From assembly GCF_006345805.1 (NCBI RefSeq), contig NC_043002.1, positions 99,138,001-99,202,000 of the forward strand: a DNA stretch of 64,000 nucleotides, written 5' to 3'. Position 1 is the stretch's first letter. Each line of letters starts with the position of its first letter. Below the pieces are notes generated by a model. That model was not told the origin of the DNA, searched no databases, and saw only the letters and a list, made by a program, of their open reading frames with translations. Origin of the DNA: Octopus sinensis. Its lineage: Eukaryota. This document shows, piece by piece, positions 1-64,000 of this stretch. The position numbers and the translations under genes are program-made.

Positions 1-143
1 ATACATAAATACATACACACATGCATACATAATACATACATACATACATACATACATACATACATACATACATACATACATACATAATACATACATACAT
101 ACATACATACATACATACATACATACATACATACATACATACA
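1..143. repeat. (TACA)n microsatellite
   Basis: Direct tandem repeat. Confidence 0.95.
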
Positions 144-149
144 TGTGTG

Positions 150-625
150 TCCTCAATAGAGTGTCCTCAGAAATGACAAGTATAGTAATGAAGCTACCAT
201 CCTGAAGCATAGCCTCTGGTGGTCAGGACATGTCACTAGAATGACCCCTCCAAGATTCCACAAAACTCGTCGATGGTAAGCGATATCGAGGAACCACAGA
301 ACGCAGATTAAAAGAACAACTGAAGTCTGTCCTCCCTCAAGCCGGCATCAACCGTAACACCTGGGAAACAGAAGTCGCCAACTGTCCATCCTGGCGAAGG
401 GCAATTCATCTCGGCTCTTTTACTTTTGAGGAGAAGAGAATAATTGACAAAGAAGCAAGACGGCAACGCAAGTCCTGGCTACTCCAACAAAGCCCATCGC
501 CCTCCCTACCATGCCATCAATGGCCGAGATTGCTCCATTCCAGACTTGGCCGTCTGAGCCATGTCAATTTTAAGCATCATGGAGGTACTAGATGAACCAA
601 AATCGGACTCGAGTGGTGCTGATGA
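150..625 (+). mobile_element. RTE-clade LINE 3' fragment (decayed ORF C-terminus)
   Basis: Frame from 190 reads EATILKHSLWWSGHVTRM (RTE-type LRWxGHVxRM), then GINRNTWETEVANCPSWR and a degenerate C-x2-C..SRLG..SH terminal finger. Confidence 0.8.
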
Positions 626-807
626 AGATATTAATATAGGGAGGGGGAAGGCTAATATCTTAAGACTATAATAATGCACTGTAATATATAATTTTACAAG
701 TTATATAAATCAGACCGATTTTGATCATTTTCGTCTTTCAATTTAATATAATAAATTGAATATAGTATATATAATGTGTAATGCTTCATATCAAATGTAT
801 GTGCGTC

Positions 808-816
808 TATCTATCC

Positions 817-912
<96 letters not shown>

Positions 913-963
913 GTCTGTCTGTCTGTCTGTATGTATGTCTGTCTGTCTGCCCATCTATCTATC
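808..963. repeat. (TCTA)n/(TCTG)n microsatellite
   Basis: Direct tandem repeat. Confidence 0.95.
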
Positions 964-1458
964 AAGAGTAGAGAGGGAAGTTTTGTCTAGTGAATGTTTA
1001 AAAAAAAAGAGATGTATGTATGTAAGAAGGAGGGCAAACTGTGAATGACGGAGCCAGCTTTAGCACAATCCTATGAACCAAAAGAAACAAAAAAGCGAAA
1101 GGAAAAAGAGACAAACTTCCTGTAATGTGTTTTCTTTTGCATGACACTATTGCTCAAGGTTCCCGTGGTCTTTTCTGTAGGCTTTTCTATCCACGGACAA
1201 ACCTAATCTGTTTTCCCTTTTTACATTGACCTTTCTGTGGTACAAGATCTCTATTGATCGGCCCCACCTTTTTTTCACGACCCCTTTGATCGCGATTCCC
1301 TCCTTTTTTTTCACGACCCCTTTTGATTGGAATTCGCCCCTCTTCCCCACCCTCCTTTTCTTCTTCCCAAAAAGAAAACCTCTACTTTATATTTTGTCCC
1401 TTCTGTGTTTAGCTTTGCGTAACCAATAAAGAAATCTATCTACCTATCTATCTATCTA
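964..1458 (+). mobile_element. 5'-truncated Tx1/L1-like LINE (end of ORF2, 3'UTR, (TCTA)n tail), same family as 32687-33753
   Basis: RVEREVLSSEC...NDGASFSTIL* (stop 1074-1076) matches RVERQVLSSEY...NDEATLSMIL* of the 33 kb copy; the 3'UTR block ggttcccgtggtcttttctgtaggcttttctatccacgg is shared; AATAAA at 1425-1430 is followed by TCTA repeats. Confidence 0.85.
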
Positions 1459-1518
1459 AACACATGCAAATACATAGACCTATATGCATATATATATATA
1501 TATGACTATATAAAATGA

Positions 1519-1520
<2 letters not shown>

Positions 1521-1596
<76 letters not shown>

Positions 1597-1597
1597 G
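1521..1597. repeat. (GT)n(GA)n microsatellite
   Basis: Direct tandem repeat. Confidence 0.95.
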
Positions 1598-2623
1598 TAA
1601 ATATCAACGTGAAACTTAAACAGAATTTTCATTTTCTCATAGATAAACGTGCAAGTGATATTTGAGTCGAACATAGACTGAATAAGTTTATTTCTTGGTG
1701 AAAATTCATTAGCCAGTGTTGAATACATTCATCAAATTGCTATCACAAAGAAAAGAAAACTAAACTACATATGAGAATACTGTAAGATAATACAATGATT
1801 GACGTATGTAAATCAATTGAAATAACTTACTTCACATGTTTCTAGTCTCTTGACAGGATGGTACTAGGTTCCATTTCTCAGAGTGTTAATCATGTATTAT
1901 ATATGCATACATGAATGAAAATGACAGGTGGATTAATCGATTCATCAGTGGTTTCATGGTATTGTCAGTTCATTCATTTAGGATGGAACGAATTGTATTC
2001 ATTATTGTGTGTTACTAAAATACGGTTGTATATGACATTTAGCCGTGTTTTAGCAATCAATTTCATTGTTTTCTATCTTGACGTTCGAAAGTTCTTTTGT
2101 AATTACTTTTTACTACTATACCGTTGCTAACTATAAATTAGTAACTAAGAATTTATTGCGAGAAAATACTGTCTTAATGACTTAGTCTTATTACATGGGA
2201 GTCACAGTTGTCATATTATACAACGATGCTTGGTGTTTAAGGTTGTTCGGCTCATGATCAACAATAAGATTTCGAGTTCAATTGTCGGATCAGGGAAAAA
2301 CGTGTGCTTTAAGAAGGCAGCTCATATCAAGTCGCTTAAGTAGTGAGTACCAAACACGTATTAGAGTAGTCCTCTCCCACTCTGTGTCCCTTATCCTGAA
2401 GGTTCCATGGCAGTCAGAATTGAGGCTGCCTCGGTGGCATCTATGTTTGCTCTCGACTTTTCTAACAATTCCTTTAATTCAATAATGAAAACATTACATC
2501 ATCGTAAAGAAAACGTTGTCGTCAGATGAAATCATGATCTTAAAAAGAGAGGACAATCAAAATGATTTAACATAGTCTACAATCCACGGCACAAAATACA
2601 TTTACAGTGATTCTGGTACTATT

Positions 2624-2685
2624 TGAGTCTGATGAAATGTTATTATGAATCAATTAAAGGAATCATTTGAAACGGCCGTAATCGA
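2624..2685 (+). ncRNA. Degenerate minimal type I hammerhead ribozyme motif
   Basis: CTGATGA 2629-2635, helix II aatg..catt, GAAA 2669-2672, palindromic helix III ACGGCCGT, GTA triplet; helix I is weak. Confidence 0.55.
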
Positions 2686-3959
2686 TTGACACCAGTACCT
2701 CTATTGTTACTCATATACATTTTATCCCCCTATCTCGAAATCTGGCCGTCGTAAATATTATGGACCGTATATTTAATATAATGTACATGTCTGAATATTT
2801 CAACAGCGGATTTCTTCACTCAGGTGGGCCTAATTGTCTACATGCACTGCAAGAATATTATTCCGACCTAACGAGGTGCCTATACATACATACATACATA
2901 CATACTTACATACATGAATACATAAATACATACATACATACACACACACGCACACACTATATATATATATATATATATACAAGCTGAATAGCCTGTCATT
3001 GCCGGGCAATTTTTACAATAGAATGTCATGTAGCGTTTTGTTTATTCCATGTCAGACCATGCCTTCCCCGATACAAATAGGCCTCTTGATGAAGACAGAT
3101 TTGTGCAACTTTTCGCAAAAAACTTCGTCGGGGATTTTTTTCTTTTTTTTAAGCTATATACATGTCTGTTCAACACTTCCACGAGACTTTAGTCATTAAA
3201 ACTTCTTAAAACTTCAGAAGTACTTACAACTATGGTCGACATAATGGTTTGCTTTCGTTTGTTTAATAAAAATTCCTCCTCGTGATCATTTTGCTATCAT
3301 GCAAGAAATGCCAGGTTCCAAATCCTGTTTTCTGATTAGGTAAAATTGATTAAAATTTAAACACCAGTAATATTTTTCTGCAATGTTTCCCTAACTGATA
3401 AATAGCAAAATCATTAAAATTTTGAAATTTCACAATATGTGACAGCAACAGAGAAGAACATCCAAAAGTAGAAAGACACCCAGTTATAGGACGTGACACA
3501 TACACACATACACACACATTTACAAAAGTACATAGGTAATAAAGAGTTTAAAATGGTGTATAGTAGACATATGTATGTATCTATATATATATATGTATGT
3601 GTGTGTGTTTGTGTGTGAGTGTTTCTTTGCGGTGGACAGCAGTAGAGCCACCTACCCCCTTCTCACGTTAAAGCTACGTATTCCTCACAACACCTTTCTT
3701 TCTCTTCCTCGGCGTTTTAAAAGTAGTTGTGTGTATATGCATGTGTGTGTGTATGTTTGCAGGTATCTATGTATGCATGGATCTATGTATTTACAAAAGC
3801 ATGCATGTAGCGTCGCGTGTATATCCAGCTGTATTAACTTTAACATCTCACTGCCACACCATATTTGTTGCTTACACAACGCTGTTCTCGCCTTCCCTGA
3901 TATCAGTCACACTCACTATGCAACGACATTTCCCTAACACTAACACTCTTTGCACCATT

Positions 3960-4146
3960 CTCATGTTATGAAATAATAGCCCAAACTCCCTAATGATCTC
4001 ATTATAAGTTTTTATTGATCCACTTCGCCTGTAATTGAACTGGTGTTACTTTAACATGTATGCAAAGTTTCGTCAAGATTGGTTCACTGGTGTAGGCAGC
4101 AAGATGGTATCAGACAGACCGAGTGTGCGAGTATTTCTAGGATATA
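3960..4146. mobile_element. Possible non-autonomous Helentron/Helitron-like end
   Basis: gcaaagtttcgtcaagattggttcactggtgtagg...cagacagac resembles the subterminal pattern of DINE/HINE-type elements; the resemblance is from memory only. Confidence 0.3.
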
Positions 4147-4871
4147 CCTCTGTGTGTTTTTGTTTCGTGTCTTATCAATTTGATTTGTTTACGTTCCTTT
4201 AGTTAAACTTTTAGGCAAATAGAAAGTGATAGAATAATTACACTATTAACAGACTTTATCAAAAAGAGTAGTGGAGTCAATTTGACCGATATAACTCTTC
4301 AAGGCGGTGTCTCAGCATAGTTGCCTTTTTGTGACTGAAACACGTGGAAACCATTAAAAAAGTTGAAGGTGGAGGATAAGTTTTAAAATTTGAGAATTGG
4401 TATCTAACATGGAAGAGACAACTGTGTATCTATTTCGAATTGTCTTGCATAGTATCTTTCTGATATAGTCACAGAGACGCTCTCGTAACATTCAGCATAT
4501 TTTCTGTGCTTTTAGAACTAGCGGTGCTCATCCTTCACCAACTCTCAATACTGAGGATTTTTTTCCAGAAAGCAGAGATATAAAGAGAGGGGATAGAGAA
4601 GAACCGACATGAGTGTTGGGCTAGTACTTTATTTAACGAAAGGGAATTTTGAATGTTGGTATTTGAACTCAGATCGCAGCCAGCCCCATTCTATTCGCCA
4701 AGCTATCTACCCGACGCTTTAATGATTCCGCCAACTAATTGCCTATCTTAGCATAGTGTAGTCGATTGTAGTTGTCATATTGAAGTAACAGATGCTTATA
4801 TGTACAGAAGAAGTGTTAGGAATAATGTCTGGCCAGAATACTTTTGGAAATATTTTATCTTTTACCTTTTA

Positions 4872-5097
4872 TCTCTTAACTGTTTCAGTCATTAGACTGC
4901 GGTCATGCTGGGGCACTACCTTGAATTTTTAGTTCAAGGAATCGACCTCAGTACTTTTCTTTTAAGCTTAGTACTTATTCTATTATCTATTTTGCTGAAT
5001 CGTTAAGTTACAAATACCATTCAAAATTACAGGGACGTAAACACACCCTCACCAGATGTCAAATGGTGAAGGAGAGAAACACACACGCACACAAACG

Positions 5098-5129
<32 letters not shown>

Positions 5130-5287
5130 CTACGGGTTTCTTTCAGTTTCTGTCTACCAATTCCACTCACAAATCTTTGGTCTGTCAAAGTCGATAGTAG
5201 AAGACTCTTGCGTAAGTTGCCGCGCAGTGGAACTGAACCCAGAACCATGTGGTTCGGAAGCAAGCTTCTTGCCACACGGCCATTCCT
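4872..5287 (-). mobile_element. tRNA-derived SINE family A
   Basis: Reverse complement of the family at 55133-55552 (head gtggcaagaagcttgcttccgaaccacatggttctgggttcagttcc, tail gactgaaacag). Confidence 0.85.
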
Positions 5288-5427
5288 TCACCTTATACTT
5301 AATTATCCTGTAGATATCCTATATAACCTCTCACAGTTGTCGGCACTGAACAGGCAAAGAAAAATATTTGAGTAACGGTATTGCATGATGAATAGATGAA
5401 ATCATTTTCGAACAAATAAAGCAACCA

Positions 5428-5735
5428 GTGTGGAGATGCAATGGCCCAATGGTTAGGGCAGCGGACTCGCGGTCGGAGGATCACGATTTCGATTCCCAAA
5501 CCGGGCGTTGTGTGTGTTTATTGAGCGAAAACACCTAAACGCTCCACGAGGCTCCGGAAGGGAGTGGTGGCGACCCCTGTTGTACTCTTTCGCCATAGTT
5601 CTCTCTCACTCTCTCTTCCTGTTTCTTGAGTAACGCTGCGATGGACTGGCGCCTCATCCAACTGTGGGGAACACATACACCACAGAAACCGGGAAACCGG
5701 GCCCATGAGTTTGGCTAGGCTTGAAAAGGACGAAA
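5428..5735 (+). mobile_element. tRNA(Arg-like)-derived SINE, family B head with an alternative body
   Basis: A box tggcccaatggttagg, ggactcgcggtc arm, B box gtttcgattccc-like; the body is shared with 6256-6456. Confidence 0.8.
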
Positions 5736-6255
5736 AAATAGCATCCAGTAGTAAATTTAGTGAACCATTAACAATGTGAAAATATTTACTACTGTCTCAC
5801 TTTTGTATATTTTAATTCAAGACCTTTGAAAAGATTACATACTGTTCAAGCAATGATTAAAATCTGATTAAATGCTGATTAACTATGATGACATTTAAAA
5901 TAGACACTGCTTTTGTAGCCAGTGTCAGTTACTAGGCTTCTAGACTAAAATATTTCTGGTTGACAGCTGTAATATTCCCCTGTAATCTCCTCTGTGGACA
6001 TTCTGCCACTTATGTTTTGAAATGTATTGACTAACCAATCAAGTGGAATAGAATGTCACATTTTGTAATTTTTTTTCGTAAAATAATTTGAAACCACTTT
6101 CAAATTATGTATTTGTAGCAAGATGTAAAAGACAAATAACTTCAAAATGATGAGAATGTCGCATATTCCTGATGCTATTTTTTAAACTGACTGAAGTTAA
6201 ATATAATTTTCTGTCGATACAGTACCGTATAAAGTATCTGCTATATTCCGGTAGT

Positions 6256-6456
6256 GTGGAGGCGCGTGGGCGACGCGTTGTATTCTTGAGCAAAACACTT
6301 CATTTCACTTTGTTCCAGTTCACTCAGCTGGCAGAAATGAGTAACGCTGCGATGGACTGGCGTTCCGTCCAGCTGGGGAACACATACGCCATTGAAACCG
6401 GGAAACCGGCCCCATGAGCCTCTTGCTAGGCTTTAAAAGGGCGCATTTATTTTTAT
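6256..6456 (+). mobile_element. Internally deleted SINE with 14-bp TSD
   Basis: TSD tatattccggtagt at 6242-6255 and 6457-6470; body taacgctgcgatggactggcg...gaaaccgggaaaccggcccatgag is shared with 5630-5720. Confidence 0.8.
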
Positions 6457-6494
6457 TATATTCCGGTAGTACTATATTCAGCCAGTGTTAATAT

Positions 6495-7117
6495 TGGTTT
6501 CAAATCTGACACGCGGTCATAAATTTTAGGGGAGGAGTAAGTCGATTATATCGACCCCAATGCTCAATTTTTCTGTATTGAGCTGAAAGGTTGAAAGGTG
6601 GAGTCGACCAGGGCGGAATTTGAGCTCAAAACATCAAGACGGACGAAATACCTATTTCAATTTCTTTACTACCCACAAGGGGCTAAACTCAGAGAGGACA
6701 AACAAGGACAGACAAACGGATTAAGTCGATTATATCGACCCCAGTGCGTAACTAGTACTTATTTAATCAACCCCGAAAGGATGAAAGGCAAAGTCGACCT
6801 CGGCGAAATTTGAACTCAGAACGTAGCGGCAGACGAAATACCACTAAGCATTTTGCTCGGCGTGCTAACGATTGTGGAAAGACACCATCTTTAGTAGTGT
6901 TAACACTGGTTTTAAATTTTGGCAGATGGCCAGCAAGTTCGGGGGTGGGGCTAGATCGATTAAATCGTCCCCATTGCTCAAATGGAACTTATTTTATCAG
7001 CACCTAAAATATCAAACGTTAAGTTGACCTCAGGGGAATTTGAACTTAGAACGTGAAGACGGGCTAAATGTCGCTAAGCATTTTTTCGTCATGCTAACGA
7101 TTCCAACTGCTCGCCGC
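6495..7117 (-). mobile_element. Cluster of about 3 nested or tandem SINE family C copies
   Basis: Recurrent gtcgattatatcgacccc...gaaaggatgaaaggcaaagtcgacctcggcgaaatttgaactcagaacg, as at 44780-45194. Confidence 0.8.
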
Positions 7118-7439
7118 TCTCACATGTATGAATATTAACGGTGATATTATAATGGCGATAATTTGTGTCGCGGACCTAAGAATATTCTGATTTGAAATAT
7201 TGCCGGGGTATCCTTGTCTTTATTCTTTAAGGGGTCTTTACAATAAATGCAAGCTGAGTACCACGGTAGATTTAGTATACCATTCTGATTCCTTGCATTT
7301 GAGGTCTTGTGGTTATATGTGCATCCACGTTTGCGGTATACCTAAAAAAAGTTACTGCTTCCATTACATGTTACAATTCAAACAACCTTAACAACTGAAA
7401 TAAATCAAAGGCGTAATCCAGATCGTTAACTTAAGATCG

Positions 7440-7529
7440 TTGACAAGAGCGAGAAAAAAAACATCAAAACGTCAATAGCTTATGCTCCATAGTGACCCAA
7501 GGTCTGAAGAATAAACATATATACATACA

Positions 7530-7562
<33 letters not shown>

Positions 7563-7564
7563 GC

Positions 7565-7600
<36 letters not shown>
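7440..7600 (+). repeat. Local duplicate, copy 1 (copy 2 at 9838-9995)
   Basis: ttgacaagagcgagaaaaaaaac..gtgacccaaggtctgaagaataaacatata plus a compound microsatellite occurs twice. Confidence 0.85.
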
Positions 7601-8640
7601 TTTAATTGTATATATCTAACTATAAATAAGAACAAATATAAACGTGTATTTTTCATTGATGTCTGTAAATGAATTTTAAGACACAAGCGTTATTATAAGT
7701 GCAGTTAGTGAGAATCGATAAAAACGCAAGCTAAATACCTTGCGGTGTTCGTATTTGCACAGTTCGAGTTCACATCACGTGGTGGTCCACTTTGGTGCAC
7801 ATTTCTGCAGAGTTTGAAAAAATAAGTACCAGTATAGTAACTAAATATAGCCACCCATGTAACTGAAACTGTGCTTATGTGAGAATTCAAAATCACGGCC
7901 CAACGAGAACAGCAGAAGCAAAAAAAAGAAAAGAAGAAACAGAACAAACACACAAAAACAAAAAAAAACAGGGCATGACTAAATAGAATGACAAATATAA
8001 TGTTGATGCTCAACTTGACACTTTGCAGTAACTTGACATTTTATATTCGCGTCTTTCAACAAGATCATGACTCATGTGTGTTGTACGGATAGCTTGGTAT
8101 AAGGATCTCATTTACTGTAAATTCTATCTGCAGCGCTTATCGCTCGTGTCCTCTGATCAGAAGTCCTCATGCATATTAATAATTCTGTGCATTCTAGCTT
8201 ACATAATAATAATAATAATATGCAGTAAAATAATAATATAAAAGAAAGTTCTGGATCCTTTGAGAAAAAAAAAACAAGCAGAAAATATCAACAATTTGTA
8301 ATACAGTGGAGATATTTTAAATTAATGACTCCTCATTTTGCATCTACGTAAGGAATACGGTGGTTTATTTCAGAAACTCAAAAGATGATTGGATAATGAG
8401 TGCGTCATCTTTCTATTGGTAGCCAGCTCCAGTTTCGTTTTCTTCTGATAAATATAGAGTTGTATTCAAGCTGGCTTTTCTCAAACGCATTTTTGAAATA
8501 GAATTTATATTTGCAGCACTTGTAAATGATTTCTGTCATAAGAAGAATAGTCTGCGGTTAAGATACGACCAAATGAGACAGATGTATTCATGTGGTCTAC
8601 TTAGTTGTTGCTATTATTGTAGTTTAACTATGACCTCGTA

Positions 8641-9022
8641 GGAGCACTCCGTCGGTTACGACGATGAGGGTCACAGCTGATACGATCAACAGAACAGCTT
8701 GCTCGAGGAATTAACGTGCAAGTGGCTGAGCATTCCACAGACACTTGTACCCTTAACGTAGTTCTCGAGGAGATTCAGCGTGACACAGAGTGTGACAAGG
8801 CCGGCCCTTTGAAATACAGGTACAACAGAAACAGGAAGAAAGAGTGAGAGAAAGTTGTGGTGAAAGAGTACAGCAGGGTTCACCAGCACCCCCTGCAGGA
8901 GCCTTGTGAAGCTTTTAGGTGTTTTCGTTCAATAAACACTCACAATGCCCGGTCTGGGAATCGAAACCGCGATTCTACGACCGCGAGTCCGCTGCCCTAA
9001 CCACTGGGCCATTGCGCCTCCA
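8641..9022 (-). mobile_element. tRNA-derived SINE family B, full length
   Basis: Near-identical to 15865-16246 and 23149-23538; TSD aactatga(c/t)ct at 8626-8636 and 9024-9034. Confidence 0.9.
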
Positions 9023-9837
9023 CAACTATGATCTAATGGTCCTGCGCGAGAATCTCTTCCAGATGTTATCATCCACTCGTTTTTGCTACTGGGCATAGTT
9101 TATCTACAACAACGTGAATCCATTTATGAGAAAGAAGTGAATTCTGAGGAGATTTGGCTATTTCTGGTATTTTTACTGACTACGATTACCACTTGTCATG
9201 AGGCTGATGTCATCCCTATGAATGACTGTTGCTTTTGACTCAAATAGAAGACACAAGACTTTGTTTATATTCCTACTAGGCTTACACTTGATCATCGACA
9301 TGTTTTCTTCAAAGTAACGTTATTTACAAAGCAATTGAAAGATGCTGTAGTGTTTCAAATCATTTTCTGTGGCCTGGCCATCATACACAATTAAATGCGG
9401 CTGAAATCATACGGTAAACAACTTCCACAAAGCCTGAGAGTGCATGCACGATAGGAACCAAGAAACATATTTCAGAGTGGAATACAGGATTCAAAGAAAA
9501 TCATTCAATATACCATGCCAGACAAACAAGAAATTACTTCATATATATAATTTTAAATTCGTGTTACCAATTAAGATATATAAATAATAAAGCAATATAG
9601 AGGAGCTTCCGGTAGTTACAATTCCCTATGGCTGTTATTACTTCAATTTTATGCGATGCTTGTTAGAATTAATTGAGCGCAGGACAAAACGTCCAGTCGA
9701 GCTTCGTTATGTCACCTTATATTTTGAGCTCAAGACATTTTTGCTCGCCTCTTACTATATATATAAAATCCGAAAGACACAAAAAACTACTAGGCCGATA
9801 AAGTTCGGACCCAACTGGTGAAAAGCAGGAAAAAAGT

Positions 9838-9995
9838 TGACAAGAGCGAGAAAAAAAACGTCAAAACGTCAATAGCTTATGCTCCATAGTGACCCAAGGT
9901 CTGAAGAATAAACATATATACCTACATACATACATACATACATACATATATGCTTACACACACACACCACACACACACACACACACAGATATATA
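9838..9995 (+). repeat. Local duplicate, copy 2
   Basis: Matches 7440-7600. Confidence 0.85.
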
Positions 9996-9999
9996 TATA

Positions 10000-10675
10000 T
10001 AATTATTAGCGACAGAAACAGTATTAATACCAAGGCAATCCTTATATCTGACTTTGGAATTGAGAAACCTTGAGAACTCCTCTCATATAGTCGCATGGTG
10101 CTTAAAAAGAAACTTATCGACAATATCGCGTTTTCTTTTATGTATCCTTTTATGCATCATGCCTCCATATGAAAGGACCTCTCAATGTGTATAACGAGGC
10201 ATTCGATGGTCTATCAAAGCAATTATTAGCAACAGAACTAGTATTGGTACAAAAAGCAATCTTTTTTTTTATCCAACTTAACGTAGGTATGTTGATGTTC
10301 TAGCAAAATACCTACGTTAAGTTGGATAAAAGATTGCATTTATGTATCAATACTAATTCTGCTGCTAATGATTTGTTTTAATAAACGTTTAGTTTATTTC
10401 TAACATTAGTGCCTGAATAGTGACTGCAATTCTATTTATCGTTGACAGTGAGGTTTGGCTAGTATACGGCGAGCGGACAGCTGTCAATGAAGAGACGAAG
10501 TGCGTCGAAATCCTGTGATCTATCAATCCAAGCGCTCAGAGCAGACGATTCTCGTCTGTCAACAATATAAATATATGTACTTTTCTGCACCATTCGTCCA
10601 TCTGTGATGTCTTCTCAAAGCAAGTACCACACTAGTCAGCGTTCGAACAAAACATCGACATTCAGTTGGATATAT
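10000..10675. mobile_element. Fold-back repeat with a decayed hammerhead motif (Penelope-pLTR-like)
   Basis: Inverted arms about 10222-10290 and 10307-10375 (ttttatccaacttaacgtaggtat/atacctacgttaagttggataaaa); aTGAAGA-gacg-aagtg-cgtc-GAAA-tcctgtga-TC at 10487-10520. Confidence 0.5.
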
Positions 10676-13099
10676 TTTAATAATTCAATCATTAGACTGC
10701 GGTCATGGTGGGGAACAGCCTTGAACAAACGTAAGTCGAGTGAATCGACCCTAGTATATACCGGTTAGTTTGAAAGTTGCTACATCATTGGAAGATTAGA
10801 GAGTGATAGATTTAATTCCGGCACTATTTGAACCTAAACTTTTAAAAATCGTGACTAATCATTGCAAAATATTTTAATTCACACTCAAACTATTCTGTAA
10901 ATCAACCACCATTTGTGTAGTGAAGTATTAATAGCTTTCTTCATATAGCTGATATGATGAAGGTCACGATCAAAAAATCGGATTCTTTGCAATTGTAATG
11001 GAGGATATCCTATCAATTTTTCTTATAACAGAAGTGGCTAAGGAAAATTAATTTAGTTAAGAATAAGAGAATCTGACAATTTCGATTGTATTCATAAATG
11101 AAACACATTACACGTTCCACTTAAATTTTCTACTCTGAGAATTCTCATCTGGCAATGTGTTCAATAAATTTGGAACGTCGCATCTAATGACACATGAATA
11201 ACAGACAAACTTAAGTGTTTATTACACGAACAGAGTTTCTAATGATGTATCTTTTTGATACTAGAATGATTTTAAGGAAAGAGATTTAGTGGACGCTAGT
11301 TGAGATATTAAATGGTTGTAAAGATATTGAATGTCAACTGCTATTATAGATTTAATCACAAAAGAAAACGACATTTTAATATAACTATGTTTTTCAGTAC
11401 ATACTATACAACGCTTCTTTATTTTGTATTATAATTTGGAATTTCAATTACTAGCTACGAAACACAAAACTCCATATCACCATTGTTTCCAAAGCGACAT
11501 GGGATATATCAATGTGTTATTTTAAACTGCATTTAAAAAGTTTAAATTTCTTATAGAACTTAGTAAACCATTGAGCCACAACTAAATACTGCATATTCAT
11601 ACTATCAGTGAAGAAATAGTCAAATTACTGTTCTCATCTTTTTACAGGTTATTGGCTATAATCTACTGGTATGTAGCTCCAAGTCAGCCTTCACCCCGCA
11701 GACCTGTGCAGAACCAAGACTACCTTGTTATTGAATATATTTCCCGTTGTATTATCCAATTTATCACATTTTTATCACATTTTTAAAGCTGTAAATTGTA
11801 ATTTGGTAGATATTTCGCCGCAATTTCTAGCCTGTGTAGGGAGTCTCTCGTCGGTTCGTGGATAGAATTTGTTGTTATCGGGAGAGAAAATGGTCGACCT
11901 TTGCCCATTTGGTTTGATAGCTATTCACTATGATTCTGTTGCTCGCACAATTTTATCATATAGTCGTAAGGAAAGGTAGAGCCATCTCGTAAAAAAACTA
12001 CTTTCAGTGTTTACAAAATGAAATAATTATGAGATTAGATATTAAATTTCTTGCCTTTTATAACAGACGAATATTGCCTGAAACAATTTTATCTATGGGT
12101 AGCAAATCAATAATTTACTTGTGTTTATTCAAGTTACAAAATAAAAGACGCCATAAATGTTTTAAAAATTCAGTCGGCTGAATTCTCCACCAGTGCGGCC
12201 GGATTACGTGCAACTGATATCCAATGCACCTCCCACTACATGCTTTTACCTCGAAACGTCTGTTGACTAGCTGACAATGATGTAAGGCATAAAACATGAG
12301 GAATATGAAATAATAGATTTTAAAGTTTTCTTTTGGGCCATACAATAAACCACATTCTTCAGTTTTTTCTCTCTCTCCCCTCTCGCTCTCTGTCTGTCTC
12401 TCTCTCTCTCTCTATCTATCTATCTGTCTATCTATCTATCTACCTATCTCTCTTTCTATCTATGTGTATGTGCTTGTGTGTCTGTGTGTGTGTGTTTGTG
12501 GGATTGTGTGTGCGTGTTTATTTAAATTAATTTGGCACTAAATAGTAGTAAATAAGCGTATTATTTGTATTTACTTAAATTTGGGGTAAATAGGAAAACG
12601 TGGCCAAAGTTTTAACTTTCATATTTATAGAAGAAAAATACAAATTAAAAATCCTTCTGCAGAAAATCATGTTGATCAAGTTTTGAAAAAAGAATTTCTG
12701 ATAATGAAATATTTGTGCGAAGCAAAATGTCTTCTGTTACATTGGATAGTCAACTATGGTCAAAGGTTTAATCTCACTCAATATTTAGATGATGGTCTTC
12801 AAGAATGGAAAATTATAGTAAAAGTATTTTTGATCTCACTGCGACGCACAATATGTTTCATTAGCGTTTATTGTTAAAAAAAGAGATACTATTTCACAAA
12901 TTACATAGATTGCGCACAGGTTGTATTTTTGTTGTAGAAGAAACAGATACTCTTTGACCGTCACTGAATAGAATAAAGAACTATACAAGAAAATGAAGAA
13001 ACGGAATAGATTTCATCTTTGTCCAACATCTATAAAAATATTTAGCAACATACATGCAACGCCATACAATTTATATACCATGACAACTTATAAATTCAC

Positions 13100-13660
13100 A
13101 AAAGGGAAATGATAGAGTTAGTTGATTATATCGATCGCAGTGTTCAACTGGTACTTATTTTATCGACCCCGAAGGATGAAAGGCTAAGTCAACAACGGCG
13201 GAATTTGTACTCAGAACATAGGCCTGAAGAAATGCCGCTAATCATTTTTACATGCTTGTTAACGATTTCCTCAGTTTTCCGCCTTATTATTGCTTCAAAG
13301 TTTTACAGAAATCTACCAGATTTGAGGGGAAATAATAGGTGAATACCATCGACCCTACTACTTGACTGACACGGTATTTTACCGAGTCCGAATGGATAAA
13401 AGGCTAAGTTTGACATAGGCAGTATTTGAACTCAGAACATAAATCAGGAAGAAATGCCAATATTGTCCAAGGAGTTAACAATTCTGCCAGCTCGTTGCCT
13501 TTATAATGGTTTTTAATTATGTTAAAAACCAGCAATTGATGGGAAGGAGTCAGTCGATTACACGGACCTCAATGCTTCGCTGGAACTTTATTCCATCGAC
13601 CCGAAAGTAAGAAAGACACAGTTGACCTAAGTGGTATTTCAACTTAGGACGCAAAGTGTT
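13100..13660 (-). mobile_element. Cluster of decayed SINE family C copies
   Basis: Repeated tactggtacttattttatcgacccc..ggatgaaagg..ttgaactcagaac motifs. Confidence 0.7.
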
Positions 13661-13892
13661 CGAAAAGCACTTAAAATGTTAAATGGTTGAAATCGTATGC
13701 GGACAGATGACTTCACTTACCTTTTTTTCTGTGAATCCATAAATAAATGTCAGTTATACATTTGTTCGTCTCTGTCGGTCTTCATTGCCTCTATTCCCTG
13801 AAATATATTTTTCATAATATGATCCCTGTCATTATTAACCAATGAGCCGTCGTGTTTTGAACTCAGTAACATATTATCTGAGGAAAGCTTCT

Positions 13893-14165
13893 TCATCATC
13901 ATCATTGTTCGACCGTGGTCGAGACAATGGAATTTACCATGCTACGCCAGACTTCACGGTCCATCATGGCATTACGGAGGTCCTGTTGCTGGATGCCTGT
14001 ATCCCTGGAGATTACATCAGGGTAGGAGAGTGTGCGCCCTCTGGTATTGCGAGTAGATGGCTTCCAGAGGAGAAGAGTAGAAATTACTTTTTTTTCAGCT
14101 CTACAACAATGTCCAGCAAACTGGACTCTCCTACCTTTCTTGTGAAAGCTTCTTACTATTCCTAG
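13893..14165 (-). mobile_element. RTE-type LINE 3' fragment with (TGA)n tail
   Basis: Minus strand reads RRVQFAGHCCRAE..LLLWKPSTRNTRGRTLSYPDVISRDTG..MMDREVWRSMV..EQ* then tgatgatga. Confidence 0.8.
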
Positions 14166-14998
14166 TAGGCAAGCGTCTTTGTAGGGACCTTGTTATTAAT
14201 TCAGGTATTTTATAAAACCGATTAAATGAGCCACATATTTCCAACCATTTTTGTGCTATTGTCCCAAAGCGAAAACACATCAATATTAGCGAGTTCAGCT
14301 GTAACGAATCCTCAGAACGAACAAATGGTTCACATCTCAATGTTATCAGTTTTGTTTATATATAAGTTCAATCGGCTATGTCACAAAATATGCTTAAGAA
14401 ACATTTAAAAGCATAACACTTTTACTCTCTACTTAAAAGATTATATTATTGAAAACAACAAATTAGGGGTGATAAAAATGACTGTCAGGAAAAAAGAAAT
14501 TTTCGTATTTTGTTTAAATATTAGATATTATAATTGAAATTTTGACATACATAACGATACAATGGATACAAGATTTTGAAATGGAAAATGAGACAGCAGC
14601 ATCTTTCCTTGCAAAAATTAAATCGACGACGGAAACGAGGATGATTTGGACATAATGTTTTGCTATACAGCAATAACTAACATTAAGCCGATTTGTACGA
14701 ATTAAATATAATTATATATTGCGTTAAAGAGAAATCAAATGATCATAAAGAATATACATAAATTAAGTAGCAGGCATAGACAATCAAACTATATGGGGGA
14801 ATAAAAGCAATGAAAATTGCAGGATTTATTTAATGAAATGGTATGTTAATTTGCTGAAATCGTTATAATGAAATAATTGGAGAATATTTTGTAAACTATA
14901 TTTATGTAGTTAATAGGATGAAAATCAGTCGCATGCAATATTTTCATCATATTTCGGTAGATATGCGGACGCATACGCACACAAATATGCATGTATAT

Positions 14999-15060
<62 letters not shown>

Positions 15061-15864
15061 CTATATATCTATATATATACACGTACGTACATACATACAT
15101 ATATATATACACACACAGACCCTCATATTTATGCGTGAGTACATGCATATGTACCTATATACGACGATACATAATTGTGGTTACTTGCAGACAAATAACA
15201 TACACGTATCCACCCGAGAAAGGAGTAATCTATAATGACTAATTATAATCAGAGAGATATTTGGAAACAATAGACAATATAACAATTATAACCTACAACT
15301 ATGAAATGCCACATATACACAGAGTTGGAACGACCCGTCCTAAGTTTATGGATGTTTGGAATTTCATTGTTTTTCCTACAAATATCTAGGTTTAGGAAAA
15401 TCAATGTTGAAAACTCTCTTGAGTTACGCTAAACAAATCCAGAATCCAAAAGCTGGTTATTTGTTGTTTAGGAATAGTACTCAAACCTTCCTCAAAATGA
15501 CACTCGACAGTCCTAAAAAATAAGGTTACATTCGATAAAATAGTTATAGGTATGTATAAAAAAGAAACGAGCTGGTCAAGTCTGAAACGTCTTTGGAAAT
15601 AAGTCTATTCGATTAGGTTTTACTTATGGTTAAACAAAATTGCAAAAATATTCATTAGTAATAACATCGTTAAGGTTTTAATTTCAGAAAGGTAAAACTA
15701 GAGAAACGTTTTCAAAATATATCAATGCAGTTTCTGTTTTCCTGGAGAAAATTAATTAAATGCAACAAGTAAAAGTATTCATCTCTGGTCTACGGTATTC
15801 TTTGTGATTTATATGACTTCGTAAGAAAAGGAAAGACAGTGCCATGATTGTTTATTGGGCAAAT

Positions 15865-16246
15865 TGGAAGCACTCCGTCGATTACGACGATGAGGGTTCC
15901 GGTTGATCCGAATCGACGGAACAGCCTGCTCGTGAAATTAACGTGTAAGTGGCTGAGCACTCCACAGACACGTGTACCCTCAACGTAGTTCTCGGAGATA
16001 TTCAGCGTGACACAGAGAGTGACAAGGCCGGCCCTTTGAAATACAGGTACAACAGAAACAGGAAGTAAGAGTGAGAGAAAGTTGTGGTGAAAGAGTACAG
16101 CAGGGATCACCACCATCCCTGCTGGAGCCTCGTGGAGCTTTAGGTATTTTCGCTCAATAAACACTCACAACGCCCGGTCTGGGAATCGAAACCGCGATCC
16201 TATGACCGCGAGTCCGCTGCCCTAACCACTGGGCCATTGCGCCTCC
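15865..16246 (-). mobile_element. tRNA-derived SINE family B, full length
   Basis: 11-bp TSD attgggcaaat at 15854-15864 and 16247-16257; Pol III A/B boxes in the head. Confidence 0.92.
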
Positions 16247-17139
16247 ATTGGGCAAATAAACCTGGTGCGAATGAAAGAGTTACCTTGCATGAAACTGTGT
16301 AGACTCCGTTAAGGACATTCTAAGGCAAACTGATGTTGATAGTAGACAGATTCAGTATACTACTAATAATCAGGACCACTTCCTCCAACTCACGCAGTTT
16401 TGAGTACCAAATTTCTCTCAAAGATTTTTGATCAATTCTAGATTAGTATAGGAAAAAATTGTTCGAGATGTTGTGCCGTGGAATCGGGCCCAAGATTACG
16501 TTCAGAGGAATAAAAATTCTAGACAACAATTATGCATGTAATGTTACCATGCATACCGTTCAGATATAACCACCTAAATACCCGAATGTTCAGGTGTCAC
16601 ATAGTAAGTACTGGATCTCACAATTAACATATTTGCCCGTCTGTAGCACTTCAACGCGGGAGAATTTATCTGTTCTATAACAGAAACAACGGCAAAATCA
16701 CCCAAATTGATTTTTCTGTCCATCAAGTAAACTTTACGAGAAACGTTTTATAGAAATATTTAAAGCTTCAGAAATTGTTTTTACTTGAAATGTATTATAA
16801 TTAAATGGAAAAATTGAATCAAAAGAAGATAATTAGATGTGCTATATAATGCCACAGTAGTATAGATACATACATATATACATACATACATACATATATA
16901 CATACATACATACATACATACATGCATACATACATACATACATATATATATGCATATATGTATATATGAAACATATATATATATATATATGAAACATATA
17001 TACATATAAAAAAAAAAATTATATATATATATATGTATGTGAATATTGAAACACACACACACATATATGTACCTGCGCATGTGTATGTATGTATGTATGT
17101 ATGTATGTATGTATGTATGTATGTGTGTATGTACGTATG

Positions 17140-17180
<41 letters not shown>

Positions 17181-17196
17181 TTATTATATAGAAGGA

Positions 17197-17245
17197 GCTT
17201 CTACAGGACTAGAACTGTTTCATTCAAGAGAAATCTTCAGGAAGC
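17197..17245 (-). ncRNA. Type I hammerhead ribozyme motif
   Basis: gcttc-CTGAAGA-t ttc tctt gaa t-GAAA-cag ttctagtc ctg-TA-gaagc: 5-bp helix I, helix III ACAG/CTGT. Confidence 0.75.
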
Positions 17246-17246
17246 A

Positions 17247-17295
17247 GATTCCTGAAGATTTCTCTTGAATGAAACAGTTCTAGTCCTGTAGAAGC
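17247..17295 (+). ncRNA. Type I hammerhead ribozyme motif (inverted twin)
   Basis: CTGAAGA 17252-17258; same core as the minus copy; helix I gattc/gaagc has one mismatch. Confidence 0.65.
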
Positions 17296-17379
17296 TCCTT
17301 CTATATAATAAATTAATTTTACTCTGCTATGTATTGAGTACCTTATTTACTGTGGTTAACCCCGAATCAACCCGGGACC

Positions 17380-17442
<63 letters not shown>

Positions 17443-18288
17443 GTACGTACATACATAAATACATACTCACAAACACATTTATGTATGAAACTAGTTGGAT
17501 TCAACTCCGTTTCTCTCGGCGGAAACGTTTATTAATGGAATGACTCATAAATGCATAAAATTTAATTACTGAACTTTGATAATATACAAGTTGTGAATAA
17601 ATATGTAATGAAGTCATCAACAGTTGTCATTGGTTTCTTCGGCTGCAAGACCACTGATCATTAAATGATAATTATGACTAACAGTGTTCGTGGAGATTCT
17701 AAGGTTACCTAGGGAACCATAATATTGGTGGAGTAAAAAAAAAAAAAAAGCTAACAAGAAAACGTGATATACATAAATTATTTTTGAAATTGTAATTGAC
17801 ATAAGGTATATGAATCTGGAAATGTTTGAAACATCAACTAAGGAGTTCTAATGGTGCAAGCGTTGGAGTGAACATTACGTCTTGTTATGCATTCATCAAA
17901 TGAATGCACTTTAGGAAGAGTTACAGTTGTGTGGACGTCCCCAGACGACGAAGTAAGCTAGCCCAATACGTAGATATAGAGGGAGAAGTCTAGACGTCAG
18001 AGTTGAGTAGCGGAGTAGAGTCATAGAAGAGTTGAGTAGTAGAGGCATCCGAACGTGCGACATAACAATTACATATAGCTGTCTATGATTAAAACTGCTA
18101 AAAATGTGTTGAAACAATAATGTATATATTGATAGCTACGTTTTGATTTGCAAGTCTTCTGAATCGTGTTTTGAAATAGATATTGTTATTTTTCGGAATG
18201 GTCTTTTTTTTTTGCCACGTAAACACACGCATCATATACTCGTCCATCACTTCAGCTTTGATATTATTATTCTTATTCTAATATCTTT

Positions 18289-18329
18289 GTTGGAAATATT
18301 TTGCCACGCCCAGTGACCTCTTCAGCGAC
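18289..18329 (-). ncRNA. Decayed hammerhead motif
   Basis: gtcg-CTGAAGA-ggtcac tgggc gtggc-aAAA-tatt-TC-caac; G12 is lost and helix I has a mismatch. Confidence 0.4.
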
Positions 18330-18888
18330 TCTCCACCCCACGCGTCTCCTCCCGTCCTGTTTAGTCCATTCTGTTCTTCTATAGTTAAAAGATGTGTCAC
18401 AAAAGATTTCAGACAAAGGACACAAAAATAAGAACAATAATAAAGAGTATAAAGGGCGTTTGTTTATATGGCGTGGCAAAAAAAAAAAAAAAGAAAAATG
18501 ACTATCCCGAACTATAGCTATGTTTGTATATTAAAATTTTAAGAATTTTCGACTAGAGAATAAAAGGTAAAACACAGACTGTGTATACAATATTCTGTGT
18601 ATACAATATTTGAACTTAGTTTGTAATGCTTTATTTAACAAATCTTAATATTCCGCACTACATTCTTATTTGCATATTACTGAAGGTACATCAGGCTAAT
18701 CATCAAGCAAGTGTCCCAGTGAGCAAATAATTGTAGGTGATGTGTCAGACACACGCATGCATGCATACAAACACATACAGACACACAAACACACGTACAT
18801 TCTTGATCATGATATATATGGTTGGGAAGTAACGTCTTACCGGTCACCTACGACTGTGTCTATACACACACACACATATATGTATACA

Positions 18889-18947
<59 letters not shown>

Positions 18948-19488
18948 TCGTTGTAGTTCGTTTGAAGCATTTTTCCCGAATTCTTCATTCATCCTTTCTC
19001 TTGATGCTTTTACTACTTTTAATGTGATAATTTTAGTTTAAATTGGTATCAAATAATTACATCAAACATATCCACAGTGCTGAATATATACATAACTTAA
19101 TTGTAATTTTTCCCAGGAGTATCATAATCTTTAGTCACTTTTTAATCACTATCTCACGTTCTGTTTTACGATTTTGGGATTGCATAATGACTCGAGAATA
19201 GCATTTTTGTGCAATCGCTGGGCTTTTCTTAAATTATCTTCAATAATAATTACTTTTCTTACTGCATAAAAATTTGTACAGAATGCGTTCAATTTAATTG
19301 TCTTCAACACCTTAATTTTTGATTAGACTGGTTCAGCTGAGTTGAATTACATATGCTATAACAATTACCTGCCTCTTAATTGTTTTATCAAGAACTTTCT
19401 ATCCTATGTCTCTCTGTATCCTCTTCCTACTCACAAACATATGCATGCACAAACAATACACACACACGCCCTTATATACATATGTATG

Positions 19489-19555
<67 letters not shown>

Positions 19556-19569
19556 TATATATATGTCTA

Positions 19570-20345
19570 ATTCTATCTATCTATCATTCCTTCTGTCTGT
19601 TGTTTCTCTCATTCAGCCTCTCTCCTTCTCTCTCTCTCTTTTCTTTCTTTTCTTTTCTTCTGTCTATCGGCGCTTTTACACTTACTTCGTTCATTCCAAT
19701 CTTCGTTCTTTCGTTTCCCCTCTCTCATATTTCCTGGCCTTCTCTTCATACTCACTTATCCTCCTCTTTCATTTCAGTGTGTCCCTTTCATTTTTTTCTC
19801 ACTCCATCTTAATTCTTCTATCCTTCTGCCTCTTACTCTCTCTCTTCACTCTCCCCACGTGACTGGTGTTCGGCCAAACCTGACCTTTATTTCTTGGTTC
19901 GACTACCATCCGTGCAACATCTATATTCCTCCCTGTGCCTGTCAAATCTTATGTCCCTGCCATAAGGCTTTACTTCCACACACGCCAGCTTAAATTATTT
20001 CGTCCTTAGTCGAAAGACACCTGTTGTTATTTCCTGTTATTTGCATTTGTATTTGTGTAACATTTCTCCTTTTTTTTCCGTGCTTGTTTTCGTATACATT
20101 CGCTGCTTTCTTCCAAGGAATAAAACGCTCTTAGCTTAGTTTTTCCTTGGGGCTTGCCAGATTGGAGCAATCTCGAGAATAACAAGCCGAAATTGCAAAG
20201 ATAATATGGAACTCGAGTGAGGTTAGAGAACTCTAAATGACCCGTGCTTGTTTTCATTGTATCGTCTGTCTAGATGATTTGTTGTCCCTTTTTTGTATCA
20301 CCTAACTGTCTGGATGCCTTGCATTCTTGTCCCATTTTTGTATTA
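19570..20345 (+). repeat. Interspersed repeat of the same family as 61120-61770 (pyrimidine-rich 5' part)
   Basis: Shared cacgccagct..agtcgaaagac(a/g)cctgttgttatttc..ttcgct..gctcttagc.tag blocks. Confidence 0.75.
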
Positions 20346-20641
20346 TATGTATATATATATATACGCATGGATATATATGTATACCCATAGTGGAATCAAT
20401 CTAAAGACACTAACTTGGAGCACCGTGTCTCTGGAAAGAGTTGCTGGATTTGTAATAATTTTCTTCAGCTTCTGTAATTCTCTATATCGTTAATATCTGT
20501 GTAAGTCGGATCATTTTGTATGTAAACACATATACATTTTTTGTATTTAACGTATTTACTATACTTTATATATTGATCTTCCTAACTTGCTTATCCCTAC
20601 ATTTACTGATGTATATGTACGTATGTATGTATGTATATATA

Positions 20642-20808
20642 GGCGCAGGAGTGGCTGTTTGGTAAGTAGTTTGCTTACCAACCATATGGTCCTGGGTTCA
20701 GTGCCACTGAGTGGCACCTTCGGCATGTGTCTTCTACTACAGCCTCGAGCCGACCAGAGCCTTGTGAGTGGATTTGGTAGACGGAAACTGGAAGAATCCC
20801 GTCGTATA

Positions 20809-20856
<48 letters not shown>

Positions 20857-20859
20857 GTG

Positions 20860-20890
<31 letters not shown>

Positions 20891-21093
20891 TGTGTGTGTG
20901 TTTGTTTATGTGTTTGTATTTGTCCCTCCGGCATCGCTTGACAGTCAATGCTAGTGTGTTTATGTCCCCGTAACGTAGTGATTCGGCAAAAAGACCAATA
21001 GAATAAGCTTCTCTGGAGTCGATTTGCTCGACTAAAGGCGGAGCTCCAACATGGCCGCAGTCAAATGACTGAAACAAGTAAAAAGAAAAAAGA
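20642..21093 (+). mobile_element. tRNA-derived SINE family A with internal (TA)n(TG)n
   Basis: ggcgcaggagtggctg..ggtaagtag..gggttcagtgccactg head; gactgaaacaagtaaaa tail. Confidence 0.92.
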
Positions 21094-21266
21094 ATATATA
21101 TAGAGTGGTTGTATACTGTCAACATAACGTGACATTCCCGTAAGGGAATTACACCACCGCAGTTTAGCCCTAGGAAGCATCGACGCTTCTTGTCGACTTT
21201 GACACATTTCCTGTGTCCTTATACTTGCGAAGGGGAGGCAAGCACCCCCTCGAGCTAGGATTCACA

Positions 21267-21313
21267 CCTGAGGACATGCATGTTTCTGGGTCTTAACCCG
21301 TCATCAGCCCAGG
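21267..21313 (-). ncRNA. Minimal type I hammerhead ribozyme
   Basis: cctggg-CTGATGA-c gggt taag accc a-GAAA-catgcatg-TC-ctcagg: 6-bp helix I, palindromic helix III ACATGCATGT, GUC cleavage triplet. Confidence 0.8.
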
Positions 21314-21330
21314 ATAGTGAGATCTGCTGA

Positions 21331-23014
21331 TTGAAATCTTTATTATAGGCACAATGGCCCGAATGAAGAGGGGACATAACAATACAATACACAGGACATG
21401 GGGTACATATAACAAAAATACAGAAAGGATGATATGAAATGAAATATTAATAATGAATTAAATGAAATGGCTTACGAGCCCCCCAAAACTCGCAGTTTCA
21501 TTTACAATTACAATTGTACTATCTGGGGCGTTCGTCAGTAATGTAAGCGAGTAATTCATCCTGTTCTATAACGCTGGGCAAACTGTCATATCGAACGTAG
21601 TGCGCTATGCACACAGCTGTATTTGAAAACAAATTTATTAATTTATTTACCGTCTCTTTATCCACAATTGCAGCCTTTATTTGGTTATGTATATCTTCGG
21701 GTTCAATTTCACTCTCGTTAGATTTTTTCATTATCGCTAATTTTTTCTCAATTTTTTTATCCTTTTTGTACAACATTACAGCTTTGAGATTTTTTTCCTT
21801 TTGGTCTTCCTCCTTCCTTGCATGTTTTCTGACATTCTTCCACTTCTGGTGACCATTTATTCGTTTCCTCCCACGTTGAACCTTCACTCACTTTCGTTGC
21901 TGTATCTCTCCCTTCGTGCGTTCGATCCTCTGTCTCGTCGGCAGACTTCTGTTTAGGTTTTTTTCTTTTTGGGGTCTTTGGGTGGTGATTCCACCCGTGT
22001 TTGCTTTCTATCCTCTTTTTCTTCTGTTCTTTCCTTTTCTTTCTCCTTCACCAACTCGTCACCAATTTCCACAGTATCTGTTGTCACGATTTCCTCTTCC
22101 GCGTGCAATTCCACAGTCTCCTTTTCTAACTCATCTGTCAAAGTCTCCATTCCTTCCTCCAGTGTTATCATCTTCTCTTGTATTTGTCTTTGGGGACACA
22201 CATCCTTCATGTGCCCTCTGCTCCTACATTTATAACACGCTGGAGGGCTCCCCTCCACCACGACTCTCAGTCGTATCTCATCGGGGAACACCAACTCCTC
22301 CGGGATGTTATACAAATCTGGCATGGTTATGTGGACCGAAACTTGCACCGCATAACCCCACCAGTTTATTTCTTTCGACTTTTCCACCTTAAGAATGTCC
22401 ACGCTCTCTTTAGAGTTGTAGATTATTGCAGCTACTATTGTTTCGGTATCAAGTTCCAGTGAGATTTTGCTTATTCGTATCCTCACTGCTCTTTTTCCAC
22501 AATAACTAGGAAGTAAAACCCATTTTCCGATTTTAACACTGTCGTTGCGTTTCTCTTCGCTTCGTCTTCATTTTCAAAACGAATGTCTACCGTAGCGTAT
22601 TTTCTACCTGTATTGTAGAAGGTAGTTCTTCTTTTAATTTCCTGTAGACATTTCTCAATCTCTTCCACCTCTGCTACTTCTATTCTCTTTGAGACCACAT
22701 TCCAAGTTCTGTATGTTATGACTTTTTTCTCTGCTTCTTTCACTTCGTCTTCAGGTGGTGTAACCCTCAGACAGTCACCTTCCTTCTTGAAGCTGTCGTA
22801 GTATTTCCTCAAATTTTCCTTCTCGACAATTATTTCTTCCAACTGTAATTCGTTCGCAGCCAGGCCTTTGCCTGCTGCTCCCGCATAAGTTTGGGCTTGC
22901 ATACCCAACGAAAAATCCAACAATTCAACACGACGCAACAGTTTCCAACAACAAAAATCAACAAAATCCAACTCACAACCGCAATACAAAATAACCGACA
23001 CGAACACTTCCAAG
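21331..23014 (-). mobile_element. ORF1-only (half-LINE, HAL1-like) non-autonomous retroelement #1
   Basis: TSD tag(t/c)gagatctgctga at 21315-21330 and 23015-23030; AATAAA on minus at 21339-21344; only an ORF1-like reading frame, with no room for EN/RT. Confidence 0.8.
21519..22902 (-). pseudogene. Frameshifted Tx1/L1-type ORF1 (RRM-like region, CCHC zinc knuckle, charged linker, C-terminal domain)
   Basis: ORFs 22483-23013, 21953-22486 and 21519-21887 join; MQAQTYAGAA N-terminus, GRKYATVDIRF, VLLPSYCGKR across the frameshift, CYKCRSRGHMKDVC knuckle. Confidence 0.8.
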
Positions 23015-23148
23015 TAGCGAGATCTGCTGAGTGAGATGCCTGTCTAGCCTTCGCAAATATATATATTTACAGTGAAATCTATTCACTGGTCACCGTAATT
23101 GGAAATATTAAATTTCTAAATGTCTCAAAGAGACATGAGCGGTGGTGG

Positions 23149-23538
23149 ATGGATGGAAGCACTCCGTCGGTTACGACGACGAGGGTTCCGGTTGATCCGA
23201 ATCAACGGAACAGCCTGCTCGTGAAATTAACGTGTAAGTGGCTGAACACTCCACAAACACGTGTACCCTTAACGTAGTTCTCGGGGATATTCAGCGTGAC
23301 ACAGGGAGTGACAAGGCCGGCCCTTTGAAATACAGGTACAACAGAAACAGGAAGTAAGAGTGAGAGAAAATTGTGGTGAAAGAGTACAGCAGGGATCACC
23401 ACCATCCCCTGCCGGAGTCTCGTGGAGCTTTAGGCGTTTTCGTTCAATAAACACTCACAACGCCCGGTCTGGGAATTGAAACCGCGATCCTATGACCGCG
23501 AGTCCGCTGCCCTAACCACTGGGTCATTGCGCCTCCAC
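23149..23538 (-). mobile_element. tRNA-derived SINE family B, full length
   Basis: TSD gag(c/t)ggtggtgg at 23137-23148 and 23541-23552. Confidence 0.92.
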
Positions 23539-23900
23539 AAGAGTGGTGGTGGGGCGATAGAGTGGTTGTATACTGTCAACATGACGTGAATTAATTTCCA
23601 CTGTACCTTTATGCGGCAATCTTTAATTTCGGTATCATTTCACATGCAACATCTTAGTTATGGTTCACATAAAACCTTTTAAAAACTTCCAGTTTGGAGG
23701 AATTAACATCAACAGGATATCTTATATCACACACCTCGTCCTTATACTTCATGGAAGATCACTCGAACTTTTCACACCATGAAATCCTCGAACCAAGTAA
23801 ATTCTTGTATTTTTATTTTCCTTTCTTCTTCGAGTTTTTGCATGGATTCTTTTGCGTAGAGACTTAATTACATTTGGGATGCTAAACAGAATATATATAT

Positions 23901-24022
23901 ATTGGCCTGCACGCGTAGCCAGCGGGGTGGCGTCATTGGAAGGCTAAAACAATGCGAACCCATTGTGACCAGCGATGTGTAGCAACATCTGATGGTCTGG
24001 TCGGTAACGTGATCACGTGATA
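23901..24022 (+). repeat. Short interspersed element of about 120 bp ending in cacgtgatcacgtga (second copy at 56589-56712, inverted)
   Basis: Two copies in the window, both adjacent to (TA)n. Confidence 0.75.
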
Positions 24023-24059
24023 TCAATATATATAAATACATACATACACAGACCCCCCC

Positions 24060-24106
<47 letters not shown>

Positions 24107-24123
24107 GCATATGTGTAGTAATG

Positions 24124-24176
<53 letters not shown>

Positions 24177-24368
24177 CCAAGAATGGAATTTTTTAATATT
24201 ATAATGCATTACTAAGTGCGTTTCCACGAATCGAAACATTTTTGTGACACTAATCATCATTCATGGTATGATTATAATATAATTTGTTCATGTGTTAAAT
24301 TTATTGAGACAATATTTAAAATATTTAAAAGATTCACAGATTTCATCCTTGGATCATCATCATCGTCC

Positions 24369-24405
<37 letters not shown>

Positions 24406-24446
24406 TATTATTATTATTATCATTATTATTATTACTGTTGTTGTTG

Positions 24447-24484
<38 letters not shown>

Positions 24485-24636
24485 ATCGTTACCATATTTA
24501 TCGTACATGATGCCAGCACTGCACAGTACGATGCCATAAAACTTCTGTTGCACGTTGGAATCAAGAAGCCGTAGCAGACATAACATAGGAACTTTTATGT
24601 ACGTACTCAAAGATGTTTCCCATTAACGAACTTAAA

Positions 24637-24708
<72 letters not shown>

Positions 24709-24709
24709 A

Positions 24710-24743
<34 letters not shown>

Positions 24744-24776
24744 CATATACATATATATATATATATATATATAATA

Positions 24777-24822
<46 letters not shown>

Positions 24823-24845
24823 GTATATATATATATGTATATATG

Positions 24846-24907
<62 letters not shown>

Positions 24908-24911
24908 TATA

Positions 24912-24981
<70 letters not shown>

Positions 24982-24990
24982 TATATATGT
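24124..24990. repeat. Compound microsatellites (TAA)n, (CAT)n, (TAT)n and a long (TA)n
   Basis: Direct tandem repeats. Confidence 0.95.
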
Positions 24991-25911
24991 ATAATCCTAT
25001 TAGTCAATTCTCATACATTTAATATTTTTCTTGCGAACACCTCAAACATGCAAATGCAGACAATTAAAGGTCTTGATACCGAGCAGTAAGAGGATTATGT
25101 GCACATTTGGAGATAATTGTTTCATTGTACACAGCGCCTCCTCGCGGATATCAGGCTCTATCAACTAGATCTAACTCATTGTTCCTCTATCCACTCTGAA
25201 AATCTCCTGTTTGCCAAATCCAGAGAATTTTGTTTCAACCATGCTTCAGATATATTCTGTGATAGTATTTGATTCATCATGAACTTTGACAAGCGAAAAT
25301 AACCAGTGCTTCACTCCATTATATGGAAAACATTCTGAAACCCTTTACCATTGGAGAGCAAGTCTGCTTCAAATCAATATTATCATTTTCTTCAAAGAAA
25401 TGCTTAGGCAGAGTCGATAGTATATGAAGGAAATGACTTAAGATTTGTTGCCTTACAAATGATTATATCCGTTTTATTAATTTTAAAGTTGTGTCTAAGA
25501 TCTCGTCGGTTTCCTCCCGCAGTTTGTCAGTCATTTGTCATATAGTTAATATATAGGTTGCGTGTACAATAGACGCTACTTCCGATTCCATTATAATAGT
25601 TAAGATACGCTTTGTGTAAGACAAGATATTTTTTTTATTTAAGGCATTAAATATGTAGACTGTACAGAATGATATCACAGAAATCTACTTAAGTATGAAA
25701 GCTATTGCCAAAAGATTTATCTCGTGGTACTGATTATTTTACAATACGGAGTTCACTTGAAATGTCTAAGTATTCAGCTAGAAAAATATCACCGATTTTA
25801 TTTATGAAGTAGTAGTAGCGACTTAGAAAAACGCAACAGTATTTATATGTCAAAAATGCTTATATGCATGATTGTATACGAAAGTGAGTTCATATTAGAT
25901 GCAATAATAAG

Positions 25912-26125
25912 ATGGCGAGTTGGCAGAATCGTTACTACATCAGGAAAATACTTAGCAGCATTTCGTCCGTCCTTATATTCTGGGTTCAAATGCCGCCAGG
26001 GTCGACTTTACTTTTCATGCGTTCGAAGTCAATAATATAAGTACCAGTTGAGCACTGGGGTCGATTTATTGACTAAGAGTCTCCCTGGAAGTTGCTGGCC
26101 TTGAGCCAAAGTTTAAAATCAATAT
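25912..26125 (+). mobile_element. SINE family C
   Basis: ggcgagttggcagaatcgtta..ttctgggttcaaatgccgcc..aagtaccagttgagcactggggtcgat. Confidence 0.8.
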
Positions 26126-28049
26126 CAGATGCAATATTGGAAAGAAAGTAATCTAAGACAATTTACTTCTTTGTGTGACTTGGGTACATGCGTTAGCTTT
26201 CAAGAAGTTCCATGTCTGCCTGTCACTCACACCATCTTAGCATGGTATTGGACCGAGGTTTCTGCAATCAGGAGGTAAAGACATTGAAGTGAGCTAGTTG
26301 TTGGATTGTGTTTTTGAGATTTGTAGAAGTCTTCAATCGTCTAAGTATACCGATGCTTGTCACTTTATCTGCATAATACGCCCTCTGTAAGTGTTCTTCT
26401 AAGAAACCACATTTCCGGAGTGTTGATAAAATCTTTACTTGTTTATTGGCCATCCAGATACACAACTATACGTAGAGAAAAACTACGTATTTCTGGGTGA
26501 TGAAAAGTCAACTCGAGATTTCAGAAGTTTTTGAGAGAATATGGAGTTACACCTTAGTGATTACTAATCCATTTCTCTCTCAGGATTGTTCCGGCCTAGA
26601 GTCGTAGTACCTATTGAATTATTCCCGGGTCAGAAAATAAAATAAAATCCTACACCATACGTCCATAATTGTGTGGCTATACAGTTTTTGGACAAAGGCT
26701 GGCTCTTGATAATTTGATATTGAAGTCCACATGTTTGTAGACATGTACTGATGCCAATTGAACCAAACACAAGTTGCTCCTGTGCCTCGTGAGCAAGCTC
26801 AAGAAAGCAGGAGTTTTGTATTGCAATCTGTAAATAAGCTGACATGACGGTAATGAGAAACCACGATTATATCTTTCTCCGAAAAGTTACCAGTCTGCAA
26901 ACTTTATGTAATGCCCCCGACGTAAATTGAAACACGAAGAACATGTTTATTTCCGTGTTGAATGAAATTAGAATATTTAATATTTTGGGTTTTTATAACT
27001 TGAAGAGAAAAGTACATTTAATATCACGAAGTCAGTGTTATTAAATAACACAATAAAACTACTTCAAGAAACATGAATTCAGGTCATTAATAAAATGATT
27101 CAAAAAATTTTCTTTAATTTTTGAAAAACTATTGCTTTATTCATAGGACGACAATTAACGCCATATTTGAAATTTCTATTTTGATAAAGGAATGCAGCCG
27201 GAAGTGTTTTTGGAAAACTTTTGTAAATAACAAAATGTAGTCAAAGTTAGAATCACTACTTCCAACAGTTTAATATTCTTGATGGATTTAATTTCCGTTT
27301 CTTTTTTTCAGACACTACATGAAGTTGTAAATTATTCGTCAATAGTGTCCAGTTTGGTATTGTGTCTTAGCAATGAAGCTCACGTACTTCTTTAGCACAT
27401 GGAGTGCTTTCAAAATAAATTAGTTCATTTGTCACATTTTGATATTTCTCATTCTTTGTTTTTCTGTCAACTGCATTTGGTAAATATGTAAAAGGTTCAA
27501 ACTTATGCGTTTCCGTTATACCATATTGTCTACACCAAATATGATTTTCCTTCTACTCAAAGAGAAACTTTATTGGTATCCAGGGAGAAAGTATTAGTTT
27601 TATAGCTTGAACTAATGTTATGTAAATGGAAATTACAAATTAAAAGTTTTAAGTGTATATACAAACTTTGAATACGCAAAACCTTAAGTGTCTAAATAGG
27701 CTTATGTTTAAGTGTTTCTATTTATCAGTCATAATGATAAGCAGAAAATATCTTAATGTGCTGGGTGTGACATAGATATTTACTCATTATTCACACATAA
27801 TTGAAACAATCGCAAAACCAGTTGCAGATTTTATGCGACGTATAATGCTTCCTCATATTCTTGGTTTTATTGTTGATCCTTAATTAAATATGGCTGCTAT
27901 GTGAAACAATTTCAGAATTGATAATGACTGATATAAAGAATCGAGAGGTGATAAAACAGCAGAGAAAAGATTAAGGGCTACGGTGAACGCAAATGGTAAC
28001 GTAACCATGTTGAATTGTGAATATATGTAAACTATCATTCTTCTATTAT

Positions 28050-28230
28050 TTTATTTGTTTCAGTCATTTCACTATGGCCATGCTGGAGCACCGTTTGTAA
28101 TCGAAAAAATTGACCCCAGGACTTATTGTTTGTAAACATAGTACTTGTTCTATCGGTCTCTTTCGGAACTGCTAAGTTACATAGACGTAAACACACCAGC
28201 ATCGGTTTTCAAGCTTCTTACCACACAGCC
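28050..28230 (-). mobile_element. SINE family A, internally deleted
   Basis: ttgtttcagtcatt..catgctggagcaccg..ctatcggtctctt. Confidence 0.7.
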
Positions 28231-28347
28231 TGTAAAATTTCATTAACCAAAACCTAAAAATTTCATTCATGAACACAAAACCAGGAATAAATATATAAGC
28301 CGTAACCGGTACACTTAATTACACAAACCTCTGATTTATGGCCGTGA

Positions 28348-28447
28348 NNNNNNNNNNNNNNNNNNNNNNNNNNNNNNNNNNNNNNNNNNNNNNNNNNNNN
28401 NNNNNNNNNNNNNNNNNNNNNNNNNNNNNNNNNNNNNNNNNNNNNNN
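28348..28447. other. Assembly gap (100 N)
   Basis: Run of N. Confidence 1.
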
Positions 28448-29101
28448 AGAGAAACAAAAAACAGAAAACAGGACAGGTAACATAAAGACTGACCCTTCGT
28501 CAGTTGTCGGCTGTGTAGCTACTTCTCGTTTCGAGCAATGACCGACAATATGAGTCTTCGAAGACAGTACCAAAATATAATTTGGGATTTATGGAGGGTC
28601 AAAGTTGGGTACACAAATAGAACGCTAGAGACATGCAAGGAAACCAAACGAAAACAAGCACGGAGGATCGTTAGAGCAGAACGAGGTTAAAATAGCGAAC
28701 GCTGGAAAAATATTTTCTTTGACAAGAGAAAAGATACAGAGAGAGGGGATACGTCCAGTCATAAGGACAGTCCTGAAAGAAAAGATGATCTCGTGAACAA
28801 AAGAAAGATGGACGAAGGTTATATATATATATATATTAAATATAAAGATAAAATCTATATGAGAATTTATCAAGTAGTTAGCGTGAAAAAAGAGTTAAGG
28901 GATAAATTTATACAAAATATATAATTACTCTCTTTAAATACATTTATTATATTAAGGGCATTTGTACACGAAATGCCTCAGGCTATAAGGGACTGTTAAA
29001 GTCAAAACTACATTAATAAATATATGGTGTACCAACAGCGAGGGAATGCAACTGGGAACACGCACACGCACGCACACACACGCACACACACACACACACA
29101 C

Positions 29102-29140
<39 letters not shown>

Positions 29141-29782
29141 ACCGGAATACACACACAATGTGTATTCTCGACATCTAGGCTCCAAGTTTCATGTCATAAC
29201 ATAATTGCATTCACGTTCTGTTTGTCTTTTCTTTATTTATATCGTAATATCAACTCATATCTTGCGAGACATTTTACAGATAGAAACTACATAGATGACC
29301 GTCATATGCATTGTACATGTAATTGAAATTGCTCTGCCGCATACCTTATCACATTGATTTGACATGAGATTTACGCATTAAGGATATATATATCTGAGAA
29401 ATGGTCAATCTTTAGCGCATTAAAACTGAAGTGGGTAACTCACTTAAGGGAACAACTAAATCCTCGTTACGAAACCGATCAAGAACCATAACAATATGTG
29501 TGCGCATGCTTGTGTGTGCATGTGTGTGTGATTGTGTGTGAATATCTACATGCATACATATATCCATCGTAAATATGAGTGCTTGTGTGTGTGTGTCAGT
29601 GAGTGCATGTGTGAGTGTATGTGAGTGTATGTGTGTGTGTGTGTATGTGAGTGTATGCGTGTGTTTGTGCGTGCAGTGTCGTTTTTTCTTCTGATTACCA
29701 CTCCTTGTTTAATCCACATAGGTATGTCTTTTCTCTACCAAGAAACAAAAATCACATGTATGCATACACGCACGTCTGTCTG

Positions 29783-29849
<67 letters not shown>

Positions 29850-30438
29850 CTCTCTCTCTCTCTCTCTCTTCTATATATATATATATATATATATCTGTAT
29901 ATATGGTTGTATATTAATTAAATACCCCCCACACACGCACATAATACCTTTAGCTCATTAAAGAGACATTCGGTTCAGTTAACAAGACATCTGCAATTCC
30001 ATTAACGGAAATATTTATAGTTGAATTTTCATTCGCTCTTATTACCCATAATTCTTTTTGATCACCAGGAGTATAATAATTTTTATCTTTCATACTTTTT
30101 ATTTTCTTTCATCAAATTACGCACTGAAGTAAATATTGTTCGAATGTTTGACGTAATCGTTGTAAACATACGTAGACCTAAATGTCTATTATATATATAA
30201 ATAATATTTTAGTTGTATCAATCAGTGGATTGAGGTGATGGTGGGACATTGATTAGAAGGTTTTTAGACGAAAGAATAGATCTCAGTAATTATCTTTTTG
30301 AAAGCCTGGTTCTTATTCTATCGGTCTCTTTTCCCGAACCAGTAGGTGTGGAGTGCAAAAAGCAAAAAGACAGATTTATAGTTAAAATCTATCTACTTAT
30401 CTATCCATCCATCCATCCATCCATCCATTCATCCATCC

Positions 30439-30530
<92 letters not shown>

Positions 30531-30880
30531 CTTTTTCCTTGCCTCTCTTTCTTTATACACAAACACACTCAGACACACATATGTATCTATATATATATAT
30601 CTGACGGGCTTCTTCCAGGTTCCGTTGATCAAATCCTCTCACAAGACGTTGGTCAACCCGGGTATACAGGACAAGACATTTGAACAAGAAGCTACGCAAG
30701 CAGACTGAACCATTCAATGTAATTGAACAGTAGCAATTTTCTTACCAAAGGCCTCTGCTGCACTTATATATATATATATACATATTTAGAGTTTTTAACT
30801 CTTATCTCTAACAACTTCTTCGGCACGCTCAGTCACATTAAGTAACAATTAAATTTTTCCTTCATGATATTATATTGCGC

Positions 30881-30924
<44 letters not shown>

Positions 30925-30930
<6 letters not shown>

Positions 30931-31325
30931 ATAATAAAGGGCAAAATCAATTGATTATTAATTAATTTCACCAAGTGGTGTTCAGTATGTAAAAGGACCA
31001 TTCAAGGTATATTCAAAATATAGGGCTCAGTAAAATAATTTACTTTACCACATACTGAATTTTTAGAAATAGCAGCCAAAAAGTTTTTTTAGCCATTTCT
31101 ACTACTTTAAGAAAAGTCTCCCAGATAGTGTTTACTCAAAAATAATTCACGTAGATGTGGAGGGAAAGCAGCAAGATATCACATGTACAAAGATTATTTG
31201 AGACGCTCAGGTTTCTAGATTAGTCGAATTAAAACTCGACATTTCTTTCGTCAGCTCAACATTTCTTAATTTGGATTTCTAAAAATGTCAGTATGTGGTA
31301 AAGTAAATTATTTTACTGAACCCTA
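30925..31325 (-). mobile_element. Diverged relative of the 37.4-38.7 kb HHR repeat, with an internal inversion and a decayed HHR (about 31196-31259)
   Basis: Homologous blocks (ttcagtatg..gtaa..tattttact; ttgaatggtcc..catactgaacac); ttgag-CTGACGA-aaga..tcta-GAAA-c..ctcaa; inverted repeat 31028-31070 vs 31275-31318. Confidence 0.7.
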
Positions 31326-31945
31326 ATTATATAACGTAATATATATATATATATATATATAATATATGTGTGTGTATGTGGGATGGGGTGGGGTGATTGT
31401 GGGGGTGGGCGTGAATACATATATATATATTTATATATATATATATATATGTATAAATGTATGTATGTGTAGGTGTGTGTGTATGTAGTGTGCGTATGTA
31501 AGTATGCATGGGTATATCTGTGCATTTATGCGTGTGAAGGTGATTATTTTACGGAACCGTAAAGAATCTGCCATACAGTAATCACTTCGTCTACGCACTC
31601 TGAGTTTCAATCGCTCACAGATCGATTTTGACTTTTATTCTTTCATTCTTTTATTCTTATGGAATCGATAAACAAGTACCATATTGTACTAGAATATGTT
31701 CTTCTCTCTCTCTCTCTCTCTCTCTCCTCTCTCTCCCTCATTAGCTTTCACTCTCCTTCTCCCACTCTCTCTCTCTCTCACTCATTCTTTCCCTCACACT
31801 TTATCTCTTTGTCTTTCTTTCGGAGAAATAATCCGCTGTAGTCACATCCAGAATGTGATGTTCCATCAAATTTGAAAATGGCCATTACACATTATTTATA
31901 GCAAAAGAGTATCTTACTACTCTATCAAGCGGTTGAGGTACCTAA

Positions 31946-32005
<60 letters not shown>

Positions 32006-32287
32006 CATACAAAAAAACGAATAAAAATACATACATGTATACTACGTTAGTCTTTCTCAAACAATGTGATAAATTGTGCGTATGTTGCTTTTAGAGTTAA
32101 ATGTGGTTTATAGCAGTGCAAAAGAGTATTATCAAATAAATTATGAGACATCAGAAACAGAAACAAAAATACCAGTATATGATAACAGACAGTATGGATT
32201 TTGCATTTGGTTTTAATGCTATGTTTACTTATGAAGTGAATGATATAGACAAGGCTGTTAGGTAGACAGATAGATTGTAAGGTGGAC

Positions 32288-33753
<1,466 letters not shown>

Positions 33754-33783
33754 TAGATAGATAGATTGAAAGATAGATAGATA

Positions 33784-33847
<64 letters not shown>

Positions 33848-34217
33848 CGAGTGTATGAGCGAGGAGAAAAGGTTTTGCAGAGAATATTTAGTTAAAACAA
33901 TCCAACAAATATCTCTCAACTGCGTCTTGTTGCTCGATAAATTGCTACAGTTCAATGGTTTCGTGAGCAATTTTTTTTATTTATATATTTATCATCAGGT
34001 TGTTTTATTTGTGTGTTTGTTACCACACCGTTATCAATAGCCAGAGACTGTCAGTATATATATATTTTCAAACATCGAACTCTTTCCGGCCATTCAGGCT
34101 GGGATTCATTACCTTTTATTCAGTAAGATTTTCAATGCTCTATGTGTTGCACATCTTGGTTTCTTTTGGGACACGATATTGAGTGATATGGATTTATAGA
34201 AACGCGCCGAAATCCTA

Positions 34218-34776
34218 TTATGAAGTTTTCTTATGTAGAGCTTTGTCTGTTATCAATGTCAGTTTCCAAACATACCGACCAAGCAGTTTCTTAGAGGGTT
34301 CGTTTCTTTTATGTCTGTAGGGGTATGAGAGTGTTGTTGCTTTGTTGCTGTTGCTTGGCATGTAGATTATAAGAATAGGACTTCGCCTTGTGAGAGCTAA
34401 GCCGAGAGATTAGAAAGAAAGTATTTGAATGAATGTATCGTACAGAACATCAAAACATTATGATATTTGTATTCATATATTAAAGCTGTGCTTTTCAAGC
34501 TGATAATCATCAGGCTCCACTCACCAAAATTTTGCTCAACCTCTTGTTTAATTATAAGACAAAACAACGTCTGTATGCGTATAATTCTGTTTTTCTCACT
34601 ATGAAATTTTACACCATTAACAGTTAAAAACCTTCTCAATTTCATTAAACACTGCTGTTTGTCAGTGATCTTTTTCAATACTTGCAGCCCACCACATGTC
34701 AATAGATCCAGGCCACTACTGGAAGAAACGGGTGTCAATGCTATTGTATACTCACTGTTCTGTCCTGTAGATTCTT
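34218..34776 (-). CDS. Putative two terminal exons (34525-34776 and 34218-34396) of an unknown, possibly extracellular, protein
   Basis: Acceptor tttctccAG, 252-nt open phase-1/1 exon, donor GTGAGT at 34519-34524, 128-nt intron, acceptor AG at 34397-34398, open frame to TAA at 34218, AATAAA at 34115-34120; no recognisable homology. Confidence 0.3.
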
Positions 34777-36452
34777 CTGGAGAAAGCTAGTATTTGAATA
34801 GTAGAGGTGTAATTGATATTTTTCTGCTAATCAACCACACAGTTAACCACTAGTATAAGCCTTTGATTTCAATCTAAAAAATATCAAATATCTTAAAGCT
34901 TGTATTTGAGAAATCTATGATACACAATGACTACTTAATTCGCCACCTGGTAGATATACATGGAAGGGAATTTATTTGACATCTGAGAAAATATTAGTAG
35001 TATGGTAATAATGACTTATTTGACGTCTGATAATGTGTTATTAGAATGATAATTGGGACATGTCAGTCCATTTCAGTCCATTTCATCGTAAGTCCAAGTT
35101 AAATTAAATAACATTGATTAAATTTGTCTACCGTAACTTGCTTTGTTGATTATAGATTCAACACTCCGCAATCAATATTTTTTAGATTTTTATTTGTAAA
35201 ATTAAGTGTTAACGTGTGAAGCGCTCGTCTTGTGAGTGTCTTAATACTAGTATAACACTGTTTACTTACATAATCACATTATGTCATATTGATAAACTTT
35301 GTTGTTATTGATATTATTTCTGCTACTGTTAGCTGTTAAAAAGATTACCTATAATCAAATGCGTTCCATATGCCGCCATTACGTTTTGCGTTTATTACAT
35401 TATTAAGAGTGACTTTATAGAAATGAATAGTAATCGACGTGAGGGATATTTGGTTGCTATTTCTTAAAGGTAAGCAGCCATGTAGAAGCTCTAATGTTAC
35501 CACATAGTCAACGAAAAGTTATAATGTGATTATTGATGTTCACATCAATATATGTAAGATAAGAATGGACACGACTTCATTCACTGATCGAATGAGTGAA
35601 ATGTTGTAATCTTGGCTTTCTATAAACTCATCAATTGCTTAACAGCATTCCATCTATCAAATGTATCTAGAAATAGTGATTTGTTACTGAAGTCCACAAA
35701 TACGTTGTGCAGGGGGGAAGTCGAGAATATTCTATTGCTCTTTCCATTTTGTGTCAGGTTTTACAATACACTCCTTCTCGCTTTCTTTCAATACTTTCCT
35801 ATCAATACCTATAGTTCACACGTAATTTCACAACCCCCACTCACTGGTTTCTCTCCTTTTCCCGGCAAATAACCGCCACCTCCCTAAGGGTTTTTTTGGG
35901 GATGCTTGTGAGTGTCTGAAATTTCTGCAACCTGGAGTTCTTTCGTTTTTAGGATCAGAAGATTAGTCCAAAGTCCAACCTTGAAATCCTCTAGGTGTGT
36001 TGGTCTTCTGTCGGGCTTGGTTTTCTTTGGACGTTCAGGCGATTTCCTCTCACTTACGAGCTCCATCTGACCAGGATTGGAACACAGACTTTCCATCCAG
36101 TAGAAACATTTATGATACCCCATACCAACCAGCTTAGTTGGTGACTTTTTAAAAAGGGTTGAGAGAATTAGTGGTGTGATATTGCCTCGGTCATTTGCGC
36201 CCATTTTGCGTTAATTGCAACCAAGATTCTATCTATCCTACGCTGTGTCCCAACGGAACATCCATATTGATGTGGTGTGGGAGTATGACTACAGAGTGCA
36301 CCCTTCCTTAAGAAAGCACTGAATAGCTTAGCATTGCGACTGTTTTATAGCAATGAATGATTGATAAATGTTTAATCGTTGATCTCAGGCATGAAAGAGT
36401 GAGGAGATGAGAGTGGTTTAAACATATATATATATGTGTGTGTGCATCTAAA

Positions 36453-37204
36453 CCTTTCTTTTACTTGTTTCAGTCATTTGACTGCGGTCATGATGGAGCA
36501 CTGCCTTTAGTCGAACAAATCGACCCCAGGATTTATTCTCTGGAAGCCTAGTGCTTATTCACGCAGTCTATTTTGCAGAACCGCTAAGATACGGGGACGT
36601 AAACACACCAAGATCAGTTCTAAAGCGATGGTGGGGGAACAAACACAGACACACAGAAACACACATACACACTCATATATATATCGGAGAACCCCTTCGG
36701 TCACGACACAGACCATGGGATTGCACCTAGAAAGTTACCCTCCTAGACACAAGTCCGGGTGAGGTTGTTTATGGAAGACCAGCAGTCGCCCATGCATACC
36801 AGCCTCCCCTCTCCACGCCACCAGTGTTATCCAAGGGAAAGACAAAGGTCGATACAGCTTGGCACCAGTGACGTCGCAACTCATTTCTACAGCTGAGTGA
36901 ACTGGAGCAACGAAAAAAATAAAGTGCCTTGCTCAAGAGCACAACACGCAGTCCGGTCCGGGATTCGAGCTCACAACCTCACGATCGTAAGCTCGACGCT
37001 CTAACCACTGAGCCATGCGCCTTCACCCTATATATATATATATACGACGGGCTTCTTTCAATTTCTGTCTACCAAATCCACTCACAAGGTTTTGGTTGGT
37101 TTGAGGCTATAGTAGAAGACACTTGCTCAAGAAGCCACGCAGTGGGACTGAATCCGAAGCCATGTGGTTGGGAAGCAAGCTTCTTACTACACAGTTACTC
37201 CTCT
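36453..37204 (-). mobile_element. SINE family A interrupted by SINE family D
   Basis: Tail at 36453-36670 and head at 37044-37204 flank the insert within the internal (TA)n. Confidence 0.85.
36686..37027 (-). mobile_element. tRNA-derived SINE family D
   Basis: Head ggcgcatggctcagtggttagagcgtcgagcttacgatcgtgaggttgtgagctcgaatcccgg with A and B boxes. Confidence 0.85.
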
Positions 37205-37339
37205 ATATGTATATATGTAGCTATGTATGTGGTATTATGCTGCGCATATATAATATATATATATTATATATATATATATATATAAATAAATATATATAAT
37301 ATATAGATAGATTAAAATAACACACCCACACACCCACAC

Positions 37340-37373
<34 letters not shown>

Positions 37374-37868
37374 AAGGAAAACTTTAGGAACATTTCATGA
37401 TAGAGCTACAATATTTTATAATAAACTTTTGTGAGTTGAATTAAGCAAAAACTATATATGAGAGAGATTTTCTTTAAGTATTAGAAATAGCTTTAAAAAG
37501 TTTTTTAGCTGCTATTTCTAATGAGTTCAGTATGCGGCAAAGTAATTTATTTTACTAAGCCCTTTTATAATGTAATAATTTGAATTCGCCTTGAATGGTC
37601 CCTTTGCATACTGAACACTTTGTGAAATTGATTAATAATTAATTAATTTTGCCCTCAATTGTTGAAATTATAATTACCCTCTGATTAATGCTTCGGATTT
37701 TACCGAAATAAGCATAGTGTTTGATGATTTTAACCCCCGCTGGTGGAAAGGGGAGAACAGAGATTCTTCGCTTGCTTATTTGAATTTGTTGGCACTGTTA
37801 GTTACGAGCAGATCTTCGAAAGGTATGTTCTTATTTTCAGTGTTTCCAAATCCAAACCAAGGAATTTC

Positions 37869-37920
37869 TGAGCTGATGATAGAAGTGTTGTTTTGACTAA
37901 TCTTGAAACGTACGTTCTCA
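37869..37920 (+). ncRNA. Minimal type I hammerhead ribozyme
   Basis: tgag-CTGATGA-t aga..tct t-GAAA-cgtacg-TT-ctca; palindromic helix III ACGTACGT. Confidence 0.75.
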
Positions 37921-38408
37921 AATAACCTTAGCATTTGATTTTTCGATGTCCTTACCCCCAAACTTGTGAGTTGAATTAAGCAAACACTATATATGAGAGA
38001 GATTTTCTTTAAGTATGAAATAGCTTTAAAAAGTTTTTTAGCTGCTATTTCTAATGATTCAGTATGCGGCAAAGTAATTTATTTTACTAAGCCCTTTTTA
38101 TATAATGTAATAATTTGAATTCGCCTTGAATGGTCCCTTTGCATACTGAACACTTGGTGAAATTGATTAATAATTAATTAATTTTGCCCTCAATTGTTGA
38201 AATTATAATTAATCTCCCTCTGATTAATGCTTCGGATTTTACCGAAATAAGCATAGTGTTTGATGATTTTAACCCACGCTGGTGGAAAGGGGAGAACAGA
38301 GATTCTTCGCTTGCTTATTTGAATTTGTTGGCACTGTTAGTTACGAGCAGATCTTCGAAAGGGTATGTTCTTATTTTCAGTGTTTCCCAATCCAAACCAA
38401 GGAATTTC

Positions 38409-38460
38409 TGAGCTGATGATAGAAGTGTTGTTTTGACTAATCTTGAAACGTACGTTCTCA
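38409..38460 (+). ncRNA. Minimal type I hammerhead ribozyme (tandem copy)
   Basis: Identical to 37869-37920. Confidence 0.75.
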
Positions 38461-38743
38461 AATAACCTTAGCATTTGATTTTTCGATGTCCTTACCCCCA
38501 ACTTTTTTGTGAGTCGAATTAAGCAAACACTATATATGAGAGAGATTTTCTTTAAGTATTAGAAATAGCTTTAAAAAAGTTTTTTAGCTGCTATTTCTAA
38601 TGAGTTCAGTATGCGGCAAAGTAATTTATTTTACTAGCCCTTTTATATAATGTAATAATTTGAATTCGCCTTGAATGGTCCCTTTGCATACTGACACTTG
38701 GTGAAATTGATTAATAATTAACTAATTTTGCCCTCAATTGTTG

Positions 38744-38821
<78 letters not shown>

Positions 38822-39670
38822 TGTGTGTGCGTGTGTGTGCATGTGTGTGCGAGTGTGTGTACATGTGTGTGCGTGTGTGTGTGTATAATCACACACATAG
38901 AAAGAAAGAGAGAATAATATAAATATATATATATATGAGACACTCATACTTACATATACATATCGAACACGCAGCAATTCTAACAAACATAAAAATATGA
39001 AAATTGTAAAAATTATTCCTCTCAGTAAATTAATATTTTCATACTCAGACATGTCCATGACACAGAAATATGTCAATGTTTGTGATATTGATTTAAAGGT
39101 AGATAAAAGATTCGAGTAAACTTTACATAAATCAGTGCAGGTAAAGTTTGTCATTGCATTAAAGCATAAAATCACATAATTTAAGTTGAGTGACATTCAC
39201 AGAAATCATTTTGTAAGAAGGATTTCTAAAATCCAGTTTGACAGGTCTGCTTAACTCATTCTAAGTGGGTTTAGCAAAATGAAAATAGTTCATAATCTTT
39301 GTTTTACTTCTTGAAAACTTTTAATCATCGTCTCTTTCCGGATTCAAAAATACCTATCTCTGAATATCTACCCTTTCTCTACTATTCCATCATCCATTTC
39401 CGCTGTTTTGTTTCCCTCATTCTCCAGCCATTCTCTGCTTTTTTATAACCCGTAAGAACTTGATGCTTGACGTTTCCAATAAATGCGATAGATTCATTGA
39501 AAGAAAAAAAAAATTAAGCATACCGCTATATTAACAGATGAAGTATACGGAGTCCATGCAGTGTTGCTATTATCTCAAAGAACAAACTAAAGAGGAGTCG
39601 AGCTATTATATACTATTGACTTAGTGCCCAAGCATTTAACACAAAACAGAATAAATAATAAAAAAAAAAT

Positions 39671-40080
39671 AGGCACTGGAGTGGCTGTGTGGTAAGTAAC
39701 TTGCTTACCAACCACATGGTTCCGGGTTCAATCCCACTGCGTGGCATCTTGGGCAACTGTCATCTGCTATAGCCCCGGGCCGACCAATGCCTTGTGAGTG
39801 GATTTGGTCGATGAAAACTGAAAGAAGCCTGTCGTATATATGTATATATATATATATATGTATGTGTGTGTATATGTTTGTGTGTCTGTTTGTCCCCTTA
39901 GCATTGCTTGACAACCGATGCTGGTGTGTTTACGTCCCTGTCACTTAGCGGTTAGGCAAAAGAGACCGATAGAATAAGTACTGGGATTACAAAAAGAATA
40001 AGTCTCGGGGTCGAGTTGCTCGACTAAAGGCGGTGCTCCAGCATGGCCGCAGTCAAATGACTGAAACAAGTAAAAGAGTA
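39671..40080 (+). mobile_element. tRNA-derived SINE family A, full length
   Basis: Head with gggttcaatccc B box; conserved tail. Confidence 0.92.
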
Positions 40081-40235
40081 AAAAAGGAAGGATTCATTGA
40101 ACAAGGTATTTGAATACACACACACATAATTGAAAAACAAGAGGACAGTGGAAATTTATTCACATCCAAAACTTTTTTATTAAAAAGATTTCTATATAGG
40201 CGCAGGAGTGACTGTGTGGTAAGTAGCTTGCTTAC

Positions 40236-42298
40236 CCAGAATGCAACACTAGTTGGTCTGGACTGTTACAGTGAGCAGATGTGAGTTTCGGCTCCGCGAA
40301 TAGAAAAAAAGAACAAAAAGAAAAATTGTCAATTATGGCTCGCTATAACGAGCAAAATACTGGTTTCTCATCACCGTAACGGTGAATTGAGAAATTTTTT
40401 GAAAATTTTTCTTGTGAATTCTAGTGGGCGTATCTCGCCAGAAAAATAAGAATAAGCCATTTGGATTACCTTTTTGGAGTACCTTTTTGGAGTATTATAC
40501 AAAGGATTCCCTGTCTGTGCTATTTGTGAGGTTTTTCCTTTACTTTTCTCTTCTATTTTTTCTTTCTTTCTAAATTTTGGTTCATTCTTTTCATTATTTT
40601 AATTTCAGTTTCCTCCCCTCCTCTTTTATTTTGTTTTATTTTTATTCGGTTTAATTTTTTGGCAGAATGTCTTTTGAACTACTTTTGAACTGTTTTTTGA
40701 CATGGCAGAGAAGGAACTTAAAAAGAAAAACTCTGTCTTAGAGTGGGAAATTAACCCGCCTAAGCAATGGTTAAAAGATATGGAGGAGAAGATGATGGTA
40801 CTTAGAACGTATTCTAAAGTTCTTAATTCCATCACCGTCTTCCCAAAACAAGTCATAAAAAATGAACTTTTGAAAAAAGAACATTTGTCCTCTGTAAAAT
40901 ATATATCCCGTGGTGTAAAACATGCAACCGTATGGTTGCTGTTTGACAACGGGGAAAAGGCTCGCCAGTTTGCGAGTCAGCCTTTAGAAAGCAAGGAAAT
41001 TCTGTTTCTCCCGTCATATTGCGGAAGAAAATTAATACGAGCCTGGGTATGTGGGCTCCCCCCGGGCACCGAAGCGGATTGGATTGAAGATACTGTCCGA
41101 CGGGGACTGGGGGATGGCGGTCCCAGGCTCTTAAATGTAAGAGTATTGCCGGCGTTCGATTGGGAAGTGTCAAAAGCGATTTTGACCCTGTGGACCCCAT
41201 CGGCCGCAACAGAACTGGTTTTTCCAGATTTCTTGAAAATGGCTGGCTGCAGGCATCCGGTGATACTTGAGGGATGTCCCCCAAAGTGTCACTTGTGCCT
41301 GCAGCCAGGCCACATTAAAAGGAACTGCCCCCAGGACCATGGTATGGTCCTGGAACAGTCACTACATGCCATCACCCCTACCCGGTCAAAGGGAGAGGTG
41401 GATGTGGTCGAGGAGGCTTCAGCCTCCTCAACTCAAAAAAATTAAAAGGAGAAGGCGGGCAACAATAGTTGCCCGCCGAAGGAACCTAAGGCTTCGGAGG
41501 CGGGGGAGAGTCTCGGACAAAGCGGAAGAGCTCCACTCTCCCGAAGCCAGGAAGAAAAGAAAAAAATGATGGAAGAAGAACGGGTCATCTCAGCGGGGAG
41601 ATGATGTGCCGACTGCATGCCGAAGTTGTGCCACCCACGGTGGAAGAAATCACCCCCACCCTTAAAGATGATCAATTAATTACATTTTTCTACAAGGGCG
41701 GGGAGGTGGAAAAAATAGTAGAAGAACATAAAGAAACAGTAGATATGCCCTTCACACGGGATCCCGAATGGCCTCCGCAGATAGCTGTGGAGGTCATAAG
41801 TTTTCCCTTGTGGGAAAGGCTTAAAGGATTTGGGGAGGAGTGTCGCATATGGCCGGGTGGCCCTAACACGACTTACATGTCCTACATGAGTGAGGCATGG
41901 GAAATGGCGGGATACAGGAACTGAAGCGGCATTGAAGATAATGATGAATATATCGATGGATATATCGAAGAGTAGGAGGTGAAAGACCCTCGTTACTGGG
42001 TTTGAAACCTCATCTTATTGGATTATTTTGTAGTGGTTTATAACCTCAATTTTGTGCTTTAAGAAAGAAAAAAAAAGAAAACATGTTAAGTAAGAGGTTT
42101 TAGTGCCTCCTCCTTGTAAGAGGTTTGAAACCTCATATTGATTAAAAAAAAAAAGAAAATATGTTTTCGAGAAAAATCCAATCGGCGGGTGTTGTTTTTC
42201 GTCTCTCATTTATTCATTATATTTCATTTTCATTCATTAATGTATTTGTACAGCCCGCAAAGCTCTTTGTATTGTCTATATGACAAATCTGTGAAATA
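40236..42298 (+). mobile_element. ORF1-only (half-LINE, HAL1-like) non-autonomous retroelement #2
   Basis: TSD aagtag(c/t)ttgcttac at 40221-40235 and 42299-42313; AATAAA at 42295-42300 abuts the TSD; no ORF2 remnants. Confidence 0.82.
40702..41924 (+). pseudogene. Frameshifted Tx1/L1-type ORF1 with CCHC zinc knuckle
   Basis: ORF 40702-41445 has GVKHATVWLLF, LFLPSYCGRK and CHLCLQPGHIKRNC; it continues after frameshifts into 41601-41924. Confidence 0.82.
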
Positions 42299-43089
42299 AA
42301 GTAGTTTGCTTACTTACCACATGGTTCCGGGTCCAGTCCTACTGCATGGCACCTTAAGCAAATGTCCTCTATTATAGCCTTGGCCCGACCAAACCCTTGT
42401 GAGTGGATTTGGTAGACGGAAACTGAAAGAAGCCGTTGTGTGTGTGCGCGCGTGTGTGTATGTGTGTATATGTTTGTGTGTCTGTGTTTGTCCACCCAAC
42501 ATCACTTGACAACCGATGCTGGTGTGTTTACGTCCCCGTAACTTAGCAGTTCGGCAAAAGAGACCGATAGAATAAGTACTAGTCTTACAAAGAAGAAGGC
42601 TTGGGATCGAATTGCTCGACTAAAGGCGGTGATCCAGCATGGCCTCGGTCAACTGACTGAAAGAAGTATAAGAGTAAAAGAGTATAGATATATAACAATG
42701 AACAACATATTTTTCTGCGGCAGCACATTTTTCTGCACATTGCTCTGTAAGCAATTATGCATTCTGGTCACTGCAGTTTCATAAAGGGTCTGTCGCGATG
42801 TTTTCAAAATGAAAAACAAGCTTCCTGCGTTGGTATTCAGTAGAGGGTGATAGCGTTTCTTTTTAAACCGAATTTAATTTTGGTCTTACAATCACCTCTA
42901 CTGGTATTACAGTTGAATCTTGGTCTTAGAATGTTTATTTATATTAAAATTAATTGTAGCAGTGTTGTTCACATTTTACTGTATGGAGTATATTATTTAT
43001 TCAGAGGTATTTCACTTAATTTGGGTGTATATCTTCAATTAATATTATTGTTATTATTATAATAATTATATTTATTAGTATTATATGCT

Positions 43090-43141
43090 AGATGGATAGA
43101 TCGATAGACAGATAGAGAGAGAAATAGAGAGACAGACAGAC

Positions 43142-43181
<40 letters not shown>

Positions 43182-43215
43182 GAATAGACAGACAGACTGT
43201 TAGGTAGCTAGCTAG

Positions 43216-43292
<77 letters not shown>

Positions 43293-43306
43293 TATATATA
43301 TTATAT

Positions 43307-43395
<89 letters not shown>

Positions 43396-43406
43396 TTAGA
43401 TAGATA
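43090..43406. repeat. (GATA)n/(TA)n compound microsatellite
   Basis: Direct tandem repeat. Confidence 0.9.
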
Positions 43407-43737
43407 ATCTGCGTTGCAATAACTTGGATGCTTTATCAGGGTTGAAGAAGCGATGATTTTCAAGAACACTATGACAATATCAGCACCATAACGAAGAAAT
43501 CATTTATTCATTCATTTCATTCACTAGTATATATGTCACTCCATCTGTAGAAATCCACTCTTCAACTCCTTCCAGCATCATCTCGTTGGTACTGGAATAT
43601 TTTGGAGGCAGAAGACATTATAGACCGTCGTACTAAGATTGCAACTGCGGCTAAAAAGCATTTTTCTTTTATTCGGAATACGAGGGTTGGCTGAAAAATC
43701 CATAGGCTGACTATGAAGGAGTGATGCTTGAGCATCA

Positions 43738-44361
43738 TTTCAACTCTTCTTATTCATAAGTATATATAAATTTCAACTCTTCTTATTCATAAGTATATAT
43801 AAATTTCAACTCATCTTATTCATAAGTATATATAAATTTCAACTCTTCTTATTCATAAGTATATATAAATTTCAACTCTTCTTATTCATAAGTATATATA
43901 AATTTTAACTCTTCTCATTCATAAGTATATATAAATTTCAACTCTTGTTATTCATAAGTATATATAAATTTCAACTCTTCTTATTCATAAGTATATATAA
44001 ATTTCAACTCATCTTATTCATAAGTATATATAAATTTCAACTCTTCTTATTCATAAGTATATACAAATTTTAACTCTTCTTATTCATAAGTATATATAAA
44101 TTTCAACTCTTCTTATTCATAAGTATATACAAATTTCAACTCTTCTTATTCATAAGTATATATAAATTTTAACTCTTCTTATTCATAAGTATATATAAAT
44201 TTCAACTCATCTTATTCATAAGTATATATAAATTTCAACTCTTCTTATTCATAAGTATATACAAATTTTAACTCTTCTTATTCATAAGTATATATAAATT
44301 TCAACTCTTCTTATTCATAAGTATATATAAATTTCAACTCTTCTTATTCATAAGTATATAT
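43738..44361. repeat. Minisatellite, 19 x 33 bp (tttcaactcttcttattcataagtatatataaa)
   Basis: Units start every 33 bp from 43738 to 44332. Confidence 0.97.
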
Positions 44362-44779
44362 TTCCTCTCTAGGTAAGCTGATATCTCAATGTTCTGTTCA
44401 AAGAAGACTTCAAAAGTAACTAGTTACGACTTCTCCTGAAAATGGGAAAAAAAGTTGACACCATGTTGTTGTCAAGTACCTACAGAAAAATGGTGTAGCT
44501 CCCAATGACGGTCATGCTGAGATGATTGCTATATTAGGGGACTGCGCCTCAGCTTTATCAGTAGTGGGCAACTGAATTTAGGAGGGGAACGGAGAGCCTT
44601 GAAGATGATCCAAAGTCTGGACGTGTTGCAACCTACGGTAACATTCAACGTGTTCACCACATGATACTGAATGACAGGCAATTGACTATAAATCAAATAG
44701 ACAATGCTATTAGCATTTTCCGTGAGAGAAAGAGGGTGGAGACTTTCGGCACAACGATCTCGGCATGACGAACGTTTCT

Positions 44780-45194
44780 TATTTCCTTATTGACCACAAG
44801 GGGATAAACAGAGAGAGGACAAACAAGGACAGACAAACGGATTACTTCGATTATATCGAGTCCTGTGCGTAACTGGTACTTATTTAATCGACCCCGAAAG
44901 GATGAAAGGCAAAGTCGATCTCGGCGGAATTTGAACTCAGAACGTAGCGGCAGATGAGATACCTATTTCTTTACTACCCACAAGGGGCTAAACACAGAGA
45001 AGACAATCAAGGACAGACAAAGAGATTAAGTCGATTATATCAACCCCAGTGCGTAATTGGTACTTATTTAATCGACCCCGAAAGGATGAAAGGCAAAGTC
45101 AACCTCGGCAGAATTTGAACTCAGAACGTAGCGGCAGACGAAATACCGCTAAACATTTCGTCCGGCGTGCTAACGATTCTGCCAGCTCGCCGCG
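44780..45194 (-). mobile_element. SINE family C with an internal duplication, inserted in the mariner ORF
   Basis: 14-bp TSD tgacgaacgtttct at 44766-44779 and 45195-45208. Confidence 0.92.
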
Positions 45195-47237
45195 TGACGA
45201 ACGTTTCTGCTCGGTGGGTGCCATGTCTTCTGACACCTGATCTAAAGCGCACCAGGCTGATGACGTTACGGGTAAATCTGACAATGCCTGAGGCAGCTCC
45301 AGCTGGTTTCGTAACTTAGATGAGTGTTGGGTTCATCACTTTGAACCAGAGATAAATTAGCAACCTATGCACTGGAAACAACCCTCCTCACCTGCTTCGA
45401 TATAGGCCAAGGTGCTTTCATCTGCAGGGACGATATTGGTCTCAGTATTTGCGGATGCAAAAGGCATTGTATTTATTGACTATCTTCAAAAGAAACTCAC
45501 CGTCAATACAGAGTACCATACCAACTTACGAAAGGCTATCGTGATCAAAGCCCAGGAAAACTGACGAATGGAGTGTTGTTTCATCAGCACACAAGTCCTT
45601 CGTTTCAATCGCTGTTGTGTATTACTGTGGCTTTGAACGGGTTGATCACGTTCCTTTTCTGATTTCGCCCCATCTGACTATCATCTATTCCCCAGCATGA
45701 AAAATTGCACTTGACCTTGGCTGAAAAGCAGTGTCGCAGAGATGATAGCATCATATCTACTGATGATAACTTTTTGACCAACTCGATTAAATCCTCTTCA
45801 CCAATGAAATCCAAGGACTGCAACAGCGATGGAAGACGTGAGTGGTCAGTAGGAAGACAATGTTGAAAAATAAACCTTATTTAGTCACATTCCATGAGAG
45901 TATCTGGTCGGCCTTTGCACTTTTCAGCCGACCTTAGTATTTGCTTATAATTCTCTAAAATATCAATTTCCGTGTTAGTTCATAAATCGGAAATATGATC
46001 TTAACATGTAAGGAGAAAACATTAAAATATTGCATTAAATGTTTTAGCTTTAGAAAAAATTATGATGATGGAACCAATGACATTATGGTTTGATTAAATA
46101 TTTATTCACGGATTTACGCCTACATCATCTCCTGATGAAGTTAATATTCTTTGAAGCTTAGTACTGGACCGATATTATGGTTATATTTAATCCAGATGTA
46201 CTGATATAAGAATCATCGGTGACTATAAACGACTGGGGATTAACCTTACTCAGATTTATAGGTTCGATCATACTCATCGTAGACATGCTGACTTTGATAT
46301 ATAAAAGGGAAGAATCCAACTAACTATATTTTGAACGAGAAAGAGAAGTCGTGTATAAAGAATCAGAGAACTCTCGTGCTGGAGATGAATAACGTTTGGC
46401 ACTAAATACAGTTTGGTGCATCTAGCGTGGACACTACCAAACTAGCGAATTAGTCATCTACAGCACTATTTTAAATGTATGAATTGCAAGAAACAGTTAG
46501 GCTTCTTTCTCTAATATTTTACATAGATCAACTTACTGAAGTTAATGTGTGAAAGACAAAATAGGAATTTTGAAAGAAGTATCTATAAGACCAGTTTTTA
46601 AACATCAAATTGCAATGGGGTTCCACCACAATAAAATAGTAATCAAAGGTCTCCATAGATATGGCTTAGAATCACGAGTTTACAGGGTAATTAATTACAT
46701 GTGCTAGAAAGAGGACAGAGAGAGAGAGAGAGAGAGAAGAGAGAGGGGGGAAAGAGAAAGAGAGAAGAGAGAGGGGGAAAGAGAAAGAGAGACAGAGACA
46801 AAGAGATTGAGAGTGTAGAGATGGGTCTAAAATGTTTTCCATTTTAATTATGTAGGCGTTTCTTTTAATGTCATCCATAATGAAGCAAGCCTTCAATCAA
46901 AATCACACCATCCATGACCTCTTGTCCTTCTCTTAGGATATAACATATTAAGACGGTGAATTGAAAGATGAAATAAAGCATTATATTATATACTATGTGG
47001 TATATGTTGCGATTCTCTGATTTCGGTAGGTGAAATCCTCCTGAATTCAACTTTGCCTTTCATTCTATGGTGTAGATAAAAAAAAAATGTTTCTATTCAG
47101 GACGGTGTATGGTTCCGTTAGAGAATGCTTTGCGGTATCTGTTCCAGCTTTTAGCATTTTAGTAGCGACGGCTGCGACAAACACTAGTCTCAAACTGTAA
47201 TTATTGGCGGCTTTTCATTTTTTATTTTCTTCTATTC

Positions 47238-47445
47238 CTTTACGTGTTTCAGTAATTTGGCTGGGGCCATACTGGAGCACCGCCTTAAAGGGATTTAGTC
47301 GAAAAAATTGATCCTAGAACTCATTTTTGTTAAGCCTTACTGTTATTCTATCGGTCCCTTTAGCCGAACCGCTAAATTACGGGAACATAAACACACCAAC
47401 ATCGGTTGTCAAGCGGTGATAGGAGTATAAACACAGACGCACACA
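47238..47445 (-). mobile_element. SINE family A, 3' half
   Basis: tgtttcagtaatttggctggggccatactggagcaccgcc..gccgaaccgctaa. Confidence 0.75.
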
Positions 47446-47461
47446 CGTATATATATATTTA

Positions 47462-47510
<49 letters not shown>

Positions 47511-47511
<1 letters not shown>

Positions 47512-48368
47512 TATAAGAGAGCGACCACTATGTGGTCTACTCTAGCACTAAAAATAGATCCATTATTATTTTATTAATAGCGAAACAATTGTCCCGAACA
47601 AATTTGAATTTTTGTTATGTTCATTTACCCTGTCTGCGCCAGTAGTTGTGCTAATATTCACCGGATACATTTTTTATGTAGCTGAAGCCCAATGGATCTA
47701 TTTTTAGTGCTAGAGTAGACCACATAGTGGTCGCTCTCTTATATTTATATATAAAATGTATGAAAATCCGGGTTTCATATGCACTAAGCCACTAGGTGTT
47801 AAATGGATGTACTATTAAATTAGTATAAAAAAATTTCTCACCCTTATTGGTTGATTGTAACTATGCTACATTTAATTTTGGATGTAGTATCTGTTTCAGT
47901 GCGTGTTGGCGGGCTAAGACAGGGGCACTTAAACTATAGCAGCGAATGCAATTGGCTGAACCACACGTGCGTTTGTCGTGGTGGTGAAGTCTAGGGTGCG
48001 GTCGAGTTAATTGTATTCTGAATGGGTTCGGCTGAGGAGCTACAAATAAATGTATATTATGTGAGTAAAATTACATAATTTATTAATTTATTAATAGCGA
48101 AACAATTGTCCCGAACTAATTTGAATTTTTGTTATGTTTATTTGCCCTGTCTGCGCCAGTAGTTGTGCTAATATTCACCGGAGACATTTTTTTATGTGGC
48201 TGAAGCCCAATGGATCTATTTTTAGTGCTAGAGTAGACCACATAGTGGTCGCTCGCTTATATTTATATATAAAATGTATGAAAATCCGGGTATCATATGC
48301 ACTAAGCCACTAGGTGTTAAATGGATGTACTATTAAATTAGTATAAAAATGTCCCACCCTTATTGGTT
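47511..48368 (+). mobile_element. Retrozyme/Penelope-pLTR-like element: about 1.55 x 517-bp units plus a 5' inverted segment, within (TA)n
   Basis: GAAAcaattgtcccgaac at 47582 and 48099 (period 517); 47511-47564 is the reverse complement of about 47691-47744. Confidence 0.85.
48026..48116 (+). ncRNA. Minimal type I hammerhead ribozyme with a canonical core
   Basis: gttcgg-CTGAGGA-gcta..tagc-GAAA-caattg-TC-ccgaac: perfect 6-bp helix I, G10.1-C11.1 pair, palindromic helix III ACAATTGT, GUC. Confidence 0.9.
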
Positions 48369-48382
48369 TATATATATATATA

Positions 48383-48613
48383 TAATAATAATATTAGGGA
48401 ATAAATCCAAACTTACAAGGAAAAATTAGATTTAGGATTAAATCCAATTTTATAGTAAAAATATATTATATTATATTAAATTAGAGATAAAACCACTATT
48501 AGGCAAATCAATCAGTGAAAAACATAAGCCAATACATAAAATTAATTTAAAAATATAAAAGTTAAAAAAAAATTATTTAAATAATTTAAACTTATAAATT
48601 TTATGTATATACA

Positions 48614-48646
<33 letters not shown>

Positions 48647-49741
48647 GTATATTTTTATATTTATATATTATTTAATTAATTAATTAATTAATTAATTTTT
48701 TTTTAAATTTATTTTTTTTATATATATATCAAAAGTATTAAAAGTTTTATAAAAGATAAAGAGCAAACACTACGATCGTTTCATAGCTGTACCAATTCGA
48801 ATAACAATAATTTAAATTCAATTAATAATTCGAGTTATGGTTACAGTCAATCTTCAGGTTAATTGAAATATTTTAAAAATAATCAGAAATATTTAAACAA
48901 TATTTTTAAGATATAAATAATATAATAATTTTACTTATAATAAACTCTATTATCAAACTAGAAACTTAAAACTTAACAATTATGATTATATCAAAATCGA
49001 TTATAATGTTAAATATTAATTTTAATTTATAAGGTAGGAAACCCACCAATAATCTAAAATCGGTAATAGTCTATATCTAATTACATAAATATTTAAAAAA
49101 ATGACTATTATATATAAATTATCAATGAAAATATATAAATGTATATAAATATTATAATTAAGATCTAAAATAATCTCTATAAATAAATATATATGCACAT
49201 ATAATAAAAAGCTAATAAATTAATTTTTCATATTTAAAGATGAAATAGCTAATTTCAAAAATACAAACAAAACAAACTTAAACGAACTTTCGGAAATCTT
49301 ATGTAAAATACTTATAGAAATAATCAATTCGTAGTTATATAGTATCGAATAAATACTATAAATACTATAAATATAATTATCAATGGGAATAACTAGCGAA
49401 TATCAATTTAAAAAGACAATAACTAAGTTATGCTATTAAGTTAGACATGGCCTGGACCAATCTTTAGTCGAAACATATCTAAGTTTGTCAAAGTTTATCT
49501 AATTTTAATTATAAGAAATTTAAAACTACAATTATTACTATTAATACATGTATATACAAAAGCCTAACTTTAGATACCTCATATACTTGCTATCAAACAA
49601 CAAATCTATCGCTAAGTAGTATCTTACGAATAAACTTAAATTTAATATCAAATAATATAGAAAATTACGATAATTAGATCATTACATAAACAACGATATT
49701 TACATAAGGAAAATATTATTACACGAAAGACTTATAAAATA

Positions 49742-49745
<4 letters not shown>
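48383..49745 (-). mobile_element. Very AT-rich Penelope-like non-coding relic
   Basis: Bounded by (TA)n; contains an HHR with a long helix II; architecture resembles 51370-52600. Confidence 0.55.
48766..48862 (-). ncRNA. Type I hammerhead motif with extended helix II
   Basis: aac-CTGAAGA-ttgactgta..tacagctat-GAAA-cgatcg-TA-gtgt; palindrome ACGATCGT; helix I is weak. Confidence 0.6.
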
Positions 49746-49793
<48 letters not shown>

Positions 49794-50028
49794 TTGTTGT
49801 TGTTATTGGCATTCTTTTTGTCTCGGGAGACAATGGAGTTGCGCATAAAATAATCTAGTCCGGCTTTTACATTTCATGTCCTAATACACCTCCTGCTGTG
49901 GCTGTGTAGTCCTATCCTGGACAAACACTCCCTCTGGCAGGTGCCGCAAATGTAGCGAAGACTTTGCCTGGCTGGTTGTAATGTCATAGTTTCTTGTTGA
50001 CGTCTTTTCTTGTCTTTCCATTTTCCCC

Positions 50029-50059
<31 letters not shown>

Positions 50060-50130
50060 GTCACTCCTTTGTGTTCCCTCTTTTACGGTACATCGCCAAT
50101 CTCCGCGGTTGCTGGCAACTGTTTCCCATA
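49794..50130 (-). mobile_element. RTE (BovB-like) LINE 3' end with (CAA)n tail
   Basis: WETVASNRGDWRCTVKEG...YICGTCQRECLSRIGLHSHSRRC*, then attgtctcccgagacaa hairpin and caacaa tail. Confidence 0.88.
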
Positions 50131-50206
50131 TAGTAAATTTTAAAAAATCGGAGAACAAACAACAAAAAACAACAATGCGAGCAAGGACGTGGTAGATGCA
50201 ATGTAG

Positions 50207-50239
50207 TTTTACGTTTCGAGCAAAGCTCTTCTTCAAAAA
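50207..50239 (-). ncRNA. Decayed minimal hammerhead (C3>U)
   Basis: ttt-tTGAAGA-a gagc ttt gctc-GAAA-cg-TA-aaa; ACGT palindrome. Confidence 0.5.
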
Positions 50240-50285
50240 GAGGAGACAGAGGAAAAAAATCGCCAACGATTCACATATAGTTACA

Positions 50286-50436
50286 TACGACGGGCTCTGT
50301 TCAGTTTCCGTCTACCAAATCCACTCACAAGGCTTTGGTCGGTCCGAGGCTATAGTAGAAGGCACTTGTCCAAGGTGTGGGACCGAACCCGGAACCATGG
50401 GGTCGGAAAGCAAGCTCCTTATCACACAGCCGCACC
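50286..50436 (-). mobile_element. SINE family A, 5' half
   Basis: tacgacgggctctgttcagtttccgtctaccaaatccactcacaagg..cacacagccgcacctg. Confidence 0.8.
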
Positions 50437-50594
50437 TGAGCCTTTGGATTACAGTTGCAGTGTCGAAAGGAGAAACTTTGTCTGCATGGGAAACTGCCAG
50501 TCCTCTTCAAAAACATCGTGCCCAGGCCCTAACCTGCATAATTATGCCCAGCTGCATAGGCAACTTTGTATGAGGAAGGTCGTAAAGCATACTG

Positions 50595-50793
50595 ATTTCA
50601 AATTTTGGCACAAGGCCAGCAATATCGGCGGAGGGAGTAAGTCGATTACATCAACCTCAGAGTTCAACTGGTACTTATTTTATCGACCCCAAAAGTATGA
50701 GAGGCAAAGTCGACCCGACAGCATTTGAAATCAAAAGTTAAAGAAGGACGTAATGCAGCTAAGCATTTTGCCCGGCTGCCAGCTCGCCACCTT
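50595..50793 (-). mobile_element. SINE family C
   Basis: ggtacttattttatcgacccc..ggcaaagtcgacc..gccagctcgccacctt. Confidence 0.75.
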
Positions 50794-51512
50794 AAGGCCC
50801 TAAAACCTTAACGATATTACATAATGCATAAAAGGAGAATTCCAAGAATAGGATCTCACGGAAAATAGTTTGTTGTACTATGCCCTAATGCTCACGAGAC
50901 CGTTATGTGTTACCATCCACATTATACAAGATGTTCCTTCGCTCTGAAAATGGCTACACGTAATTTGAAGGAGATTTTAGTGATATTAACAGACACATAC
51001 TGTTATCTAATTTATGCATTCATTTGTGAGGCTATGTTATGAACATTTGATAGACCACTATTTTGTTATGAATTTTGATCCTTCAAGTGAATGCATGTAA
51101 TTTGAAATATTACTCTGATCTATATATACATATATATAAATTTTCAAAGTGACATATATCGCTTCTGCCTCCGCTATAGCAATCAGGGAAAAATTGTTGT
51201 AATTTCCGTTATTTATTTTAAGTGATAACATTCATACGTCTATATACATACAGGCATGGATGTCATATCAATATTAGGCACAGGGGTGGCTACGTGGTAA
51301 ATAGCTTGCTTATCAACCACATGGTTCCGAGTTCAGTCCCACTGCGTGGCACCTTATATATATATATATCTACATAATTTTGAGAAAAACCTGTCTTAAA
51401 CAATTCAATAATGAAAAATGTTATTCACACCCTATAGAAAATATATACTATAAAAAACTTATTCTAAAAATCAATACAGCACAAAAACAATAAATAATAA
51501 ATAGTAGTAAAA

Positions 51513-51647
51513 ATACTACGCGCGTTTCGTGGCTATATTTTCAAATAGATAATAATAATAATAATAATAATAATAAAATCTATTCGATTTAAAATTAAAT
51601 CGATCTAAAATTAATTCTATTTAAAAATATAGTCACTCATCCGGTCT
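51513..51647 (-). ncRNA. Hammerhead variant (CGGATGA core) with a very long helix II
   Basis: agac-CGGATGA-gtgactatattttt...aaaatatagccac-GAAA-cgcgcg-TA-gtat; palindrome ACGCGCGT. Confidence 0.6.
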
Positions 51648-51690
<43 letters not shown>

Positions 51691-52297
51691 TAATAATAAT
51701 CAATATACTTATCTTAACTTATACTAATCATCAAATAAATGAAAAATAATATGTGTATTAACTATAAATAATCGAAAAAGCATTTAACAATATTTCTTAA
51801 AATAAAAAGGTAACTTATCGAAGGAATTCTATTAACTAAAAATTTAAACATGATACGTAGAACTTAGCGTTTATAAGAAGTATATCACGTGAAAATATTG
51901 CGCAAATAGAATTTATGGAATAAATAGATAGAACTATGTATTTAAGCTACTAAAATTACAAATGTATTTTAGCTGTGAGAATAAGAAAAAATTAACTTTA
52001 ATATAACATTTATTGGAAAATTGTAAAGTCTAAATAATTTAAAAACTAAGCTACGTAAAATAATATAATAAACATAAATTAAGCTAAATTTCTATAATTT
52101 AATCTATTTTCATTAATTAGTCCATTTATTTTAGAAACATCTATGTTTCATCATATTCTAATTATGTAATATACACTATATAATTTCGTGCTAATTTATA
52201 CACATTTTACTACTACAAATTATAACTACAACAATGAGTAACATAAAACAGGGTTTTGATATATATATACACAAGGTAGCTAAACTTATTATATAAG

Positions 52298-52596
52298 TTA
52301 ACTAAACTTATTATATAAGTAATTTAACTTATGTCTACATTTAATTTTTCTTTCGTCTAGTAAATTGAACAATTTTTTATCTTAGTTAACAATATCTCCT
52401 TAAATTCGTTACTACGTAATAAACAAAAATTAATACCTATTCGATATGATTTAAATTGTAGTTAATATTGTTAGATTTTAGCTTCCATATATATTTACTA
52501 AGGCCAGTAGAATTAATTCAATTTCTATTCTTAAAAGAATTCATGTGTTGAGCAACCCGTAATTTAATTTTATTAGAAGTCGACCCTAAATTAATC
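52298..52596 (-). pseudogene. Penelope-like GIY-YIG endonuclease C-terminal relic
   Basis: NLGSTSNKIKLRVAQHMNSFKNRN*INSTGLSKYIWKLKSNNINY [frameshift] FCLLRSNEFKEILL..LFN..KCRHKLNY matches the PLE pattern YIGST..R..H..SF..ST.LSKYIW..C.LC..E..CRH. Confidence 0.82.
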
Positions 52597-54342
52597 TAAA
52601 GACAAAATCCCGATGCGAATGTCGTCGCACATAATTTTGATGCTGATACCGCTGGAAATACAACATAAAATGCTATAAATTGATTAACAACGAGATACTC
52701 ACCATTATGCTGCTTCTTCGCTCTCCTACTATTAATTCCAATACTTATGCAAAGTATGAAGATACCACCATACTCAGAAAAACTTCATGCAGCAATTTCT
52801 TCCTTAAATACTTCCTCCGTACTTTGCCTTTATTTGTAAGCAATTCACCCCATTTTTTTTCTAAAACTGCAACTCTGTAAAATTGTTTTCTTGCACACAT
52901 TTTACGATTATCAGAAATTTTCAAAAGTTTATATTGAACAACTATCAATCTTTTGCAAGGTCATTTAAAATGAGGGGAAATTTATGTTTATAGATTAAGT
53001 TTACTAATCCCCTTTGACAACCTAAATAATTGTTTATATACAATCAAAATTAATATGTATACGATTTTCCTTGAAATGAAAACACGTCTCTGTAAGCCAT
53101 TAACTTCAATGTTGTTCCTTAGCAGATATTAAGAAGTGCATTTGCGACCTGTATCATAGCGGTTGCCTGTTCATGACTTCGTTGGAGGTAAAATAAAGCA
53201 AATTAATTATGCATTTCGTAAGTAAACTTTTAGAAACAAAAAATATTTTCAATTCAAACTTTTTATGGAAAAATATATATTAAAGTATCCTATTGGCTTA
53301 TGAACAGCTCTTGCGTGTAACAGAACTATAAAGAATTCGTTTTTCTAGAAATTTATATATAGTAAGAATTGGAATGAGGACGACTGGAGGTGGTTGTGTG
53401 GAGTCTAGTGATTTAGCACGGATTTAGCTCATATTGAACAGTAACCGATTCGATTGGTTTCCCATCTCACAGCTACTAGAGAAACCTGAACAGGAAATGA
53501 ATTCGAAATGGGGAGAAAATACTGAGTGTAGTGATTATAAATGATCTGGAGTTGTGGTGAGAATATTTTTGCAGGTAGATGTTAGGTGAAGCTGGAATAA
53601 AACCAGCTTGCACCGAGGTGTTTAGGCCTCAACAGTATTTGTAGAAAAGTCTAAGTGAGAAGAATGAACCTGGGTTTTTGCCAATTTCATACTGATCATT
53701 ATCATGAACTTACAGAAAGTTTTGATTGTAGGTTAGGAATTTATCAGAGCTAACGAAATTTCTTATTTGGAAAAGGATTATTTTGGACATGATTACGGGA
53801 ATATAATTTGTGTGTTTGGCATTAGATATTTTGATATTTGACACATCTGATGGTTCGTGAAAGGTCAATGCGTTATGTCTGACTTAATGCTGCAGTGTCA
53901 TTGTCATTTCGCATTAGACCAGCCCTTATCAAACAAACCTTTGGCAAAATGAACCAGCTACCTCTTGCTGTTTGACACATGCAGCATAAAGTTTACACAT
54001 CCATTCTATTTCTTTATACTTTAGAGAAACTTGGTCGCAATTTCCAGCACATAGGCTAGGCAATGGTTCTTCTCTTGGATCGAATGCAAGGATGTCGCTT
54101 ATATATTTGATGAAATATTAACTTGTATTTCCCCATTGTTATGAGCTTGTTACACGAACACTGGTGTTAATTCTTGACATAGAAATCTGACGTTGGAGTG
54201 GATTTAGTAAGGAACAAAGGGCTGCATTATCGATATACAAATGTATATCTGTTGTAAGAAATACGACGAATACGGGTATTGAATTATTCACCCCACTACA
54301 ATATATATATACACACACTTATATATGTATATAAATATATAC

Positions 54343-54488
54343 AGGACTGGCTGTGTGGTAAGAAGCTTACTTCGCAACCACATGGTTTCGGGTTCAGTTC
54401 CACTGCATGGCAACTTGGGCTAGTGTCATCCACTATAGCATTGGGCCGACTACAGCCTTGTGAGTGAATTTGTGAGACGGCAGCATAG

Positions 54489-54546
<58 letters not shown>

Positions 54547-54791
54547 ATGTGTGTGTGTGTGTTTGTGTGTGTTTATGTATTTGTGTGTCTGTTTTTGTCC
54601 CTCCATCATCGCTTGATAACCAACGTTGTTGGGTTTACCTCCCCGTGTCTTAGCGGTTCAGCAATAGTGACCGATAGAATAACATATTACAACGAATATG
54701 TTTTGGCGTCGATTTGTTCGACTAAATGCGGTGCTCCAACACGGCCGGAGTCAATTGACAGAAGCAGGTAAAAGAATAAAAGTATAAAAGA

Positions 54792-54858
<67 letters not shown>

Positions 54859-55100
54859 ATGTGTGTGTGTGTGTTTGTGTGTGTTTATGTATTTGTGTGT
54901 CTGTTTTTGTCCCTCCATCATCGCTTGATAACCAACGTTGTTGGGTTTACCTCCCCGTGTCTTAGCGGTTCAGCAATAGTGACCGATAGAATAACATATT
55001 ACAACGAATATGTTTTGGCGTCGATTTGTTCGACTAAATGCGGTGCTCCAACACGGCCGGAGTCAATTGACAGAAGCAGGTAAAAGAATAAAAGTATAAA
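54343..55100 (+). mobile_element. SINE family A with an exact 312-bp tandem duplication of its 3' half
   Basis: ctccatcatcgcttgataacc at 54601 and 54913. Confidence 0.85.
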
Positions 55101-55101
55101 A

Positions 55102-55132
<31 letters not shown>

Positions 55133-55134
<2 letters not shown>

Positions 55135-55552
55135 CGCAGGAGTGGCTGTGTGGTAAGTAGCTTGCTTACCAACCACATGGTTCCGGGTTCAGTTCCACTG
55201 CGTGGCATCTTGGGCAAGTGTCTTCTGCTATAGCCCCGGGCCGACCAATGCCTTGTGAGTGGATTTGGTAGACGGAAACTGAGAGAAGCCTGTCGTATAT
55301 ATGTATGTATATTTATATATGTATGTGTGTGTGTGTGTGTTTGTGTGTCTGTGTTTGTGCCCCACCAACATCGCTTGACAACCGATGCTGGTGTGTTTAC
55401 GTCCCCGTCACTTAGCGGTTGGGCAAAATAGACCGATAGAATAAGTACTAGGCTTACAAAGAATAAGTCCCGGGGTCGATTTGCTCTACTAAAGGCGGTG
55501 CTCCAGCATGGCCGCAGTCAAATGACTGAAACAAGTAAAAGAGTAAAAGAGT
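55133..55552 (+). mobile_element. tRNA-derived SINE family A, full length and young
   Basis: Consensus-like head and tail. Confidence 0.93.
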
Positions 55553-55557
55553 ATATA

Positions 55558-56532
55558 CGAGAGGAAGTCAAAAATTATCCGCAGCTTCACCATATCATAT
55601 CTTTATTATTGTCACACTGCCTTCTGGGCATGCGTGCTTATAGTTAAGTCTATGGTGGACACGTGATCGAAGTTTGAGCCTGATCGCAGTATTTTTTCTT
55701 TCTGGCTTTACAGTGCAATCATGGCCGCACCATTAGCAATGTGTACCACAGAAGAACAAAGAGGACTGATCCAATTCCTCTGGTCGGAATGTAAGTTCGG
55801 CTCCCATAAGTGGGGGGGGGGCCAAGTCGGCTTACTGTAGAGCACAAGCGCAAATGTCTTGCGGTCTGCTAACGTTCACTCGATCGCTACAACAATGAGG
55901 GCAAGGAGGTTTTGAGCAGAATTGTCACAGGAGATGAAACTTGGGTCCATCATTACGAGGCTGAATCCAAAAGACAGAGTATGGAATGGAAACATTCTTG
56001 CTAGGCAGCGACGAAGAAATTTAAGAATCAGTCTTCCACTGGAAAAGGTGATGCTAACCCATCCAATTTGGGGGACTCAAAAGGGCCTATACTGGAAGAC
56101 AACCTGGAAACGGGGTGTACGATCAACAGTGCAAGACAGTGATTTTCTGGTCAACAAACTGAAGCCACCAATTCGCACCAACGCCGAAGAGTATTGTCGA
56201 AGAAAGGTTTGATGTTGCATGAAAATGCACGCCCCATACGGCCGCCCAGACCACTGAAACCATTTAGCAATTGTGCTAAAAGGCTGCGCTGAATGTCAGC
56301 ACTTTCCGACCAGAGAAATTGGATCACTGCTCTTTGTTCTTCTTTGGTGCACTTTACTAGTAGAGCGGCCATGCTTACACTGTCAAGCCAGAGAGAAAAG
56401 CGGCGTGATCAGGCTCGAACTTTGACTACCTGACCCCAATAGTACCAGCTAAAAGCACGCATGCGCAGAAGGCAGTGTGTTGATAATGATTATATGTTAT
56501 GTCGAAAGCGGATAATTTTTGACTTCCCTTGG
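55558..56532. mobile_element. Mariner derivative with two inverted 5' ends (about 240-bp TIRs) and an internal catalytic-domain remnant
   Basis: TA-flanked; both arms encode MAA.L..CT.EEQR..IQFLWSE; the interior reads LSRIVTGDETWVHHYEAESKRQSMEWKH. Confidence 0.88.
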
Positions 56533-56538
56533 TATACA

Positions 56539-56588
<50 letters not shown>

Positions 56589-56595
<7 letters not shown>

Positions 56596-56712
56596 ATCAC
56601 GTGACCGACCAGACCATCAGTTGATATTACACATCGCTGGTCACAATGCGTTCGCATTGTTTTTTTTAACCTTCGAATGGCGCCACCCCGCTGGCTAAGC
56701 GAGCAGGCCAAT
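56589..56712 (-). repeat. Second copy of the 120-bp element at 23901-24022
   Basis: Reverse-complement match; inserted in (TA)n. Confidence 0.75.
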
Positions 56713-56729
56713 ATATATATATATCTATA

Positions 56730-56764
<35 letters not shown>

Positions 56765-57152
56765 AAGAAAGGCAGAAATAACAAACGTCTCTGATTATAT
56801 AACCACTTGATTCAGAAAATAAATACAACGATATTGTAAACTAATTGTTGTTTCGAGGAAATTATTTTTCAAAAGAAGTACGAAATATAAATGAAAGAAA
56901 ACAATCTCGAACCTAATTCTCGTGTTCAACAAAACCTGTTTGAAATATGATCTATTTAAACATACATACACATCTGCAATTCAGACAGCGTATGCGAACA
57001 CGATTCACACACGCGCCTTGCGCATGCACACTCACACACACACGTGTGTGTAGGTGTGTGTTTATGCATGTGTATATGTATACGCATATTTTGTGTTTAT
57101 AAATACATAAAGGTTTGTGTGTGTATACACACACACACATATATATATATAC

Positions 57153-57315
57153 AGGCGTAGACGTGGCTGTGTGGTAGGGAGCTTGCTTCCCTGCCACATG
57201 GTTCCAGGTTCAATTTCTCTGCGTGCACCCTTGGGCAAGTGTCTTCTTCTATAGCCTCCCTCCGACCGAGTTTTTGTGAGTGGATTTGGTAGACGGAAAC
57301 TGAAAGAAGTCCGTC

Positions 57316-57380
<65 letters not shown>

Positions 57381-57540
57381 GTGTGTGTATGTGTGTGTGT
57401 GTGTATATGTTTCTGTGTCTGTGTTTGTCCCCCACCCACCATCGCTTGACAACCGATGTTGGTGTGATTACGTCACCGTAACTTAGCGGTTCGGCTAACG
57501 ACACCGATAGTATAAGTACTACGCTTCCAAAGATTAAGTC
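57153..57540 (+). mobile_element. tRNA-derived SINE family A
   Basis: ggcgtagacgtggctgtgtggtaggg..ggttcaatt head; conserved body. Confidence 0.88.
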
Positions 57541-58004
57541 TTTGTTTTGATTTATTCGTGCTCTACCATTTCCAACTATTTGGTCTCTTCCCTTAAGGAA
57601 GAAGCTGGATTTTGAACAAAAACACAAATCTTCATCCCTAGAATGTACATAGTAGAAACAATCTTACTCTGTGAACTTCAGATAACTTGTAAAAATTTTT
57701 ACTGTTCTGCTGTCAGATTGTAATGTGCGTGTTTTACGGTTAAATCGTATTATTTATGAGCGCAAAATCCCATCTTTCGCATGCAATGCATGTATGTAAG
57801 TTCGTGCCGATTTATAGTTGCTTACCTTTCGACTTATTTTAGAACATGGTTGAGTCCATAAAATAGGATTTCACTATACTTCCATCTAGAGCACAGCTTA
57901 AGCTATCTTTTCATGGAAGAAGATTTATGATCCTATAACCAGTGTTAATTTTGTAACCTTTTAAAATAGAATATAAGAAAGTTCATTTTCAGGAATTGAT
58001 GCTT

Positions 58005-58350
58005 TGGGAACCAGATAAAAATTGCTGCAGATCGGCTGGGATGTGTTACCCCACCCGCCATATTCACGGGATATTGCTCCTCCGGATTTCCAATCATTCA
58101 GGTCTCTGTAGAATAGTCTTAAAAGTAAAAAAAATCAATTTCTTGGATGATGAAAAAAGATACCTTGATGAATTCTTTGCCATGAAACTACCTCAATTCT
58201 GGGAAGAGGGTAGTTTTAAGTTAATGGAAAGATGGTGACGCATCGTGCAACAAAATGGTTCATATTTGGTTGATTAAAAATGTAATGGCAAATATTTATT
58301 GACCTTTTTCTTTCCTTTAAAAATCGGCACGAACTTTCCGGACAACCCAA
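58005..58350 (+). mobile_element. Mariner 3' fragment with right TIR
   Basis: GWDVLPHPPYSRDIAPPDFQSFRSL..FWEEGSFKLMERW..NGSY (YSPDLAPSD motif); ends gaactttccggacaacccaa-TA. Confidence 0.9.
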
Positions 58351-58986
58351 TATATATATAATTAATTAAAGGACACACCAAGTATATCTATCTGTTGGAA
58401 ATAACAGACAAAAGTCTTATTTAAATCGCTAAAATACACTCATCATAACAACAGAAATCCATTGTCCGAAGGTAAACGGATGAAGACAATCTCTCAGCAT
58501 GCATTCAAGTATTTGAACTCACGTGGATCGGTTTCTGGACTGGCATAATAATAGCCTCACACTCCTCAGCACGATGACATAATATGATTCATAAGTTATA
58601 AGATTTACATTTCGCTCCAGGTTAGCTGCTGGCGGTATTATGGAGTGTTGCTAGTAGTTCCCAAGCATTGGCGAAGTGAGGATTCTTGTGGTGAGGAATT
58701 GGTGGATAAAAGCATAAAAAATACGAAGAATCTAATGTAATTGGCTGGAGGGAGTGTTTGTGGAATTGGATTAACATCTCCTAATGCGTGTGGAGACCTT
58801 TGATAGCTGGCTATGGCAGTCAAGCGTGAAAGAGTGGTCCTTAGACTTGATGGCTTCTTACACCGACACACATACAGACACACAGATATATATATATATA
58901 TATGTATATACGGACGAAGACAAGCACTCACACAAAATCGACGCAATCACGCACCCAAGCAAATAATACATGCACACACACATATA

Positions 58987-59121
58987 GAGTAATGCCTCGA
59001 TATACGAGTTAATTCGTTCCCGGAGAGCGCTCGTAAAGCGAAAACTCGTAAACAAAATAAACTCCTAAAATGTAAACCTGGGATCCCATAATGTGGGTCC
59101 TCGTAAAGTGAGGTATTACTG
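58987..59121. mobile_element. Pogo/Tigger-like MITE (135 bp)
   Basis: TA-flanked TIRs gagtaatgcctcgatatacgag / ctcgtaaagtgaggtattactg. Confidence 0.7.
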
Positions 59122-59129
59122 TATATATA

Positions 59130-59182
<53 letters not shown>

Positions 59183-59275
59183 TGTATATATAATATAGAT
59201 GTAAGTATGTACATATATGTATGAATATATGCATATGTTTTATATATATATATGTATGTGTGTATGCATGTATAA

Positions 59276-59337
<62 letters not shown>

Positions 59338-59716
59338 GATATATATTATATAAATGGAATAAAAACGCAATAGAGGGTATTAAAACGTTCGGACAGATAG
59401 ATGATACAAAGGTGGACAAGAGAAACAACAATTAGAAGCACAGGTAAAAACGATGAATCTTCTTGGCTTCCTTCATCACTCAAGTCCCAAAAGTCACGAC
59501 CATTTCGGGCAGTTACGCTTGAGATGGATCGATCTGGTTACCTGCCAAAAACTCTAGGCTAAGAGCACTAGACTCGTTTGTAAGAAAGCTAGCGAATATG
59601 TACGGCAACAAAGACAAAAGGAAAATAAATAAACAAAAAGCGCAGAGTATGGTACACAATTACGAATACAAACAAGAAATAACAACAGGCGTCTTTCGAC
59701 TGAGAAAGAATCAAAT
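59122..59716 (-). repeat. Left arm of an inverted duplication of about 600 bp (right arm about 61400-61978)
   Basis: Reverse-complement match that includes the (TA)n tracts. Confidence 0.9.
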
Positions 59717-61098
59717 CGATGCTTGCTACAGGAGGACTGGTAACCATTACAATTTGTAGCGGCGAAAGGTCTGGACGTTGTTTTCTGAGGCTGACCAAAG
59801 AATTTTTATTTTTAGATATAAATGATGTACTCAAGTGTAGTTATGTTTTTAGCTTGTGCTTTTTCCATGATCATACGTGAGTATTTTATTTATATCCCAT
59901 CGAAATTTCTACTGAAGAAGGAATATATCTTTTTTTATAAGATTAAGTCCGAAATTGATTCATATAGATGATAACGAAATTTAAATTTTCTAAAGGTTAG
60001 TTGCCCGTTTTCAGTTTCAATTTTCCTGTAACAAGCGGATTATAAGTGGATAAAACAGTGTATTTGGCTTTAGAATAACCCTCTTTAGCCCTTAATTATA
60101 TGATGTATATTGCAACCGTAACGGTTTTTTTAAATATACTGCCCACGCTTCCTGATGAATTCCTTTGCTGTAGAGTAAGGGACTTCATCCTATATTGCTT
60201 AGCTAGTAAACTCGATGCTTGCTACAGGAGGACTGGTAACCATTACAATTTGTAGCGGCGAAAGGTCTGGACGTTGTTTTCTGAGGCTGACCAAAGAATT
60301 TTTATTTTTCAGATATAATGATGTACTCAAGTGTAGTTATGTTTTTACTTGTGCTTTTTCCATGATCATACGTGAGTATTTTATTTTATTTATATCCCAT
60401 CGAAATTTCTACTGAAGAAGAATATATCTTTTTTTATAAGATTAAGTCCGAAATTGATTCAATATAGAGATAACGAAATTTAAATTTTCTAAAGGTTAGT
60501 TGCCCGTTTTCAGTTTCAATTTTCCTGTAACAAGCGGATTATAAGTGGATAAAACAGTTGTATTTGGCTTTAGAATAACCCTCTTTAGCCCTTAATTATA
60601 TGATGTATATTGCAACCGTAACGGTTTTTTTAAATATACTGCCCACGCTTCCTGATGAATTCCTTTGCTGTAGAGTAAGGGACTTCATCCTATATTGCTT
60701 AGTAGTAAACTCGATGCTTGCTACAGGAGGACTGGTAACCATTACAATTTGTAGCGGCGAAAGGTCTGGACGTTGTTTTCTGAGGCTGACCAAAGAATTT
60801 TTATTTTTAGATATAAATGATGTACTCAAGTGTAGTTATGTTTTTAGCTTGTGCTTTTTCCATGATCATACGTGAGTATTTTATTTATATCCCATCGAAA
60901 TTTCTACTGAAGAAGGAATATATCTTTTTTTATAAGATTAAGTCCGAAATTGATTCAATATAGAGATAACGAAATTTAAATTTTCTAAAGGTTAGTTGCC
61001 CGTTTTCAGTTTCAATTTTCCTGTAACAAGCGGATTATAAGTGGATAAAACAGTGTATTTGGCTTTAGAATAACCCTCTTTAGCCCTTAATTATATGA
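59716..61098 (+). mobile_element. Tandem array of about 2.8 x 497-bp non-coding units, one hammerhead per unit (retrozyme-like)
   Basis: tcgatgcttgctacagg at 59716, 60212 and 60711; CTGAAGA at 59912, 60412 and 60907. Confidence 0.85.
60900..60967 (+). ncRNA. Type I hammerhead ribozyme (best of three tandem copies)
   Basis: atttcta-CTGAAGA-a gga..tcc-GAAA-ttgattcaa-TA-tagagat; near-palindromic helix III ATTGA-T-TCAAT, 7-bp helix I. Confidence 0.72.
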
Positions 61099-61119
61099 TA
61101 TATATATATATATATATGT

Positions 61120-61762
61120 ATTCCCCCTCTCATTTTCCTTCTTTTTTCCCGCTCCCCCATCCTCATATTCCTTGGCCCTCTCTTTAACTCTCACTATTTC
61201 CCACACGGTTATCCCCCCTTTACCTTTCTCTTAGTCTCGGATTTTTTCTAATCCTTCAGGCCCGCTGCCTCCTACCCATTTCTCCTCCTGCCCGGGCAGC
61301 CATGGTCTTTCGTTTTTGGACTGACTGCCGACCGACAACACCTCGTGTCCGTCTCCCATTTTCCTGCCTTTAGGCTTTCACTTTATACACGCCAGCTCAA
61401 TTTGATTCTTTCTCAGTCGAAAGACGCCTGTTGTTATTTCTTGTTTGTATTCGTAATTGTGTACCATGCTCTGCGCTTTTTGTTTATTTATTTTCCTTTT
61501 TGTCTTTGTTGCCGTACATATTCGCTAGCTTTCTTACAAACGAGTCTAGTGCTCTTAGCCTAGAGTTTTTGGCAGGTAACCAGATCGATCCATCTCAAGC
61601 GTAACTGCCCGAAATGGTCGTGACTTTTGGGACTTGAGTGATGAAAGGAAGCCAAGAAGATTCATCGTTTTTACCTGTGCTTCTAATTGTTGTTTCTCTT
61701 GTCCACCTTTGTATCATCTATCTGTCCGAACGTTTTAATACCCTCTATTGCGTTTTTATTCC

Positions 61763-61770
<8 letters not shown>
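61120..61770 (+). repeat. Interspersed repeat, same family as 19570-20345
   Basis: Shared sequence blocks. Confidence 0.75.
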
Positions 61771-61811
<41 letters not shown>

Positions 61812-61920
61812 ATATATACATTTATACATGCATACACACATACATATATATATATATAAAACATATGCATATATTCATACATATATGTACATACTTACAT
61901 CTATATGTATATATACATGC

Positions 61921-61980
<60 letters not shown>

Positions 61981-62228
61981 TACATAACACCACAAATAAA
62001 CGTAGAACACAACAAGAAACGAAAATATAAAATCAAACAAGGAAACGGACTTTTTTTAACAACGAAAAAACAGTAGAAAAAACAGTACAAATAAAGAATA
62101 ACAGGACAAGGAAACCAACAATAAGGGACTTTTTAGGCCTAGACGGTGGAAAATTTAGTTAGAACGCATGTGAAAAATCGGCTTGCGAAAGACAGAGAAG
62201 TCGATGTATGCTTGTTGAAAGCACGAGC

Positions 62229-62260
<32 letters not shown>

Positions 62261-62479
62261 CATATATATATGTCGTTGCTATTATGTTAAACTGTCGTAT
62301 GTCCAAATTTGTCAAAGAGTAGTAAAACGGTGGTGTTGCTATTGATTGGTGAAAGTAATTTTTCGTTTTCCTGAAGCGCAATGTTCTGGACTTACGACGC
62401 CTTTGCATAATAGCAACTATATGCGAGGCCAGATGAATAATTATCCGGACTGGTGTCATGTAATGAAGCTAATGCACAC

Positions 62480-62590
62480 AGAATAAAGCCGCTTCGTGAA
62501 ATAATGTGCCTTGCTCAAGAATACAACACACAAATCGGTCTGGGAATCGAACTCGCTAGCTCATGATTGTGAGCTCGACGCTCTAATCCT
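62480..62590 (-). mobile_element. SINE family D-like head fragment
   Basis: gtgccttgctcaagaatacaacac..gggaatcgaactc..gagctcgacgctcta. Confidence 0.6.
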
Positions 62591-62639
62591 AACACCAAAG
62601 AATAATTAAGAAGCAAGGTCTGCAAATACTTGCTCTTCA

Positions 62640-64000
62640 ACATATACCTCGTTTTGTGGTACACTGTTATTACGACGAACCTCGTCTAATATGTGGCACT
62701 TGGTGAAGAATGGAGTTTGATAATAGCTACTCTCATTTACACCTCTTGCCGTGAGGTAGGTTCATATGGGACTCTTGACAGGAAGATGTCCAGCTTTGAT
62801 TTAAAAACCGCTACATCTACTTTGTAAAGTTCCTCAGACTCTTTGGGAGAATATTAAAACGCTGTGGGCCCTTGAAACATAGGCTGTTGCAGAAGCTGGT
62901 CCTGAAGCGTGATGGCATTGCTGGGATCTTTGGCACTATGCAGTGTCGTCCCGTTCTAGCATTGGTGTAGCTTACAATGCCAAAATTTGGCACAATTCCT
63001 TCCATGATCTTCCAGACATATATTACTGCATACCTCTCCCGTCTTCTCTCCAGGGAGTAGAGTCTTAGCTGTTTCAACCTTTCCCAGTAGCTGAGCTGTT
63101 GCAAAGAGATGATCTTCTTTGTAAATCTTCTCTGGATTGCTTCAAGGTCCGCTGTTAATTTTACACTGGTGGATGACCATAGCTGTGAGCAGTAATCCAA
63201 GCGACTGAGGACGAATGTCCGCCAGAAGACCATCATGGCTTCCTTATCTCTGGTTCTGAATGTTCTTAGGATCCACCCAGCCAGTCGTCTGCACTTTGTC
63301 GCCATCTTGGCAATGTGCACTGGGAAAGATGTATCATCATTCATGTCGATACCCAGGTCTCTCACAGACTTAGGCTCTGGGTTTGAAATTCCCTGTGGAC
63401 CGGTGTATCCTGTAAGTTTAATATTGAGTTTTGGATGCTGGTAGCGCAGGGCCTGGAATTTTTCAGCATTAAACTGCATATTATTATCCTCAGCCCATCT
63501 GTAGATTGAGTGCAACTCCTGCTGCAGGTGTGCAACATCGCTGGGGTTCTGTATTTTCTGCGAGACTTTCGTATCGTCTGCATAGCTGGCCAGAGTGGCT
63601 ATCCGGGCATTTGAGGGCATATCTGAGAGGGCCACTATAAAAAGCAGTGGTCCCAAGACAGTGCCCTGTGGAACACCGCTCACTATTTGTGTGTTCATAG
63701 AGGTGGCTCCATTAACCACTACTGCCTGACTCCTATCTTTCAGGAAGTCATGCAACCATACTCCAAGTTTTCCAGCTATGCCAAGGTCACGTAATTTGTG
63801 GCTTATCATACCATGATCCACCTTGTCAAAAGCTTTTGCAAAATCAAGGTAGATTACGTCCACATTTGATTTGTTGAGTAACTGCCTCAACACCCAGTCA
63901 TAATGCTGTAAGAGCTGGGTCAGGCAGCTCCTACCTGGTCGAAAACCATGCTGGGTATCACTCAGCAAGTTATTTTCCTCAAGGAATGCGATTTGTTTCT
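62640..64000 (-). mobile_element. CR1/L2-group LINE, reverse transcriptase region (runs off the window end)
   Basis: ORF 62817-63968: QHGFRPGRSC, YLDFAKAFDKVDH, SGVPQGTVLGPLLF, YADD, RDLGI, LYSLERRRER; frameshifted tail FKSKLDIFLSRVP. Confidence 0.95.

Follow-up and report, generated by a model that had tools for sequence, protein, structure and literature searches.

A 353-bp hammerhead ribozyme unit of Octopus sinensis, bounded at both ends by a 33-bp tail and probably mobilised by a Penelope-like element

According to a 2020 review, the retrozyme repeats of animals show no conserved motif that reveals the retrotransposon mobilising them (PMC7761336). In a 2026 preprint, Penelope-like elements (PLEs) were argued to play this role, on the basis of co-occurrence and pLTR homology and with the mechanism left open (bioRxiv 10.64898/2026.07.22.740005); the descent of retrozymes from PLE pLTRs is already argued there and is not new here. 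PLE insertions are described as carrying a “tail” of 30-40 bp at either end (PMC8557442). In in vitro work on the Poseidon element of Anolis, the tail corresponded to the sequence between two internal start sites of reverse transcription on unprocessed linear RNA, the targets were AT-rich, and insertion proceeded without the need for ribozyme cleavage (PMC11167929). The (TA)n sequence is reported as the preferred target of Hydra and many Naiad PLEs. Our searches of the open-access literature revealed neither a paper on retrozymes in cephalopods nor one on retrozyme monomers bounded by tails, and the word “ribozyme” is absent from the accessible part of the 2026 octopus repeat paper (PMC13282606); Repbase, Dfam, or the Zenodo library of that paper may already contain such a family without a name.

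The locus described here lies in a repeat-rich window of 64,000 nucleotides of the Octopus sinensis genome (NC_043002.1, positions 99,138,001 to 99,202,000), and all positions are given in the coordinates of this window (Table 1). We consider it likely that a single copy of a retrozyme-type element is present here, with a unit of 353 nt that encodes no protein, is non-autonomous and mobilised by a PLE, and carries the tail at both ends. Its anatomy, pairing, and target context are read from the sequence, and the PLE partner, the mechanism, and the status of a family are what we infer. On the minus strand, the order is tail, 5' part, TATA/Inr-like site, hammerhead, 3' hairpins, and tail.

Table 1. 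Positions of the features of the 353-bp unit, its two tails, and the insertions nested in it
Feature	Position	Strand	Evidence
Remnant of the target, (AT)3, where a flanking SINE of another family has its 3' end	21094..21099	.	SINE-copy comparison
3' tail copy, the 3' end of the element, adjoining short (TA)n	21100..21132	-	sequence; PLE tail of 30-40 bp as described in PMC8557442 and PMC11167929
Segment A (ribozyme and 3' hairpins); 21315-21330 is the left copy of the LINE TSD	21133..21330	-	removal of insertions, folding
5' strand of the predicted 9-bp helix enclosing the tail in tandem or circular RNA	21152..21160	-	p 0.97; 17/2000 shuffles
3' arm of the predicted long helix extending hammerhead helix I	21220..21265	-	pair probabilities 0.72-1.0
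Type I hammerhead, predicted cut 3' of 21273	21267..21313	-	descriptor search; PLE hammerhead comparison
Nested insertion of ORF1-only LINE type with a frameshift and zf-CCHC; the range takes in its right TSD copy (23015-23030)	21331..23030	-	TSD, Pfam, relatives
Possible promoter: TATA-like 8-mer 23065-23058 and Inr-like TCACT 23034-23030, 23 nt apart	23030..23065	-	motif reading; PMC3846280, as described there
5' arm of the predicted long helix; pairs with 21220-21251, crosses the LINE excision point, 1-nt bulge	23031..23061	-	folding, interaction energy
Segment B; 23137-23148 is the left copy of the SINE TSD	23031..23148	-	removal of insertions, folding
3' strand of the predicted 9-bp helix, just past the tail in unit order	23139..23147	-	p 0.97; 17/2000 shuffles
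Nested SINE with a core at about 23154-23540; the range takes in its right TSD copy (23541-23552)	23149..23552	+ (as read)	TSD, window copies
Last 4 bp of the unit, between SINE TSD and 5' tail	23553..23556	-	sequence
5' tail copy, the 5' end of the element, one substitution	23557..23589	-	sequence comparison

The unit is what remains (231 + 118 + 4 = 353 bp) after the subtraction of two nested insertions, a LINE-type element of 1700 bp and a SINE of 404 bp. A first-pass annotation of this DNA had proposed the same subtraction, and in silico removal bore it out, each insertion being flanked by a TSD of its own: 16 bp for the LINE (15/16 identical) and 12 bp for the SINE (11/12 identical). The similarity around the LINE TSD (21295-21343 / 22995-23043) runs about 6 bp further on each side when one indel is allowed, and the TSD may be about 22 bp long, or the ends of the LINE and its target may share microhomology. 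Three more copies of the SINE, with identities of 86-96%, are found in the window. The ORF1 of the LINE is frameshifted and contains a zinc knuckle (Pfam zf-CCHC, E 0.0025, under the curated cut-off). It has 214 relatives at E <= 0.001, and among the 12 long ones a zinc-knuckle family was recognised in eight and an RT or endonuclease domain in none. Word-indexed searches gave no family name for this LINE, its relatives likewise being without names; its N-terminal motif alone suggests a Tx1-like affinity.

The possibility that ORF1 is an integral part of the ribozyme element, as in Chlamys-2_cBra, was rejected because ORF1 belongs to an insertion with its own TSD and because its removal restores a helix in register. 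A second ORF1-only LINE-type element, a distant relative of the nested one, is located at 40236-42298 (+) and is flanked by a TSD of 15 bp (14/15 identical, 40221-40235 / 42299-42313). This element is inserted in an ordinary SINE, which disfavours the targeting of ribozyme elements by such LINEs; we therefore give very little credence to the additional proposal that the ORF1-only LINE targets the interval between promoter and ribozyme, borrowing from it a transcription start and 3' processing.

No further copy of the 353-bp unit, or of pieces of it, was detected by BLASTN in the 64-kb window, and no copy appeared in the published supplements searched by motif. An exact 29-nt probe from the unit had no match in prokaryotic genome contigs, as expected for an animal repeat. 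The longest stop-free stretch in the unit is 68 aa, and no ORF remnant is evident. Its GC content is 0.459 (46%), slightly above the “<45%” of a retrozyme figure legend.

The two ends of the element are formed by the copies of a direct repeat of 33 bp that are 2457 bp apart, just as the first-pass annotation had reported, and are identical at 32/33 positions, with 26 nt in an exact run. The 3' end of the element lies within a TA tract, and no outer TSD is seen beyond the repeat; in other words, the locus has an AT-rich/(TA)n target without a discernible TSD, as PLE-derived elements do. When we compared the nine other matches that reach the 3' end of the flanking SINE, the 33-mer was absent after all of them (9/9), and four of the nine run into TA-rich sequence. 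The repeat lies about 140-170 nt downstream of the hammerhead cleavage site, and its edges coincide with hairpin boundaries in the predicted circular fold. With 33 bp, it falls within the 30-40 bp of PLE tail extensions, its identity as a tail being drawn from the length, position, and context of a single copy. It is best read as a PLE tail, and not as a random “0.1 extra turn” of a circle. A minisatellite that also has a period of 33 bp is present at 43737-44361 (18.9 copies), and the tail does not match it.

The ribozyme is a type I hammerhead with a helix I of 6 bp, the conserved core boxes, a helix II of 3 bp with a 6-nt loop, and a helix III of 4 bp with a 2-nt loop. A strict descriptor, which was tailored after the motif had been seen, matched it and nothing else in the window, and had no match in 200 block-shuffled windows; a relaxed descriptor gave four real matches compared with one in 100 shuffles. 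The first-pass annotation had called it one clean hammerhead. As the sole strict match it stands, but “clean” overstates it, because a C.A mismatch takes the place of G10.1-C11.1 at the base of helix II and because Rfam missed the hammerhead, at both gathering and E-value thresholds. Moreover, the minimum-energy fold of the isolated 57-mer is not a hammerhead (z 0.36), and in the circle the hammerhead fold lies 3.8 kcal/mol above the minimum. It should be mentioned that helix III is a 10-nt palindrome that can form a 10-bp self-duplex (-13.3 kcal/mol) and is thus predicted to be able to pair between two copies, as in dimer-activated ribozymes. Upstream of the ribozyme, the TATA/Inr-like pair is a possible promoter, and a rotifer pLTR is described with the same arrangement at a distance of 20 bp (PMC3846280); the evidence for a promoter is weak, TA runs being frequent in this DNA.

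Folded as a circle, the unit reaches -121.7 kcal/mol (z -5.9, 0/100 shuffles). It has the strong self-pairing of non-LTR retrozyme circles, yet two of ten control windows fold more strongly (z -8.2 and -11.1). One of these is explained, because it is a relative (30920-31341) of a 540-bp hammerhead family in the window, and the control window 10000-10352 (z -8.2) contains an internal direct repeat and a long hairpin. In the predicted circle, the ribozyme is placed at the tip of a long arm, whose two strands come from segments A and B. Segment A by itself is weakly structured (z -1.8, 14/200). When segment B is joined to it, the interaction energy is -27.8 kcal/mol (z -6.3), a value as low as this being reached in none of 534 control tiles, and the true genomic neighbour of segment A, the end of the LINE, gives 0.0 kcal/mol. 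In a cruder, intermolecular duplex test, the energy of the pairing between segments A and B was matched in 0/300 shuffles, but in 3/2138 tiles. The predicted helix across the excision point gives independent support to the LINE join and to a reconstruction that is in register. This long helix could be a relic of a PLE-type inversion and not a selected RNA structure. A further 9-bp helix, predicted to enclose the tail, is formed by the two ends of the unit and needs about 14 nt past the 3' end of the insertion, and therefore the template would have been tandem or circular.

We compared these features with the PLEs of the Hydra clade, as given in the supplement of PMC8557442. By our count by eye, a mismatch at the base of helix II occurs in 15/25 Hydra-clade families in that supplement, the basal C.A of the unit being also present in PLE-X1_cBra, and a 4-bp helix III with a 2-nt loop occurs in 6/25. 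The hammerhead of the unit lies near the 3' end, as in PLE-derived elements, at the upper edge of the Hydra range: the distance from ribozyme to 3' end is 181-214 nt versus 87-210 nt in 23/24 Hydra-clade consensi. It thus reaches or exceeds the upper limit of these, and a further 20 nt would have to be added should the tabulated position include flank. This comparison omits Penelope-18_HMa, for which the listed motif is at the 5' end. The terminal 9 nt of the unit recur exactly at the 3' terminus of the Hydra-2_Amil consensus, one of six Hydra consensi compared by eye and post hoc, and three of the nine nucleotides could be target-like. Hydra-2_Amil likewise has a TA-run upstream of its hammerhead. 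We regard this match as a lead suggested by sequence likeness, not as an assignment. By eye, the 3' end of Hydra-1_Obim differs from that of the unit, and no alignable homology to a named autonomous PLE family was found among the Hydra consensi compared. Two ribozyme motifs used as queries are absent from the accessible part of that supplement. An ORF with RT and GIY-YIG endonuclease, as expected of an autonomous PLE, is lacking at the locus, and a crude motif scan detected no PLE RT/EN in the window.

The following course of events would account for the locus. A longer-than-unit RNA would be produced, either by tandem read-through or as a circle from two hammerhead cuts in a dimer, and would fold such that the tail lies within a hairpin domain closed by the 9-bp helix. 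An RT/GIY-YIG protein of a PLE, supplied in trans, would nick a (TA)n site, and reverse transcription would start in the helix-closed domain at the 3' edge of the tail, an internal initiation like that in the PLE assay. One full unit would be copied and the product resolved at the other edge of the tail, giving a unit plus tail (1.09 units) without a TSD. The ORF1-only LINE and the SINE would have been inserted later and independently, most likely inactivating this copy. A circular RNA template is possible, a linear tandem transcript explains the same structure, and the contraction of a short array between tails would also give the same picture, because in vitro a PLE tail maps to unprocessed linear RNA with no need for ribozyme cleavage; between the two kinds of template, we lean slightly towards the linear one.

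It might be objected that an autonomous PLE has left a remnant at this one locus, its ORF having been lost through internal deletion, or through recombination that yielded a solo pLTR flanked by two tails, and that the unit never spread as a family. Solo pLTRs and optional tails are indeed described (PMC3846280), in size the unit roughly equals the 5' and 3' UTRs of a Hydra-type element combined, and it is single-copy in the 64-kb window. We nevertheless consider such an origin unlikely, since the unit folds in a self-contained and closed manner, with helices that link its 5' and 3' parts, and since no stretch above 68 aa is left that could represent the ORF. Still less probable, in our opinion, is that the 33-bp repeat is a plain long host TSD, enclosing a SINE-like insert of 320 bp that bears the ribozyme and was moved by a LINE, although some animal retrozymes are reported to have TSDs “larger than 4 bp”. 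The TSDs of the five LINE/SINE insertions examined in the window measure 8-16 bp, a range that excludes the 33-bp repeat; the 33-mer does not stand behind the other copies of the flanking SINE; its inner 3' edge is without poly(A) or a repeat tail; an element-encoded helix is predicted to enclose it; and it ends like a PLE consensus. The first-pass annotation had itself named a plain TSD among the outcomes that would overturn its reading, and the repeat behaves instead as a part of the element.

The least probable of these alternatives, and one that we think can largely be set aside, is that some RT began at an arbitrary point on a circular RNA of 353 nt and overran by chance for 33 nt, there being no fixed tail. 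In its favour, the size, GC content, and self-pairing fit the retrozyme circRNAs of 170-400 nt, and a rolling-circle model predicts cDNA of more than unit length. Against it, an overrun within the 30-40 bp range of PLEs, edges at hairpin boundaries, and a TA target are all unexpected by chance, and a lone ribozyme is unable to release a monomer on its own. The first-pass annotation had proposed that about 1.1 turns of a circular 353-nt RNA were reverse transcribed. What stands of this is a single self-paired ribozyme unit with the size and GC content of a retrozyme (z -5.9); as to the circle, a PLE tail on linear tandem RNA fits equally well. Our preferred reading is thus still that of a PLE-mobilised monomer with a tail at both ends.

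Two other families of hammerhead repeats are present in the window; both are tandem and likewise end in (TA)n, and neither resembles the 353-bp unit better than E 0.058 (BLASTN). At 59713-61105 (+), a 496-bp repeat is found in 2.8 copies (circular fold z -4.8). A well-formed hammerhead of PLE type (core 60907, with 7 bp in helix I and 5 bp in helix III) lies in the third copy, 191 nt before the (TA)n end; in copies one and two, the motif carries small deletions. This array is a better candidate for a textbook tandem retrozyme than the 353-bp locus. Just before it, at 59640-59712 (-), lies an apparent inverted 3' half of a hammerhead, by eye similar to those at inverted PLE junctions. At 37427-38751 (+), there are 2.4 copies of a repeat of about 540 bp, in which hammerhead-like motifs (37873 and 38413) show a basal U.U mismatch and a palindromic helix III; its diverged relative at 30920-31341 (-) (73-84%) is built as an inverted repeat bordered on each side by (TA)n. 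In Octopus vulgaris, 190 Penelope-like families are reported (PMC13282606). Taken together with the two tandem hammerhead families, this number suggests that PLE-derived ribozyme elements are probably common in this genome. Further repeats in the window include a direct repeat of about 85 bp (7450-7535 / 9847-9932), the copies of which are 2397 bp apart, each running into a microsatellite, with a SINE copy between them, and a repeat of about 307 bp at 47505-48371, which recurs at a spacing of 517 bp with 94% identity, is accompanied by an inverted copy of 60 bp, and gave no hammerhead core when searched.

The less ordinary feature of the 353-bp locus is the tail at both ends of a monomer, which provides testable junctions for the question of the mobilising enzyme. 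A tail-bounded monomer at (TA)n gives an exact predicted start of reverse transcription and exact predicted resolution sites, and the unit, at 353 nt, would offer a minimal substrate to the in vitro assay that already exists for PLEs. A bolder version of our reading is that the unit belongs to a true circRNA retrozyme family, with dispersed monomers cut at the two edges of the PLE tail and with the tail-enclosing helix as the RT-loading signal. We find this version rather doubtful; if true, it would be the first junction-level proof that a named, Hydra-like PLE clade reverse-transcribes a ribozyme circle.

Metazoan non-LTR retrozymes, as described by Cervera and de la Pena 2020 (PMC7229834) and Li et al. 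2026 (bioRxiv 10.64898/2026.07.22.740005), share with the unit a type I hammerhead (here a variant with the basal C.A) and a non-coding unit of 150-450 bp with strong self-pairing and a GC content of <50%, within which the 353 nt, the GC content given above, and the absence of an encoded protein all fall. The ribozyme of the axolotl retrozyme Amex2 is reported to be likewise mismatched at the base of helix II and to work better as a dimer. In contrast, non-LTR retrozymes form tandem arrays of at least two ribozyme-bearing units, whereas the locus holds one unit plus 33 bp, with no other copy in the window, and a fixed PLE tail at both ends is not among the features given for retrozymes in the accessible parts of these two sources. 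Closest in style are the pLTR and tail of the EN-positive PLEs of the Hydra clade (Craig et al. 2021, PMC8557442), described with a hammerhead about 100-200 nt from the 3' end, a basal mismatch in helix II, a 4-bp helix III, a (TA)n target, and a 30-40 bp tail, to which the terminal match to Hydra-2_Amil may be added; these PLEs carry an RT/GIY-YIG ORF and the unit does not. In the Poseidon element PAc of Anolis (Frangieh et al. 2024, PMC11167929), two internal sites of RT initiation, located in an AC-rich stem-loop downstream of the hammerhead, are reported to define the tail, and the targets are AT-rich; PAc is autonomous and its ribozyme overlaps the start of the ORF, whereas here a stop follows three codons after the equivalent ATG. 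Because the locus is not a tandem array, we file the unit, by its sequence features, as a putative PLE-derived, non-autonomous monomer of retrozyme type. It is a known kind of element, the value of which lies in junction-level evidence on the mobiliser of animal retrozymes.

Follow-up and report, generated by a model that had tools for sequence, protein, structure and literature searches.

Mammalian L1 retrotransposons end in a poly(A) tail and have no fixed target. A lifestyle based on ORF1 only is already known among LINEs, in HAL1, HeT-A and Ag-Sponge. HAL1 has kept its ORF1 coding, and the available text of the HAL1 literature reads this to mean that ORF1p is required in cis while ORF2p acts in trans (PMC5753468, PMC3627910, PMC5786205). 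The octopus system described below also resembles Tx1L, Keno, Kibi, Koshi and Tx1-Mar, which are L1-group LINEs aimed at repeats, microsatellites or U2 according to the available text of PMC4494074. According to the same text, SINEU is non-autonomous and is attributed, on the basis of a common target, to Tx1-Mar as its rider; its transcription from the flank is also proposed there.

Here, we analyzed a 64,000-nucleotide stretch of the Octopus sinensis genome (the window; NC_043002.1, positions 99,138,001 to 99,202,000) that contains two elements, A and B, each with a single LINE-type ORF1 (half elements). We are confident that they represent two old ORF1-only families located at the exact targets of two autonomous Tx1-like LINEs, whose endonuclease (EN) plus reverse transcriptase (RT) likely copy them. 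The families show the traits of their class: a LINE-homologous ORF1 and no ORF2, multiple copies with common ends, and an ORF1 that has been kept functional.

Results

Element A (subfamily A1) is a decayed copy of 1684 bp at 21331..23014 on the minus strand. Its ORF1 remnant (21519..22902, minus strand, ATG at 22902) is spread over three frames with at least two frameshifts, and the 3' end (21331..21372, minus strand) is predicted to fold into a terminal stem-loop that includes AATAAAGA. The 16-bp target site duplications (TSDs), with one mismatch between the copies, lie on the minus strand at 23015..23030 (5') and 21315..21330 (3'). Element B (subfamily B1), also decayed, covers 2063 bp of the plus strand (40236..42298), with a 5' untranslated region of 466 nt and an ORF1 remnant (40702..41975, plus strand, ATG at 40702) that is broken by premature stops and by one or more frameshifts. 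It interrupts a SINE on the plus strand, with an A-box-like stretch in the 5' part (40199..40235) and a B-box-like stretch in the 3' part (42299..42440); the boxes were seen by eye only, and Rfam gave no tRNA match. The 15-bp TSD of B, again with one mismatch, is found on the plus strand within the SINE head (40221..40235) and at 42299..42313.

An earlier note on the window had described both elements as a single ORF1 frame between 15- to 16-bp TSDs, with AATAAA at or within 8 nt of the TSD. The AATAAA of A indeed stands 8 nt ahead of the TSD and that of B overlaps it, so the final AAG of element B is target sequence. The TSDs are genuine duplications, since empty sites of A and empty SINE copies carry the TSD sequence a single time, but both window frames are broken. 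A and B belong to fixed-length multi-copy families, with 27/40 and 24/40 scored copies at full length, and one intact natural copy of family A (L024) has an ORF1 of 460 aa. The expectation of shared ends with different TSDs held for the ends, which are the same in most copies, but not for the TSDs, which represent one fixed target per family. No poly(A) was seen at the element junctions. In the public protein sets of octopus, several copies of the families carry host-gene annotations.

No EN or RT match was detected by tblastn within either window element or within 60 fetched copies. In a census of ORF1 copies, 78/86 in the A clade, 47/55 in the B clade and 31/34 in a third ORF1-only clade (C) terminated at AATAAA without an ORF2, and none of the A- or B-clade copies continued into an ORF2 start. 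In two partner families in the same census, ORF2 was present in 7/7 and 12/13 copies. The census rule was wrong on all three control copies of a (TATC)n-targeting LINE family due to an internal AATAAA. The best 40 to 150 candidates per search were scored, and the lack of autonomous A- or B-type ORF1s holds within these. Two half-element copies (L179 and L279) are followed by ORF2 fragments, which begin mid-RT and not at the ORF2 start. The elements are thus ORF1-only as families, as the earlier note had proposed; a continuation of most copies into an ORF2, which it had named as speaking against its proposal, was not seen.

The half elements could instead be repeated recent derivatives of their own full-length LINEs, formed by internal deletion or premature ending. 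Internally deleted and chimeric copies do occur (L131, L136 and L179), and repeated ORF2 loss in Drosophila telomeric elements is known from the available text of PMC13534243. However, the ORF1 cores are 63-79% different from every autonomous ORF1 seen, the A and B subfamilies are still ORF1-only at synonymous saturation, and the DNA similarity to the partners is confined to the tail. Recent derivation is therefore largely refuted already, and we consider it very unlikely.

The ORF1 of A consists of two RRM-like domains, a CCHC knuckle, a charged linker and a C-terminal alpha/beta domain. The tandem RRM fold was matched with an E value of 7e-5, the zf-CCHC match was weak and under the cut-off, and the comparison of the C-terminal domain with a partner ORF1 C terminus gave an uninformative E value (0.04). 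The protein motifs previously noticed in both A and B are real, as seen in an alignment. Half-element ORF1s align with the ORF1s of three local autonomous Tx1-like families at 21-37% identity, yet are not sister to any partner ORF1. Between A and B, the cores have 21-29% identity, and the ORF1 tree, the deep branches of which are weak, places them in separate clades. A common origin of A and B is accordingly not supported: what had been proposed as one old, diversified Tx1/L1-related lineage is old, diversified and ORF1-only, but apparently not a single lineage. The median dN/dS of ORF1 was 0.11 in family A (22 unsaturated of 36 pairs) and 0.15 in family B (18 unsaturated of 21 pairs); both families are under purifying selection. 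As judged from the sequences, the half elements have very likely been moved in trans.

Next, we consider the targets. Family B inserts at one and the same base of the SINE, and its 3' junction shows the 15-mer of the SINE in 30/30 loci by eye and in 26/30 by a stricter fixed-offset rule; SINE-type target sites occur in the window at about 10 per 128,000 strand-bases. Element A interrupts a multi-copy, hammerhead-bearing repeat on the minus strand, presumably of the retrozyme or Penelope type. The 5' part of this repeat (23031..23150) has a TATA-like run (23065-23055) and, at ~23089, CCAGTG. Its 3' part (21130..21314) contains a minimal type I hammerhead motif, a predicted self-cleaving RNA, at 21267..21313 (minus strand), composed of helix I (CCTGGG/CTCAGG), CTGATGA, helix II, GAAA, a palindromic helix III and GTC. 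The family inserts directly 5' of this motif within short repeats: by manual count, 22/30 A1 copies were in the hammerhead repeat, 4 were stacked behind the target, 3 were off target and 1 was truncated. A hammerhead descriptor gave 126 matches (64 distinct, overlapping loci) versus 0 in five shuffles. The helices vary in sequence among the target kinds with their pairing kept, and several kinds have the core variants CCGATGA and TTGACGA. Rfam gave no hammerhead at the target of A, and free folding was no better than in shuffles. At some loci the repeat is present at 353-bp spacing and in inverted copies.

The TSD of A starts 25-30 nt past the TATA-like box, and off-target A copies have the donor target attached at their 5' end. 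The start of one helper copy, which has a donor-site tag, coincides exactly with U2 +1; this suggests the use of host promoters. Among the 20 listed flanks, 14 had ATCAGTG (at most one mismatch) 53-61 nt ahead of the TSD, and the two U2 genes of locus L204 were among these. The idea of an snRNA-type promoter gained no support from U6 loci (n = 20), as the motif was not visible at the equivalent position in them. A U1 insertion (L287) has its junction exactly at +1, with a genomic 3' flank and no TSD found, and an A-clade copy at U2 (L283) also joins at +1, with a degenerate TSD only; template switching or 3' transduction may explain these two junctions. In two runs presumed to be RNA, contigs covered the element plus the target repeat and none the unique flank, a weak hint of expression.

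Two autonomous families share these targets. TxS was at the exact SINE target of B in 30/30 loci by eye (27 by exact pattern), and TxH was at the target of A in 25/30, with 3 copies stacked, 1 in U2 and 1 off target (manual count). Both exceed the target-specificity threshold of >20% of flanks given in the available text of PMC4494074. The partners have two ORFs, with an APE endonuclease, RT and zf-RVT by Pfam, a C-terminal zinc motif and an L1-group affiliation. Their best solved relative is human L1 ORF2p (E = 4e-62), with R2 at 2e-25. No named Tx1 sequence was among the 120 matches listed, and the label Tx1-like refers to architecture and target specificity.

Each element-partner pair has its target or 3' stem-loop tail in common, but not a close ORF1. 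At the DNA level, A and TxH share only ~14 identical terminal bases, the window B1 and TxS have no BLAST-detectable DNA in common, and half elements in general show no similarity to partners past the last 14-40 nt. The predicted fold of the A tail resembles those of the clade-C tail and of the tails in three autonomous families; one B1 tail folds poorly. Clade C has a third partner and varied targets. A subfamilies with 66-90% identical ORF1s have different targets when the tail differs, and one of them combines a clade-C tail with a different target. The pairing, based on common targets and short tails, is likely correct. Target specificity likely comes from partner and tail rather than from descent, since the ORF1s are not nearest to those of the partners and the subfamily with the clade-C tail differs in target.

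The earlier note had favored another helper, the 5'-truncated autonomous Tx1-like LINE in the window (32690..33745, minus strand). It belongs to the same superfamily but lies in (TATC)n, as do 5/5 family copies with a visible 3' end, while TxH and TxS match the targets of A and B exactly. Because its target differs, this LINE is probably not the helper of either. A related possibility is that one general helper, such as the (TATC)n family, moves all half elements and that their own ORF1p or RNA chooses the target. This family is abundant, young and intact (ORF2 of 1149 aa), its tail folds like those of A and C, the targets of clade C are varied, and targeting guided by ORF1p is known from TRE5-A (available text of PMC5911963). 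Against this, (TATC)n copies sit in (TATC)n and A1 and B1 copies never do (30 loci per family), autonomous families with unrelated ORF1s insert at the very base used by A and by B, and A subfamilies with similar ORF1s change target along with the tail. We thus find a general helper unlikely and favor separate, site-matched partners.

Half and full elements form mixed stacks at single sites (L131, L182, L184, L259, L277 and L280). Such arrays and fixed flanks might have arisen when a few ancestral units of element plus flank were duplicated at the DNA level, carried, for example, by the SINE or the hammerhead repeat. Neighboring array units are 97-99.9% identical, some loci are adjacent duplicates (L021/L023), and arrays may grow by unequal crossover. 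Nevertheless, copies are found on many chromosomes and in different target variants, the TSD agrees with the local variant, subfamilies and full LINEs alternate within one stack, and 5'-truncated copies have TSDs of their own. Moreover, 5/80 A copies had strand-specific A-to-G hypermutation in an ADAR-like context. These scars look like RNA editing and point to an RNA intermediate, a step that duplication lacks. Duplication as the general explanation is extremely improbable.

Discussion

Under the proposed mechanism, the element would first be transcribed, for which family A probably uses the promoter that its host repeat provides, given the distance of the TSD from the TATA-like box and the donor target on off-target copies. 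Its own ORF1p would then be made and likely coat its RNA in cis, which would explain the selection on ORF1. The partner ORF2p would likely recognize the short stem-loop at the 3' end, which closes with AATAAAG, nick its preferred site and prime reverse transcription there. As the TSD restores the target, later copies of both families could stack head to tail. More tentatively, a possible joint reading is that A and its partner insert where transcription of small promoter-bearing units begins (hammerhead repeats, U2 and U1) and are transcribed from the captured promoter, with the 3' end maybe cut by the host hammerhead 55-60 nt downstream. The half elements would then persist over long times as third parties and change both helper and target by exchanging a 40-nt tail, and part of the germline copies would be rewritten by ADAR before insertion.

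The octopus genome offers three natural pairs of an ORF1-only element and a site-specific helper, with intact young copies of both. This makes it possible to test for what reason ORF1p has to act in cis, which factor decides on the target of a LINE (candidates are the endonuclease, the tail, the co-transcribed target and ORF1p) and how riders change their helpers. For RNA-templated gene insertion, a compact rider (1.7 kb) for a site-specific LINE is of interest as well. From the edited copies, it would seem that RNA editing in the octopus marks the genome heritably by way of retrotransposition. In the open literature searched (subscription papers, Repbase and Dfam being outside its scope), neither Tx1-type ORF1-only elements nor LINEs aimed at hammerhead repeats were described, and the site-targeted Tx1-type half-LINE appears to be undescribed there. 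The same literature, again apart from subscription papers, gave no description of edited genomic copies in cephalopods.

Like HAL1 in the available text of PMC5753468, PMC3627910 and PMC5786205, the octopus elements are ORF1-only, non-autonomous, of L1-group origin and have a long-kept ORF1. They differ in their mollusc host, Tx1-like zinc-knuckle ORF1, three deep clades, sequence-specific targets and stem-loop tail in place of poly(A), and their ORF1 is not near that of any partner seen. HAL1 in the strict sense has 5' and 3' parts in common with an L1-clade parent, a poly(A) tail and free target choice; the octopus elements have neither these parts nor the junction poly(A), and their targets are fixed.

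HeT-A, other telomeric ORF1-only elements and Ag-Sponge likewise form head-to-tail arrays mixed with autonomous partners and spawn new ORF1-only families (available text of PMC5786205 and PMC13534243). They belong to the Jockey or CR1 clade, and HeT-A goes to chromosome ends, whereas the octopus arrays are at internal sequence targets with TSDs. A position fixed relative to a promoter recalls TRE5-A and Ty3 at Pol III promoters (available text of PMC5911963), although sequence recognition could account for the same sites without a tether. The possible use of a host transcript resembles R2 co-transcription (available text of PMC4494074 and PMC5786205). The target of A, a short multi-copy repeat in tandem or inverted copies with a minimal type I hammerhead, is similar to non-LTR retrozymes and Penelope hammerheads (available text of PMC7229834, PMC8557442 and 10.64898/2026.07.22.740005), but here the hammerhead repeat is the landing site and not the element, with no autonomous Penelope ORF within 1.5 kb at 30 loci. 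None of the Tx1 targets in the available text of PMC4494074 corresponds to the octopus ones, a SINE head and the beginning of repeats that bear a hammerhead. Finally, SINEU, as described there, encodes nothing, whereas the octopus half elements encode ORF1.

Copies of the half elements and absence of ORF2

Both window elements were recovered with the extents and flanking TSDs described earlier, element A at positions 21331-23014 (minus strand; 16-bp TSD) and element B at 40236-42298 (plus strand; 15-bp TSD), each TSD having one mismatch. The single ORF1-like frame that the earlier note ascribed to each is broken in both. In a DNA search, which scored the best 40 of 431 candidates for A and the best 40 of 1978 for B, 27/40 copies of A and 24/40 of B (window copies included) aligned end to end, with 81 to 93% and 88 to 94% identity to the window copy, respectively. 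Protein searches gave at least 150 matches for each family and revealed further A and B subfamilies with open frames of 400 to 460 aa; some subfamilies occur in head-to-tail arrays with a 1.7-kb unit. A third ORF1-only clade, C, was first met stacked with A in L132 and has at least 150 matches, with nine-unit arrays. The same sites also hold, as part of the stacks, further ORF1-like units that have less than 50% identity to A, B, and C (L132:1-9900, L135:2058-3168, and L189), and additional half-element lineages are likely. The 5' ends of B subfamilies, as found in L119, L122, L124, L125, and L126, open with GCGCATG(T/C)GC and TTCCGG motifs, which resemble NRF1 and ETS sites and suggest an internal promoter in B.

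Inside 60 elements of subfamilies A1 and B1, tblastn found no match to intact ORF2. The earlier note's reading would have failed had most copies run on into an ORF2; in a census of ORF1 copies, 78/86 A, 47/55 B, and 31/34 C copies instead ended at an AATAAA without a preceding ORF2. Of the remaining copies, 9 were at loci of insufficient length, 8 gave no end under the rule, and 2 had mid-RT fragments after them. ORF2 was present in 7/7 and 12/13 controls from two partner families, and the census rule was wrong on 3/3 copies of the (TATC)n LINE because of an internal AATAAA.

Insertion targets

Loci were picked on element sequence alone, and their flanks are therefore unbiased. By eye, one and the same SINE 15-mer marked the 3' junction of B1 in 30/30 loci (26 by a fixed-offset rule); other B subfamilies also lie at this 15-mer, and the window has about 10 such sites per 128,000 strand-bases. 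In 22/30 loci, A1 sat inside a repeat, immediately upstream of a CTGATGA...GAAAC...GTC motif; 4 others were stacked behind such a target, 3 were off target, and 1 was truncated. Empty target sites contain the TSD sequence once. A hammerhead descriptor gave 126 matches (64 distinct, as loci overlap) versus 0 in five shuffles, and helices I to III vary in sequence among target kinds with pairing kept. Neither Rfam nor free folding returned a hammerhead in the A target. The tandem and inverted arrangement of the A target repeats would fit retrozymes or Penelope-type repeats (PMC7229834 and PMC8557442). No Penelope ORF was seen linked to the A target repeat within 1.5 kb in 30 loci. A Penelope-like RT plus GIY-YIG fragment (weak Pfam matches) lies at L103:7400-8600 (plus strand), its 3' region being unlike the target repeat.

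Subfamily A2 and clade C use other, more varied targets. The A2 target (flanks of L091, L093, L095, L096, L106, and L107) is a repeat in which CCAAT and TATA boxes precede the insertion point; runs presumed to be RNA cover it well. Four clade C copies (L264, L266, L272, and L273) have one further target sequence in common. Another tRNA-like SINE has window copies at 15865-16245 and 23150-23400 (both minus strand), the latter directly preceding the target repeat of element A.

Probable autonomous partners

At L131, a B element, a full LINE, and another B element lie within one SINE site. This LINE belongs to the Tx1-like family TxS (about 5.4 kb, with EN, RT, and zf-RVT), whose 3' end falls at the same SINE base as that of B in 30/30 loci (27 by exact pattern) and which has about 27 terminal bases in common with most B subfamilies. 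In 25/30 loci, TxH (also about 5.4 kb) terminates at the hammerhead site; of the others, 3 are stacked with half elements, 1 is in U2, and 1 is off target. The window's own Tx1-like LINE (32690..33745, minus strand) had been proposed as a possible helper. It is inserted in (TATC)n, as are 5/5 relatives with visible ends, and it is TxS and TxH, not this LINE, that share the targets of B and A. A third partner family, TxC, is known here from 3' ends only (L259, L277, and L280), and about 40 of its terminal bases are common to clade C and subfamily A2. A similar stem-loop including AATAAAGA was predicted in the tails of A, C, TxH, TxC, and the (TATC)n family, and a smaller hairpin was predicted in TxS and two B subfamilies; one B1 tail in the same comparison had no fold. 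In L136:5380-6900 (minus strand), a family A 5' end is fused in frame to the 3' end of TxH ORF2, and this chimera is a route for tail exchange. A distant RT fragment, 26% identical to Tx1-like ORF2, lies at window positions 63444-63998 (minus strand).

ORF1 protein and selection

The half-element ORF1 can be aligned with that of local autonomous LINEs. For the intact A copy L024, the predicted structure (mean pLDDT, 71; 14-row alignment) comprises a tandem-RRM-like part, one CCHC knuckle, a disordered charged linker, and a folded C-terminal domain; its best match was to tandem RRMs (IMP3 RRM12; E value, 7e-5), at 12% identity and a high rmsd. The dN/dS check called for earlier was run between natural copies on the ORF1 core (Nei-Gojobori method), giving medians of 0.11 for A (22/36 pairs; 14 saturated) and 0.15 for B (18/21 pairs) and a value of 0.45 for C from one pair only. 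The low dN/dS indicates that ORF1 was kept under selection as the ORF1-only subfamilies diverged.

ORF1 identity was 26 to 34% for A-TxH, 31 to 37% for A-TxS, 22 to 27% for B-TxS, and 21 to 29% for A-B, and ORF1 relationships do not match the half-element/partner pairs. A and B had been regarded as one lineage; they and C form separate clades in the ORF1 tree, the deep branching of which is weak. The nearest non-octopod relatives of ORF1 and RT are unnamed metagenome-assembly proteins (P0020, P0064, P0094, P0135, and P0176-P0260), nearer than any named animal match among the matches listed; the RT relatives are 50 to 56% identical.

Possible promoter capture and U-snRNA genes

Promoter capture by A and TxH is supported in part. 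In their targets, the TSD begins 25 to 30 nt past a TATA-like run. A U2 gene contains one full TxH copy, the TSD of which begins at U2 position 1. The usual target sequence is present at the 5' end of this copy, and L094, L132, and L027 hold off-target A copies tagged in the same way; the RNA that was copied therefore likely started within the donor's target. Pattern searches yielded one more U2 +1 junction (A-clade element) and one U1 +1 junction (TxH-like), with 0 in reversed controls; TSDs at these two junctions are degenerate or absent. Two observations speak against a promoter tether: the starts of U1 and U2 are similar to the target sequence, and ATCAGTG, which lies upstream in both the targets and U2, was not visible in 20 U6 loci. 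We conjecture that the 3' end of the element is cut by the host hammerhead.

Six of the 20 U6 loci (L289, L290, L291, L292, L294, and L295; positions 1501-1640) are retrocopy-like: full U6 directly abuts one fixed position inside common short repeats and has no U6 promoter upstream. They are possibly U6-SINE chimeras. About 20 variant U6 genes with an upstream octamer and TATA lie in tandem at G000:C1:141926002-141953129 (L297-L307).

Probable A-to-G editing scars

Of 80 A-clade copies tested, five carried 52 to 124 A-to-G changes on the element sense strand versus 0 to 4 T-to-C changes. No such excess occurred in 51 B, 32 C, or 60 autonomous copies, and no copy tested had the reverse bias (T-to-C excess). 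The hypermutated copies occur on both genome strands. Among adenosines, those preceded by G were spared (28/832 changed, versus 23% when A or T preceded) and those followed by G were favored (160/735 changed), a neighbor bias matching the ADAR preference. The pattern points to RNA edited before reverse transcription; our guess is that inverted target repeats were the source of double-stranded RNA.

Comparison with known systems

The L1, Jockey, and CR1 clades are known to include ORF1-only riders (PMC5786205, PMC5753468, PMC3627910, and PMC13534243), and Tx1 families with target specificity plus a noncoding rider are also described (PMC4494074). A 2026 octopus repeat annotation (PMC13282606) lists 13 recently active L1-Tx1 families; "ORF1" and "non-autonomous" do not occur in its main text. 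Searches confined to papers, without the Repbase and Dfam libraries, turned up neither Tx1-type ORF1-only elements nor targeting of hammerhead sites. The half elements here work like HAL1 and HeT-A but fall outside HAL1 in the strict sense. The ORF1-only lifestyle is already known; its Tx1-type, site-targeting form did not turn up in the papers searched.

Follow-up and report, generated by a model that had tools for sequence, protein, structure and literature searches.

A (TA)n microsatellite of Octopus sinensis (GCF_006345805.1, contig NC_043002.1) is interrupted by a hammerhead-bearing unit that is present more than once and is preceded by an inverted piece of itself, which raises the question of what kind of element this is, which enzyme copied it and from what form of RNA. 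We analysed the surrounding stretch of 64,000 nucleotides (positions 99,138,001 to 99,202,000 of the forward strand, hereafter the window) and searched the whole genome (2.72 Gb, 13,516 contigs). Our analysis suggests that the focal copy is a non-LTR retrozyme in (TA)n, copied by the reverse transcriptase (RT) and endonuclease of a Penelope-like element (PLE) from a probably circular monomer RNA (probability about 0.55). Mobilization by a PLE, whichever the template, is very probable; within it, a circle holds the larger share and an uncut linear multimer a smaller but considerable one. What we observed directly is the ribozyme motif with its covariation, the family, its two fixed 3′ ends, its TA targets and the presence of one haplotype on both arms of an insertion.

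The focal feature belongs to a described class, the animal non-LTR retrozymes, to which it adds a long tail and two chimeras. The movement of animal retrozymes through circles, and the enzyme responsible for it, are proposed and undemonstrated in the work consulted on this class (PMC7229834; 10.64898/2026.07.22.740005).

Layout of the insertion and its hammerhead

Units are numbered from the base after the predicted cut (u1 is window position 47594 in the first unit and 48111 in the second). The features, in window coordinates, are:

47448..47510, left (TA)n target microsatellite (the TA run reaches 47515)
47511..47564, minus strand, inverted arm, about u98-u157; outer end at the fixed site E1; 98.3% identical to 47691-47750
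47565..47593, plus strand, start of the 5′-truncated direct arm, without CUGANGA: 3′ half of the hammerhead (3′ strand of helix II, GAAA at 47582-85, palindrome, GUC at 47591-93)
47594..48110, plus strand, one full monomer between successive cut sites: length 517 nt, GC content 36%, no coding capacity, branched fold conserved
48020..48122, plus strand, complete type I hammerhead, predicted cut after C48110
48043..48094, plus strand, helix II extension of 52 nt: two stems and a terminal loop GUAAAA common to three subfamilies; its length varies
48111..48271, plus strand, second partial unit, ending at the fixed site E1 (about u160, UA-rich)
48272..48371, plus strand, “tail” of about 100 nt between E1 and E2; E2 (about u262) is the insertion end
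48369..48384, right (TA)n target microsatellite

The direct repeat (47549-47855 against 48066-48371) is 93.8% identical over 308 nt at a spacing of 516-518, and the true start of the direct arm near 47565 gives about 1.55 head-to-tail units; the inverted arm (47505-47564) matches over 60 nt, 54 of them outside the TA run. These measurements confirm the initial annotation, which had described about 1.55 copies of a 517-bp unit preceded by an inverted 54-bp piece and bounded by (TA)n, and its claim that the unit lacks coding capacity is supported by a longest ATG ORF of 43 aa in the tripled unit. We found no PLE protein match within the 64-kb window and no LTR pair at the focal repeat; past the TA runs, both flanks (47343-47436 and 48400-48600) are very high-copy repeats of other families, and TSDs are unreadable in (TA)n. 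The two focal units carry 4-6 private substitutions per 280 nt each, split about evenly, as expected for the decay of once-identical units; the focal copy is therefore not among the youngest, and is an ordinary, ageing, slightly worn copy.

The hammerhead has a CUGANGA and GAAA core, an NUH site and three helices in type I order. Helix I is formed by GGTTCGG (48025-31) and CCGAACT (48111-17), which make 6 bp and an added G-U pair and have a distal extension; the core consists of CTGAGGA (48032-38; CUGAGGA in RNA) and GAAA (48099-102); helix II (48039-98) has a GCTA/TAGC stem (GCUA/UAGC) and the long AT-rich extension, with conserved internal loops; and GUC at 48108-10 is the predicted cleavage site. 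The perfect helix I, intact core, GUC site and helix II extended by about 50 AT-rich nt that had been read from this locus all hold. A hammerhead scan returned two motifs in the window, whereas 40 windows shuffled locally gave none, and the fold z-scores are −3.8 for the ribozyme and −4.8 for the monomer, whose fold beats 100/100 shuffles; an Rfam search gave no family at gathering score and none among its weak matches, and missed the hammerhead.

Helix III (48102-09) is palindromic, with 2 bp plus a tetraloop in the monomer and 8 bp in a dimer; the computed energies are −6.4 kcal/mol for the dimer duplex vs. +2.4 kcal/mol for the monomer hairpin, and the active monomer fold is predicted to lie about 3 kcal/mol above the free ensemble (P ~0.007). 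The whole ribozyme is found only in the second focal unit, the first retaining its 3′ half (47582-47599). Release of the focal monomer would therefore need the downstream core to cut at C47593 as well, through the palindrome, a reaction that is predicted from the fold models. With one whole ribozyme, the focal locus falls short of the two complete motifs expected of an active locus in 10.64898/2026.07.22.740005.

A dispersed family with two fixed ends

The 16-mer ribozyme core has 1,994 exact matches in the genome, and its reversed control has none; searching with the unit yielded 1,207 candidates, and 40 of these were scored. This dispersed family comprises three subfamilies, with reference monomers of 517 nt (A, the focal subfamily), 505 nt (B, 82% identical to A) and 534 nt (C, 72% identical to A), and includes hundreds of dispersed young copies. 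Most copies of C share 98-100% identity, and their arrays reach 17 units; the longest arrays in the sampled loci have 1.7 units for A and 2.5 units for B. Judged by the likeness of its copies, subfamily C is much younger than the focal copy. The proposal that the focal hammerhead is the best candidate for an active ribozyme consequently stands within the window, which holds one other hammerhead, and does not extend to the genome, where the focal copy counts as decayed and the 534-nt subfamily as younger. More diverged copies (87% identical to C: L191 2920-4334; L164, L171), one with an apparent unit near 490 nt, point to further subfamilies.

No RNA record came up for the focal stretch. Assembled contigs of runs whose RNA type is guessed overlap parts of the focal unit in two runs, at depths that are not an expression measure. 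Contigs of runs guessed as RNA span most of the 534-nt monomer in four runs from three studies, with neighbouring common repeats deeper, and one “goes back” joint occurs in a single such contig; neither this coverage nor the joint is taken as evidence of expression or of circles. A Pol III (SINE) reading was rejected by eye on internal T runs and the absence of a box B in the young subfamily. We found no publication on this octopus family, which paper supplements and Repbase may list.

Across 16 aligned ribozymes, 95.6% of 450 cells are paired, compared with 30-38% in slid controls, and 5 of 29 pairs changed on both sides (four in helix I, one in helix II), which amounts to a handful of independent events because the aligned sequences are related. 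Double changes also occur in 13 of 143 predicted pairs of the whole monomer, whose branched fold is retained. Position 7 is the sole core position with all four bases (G, A, U or C) and is also a frequent array-level variant in subfamily C, and the three reference monomers are identical at 16/16 positions of the GAAAC..GUC strand. One could regard the hammerhead as a functionless relic that is passively carried: U4C, which reduces hammerhead activity in vitro (PMC3088659), is present in 8 of 11 focal-subfamily copies (the focal copy itself has U4), the active monomer fold is disfavoured as given above, and 8 of 9 Xenopus retrozyme dimers were uncleaved in vitro (10.64898/2026.07.22.740005). 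We consider this very improbable: between subfamilies that are 72% alike, helices I and II show compensatory changes and the core is kept except at position 7, which suggests that the RNA is under selection.

To locate the insertion ends, we mapped 113 loci: 83 non-redundant ones and 30 further ones, picked by their order on contig C1 among the first 100 places with a 16-mer core match. Overlapping re-fetches of one locus and near-identical duplicates were dropped before the counts (for example L004/L005, replaced by L131; L064, L102 and L186; and L194-L202 in the pooled end count), and where a block is duplicated (L131, L138, L181) it entered the counts once. Only loci with the ribozyme or a near-full unit were chosen, so the sample of short copies is biased.

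Two fixed sites separated by about 100 nt, E1 (about u160) and E2 (u262-266), account for most outer ends: among 173 ends, 75 are at E1 (u150-172), 84 at E2 (u254-271) and 14 elsewhere, so that 159/173 are at one site or the other, with windows that were chosen after the first loci were inspected and are wide because BLAST runs into TA. A TA run of at least 8 nt adjoins 153 of the 173 ends. Neither site occurs twice in a locus whose ends could both be classified: 50 of 60 two-armed loci combine E1 with E2, none combines E1 with E1 or E2 with E2, and the remaining 10 contain an end left unclassified; taken separately, the 30 later loci give E1 with E2 in 14 of 15 two-armed loci. The two arms usually join with an overlap of 0-5 bases. 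As to whether other copies are circularly permuted, which the initial annotation had asked, they are not freely so: their variation lies in the 5′ junctions alone, and two fixed sites account for the 3′ ends.

The partial tandem with an inverted copy, the tail at one end and the AT-rich target are the marks of a PLE-type insertion, and together with the end counts they support the Penelope-type architecture that had been recognized at the focal locus. The E1/E2 ends are the footprint of a Penelope “tail” three times longer than usual: about 100 nt here, compared with 30-40 nt published for PLEs (PMC8557442) and about 14, 31 and 50 nt in other families of this genome. Like EN+ PLEs and their non-autonomous derivatives (PMC8557442, PMC4209133, PMC11167929), the family has partial tandems, an inverted 5′-truncated copy, a tail at one end only and a (TA)n bias with no visible TSD; the 3′ end is likewise preceded by a hammerhead whose helix III is palindromic, and RT would start at two internal sites. 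Unlike EN+ PLEs, this unit contains no ORF; moreover, the base of its helix II is the canonical G10.1-C11.1, without the extra nucleotide of minimal PLE hammerheads.

The family also resembles animal non-LTR retrozymes (PMC7229834; 10.64898/2026.07.22.740005): one type I hammerhead per unit with a 2-bp helix III and a tetraloop; a non-coding, highly self-paired unit of under 50% GC, with no LTR organisation, that co-occurs with PLEs; and a range from monomers to long head-to-tail arrays. The unit length of 505-534 nt is above the 170-400 nt of PMC7229834 and within the 51-972 bp of 10.64898/2026.07.22.740005. Differences are the helix II extension of 38-52 nt and, as far as the accessible descriptions of animal non-LTR retrozymes go, the fixed two-site ends, inverted arms and (TA)n targeting, which we found for this family and not in those descriptions.

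Penelope-like elements as the probable source of the copying enzyme

The unit might instead have begun as the pLTR or 3′ terminus of a coding PLE and since been orphaned, with the arrays as satellite expansions at the DNA level. Xenopus retrozymes are homologous to pLTRs, and local amplification has been proposed for them (10.64898/2026.07.22.740005); some arrays here show local unit duplication, and the L131 block is duplicated in tandem. We found no pLTR homology for this unit: comparison with 20 GIY-YIG loci, 20 longer PLE stretches and three hammerhead-bearing 3′ ends gave only AT-rich words, the comparison covering two coding families out of the many in the genome. The sequence that precedes the ribozyme is in every case a continuation of the same unit and never an ORF. 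The initial annotation would have been overturned had all other copies been attached to a coding PLE as an ordinary pLTR, and this is not what we see: of the 40 stretches whose flanks are widest, none has a PLE ORF contiguous upstream of the unit and 4 contain PLE ORF fragments; these, like the fragments in a few of the first 60 loci, always lie apart from the unit or past its 3′ end. Given that arrays end at E1 or E2 in (TA)n with inverted arms, they entered by retrotransposition; this, together with hundreds of dispersed young copies, makes an orphaned pLTR with satellite expansion improbable.

A PLE-mobilised retrozyme, on the other hand, accords with what is known of the enzyme. [quoted passage not shown] E1 and E2 fit this mechanism of two internal start sites, as there are two fixed ends and their spacing is the tail.

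On our proposal, the hammerhead would cut multimeric transcripts, as a monomer or through the 8-bp palindromic helix III of a dimer, and the monomers would be ligated into circles, in which the weak helix III would keep the ribozyme mostly off. PLE protein, probably as a dimer, would then nick both strands of (TA)n, and both 3′ ends would prime on one RNA at the internal sites E1 (u160) and E2 (u262-266). Each cDNA would extend over a variable distance, past the ligation point if long enough, and the cDNAs would be joined through a few bases of microhomology to give back-to-back arms; at the focal locus, the E2 arm would have given 1.55 units and the E1 arm about 60 nt. In L1 twin priming, two target strands prime on one RNA and the cDNAs join by microhomology, producing an inversion. 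The priming of both strands on one RNA, the microhomology join and the inversion are alike in the two systems; here, however, the two priming sites are internal ones at fixed positions, poly(A) is absent, and both arms can be multi-unit and overlap in sequence. We found no publication on Penelope or twin priming that describes a strict exclusivity of two ends. Fold-back second-strand synthesis was rejected as the source of the inverted arm, the inner ends of the arms rarely coinciding.

Which PLE could have supplied the protein? The genome contains ORFs of 781 and 775 aa with RT and GIY-YIG domains; the elements of both families end in (TA)n and have, by eye, hammerhead variants with palindromic helix III in the 3′ UTR. 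Copies are 98-100% identical in the 781-aa family and 93-97% in the 775-aa family, from which we infer that, by age, the former suits subfamily C and the latter suits A. Neither tail length nor homology singles out a helper: the tails are about 50 nt (781-aa family, one locus) and about 31 nt (775-aa family, two loci; 30 loci examined) vs. about 100 nt, and the unit resembles PLE loci and 3′ UTRs only in AT-rich words. The hammerhead in the 3′ UTR of the young 781-aa PLE appears by eye to be a U3-A8 core variant (L081, ~5350-5390), a variant described in PMC4209133. A U4/C4 core polymorphism occurs both in the focal subfamily and in the hammerhead of the 775-aa PLE (3′ UTR in L086 and L091).

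Two hybrid insertions hint at the copying enzyme. L131 carries an A unit, with 97.7% identity to the focal one, that passes at u308 into 664 nt of 3′ UTR from the 775-aa family. This 3′ UTR piece forms the right end of the insertion, and the left end is an inverted arm that stops at E2; two copies of the block stand in tandem, and they are the junction's only two matches. L054 fuses a B unit at u96, with a short palindrome at the join, to the 3′ end of a third hammerhead family. Both chimeras would most simply be read as a template switch in one reverse-transcription event; they could also be deletions between neighbouring insertions. We found no publication on retrozyme-PLE chimeras. The third hammerhead family (L086, minus strand, 586-660; 3,046 candidates) has a 54-nt helix II, a palindromic helix III, a length of at least 870 nt and a tail of about 14 nt. 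L054 (at 1719) and L131 (at 3909), independent rearranged loci, are both broken at u308, possibly a pause site of the reverse transcriptase.

A more specific scenario, which we advance tentatively and hold to be rather unlikely as a whole, is that a PLE dimer primes both nicked strands on one monomer circle at two structure-defined sites 100 nt apart and copies round repeatedly in both arms, and that L131 records a template switch from helper 3′ UTR RNA to retrozyme RNA, which would identify the 775-aa PLE as the focal subfamily's helper. If true, it would provide direct genomic evidence for the circular intermediate and the helper that have been proposed for animal retrozymes. The genome also offers a test pair, a very young retrozyme subfamily alongside intact, young PLE ORFs, whose value lies in exact predicted RT start sites and in a tail too long for protein geometry alone.

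Possible circular and multimeric RNA templates

That the focal insertion originated from a more-than-unit RNA template, as the initial annotation had held, is supported. The 5′ junctions are scattered over the unit: of 176, 7 fall no more than 10 nt from the cut, where 6.8 are expected, so there is no pile-up. End-to-end jumping on cleaved linear monomers was rejected on this ground, and the template should be either a circle or an uncut multimer. Each insertion event used one template: among the 35 C loci with two arms, 66 sites have a variant fixed in both arms, no site has one fixed in a single arm and 13 are mixed; 16 of the 35 loci are informative, and many of the 66 sites mark one sub-lineage and not independent events. 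Arrays carry array-wide haplotypes. Variants repeated in only some units (L194, L185, L135) indicate that some arrays were also lengthened by local duplication.

The main competitor of the circle, and a serious though less probable one, keeps the same element and PLE enzyme and takes as template a linear multimer that is transcribed from an existing array and stays uncut; in that case the hammerhead would act late, only with protein, or only for circles that are not the transposition substrate. For a PLE, insertion persists when the hammerhead is mutated, most of the RNA is unprocessed and none of the RNA reads stops at the cut (PMC11167929), so that the missing pile-up can be explained without a circle. 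In L140, moreover, one variant lies in register in both arms and is absent from neighbouring units, which favours a heterogeneous multimer over a pure monomer circle, and the exclusivity of E1 and E2 fits a protein dimer bound at one unit. However, arrays of up to 17 units would hold many dimer-competent ribozymes, and a ribozyme under selection should cut multimers, yet 211 cut sites are traversed in 83 loci, with five stops nearby; nor did we see, by eye, an ordered series of variants common to arrays. In coral, mussel and axolotl, furthermore, retrozyme RNA occurs mainly as circles (PMC7229834). The traversed cut sites and the form of other animal retrozymes modestly favour the circle.

Two further repeats of the window should be recorded. 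A 496-bp unit at 59716-61105 is present in 2.8 tandem copies that are 97% alike, near TA runs, and has no hammerhead by strict scan. The second type I hammerhead of the window (21267-21313, minus strand) has CUGAUGA, a palindromic helix III, a site at 21273 and a short helix II with flanking single bases, and is likely the end of another PLE-type element.

Follow-up and report, generated by a model that had tools for sequence, protein, structure and literature searches.

How a short tandem array with a hammerhead ribozyme came to lie in a TA-rich stretch of octopus DNA, fused at its 5' end to an inverted copy of the DNA that follows its 3' end, is the question raised by positions 59716-61099 of a 64,000-nucleotide stretch of the Octopus sinensis genome (contig NC_043002.1, positions 99,138,001 to 99,202,000 of the forward strand). 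This stretch is referred to as the window, and its numbering is used throughout; it has the character of animal DNA, AT-rich and dense in microsatellites. Recognition and insertion of retrozymes have so far been deduced from their co-occurrence with Penelope-like elements (PLEs), while the ends of an array provide direct junction evidence. The array itself (array 3) adds one more family to a published class, and its value lies in its ends. The (TA)n join, the common 3' hairpin and motif and the inverted flank duplicate, like the class of the element, go beyond the initial annotation. The features on which the analysis draws are collected in Table 1.

Table 1. Coordinates of array 3, its flanks and the other hammerhead elements of the window.
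Feature	Position	Strand	Description
Element 4 (comparator)	30928..31338	-	truncated 73-78% relative of array 1; hammerhead-like motif; inverted 5' piece; ends in (TA)n
Array 1 (comparator)	37429..38751	+	~540-bp unit; hammerheads with cuts predicted after 37916 and 38456; 3' end at (TA)n
Array 2 (comparator)	47505..48371	+	517-bp unit; core of the hammerhead at 48032; 5' end with 60 nt of the array's own sequence in inverted orientation; 3' end at (TA)n
Inverted duplicate (A) of 61400-61977	59123..59716	-	fused head-to-head to 5' end of array 3; ends in TA tract
Array 3, unit 1	59716..60211	+	496 bp; hammerhead core at 59912; two 1-nt indels within the motif as assembled
Array 3, unit 2	60212..60710	+	499 bp; hammerhead core at 60412; predicted cut after 60464
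Array 3, unit 3 (partial)	60711..61099	+	~389 bp
Intact type I hammerhead of unit 3	60895..60972	+	descriptor scan; shuffle test; found unchanged in contigs from three runs
Hairpin closed by GG..CC (61061-61085), then CUUAAU	61061..61091	+	candidate start signal for reverse transcription; putative function
(TA)n tract at 3' end of array 3	61098..61117	.	putative target site
Older dispersed repeat (B + A')	61120..61765	+	3' of the array; 70%-identical relative at 19956-20193
Source A' with interrupted TA microsatellite	61400..61977	+	origin of the inverted duplicate

Array 3 consists of near-identical units with one intact hammerhead

In the initial annotation the array had been described as 2.8 near-identical units of about 497 bp. 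This was confirmed by TRF on the window, which returned a repeat at 59716-61105 with a period of 496, 2.8 copies and 97% matches, and by unit alignments, in which the ~497-bp units followed each other head to tail over 59716-61099. Units 1 and 2 differ by nine indels (1 nt in eight cases, 5 nt in the other) and by no substitution, and units 1 and 3 by two internal 1-nt indels, the sole substitution lying at the junction at the end of the array. The suggestion that the mostly 1-nt differences might be sequencing errors found support as well, with the indels missing from public contigs. None of the indels by which hammerheads 1 and 2 are damaged appears in the variant tables of four runs at a threshold of 5%, so that both units probably contain sequencing errors of an unpolished assembly.

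When the two strands of the window were scanned with a descriptor, matches were obtained at two sites, 48032 and 60907, each within a tandem array, and none of 5000 dinucleotide shuffles of the unit yielded such a motif under either the strict or the relaxed descriptor. In unit 3, helix I (60900-06/60961-67) comprises 7 bp plus a 3-bp extension, and the core CUGAAGA (60907-60913) is followed by an extra A (60914). Stem II (60915-45) is built of 3 + 5 bp around an internal loop, with GGA and UCC paired at 60915-17/60943-45, and GAAA (60946-49) stands 3' of it. Stem III (60949-52/60956-59) has 4 bp and a 3-nt loop and is palindromic about the central U. The cleavage triplet is AUA with a predicted cut after A60960, and the AUA triplet and the extra A after the core, both previously proposed, thus hold for unit 3. 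The count of three hammerheads stands for one of them only: the motif is intact in unit 3, which alone passed the scan, whereas as assembled unit 1 lacks one A in stem III and carries an extra T in helix I and in unit 2 a G is missing from the base of stem II, so that both are damaged as written and fail the scan.

PLE-type hammerheads are marked by a nucleotide that lies between 9 and 10.1, a G10.1-C11.1 pair and a palindromic 15.2-16.2/loop 3 region (PMC4209133). All of these marks are found in unit 3 (A60914, G60915-C60945 and the palindromic 60949-59). Judged by its sequence, the type I hammerhead of array 3 shows the features typical of PLE ribozymes, and its cleavage is predicted. A plant LTR retrozyme, with a type III hammerhead in its LTRs, was rejected as an identity for the array, the ribozyme being of type I and open at helix I.

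The hammerhead fold of the unit-3 motif has -10.7 kcal/mol compared with -14.0 kcal/mol for the MFE fold, which is 3.3 kcal/mol more stable and pairs the core with stem III; this sequestering of the core counts against activity. The strand of stem III forms a self-duplex between copies with -6.7 kcal/mol, a self-pairing that would permit cleavage as a dimer. No hammerhead family of Rfam was matched in array 3, even at E<=10. The canonical hammerhead of array 2 was missed too, and the absence of a match therefore reflects the scope of the models. Matches to miRNAs from the same Rfam search were rejected as TA-repeat noise. A 20-nt hammerhead pattern had no match in metagenome contigs and none in viral contigs.

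The unit is non-coding, strongly self-paired and present in independent runs

The unit is non-coding and strongly self-paired. With a GC content of 33%, it folds at -132.5 kcal/mol (z -5.21; none of 100 shuffles was equally stable), and it is 62% paired when folded as a circle. Its longest Met-started ORF has 91 aa and no Pfam match, and a frame of 98 codons at 60579-60872, likewise without a Pfam match, was treated as a chance occurrence. No ORF for a PLE reverse transcriptase (RT) or a GIY-YIG endonuclease was found in the array or among the 99 ORFs of the window that were scanned. A back-splice-style junction search, which had been proposed as a check for circular RNA, cannot work here, since the junction of the circle is identical in sequence to the place where two units meet in the genome.

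Half or more of the words sampled from the unit were present in 20 of the 24 listed runs (10 studies, 7 coded organism labels), and the run with the largest share may itself be the source of the window. Contigs of four of the 24 runs (X2, X3, X8 and X19) were compared with 60602-61720; that X3 and X19 are RNA runs is a guess, and none of the listed runs with the unit is recorded as RNA. In X3, a 494-nt contig extends over almost all of the unit and shows 1 difference. A 414-nt contig of X2 shows none, short X2 contigs also lie over the hammerhead, and X19 covers 60877-61088 with 1 difference. Contigs of these three runs carry the unit-3 hammerhead and cross the join between unit end and unit start. 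Run contigs indicate presence only, with no joint listed for the inverted 5' junction and the TA join skipped as a repeat. In X8, 2692 contigs from all identity bands were placed on 60602-61720, many of them diverged. The summed depth of X2 and X3 rises ~6- to 14-fold over the 3' half of the hammerhead, and one X3 contig has kept CUGAAGA and the extra A with a different stem II, so that the ribozyme would be common to otherwise diverged relatives. We read the depth peak and the X3 variant contig as related subfamilies that conserve the ribozyme. With diverged contigs in X8 and variant subfamilies in X3, multiple genomic copies are present.

Array 3 belongs with the non-LTR retrozymes

Array 3 can be assigned with high confidence to the non-autonomous non-LTR retrozymes. 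It is a head-to-tail repeat (2.8 x 496 bp) with a type I hammerhead below -5 kcal/mol, a GC content below 50% and a non-coding, highly self-paired monomer. By these sequence features it is a new family within the published class, and the insertion would be a recent one. Target-site duplications of the class, when present, exceed 4 bp; in array 3 both ends lie in TA tracts.

Non-coding tandems with one type I hammerhead per unit, low GC, a highly self-paired monomer and dispersed copies are shared with the metazoan non-LTR retrozymes as described in the accessible text of PMC7229834 and 10.64898/2026.07.22.740005. The first described circles have 170-400 nt and the repeats 150-450 bp (PMC7229834), and the unit of array 3, with 497 nt, lies above these circles but within the repeat range of 51-972 bp given in 10.64898/2026.07.22.740005, where non-LTR retrozymes are derived from PLE pLTRs. 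Array 3 further differs from the metazoan retrozymes in its long stem II with an internal loop and its 4-bp stem III, and in the putative (TA)n targeting, shared 3'-end signal and inverted flank duplication, which the accessible parts of these sources do not describe. Newt satellite 2 and the axolotl Rtz331 and Rtz353 (PMC7229834) are also type I hammerhead tandems with a palindromic helix III that allows dimer cleavage; by their description, on which this comparison is based, array 3 is distinguished by arrays that are short and dispersed, by the greater length of its unit and by the higher stability of its stem III. In giant squid, 235 hammerhead-1 matches are reported (PMC6962438).

Among the PLEs themselves, the pLTR hammerheads are minimal in the account of PMC4209133, whereas array 3 has a full stem III, a 7-bp helix I and no RT-EN ORF. 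The EN+ PLEs Poseidon, Neptune and Naiad, as far as they are covered in the available text of PMC11167929, 10.1101/2021.04.23.441226 and PMC3846280, resemble array 3 in partial tandems, 5' truncation, an inverted 5' copy, AT-rich or (TA)n targets and an internal start of reverse transcription. In contrast to them, array 3 is non-coding and its inverted 5' piece is a copy of neighbouring non-retrozyme DNA and not of the element itself; Naiads are also without hammerheads, which array 3 has. A literature search, thin on subscription journals and supplements, returned no paper on octopus retrozymes, and within the same limits none on a shared 3'-end signal of retrozymes or on inverted flank duplication by them.

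The 3' ends of four hammerhead elements share a hairpin and a (TA)n join

Array 3 is one of four hammerhead elements in the window, which fall into three families with no significant BLAST similarity to one another; the tandem of array 2 itself is placed at 47549-48371. The claim that array 3 is unrelated in sequence to the other arrays held for BLAST (best E 0.16, against array 2; nothing at E<=1 against array 1) but not for the 3' ends, where a motif is common to the arrays. In all four elements the 3' end is joined to (TA)n, and this join lies 10-19 nt past a hairpin closed by GG..CC and followed by CUYWWU. From the cleavage site the join is 138 nt distant in array 3, 259 nt in array 2 and 287 nt in array 1, and the element end is thus not a ribozyme cut. 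Within each monomer CCCTYAWT occurs exactly once, directly before the 3' join, and in each element its first two Cs close the hairpin that is opened by GG.

When triples of random cut points were aligned, 13 of 3000 did as well as the observed ends and 3 of 3000 did so with offsets of <=5 nt; this is a post hoc test on three independent families, with window and word size picked after the motif had been seen. The hairpin is significantly stable in array 1, array 2 and element 4 (z -3.4, -2.4 and -2.7) and weak in array 3 (z -1.2; -1.21). Between element 4 and unit 2 of array 1 the 13-bp stem has two differing positions, with pairing kept at both, and a pair-breaking change is present in two of the three array-1 copies. 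The motif was also found in 5 of 100 TA-tract flanks and in 20 of 4266 background tiles, a comparison that is circular and thus no test of the motif. As a possible fifth case, CCCTCTAT near the end of A' was considered and dropped, as it has no GG..CC hairpin; by eye, CCCTCTAT is not retained in the older relative near 20330.

According to the accessible text of PMC11167929, PLE reverse transcription starts internally in a stem-loop after AT-rich DNA has been cut, and 10.1101/2021.04.23.441226 describes a (TA)n bias in some PLE clades and lists tandem and inverted structures as a PLE trait. For the elements of this one window, the balance tips slightly towards the GG..CC hairpin with CUYWWU acting as a shared start signal for reverse transcription. 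Any good assembly would allow a genome-wide test of a common start signal, of (TA)n targeting and of 5' inversions in the style of PLEs.

The 5' end of array 3 carries an inverted duplicate of its flank

The inverted duplicate and the flank downstream of the array are 94.9% identical over 603 nt (blastn). In the unique part (61401-61765) they differ by 1 substitution and two 1-nt indels, and the interrupted microsatellite is present in the inverted copy as well. Both copies have the same letter at 17 of 17 checked positions at which X8 has another (17 of the 35 X8 variant rows outside the unit were checked, and X8 may be another population). The near-identity, the copied microsatellite and the shared letters indicate that it was this flank itself which was copied, and recently. 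Where the switch took place, 8 of 11 positions agree between the cDNA end and the flank, with one gap, and 44 of 4000 random pairs were as good.

Inverted 5' pieces are found in three of the four hammerhead elements. Those of array 2 and element 4 are shorter and derived from the elements themselves, and array 1 has no inverted piece at its 5' end. A single fold-back mechanism would explain all three pieces: the end of the cDNA would pair with its own strand and be extended as far as an AT-rich stretch, which would then be joined to the TA tract upstream. For array 3, with the anatomy of one window as the basis, a fold-back on target DNA is moderately favoured over transduction of the flank.

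In element 4, the inverted 5' piece retains bases that are missing from the forward copy. On its left, the inverted duplicate of array 3 adjoins a short MITE-like element (58987-59121; inverted ends seen by eye). The dispersed family to which 61120-61765 and 19560-20350 belong is unclassified, bounded by TA tracts and abundant in X8; no hammerhead was found in the family or in its B + A' copy next to the array.

A model for the insertion and its alternatives

Overall, the locus is probably a recent retrozyme insertion that arose by multimeric reverse transcription with an internal start and a fold-back at the 5' end. A multimeric transcript would cleave itself after AUA, probably aided by dimer pairing via the palindromic stem III, and the monomer would be ligated into a circle. 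A Penelope-like RT/endonuclease acting in trans would cut a (TA)n tract, and reverse transcription would start internally, 12-14 nt 3' of the GG..CC hairpin and CUUAAU and ~138 nt past the cleavage site, helped by a few nucleotides of AT microhomology. It would then run 2.8 times round the template. By means of an imperfect match of 11 nt, the 3' end of the cDNA would fold back onto the flank downstream, at a distance of ~300 nt past the priming site, copy 600 bp of this flank and rejoin the upstream target end in a TA tract, which would leave the inverted duplicate.

In the model of PMC7229834 for non-LTR retrozymes, a small circular RNA is reverse-transcribed in rolling-circle fashion, and by analogy a circular template is likely for array 3. 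A PLE is very likely to have mobilised the array in trans, again by analogy with known systems. It speaks against the model that no PLE ORF was seen among the 99 ORFs scanned and that PLEs could insert in vitro without cleavage by the hammerhead (PMC11167929). Rolling-circle-like reverse transcription had already been proposed for this array from the sequence. The anatomy agrees with it, as the array has 2.8 units without substitutions and neither end lies at a cleavage site, but growth at the DNA level or a linear multimer could also have produced such an array.

Growth at the DNA level would mean that a solo PLE pLTR-like fragment was inserted once and became a tandem by unequal crossing-over or slippage, with the hammerhead as a passenger and no circular RNA involved. 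Such a route has been proposed in 10.64898/2026.07.22.740005, where eight of nine predicted Xenopus retrozyme dimers tested in vitro failed to cleave, a result that also speaks against activity of array 3, and the absence of substitutions between units fits a recent DNA duplication too. We regard it as unlikely for array 3, given that three unrelated families in one window all form short, non-integer tandems with the same end anatomy, that the unit join was found in contigs of independent runs and that the whole unit is strongly self-paired as RNA.

It is similarly doubtful that 59123-61977 was inserted as a whole, in a single PLE-style event, from a linear transcript reading through a donor (array, TA, B, A'), by which the flank would have been transduced. 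Both target ends would then prime at the 3' end of the transcript and give rise to two copies, one long and the other inverted and 5'-truncated. The transcript would have had to escape cleavage at three hammerheads, and its copying would have started in a plain TA tract without a hairpin (the end of A' folds weakly, z -0.65), whereas the 3' end of the array holds the same position relative to the hairpin as in the other elements. Inverted repeats around a whole insertion are nevertheless a PLE structure (10.1101/2021.04.23.441226), PLEs capture host DNA (PMC3846280), and the shared private alleles and the junction microhomology would fit read-through equally well. It is very improbable that noisy long reads or the assembly produced the tandem count or the inverted duplicate as an artefact: the error profile is rich in indels and the region is not polished, but the unit and its end-to-start join are present in independent contigs, a folded-back read would have mirrored the array as well, which is not mirrored, and two further elements have inverted 5' pieces of smaller size.

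Extended beyond array 3, the preferred reading of an internal start and a fold-back would be that unrelated retrozyme families share a cis-signal which places a Penelope-type RT 10-19 nt downstream at (TA)n, and that DNA fold-back duplicates host flank. We put this forward tentatively, as an idea with less than an even chance of being correct, in which both the shared 3' signal and the inverted 5' duplicate come from one window. If true, it would define the recognition element that links retrozymes to their mobiliser, and the 5' inversions of PLEs would be DNA-templated. An inverted duplicate of host DNA would further show that retrozymes generate local structural variants.

Other elements of the window

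The only RT near array 3, an open frame of 393 aa on the minus strand (62820-63998; RVT_1, E 3.6e-24), runs off the end of the window and is apparently young. We take it to belong to a LINE-type clade, and it was rejected as the likely mobiliser for this reason.

In the array-1 hammerhead the triplet is GUU, stem III is short and perfectly palindromic, and stem II has an extra U or a U-U mismatch at its base. The hammerhead of array 2 is canonical and its stem II very long and AU-rich; the 5' truncation of array 2 lies inside this stem. Two gag-like ORFs with zinc knuckles (below the cut-off) and one zf-RVT domain were seen at 40678-41442 (+), 21956-23043 (-) and 33160-33891 (-). The SINE-like repeats of the window presumably resemble octopus SINEs. 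The window also has a minisatellite with 18.9 copies of 33 bp, a tandem duplication of 312 bp and two stretches inverted on themselves (43737-44361, 54485-55129, 17175-17317 and 10209-10386).
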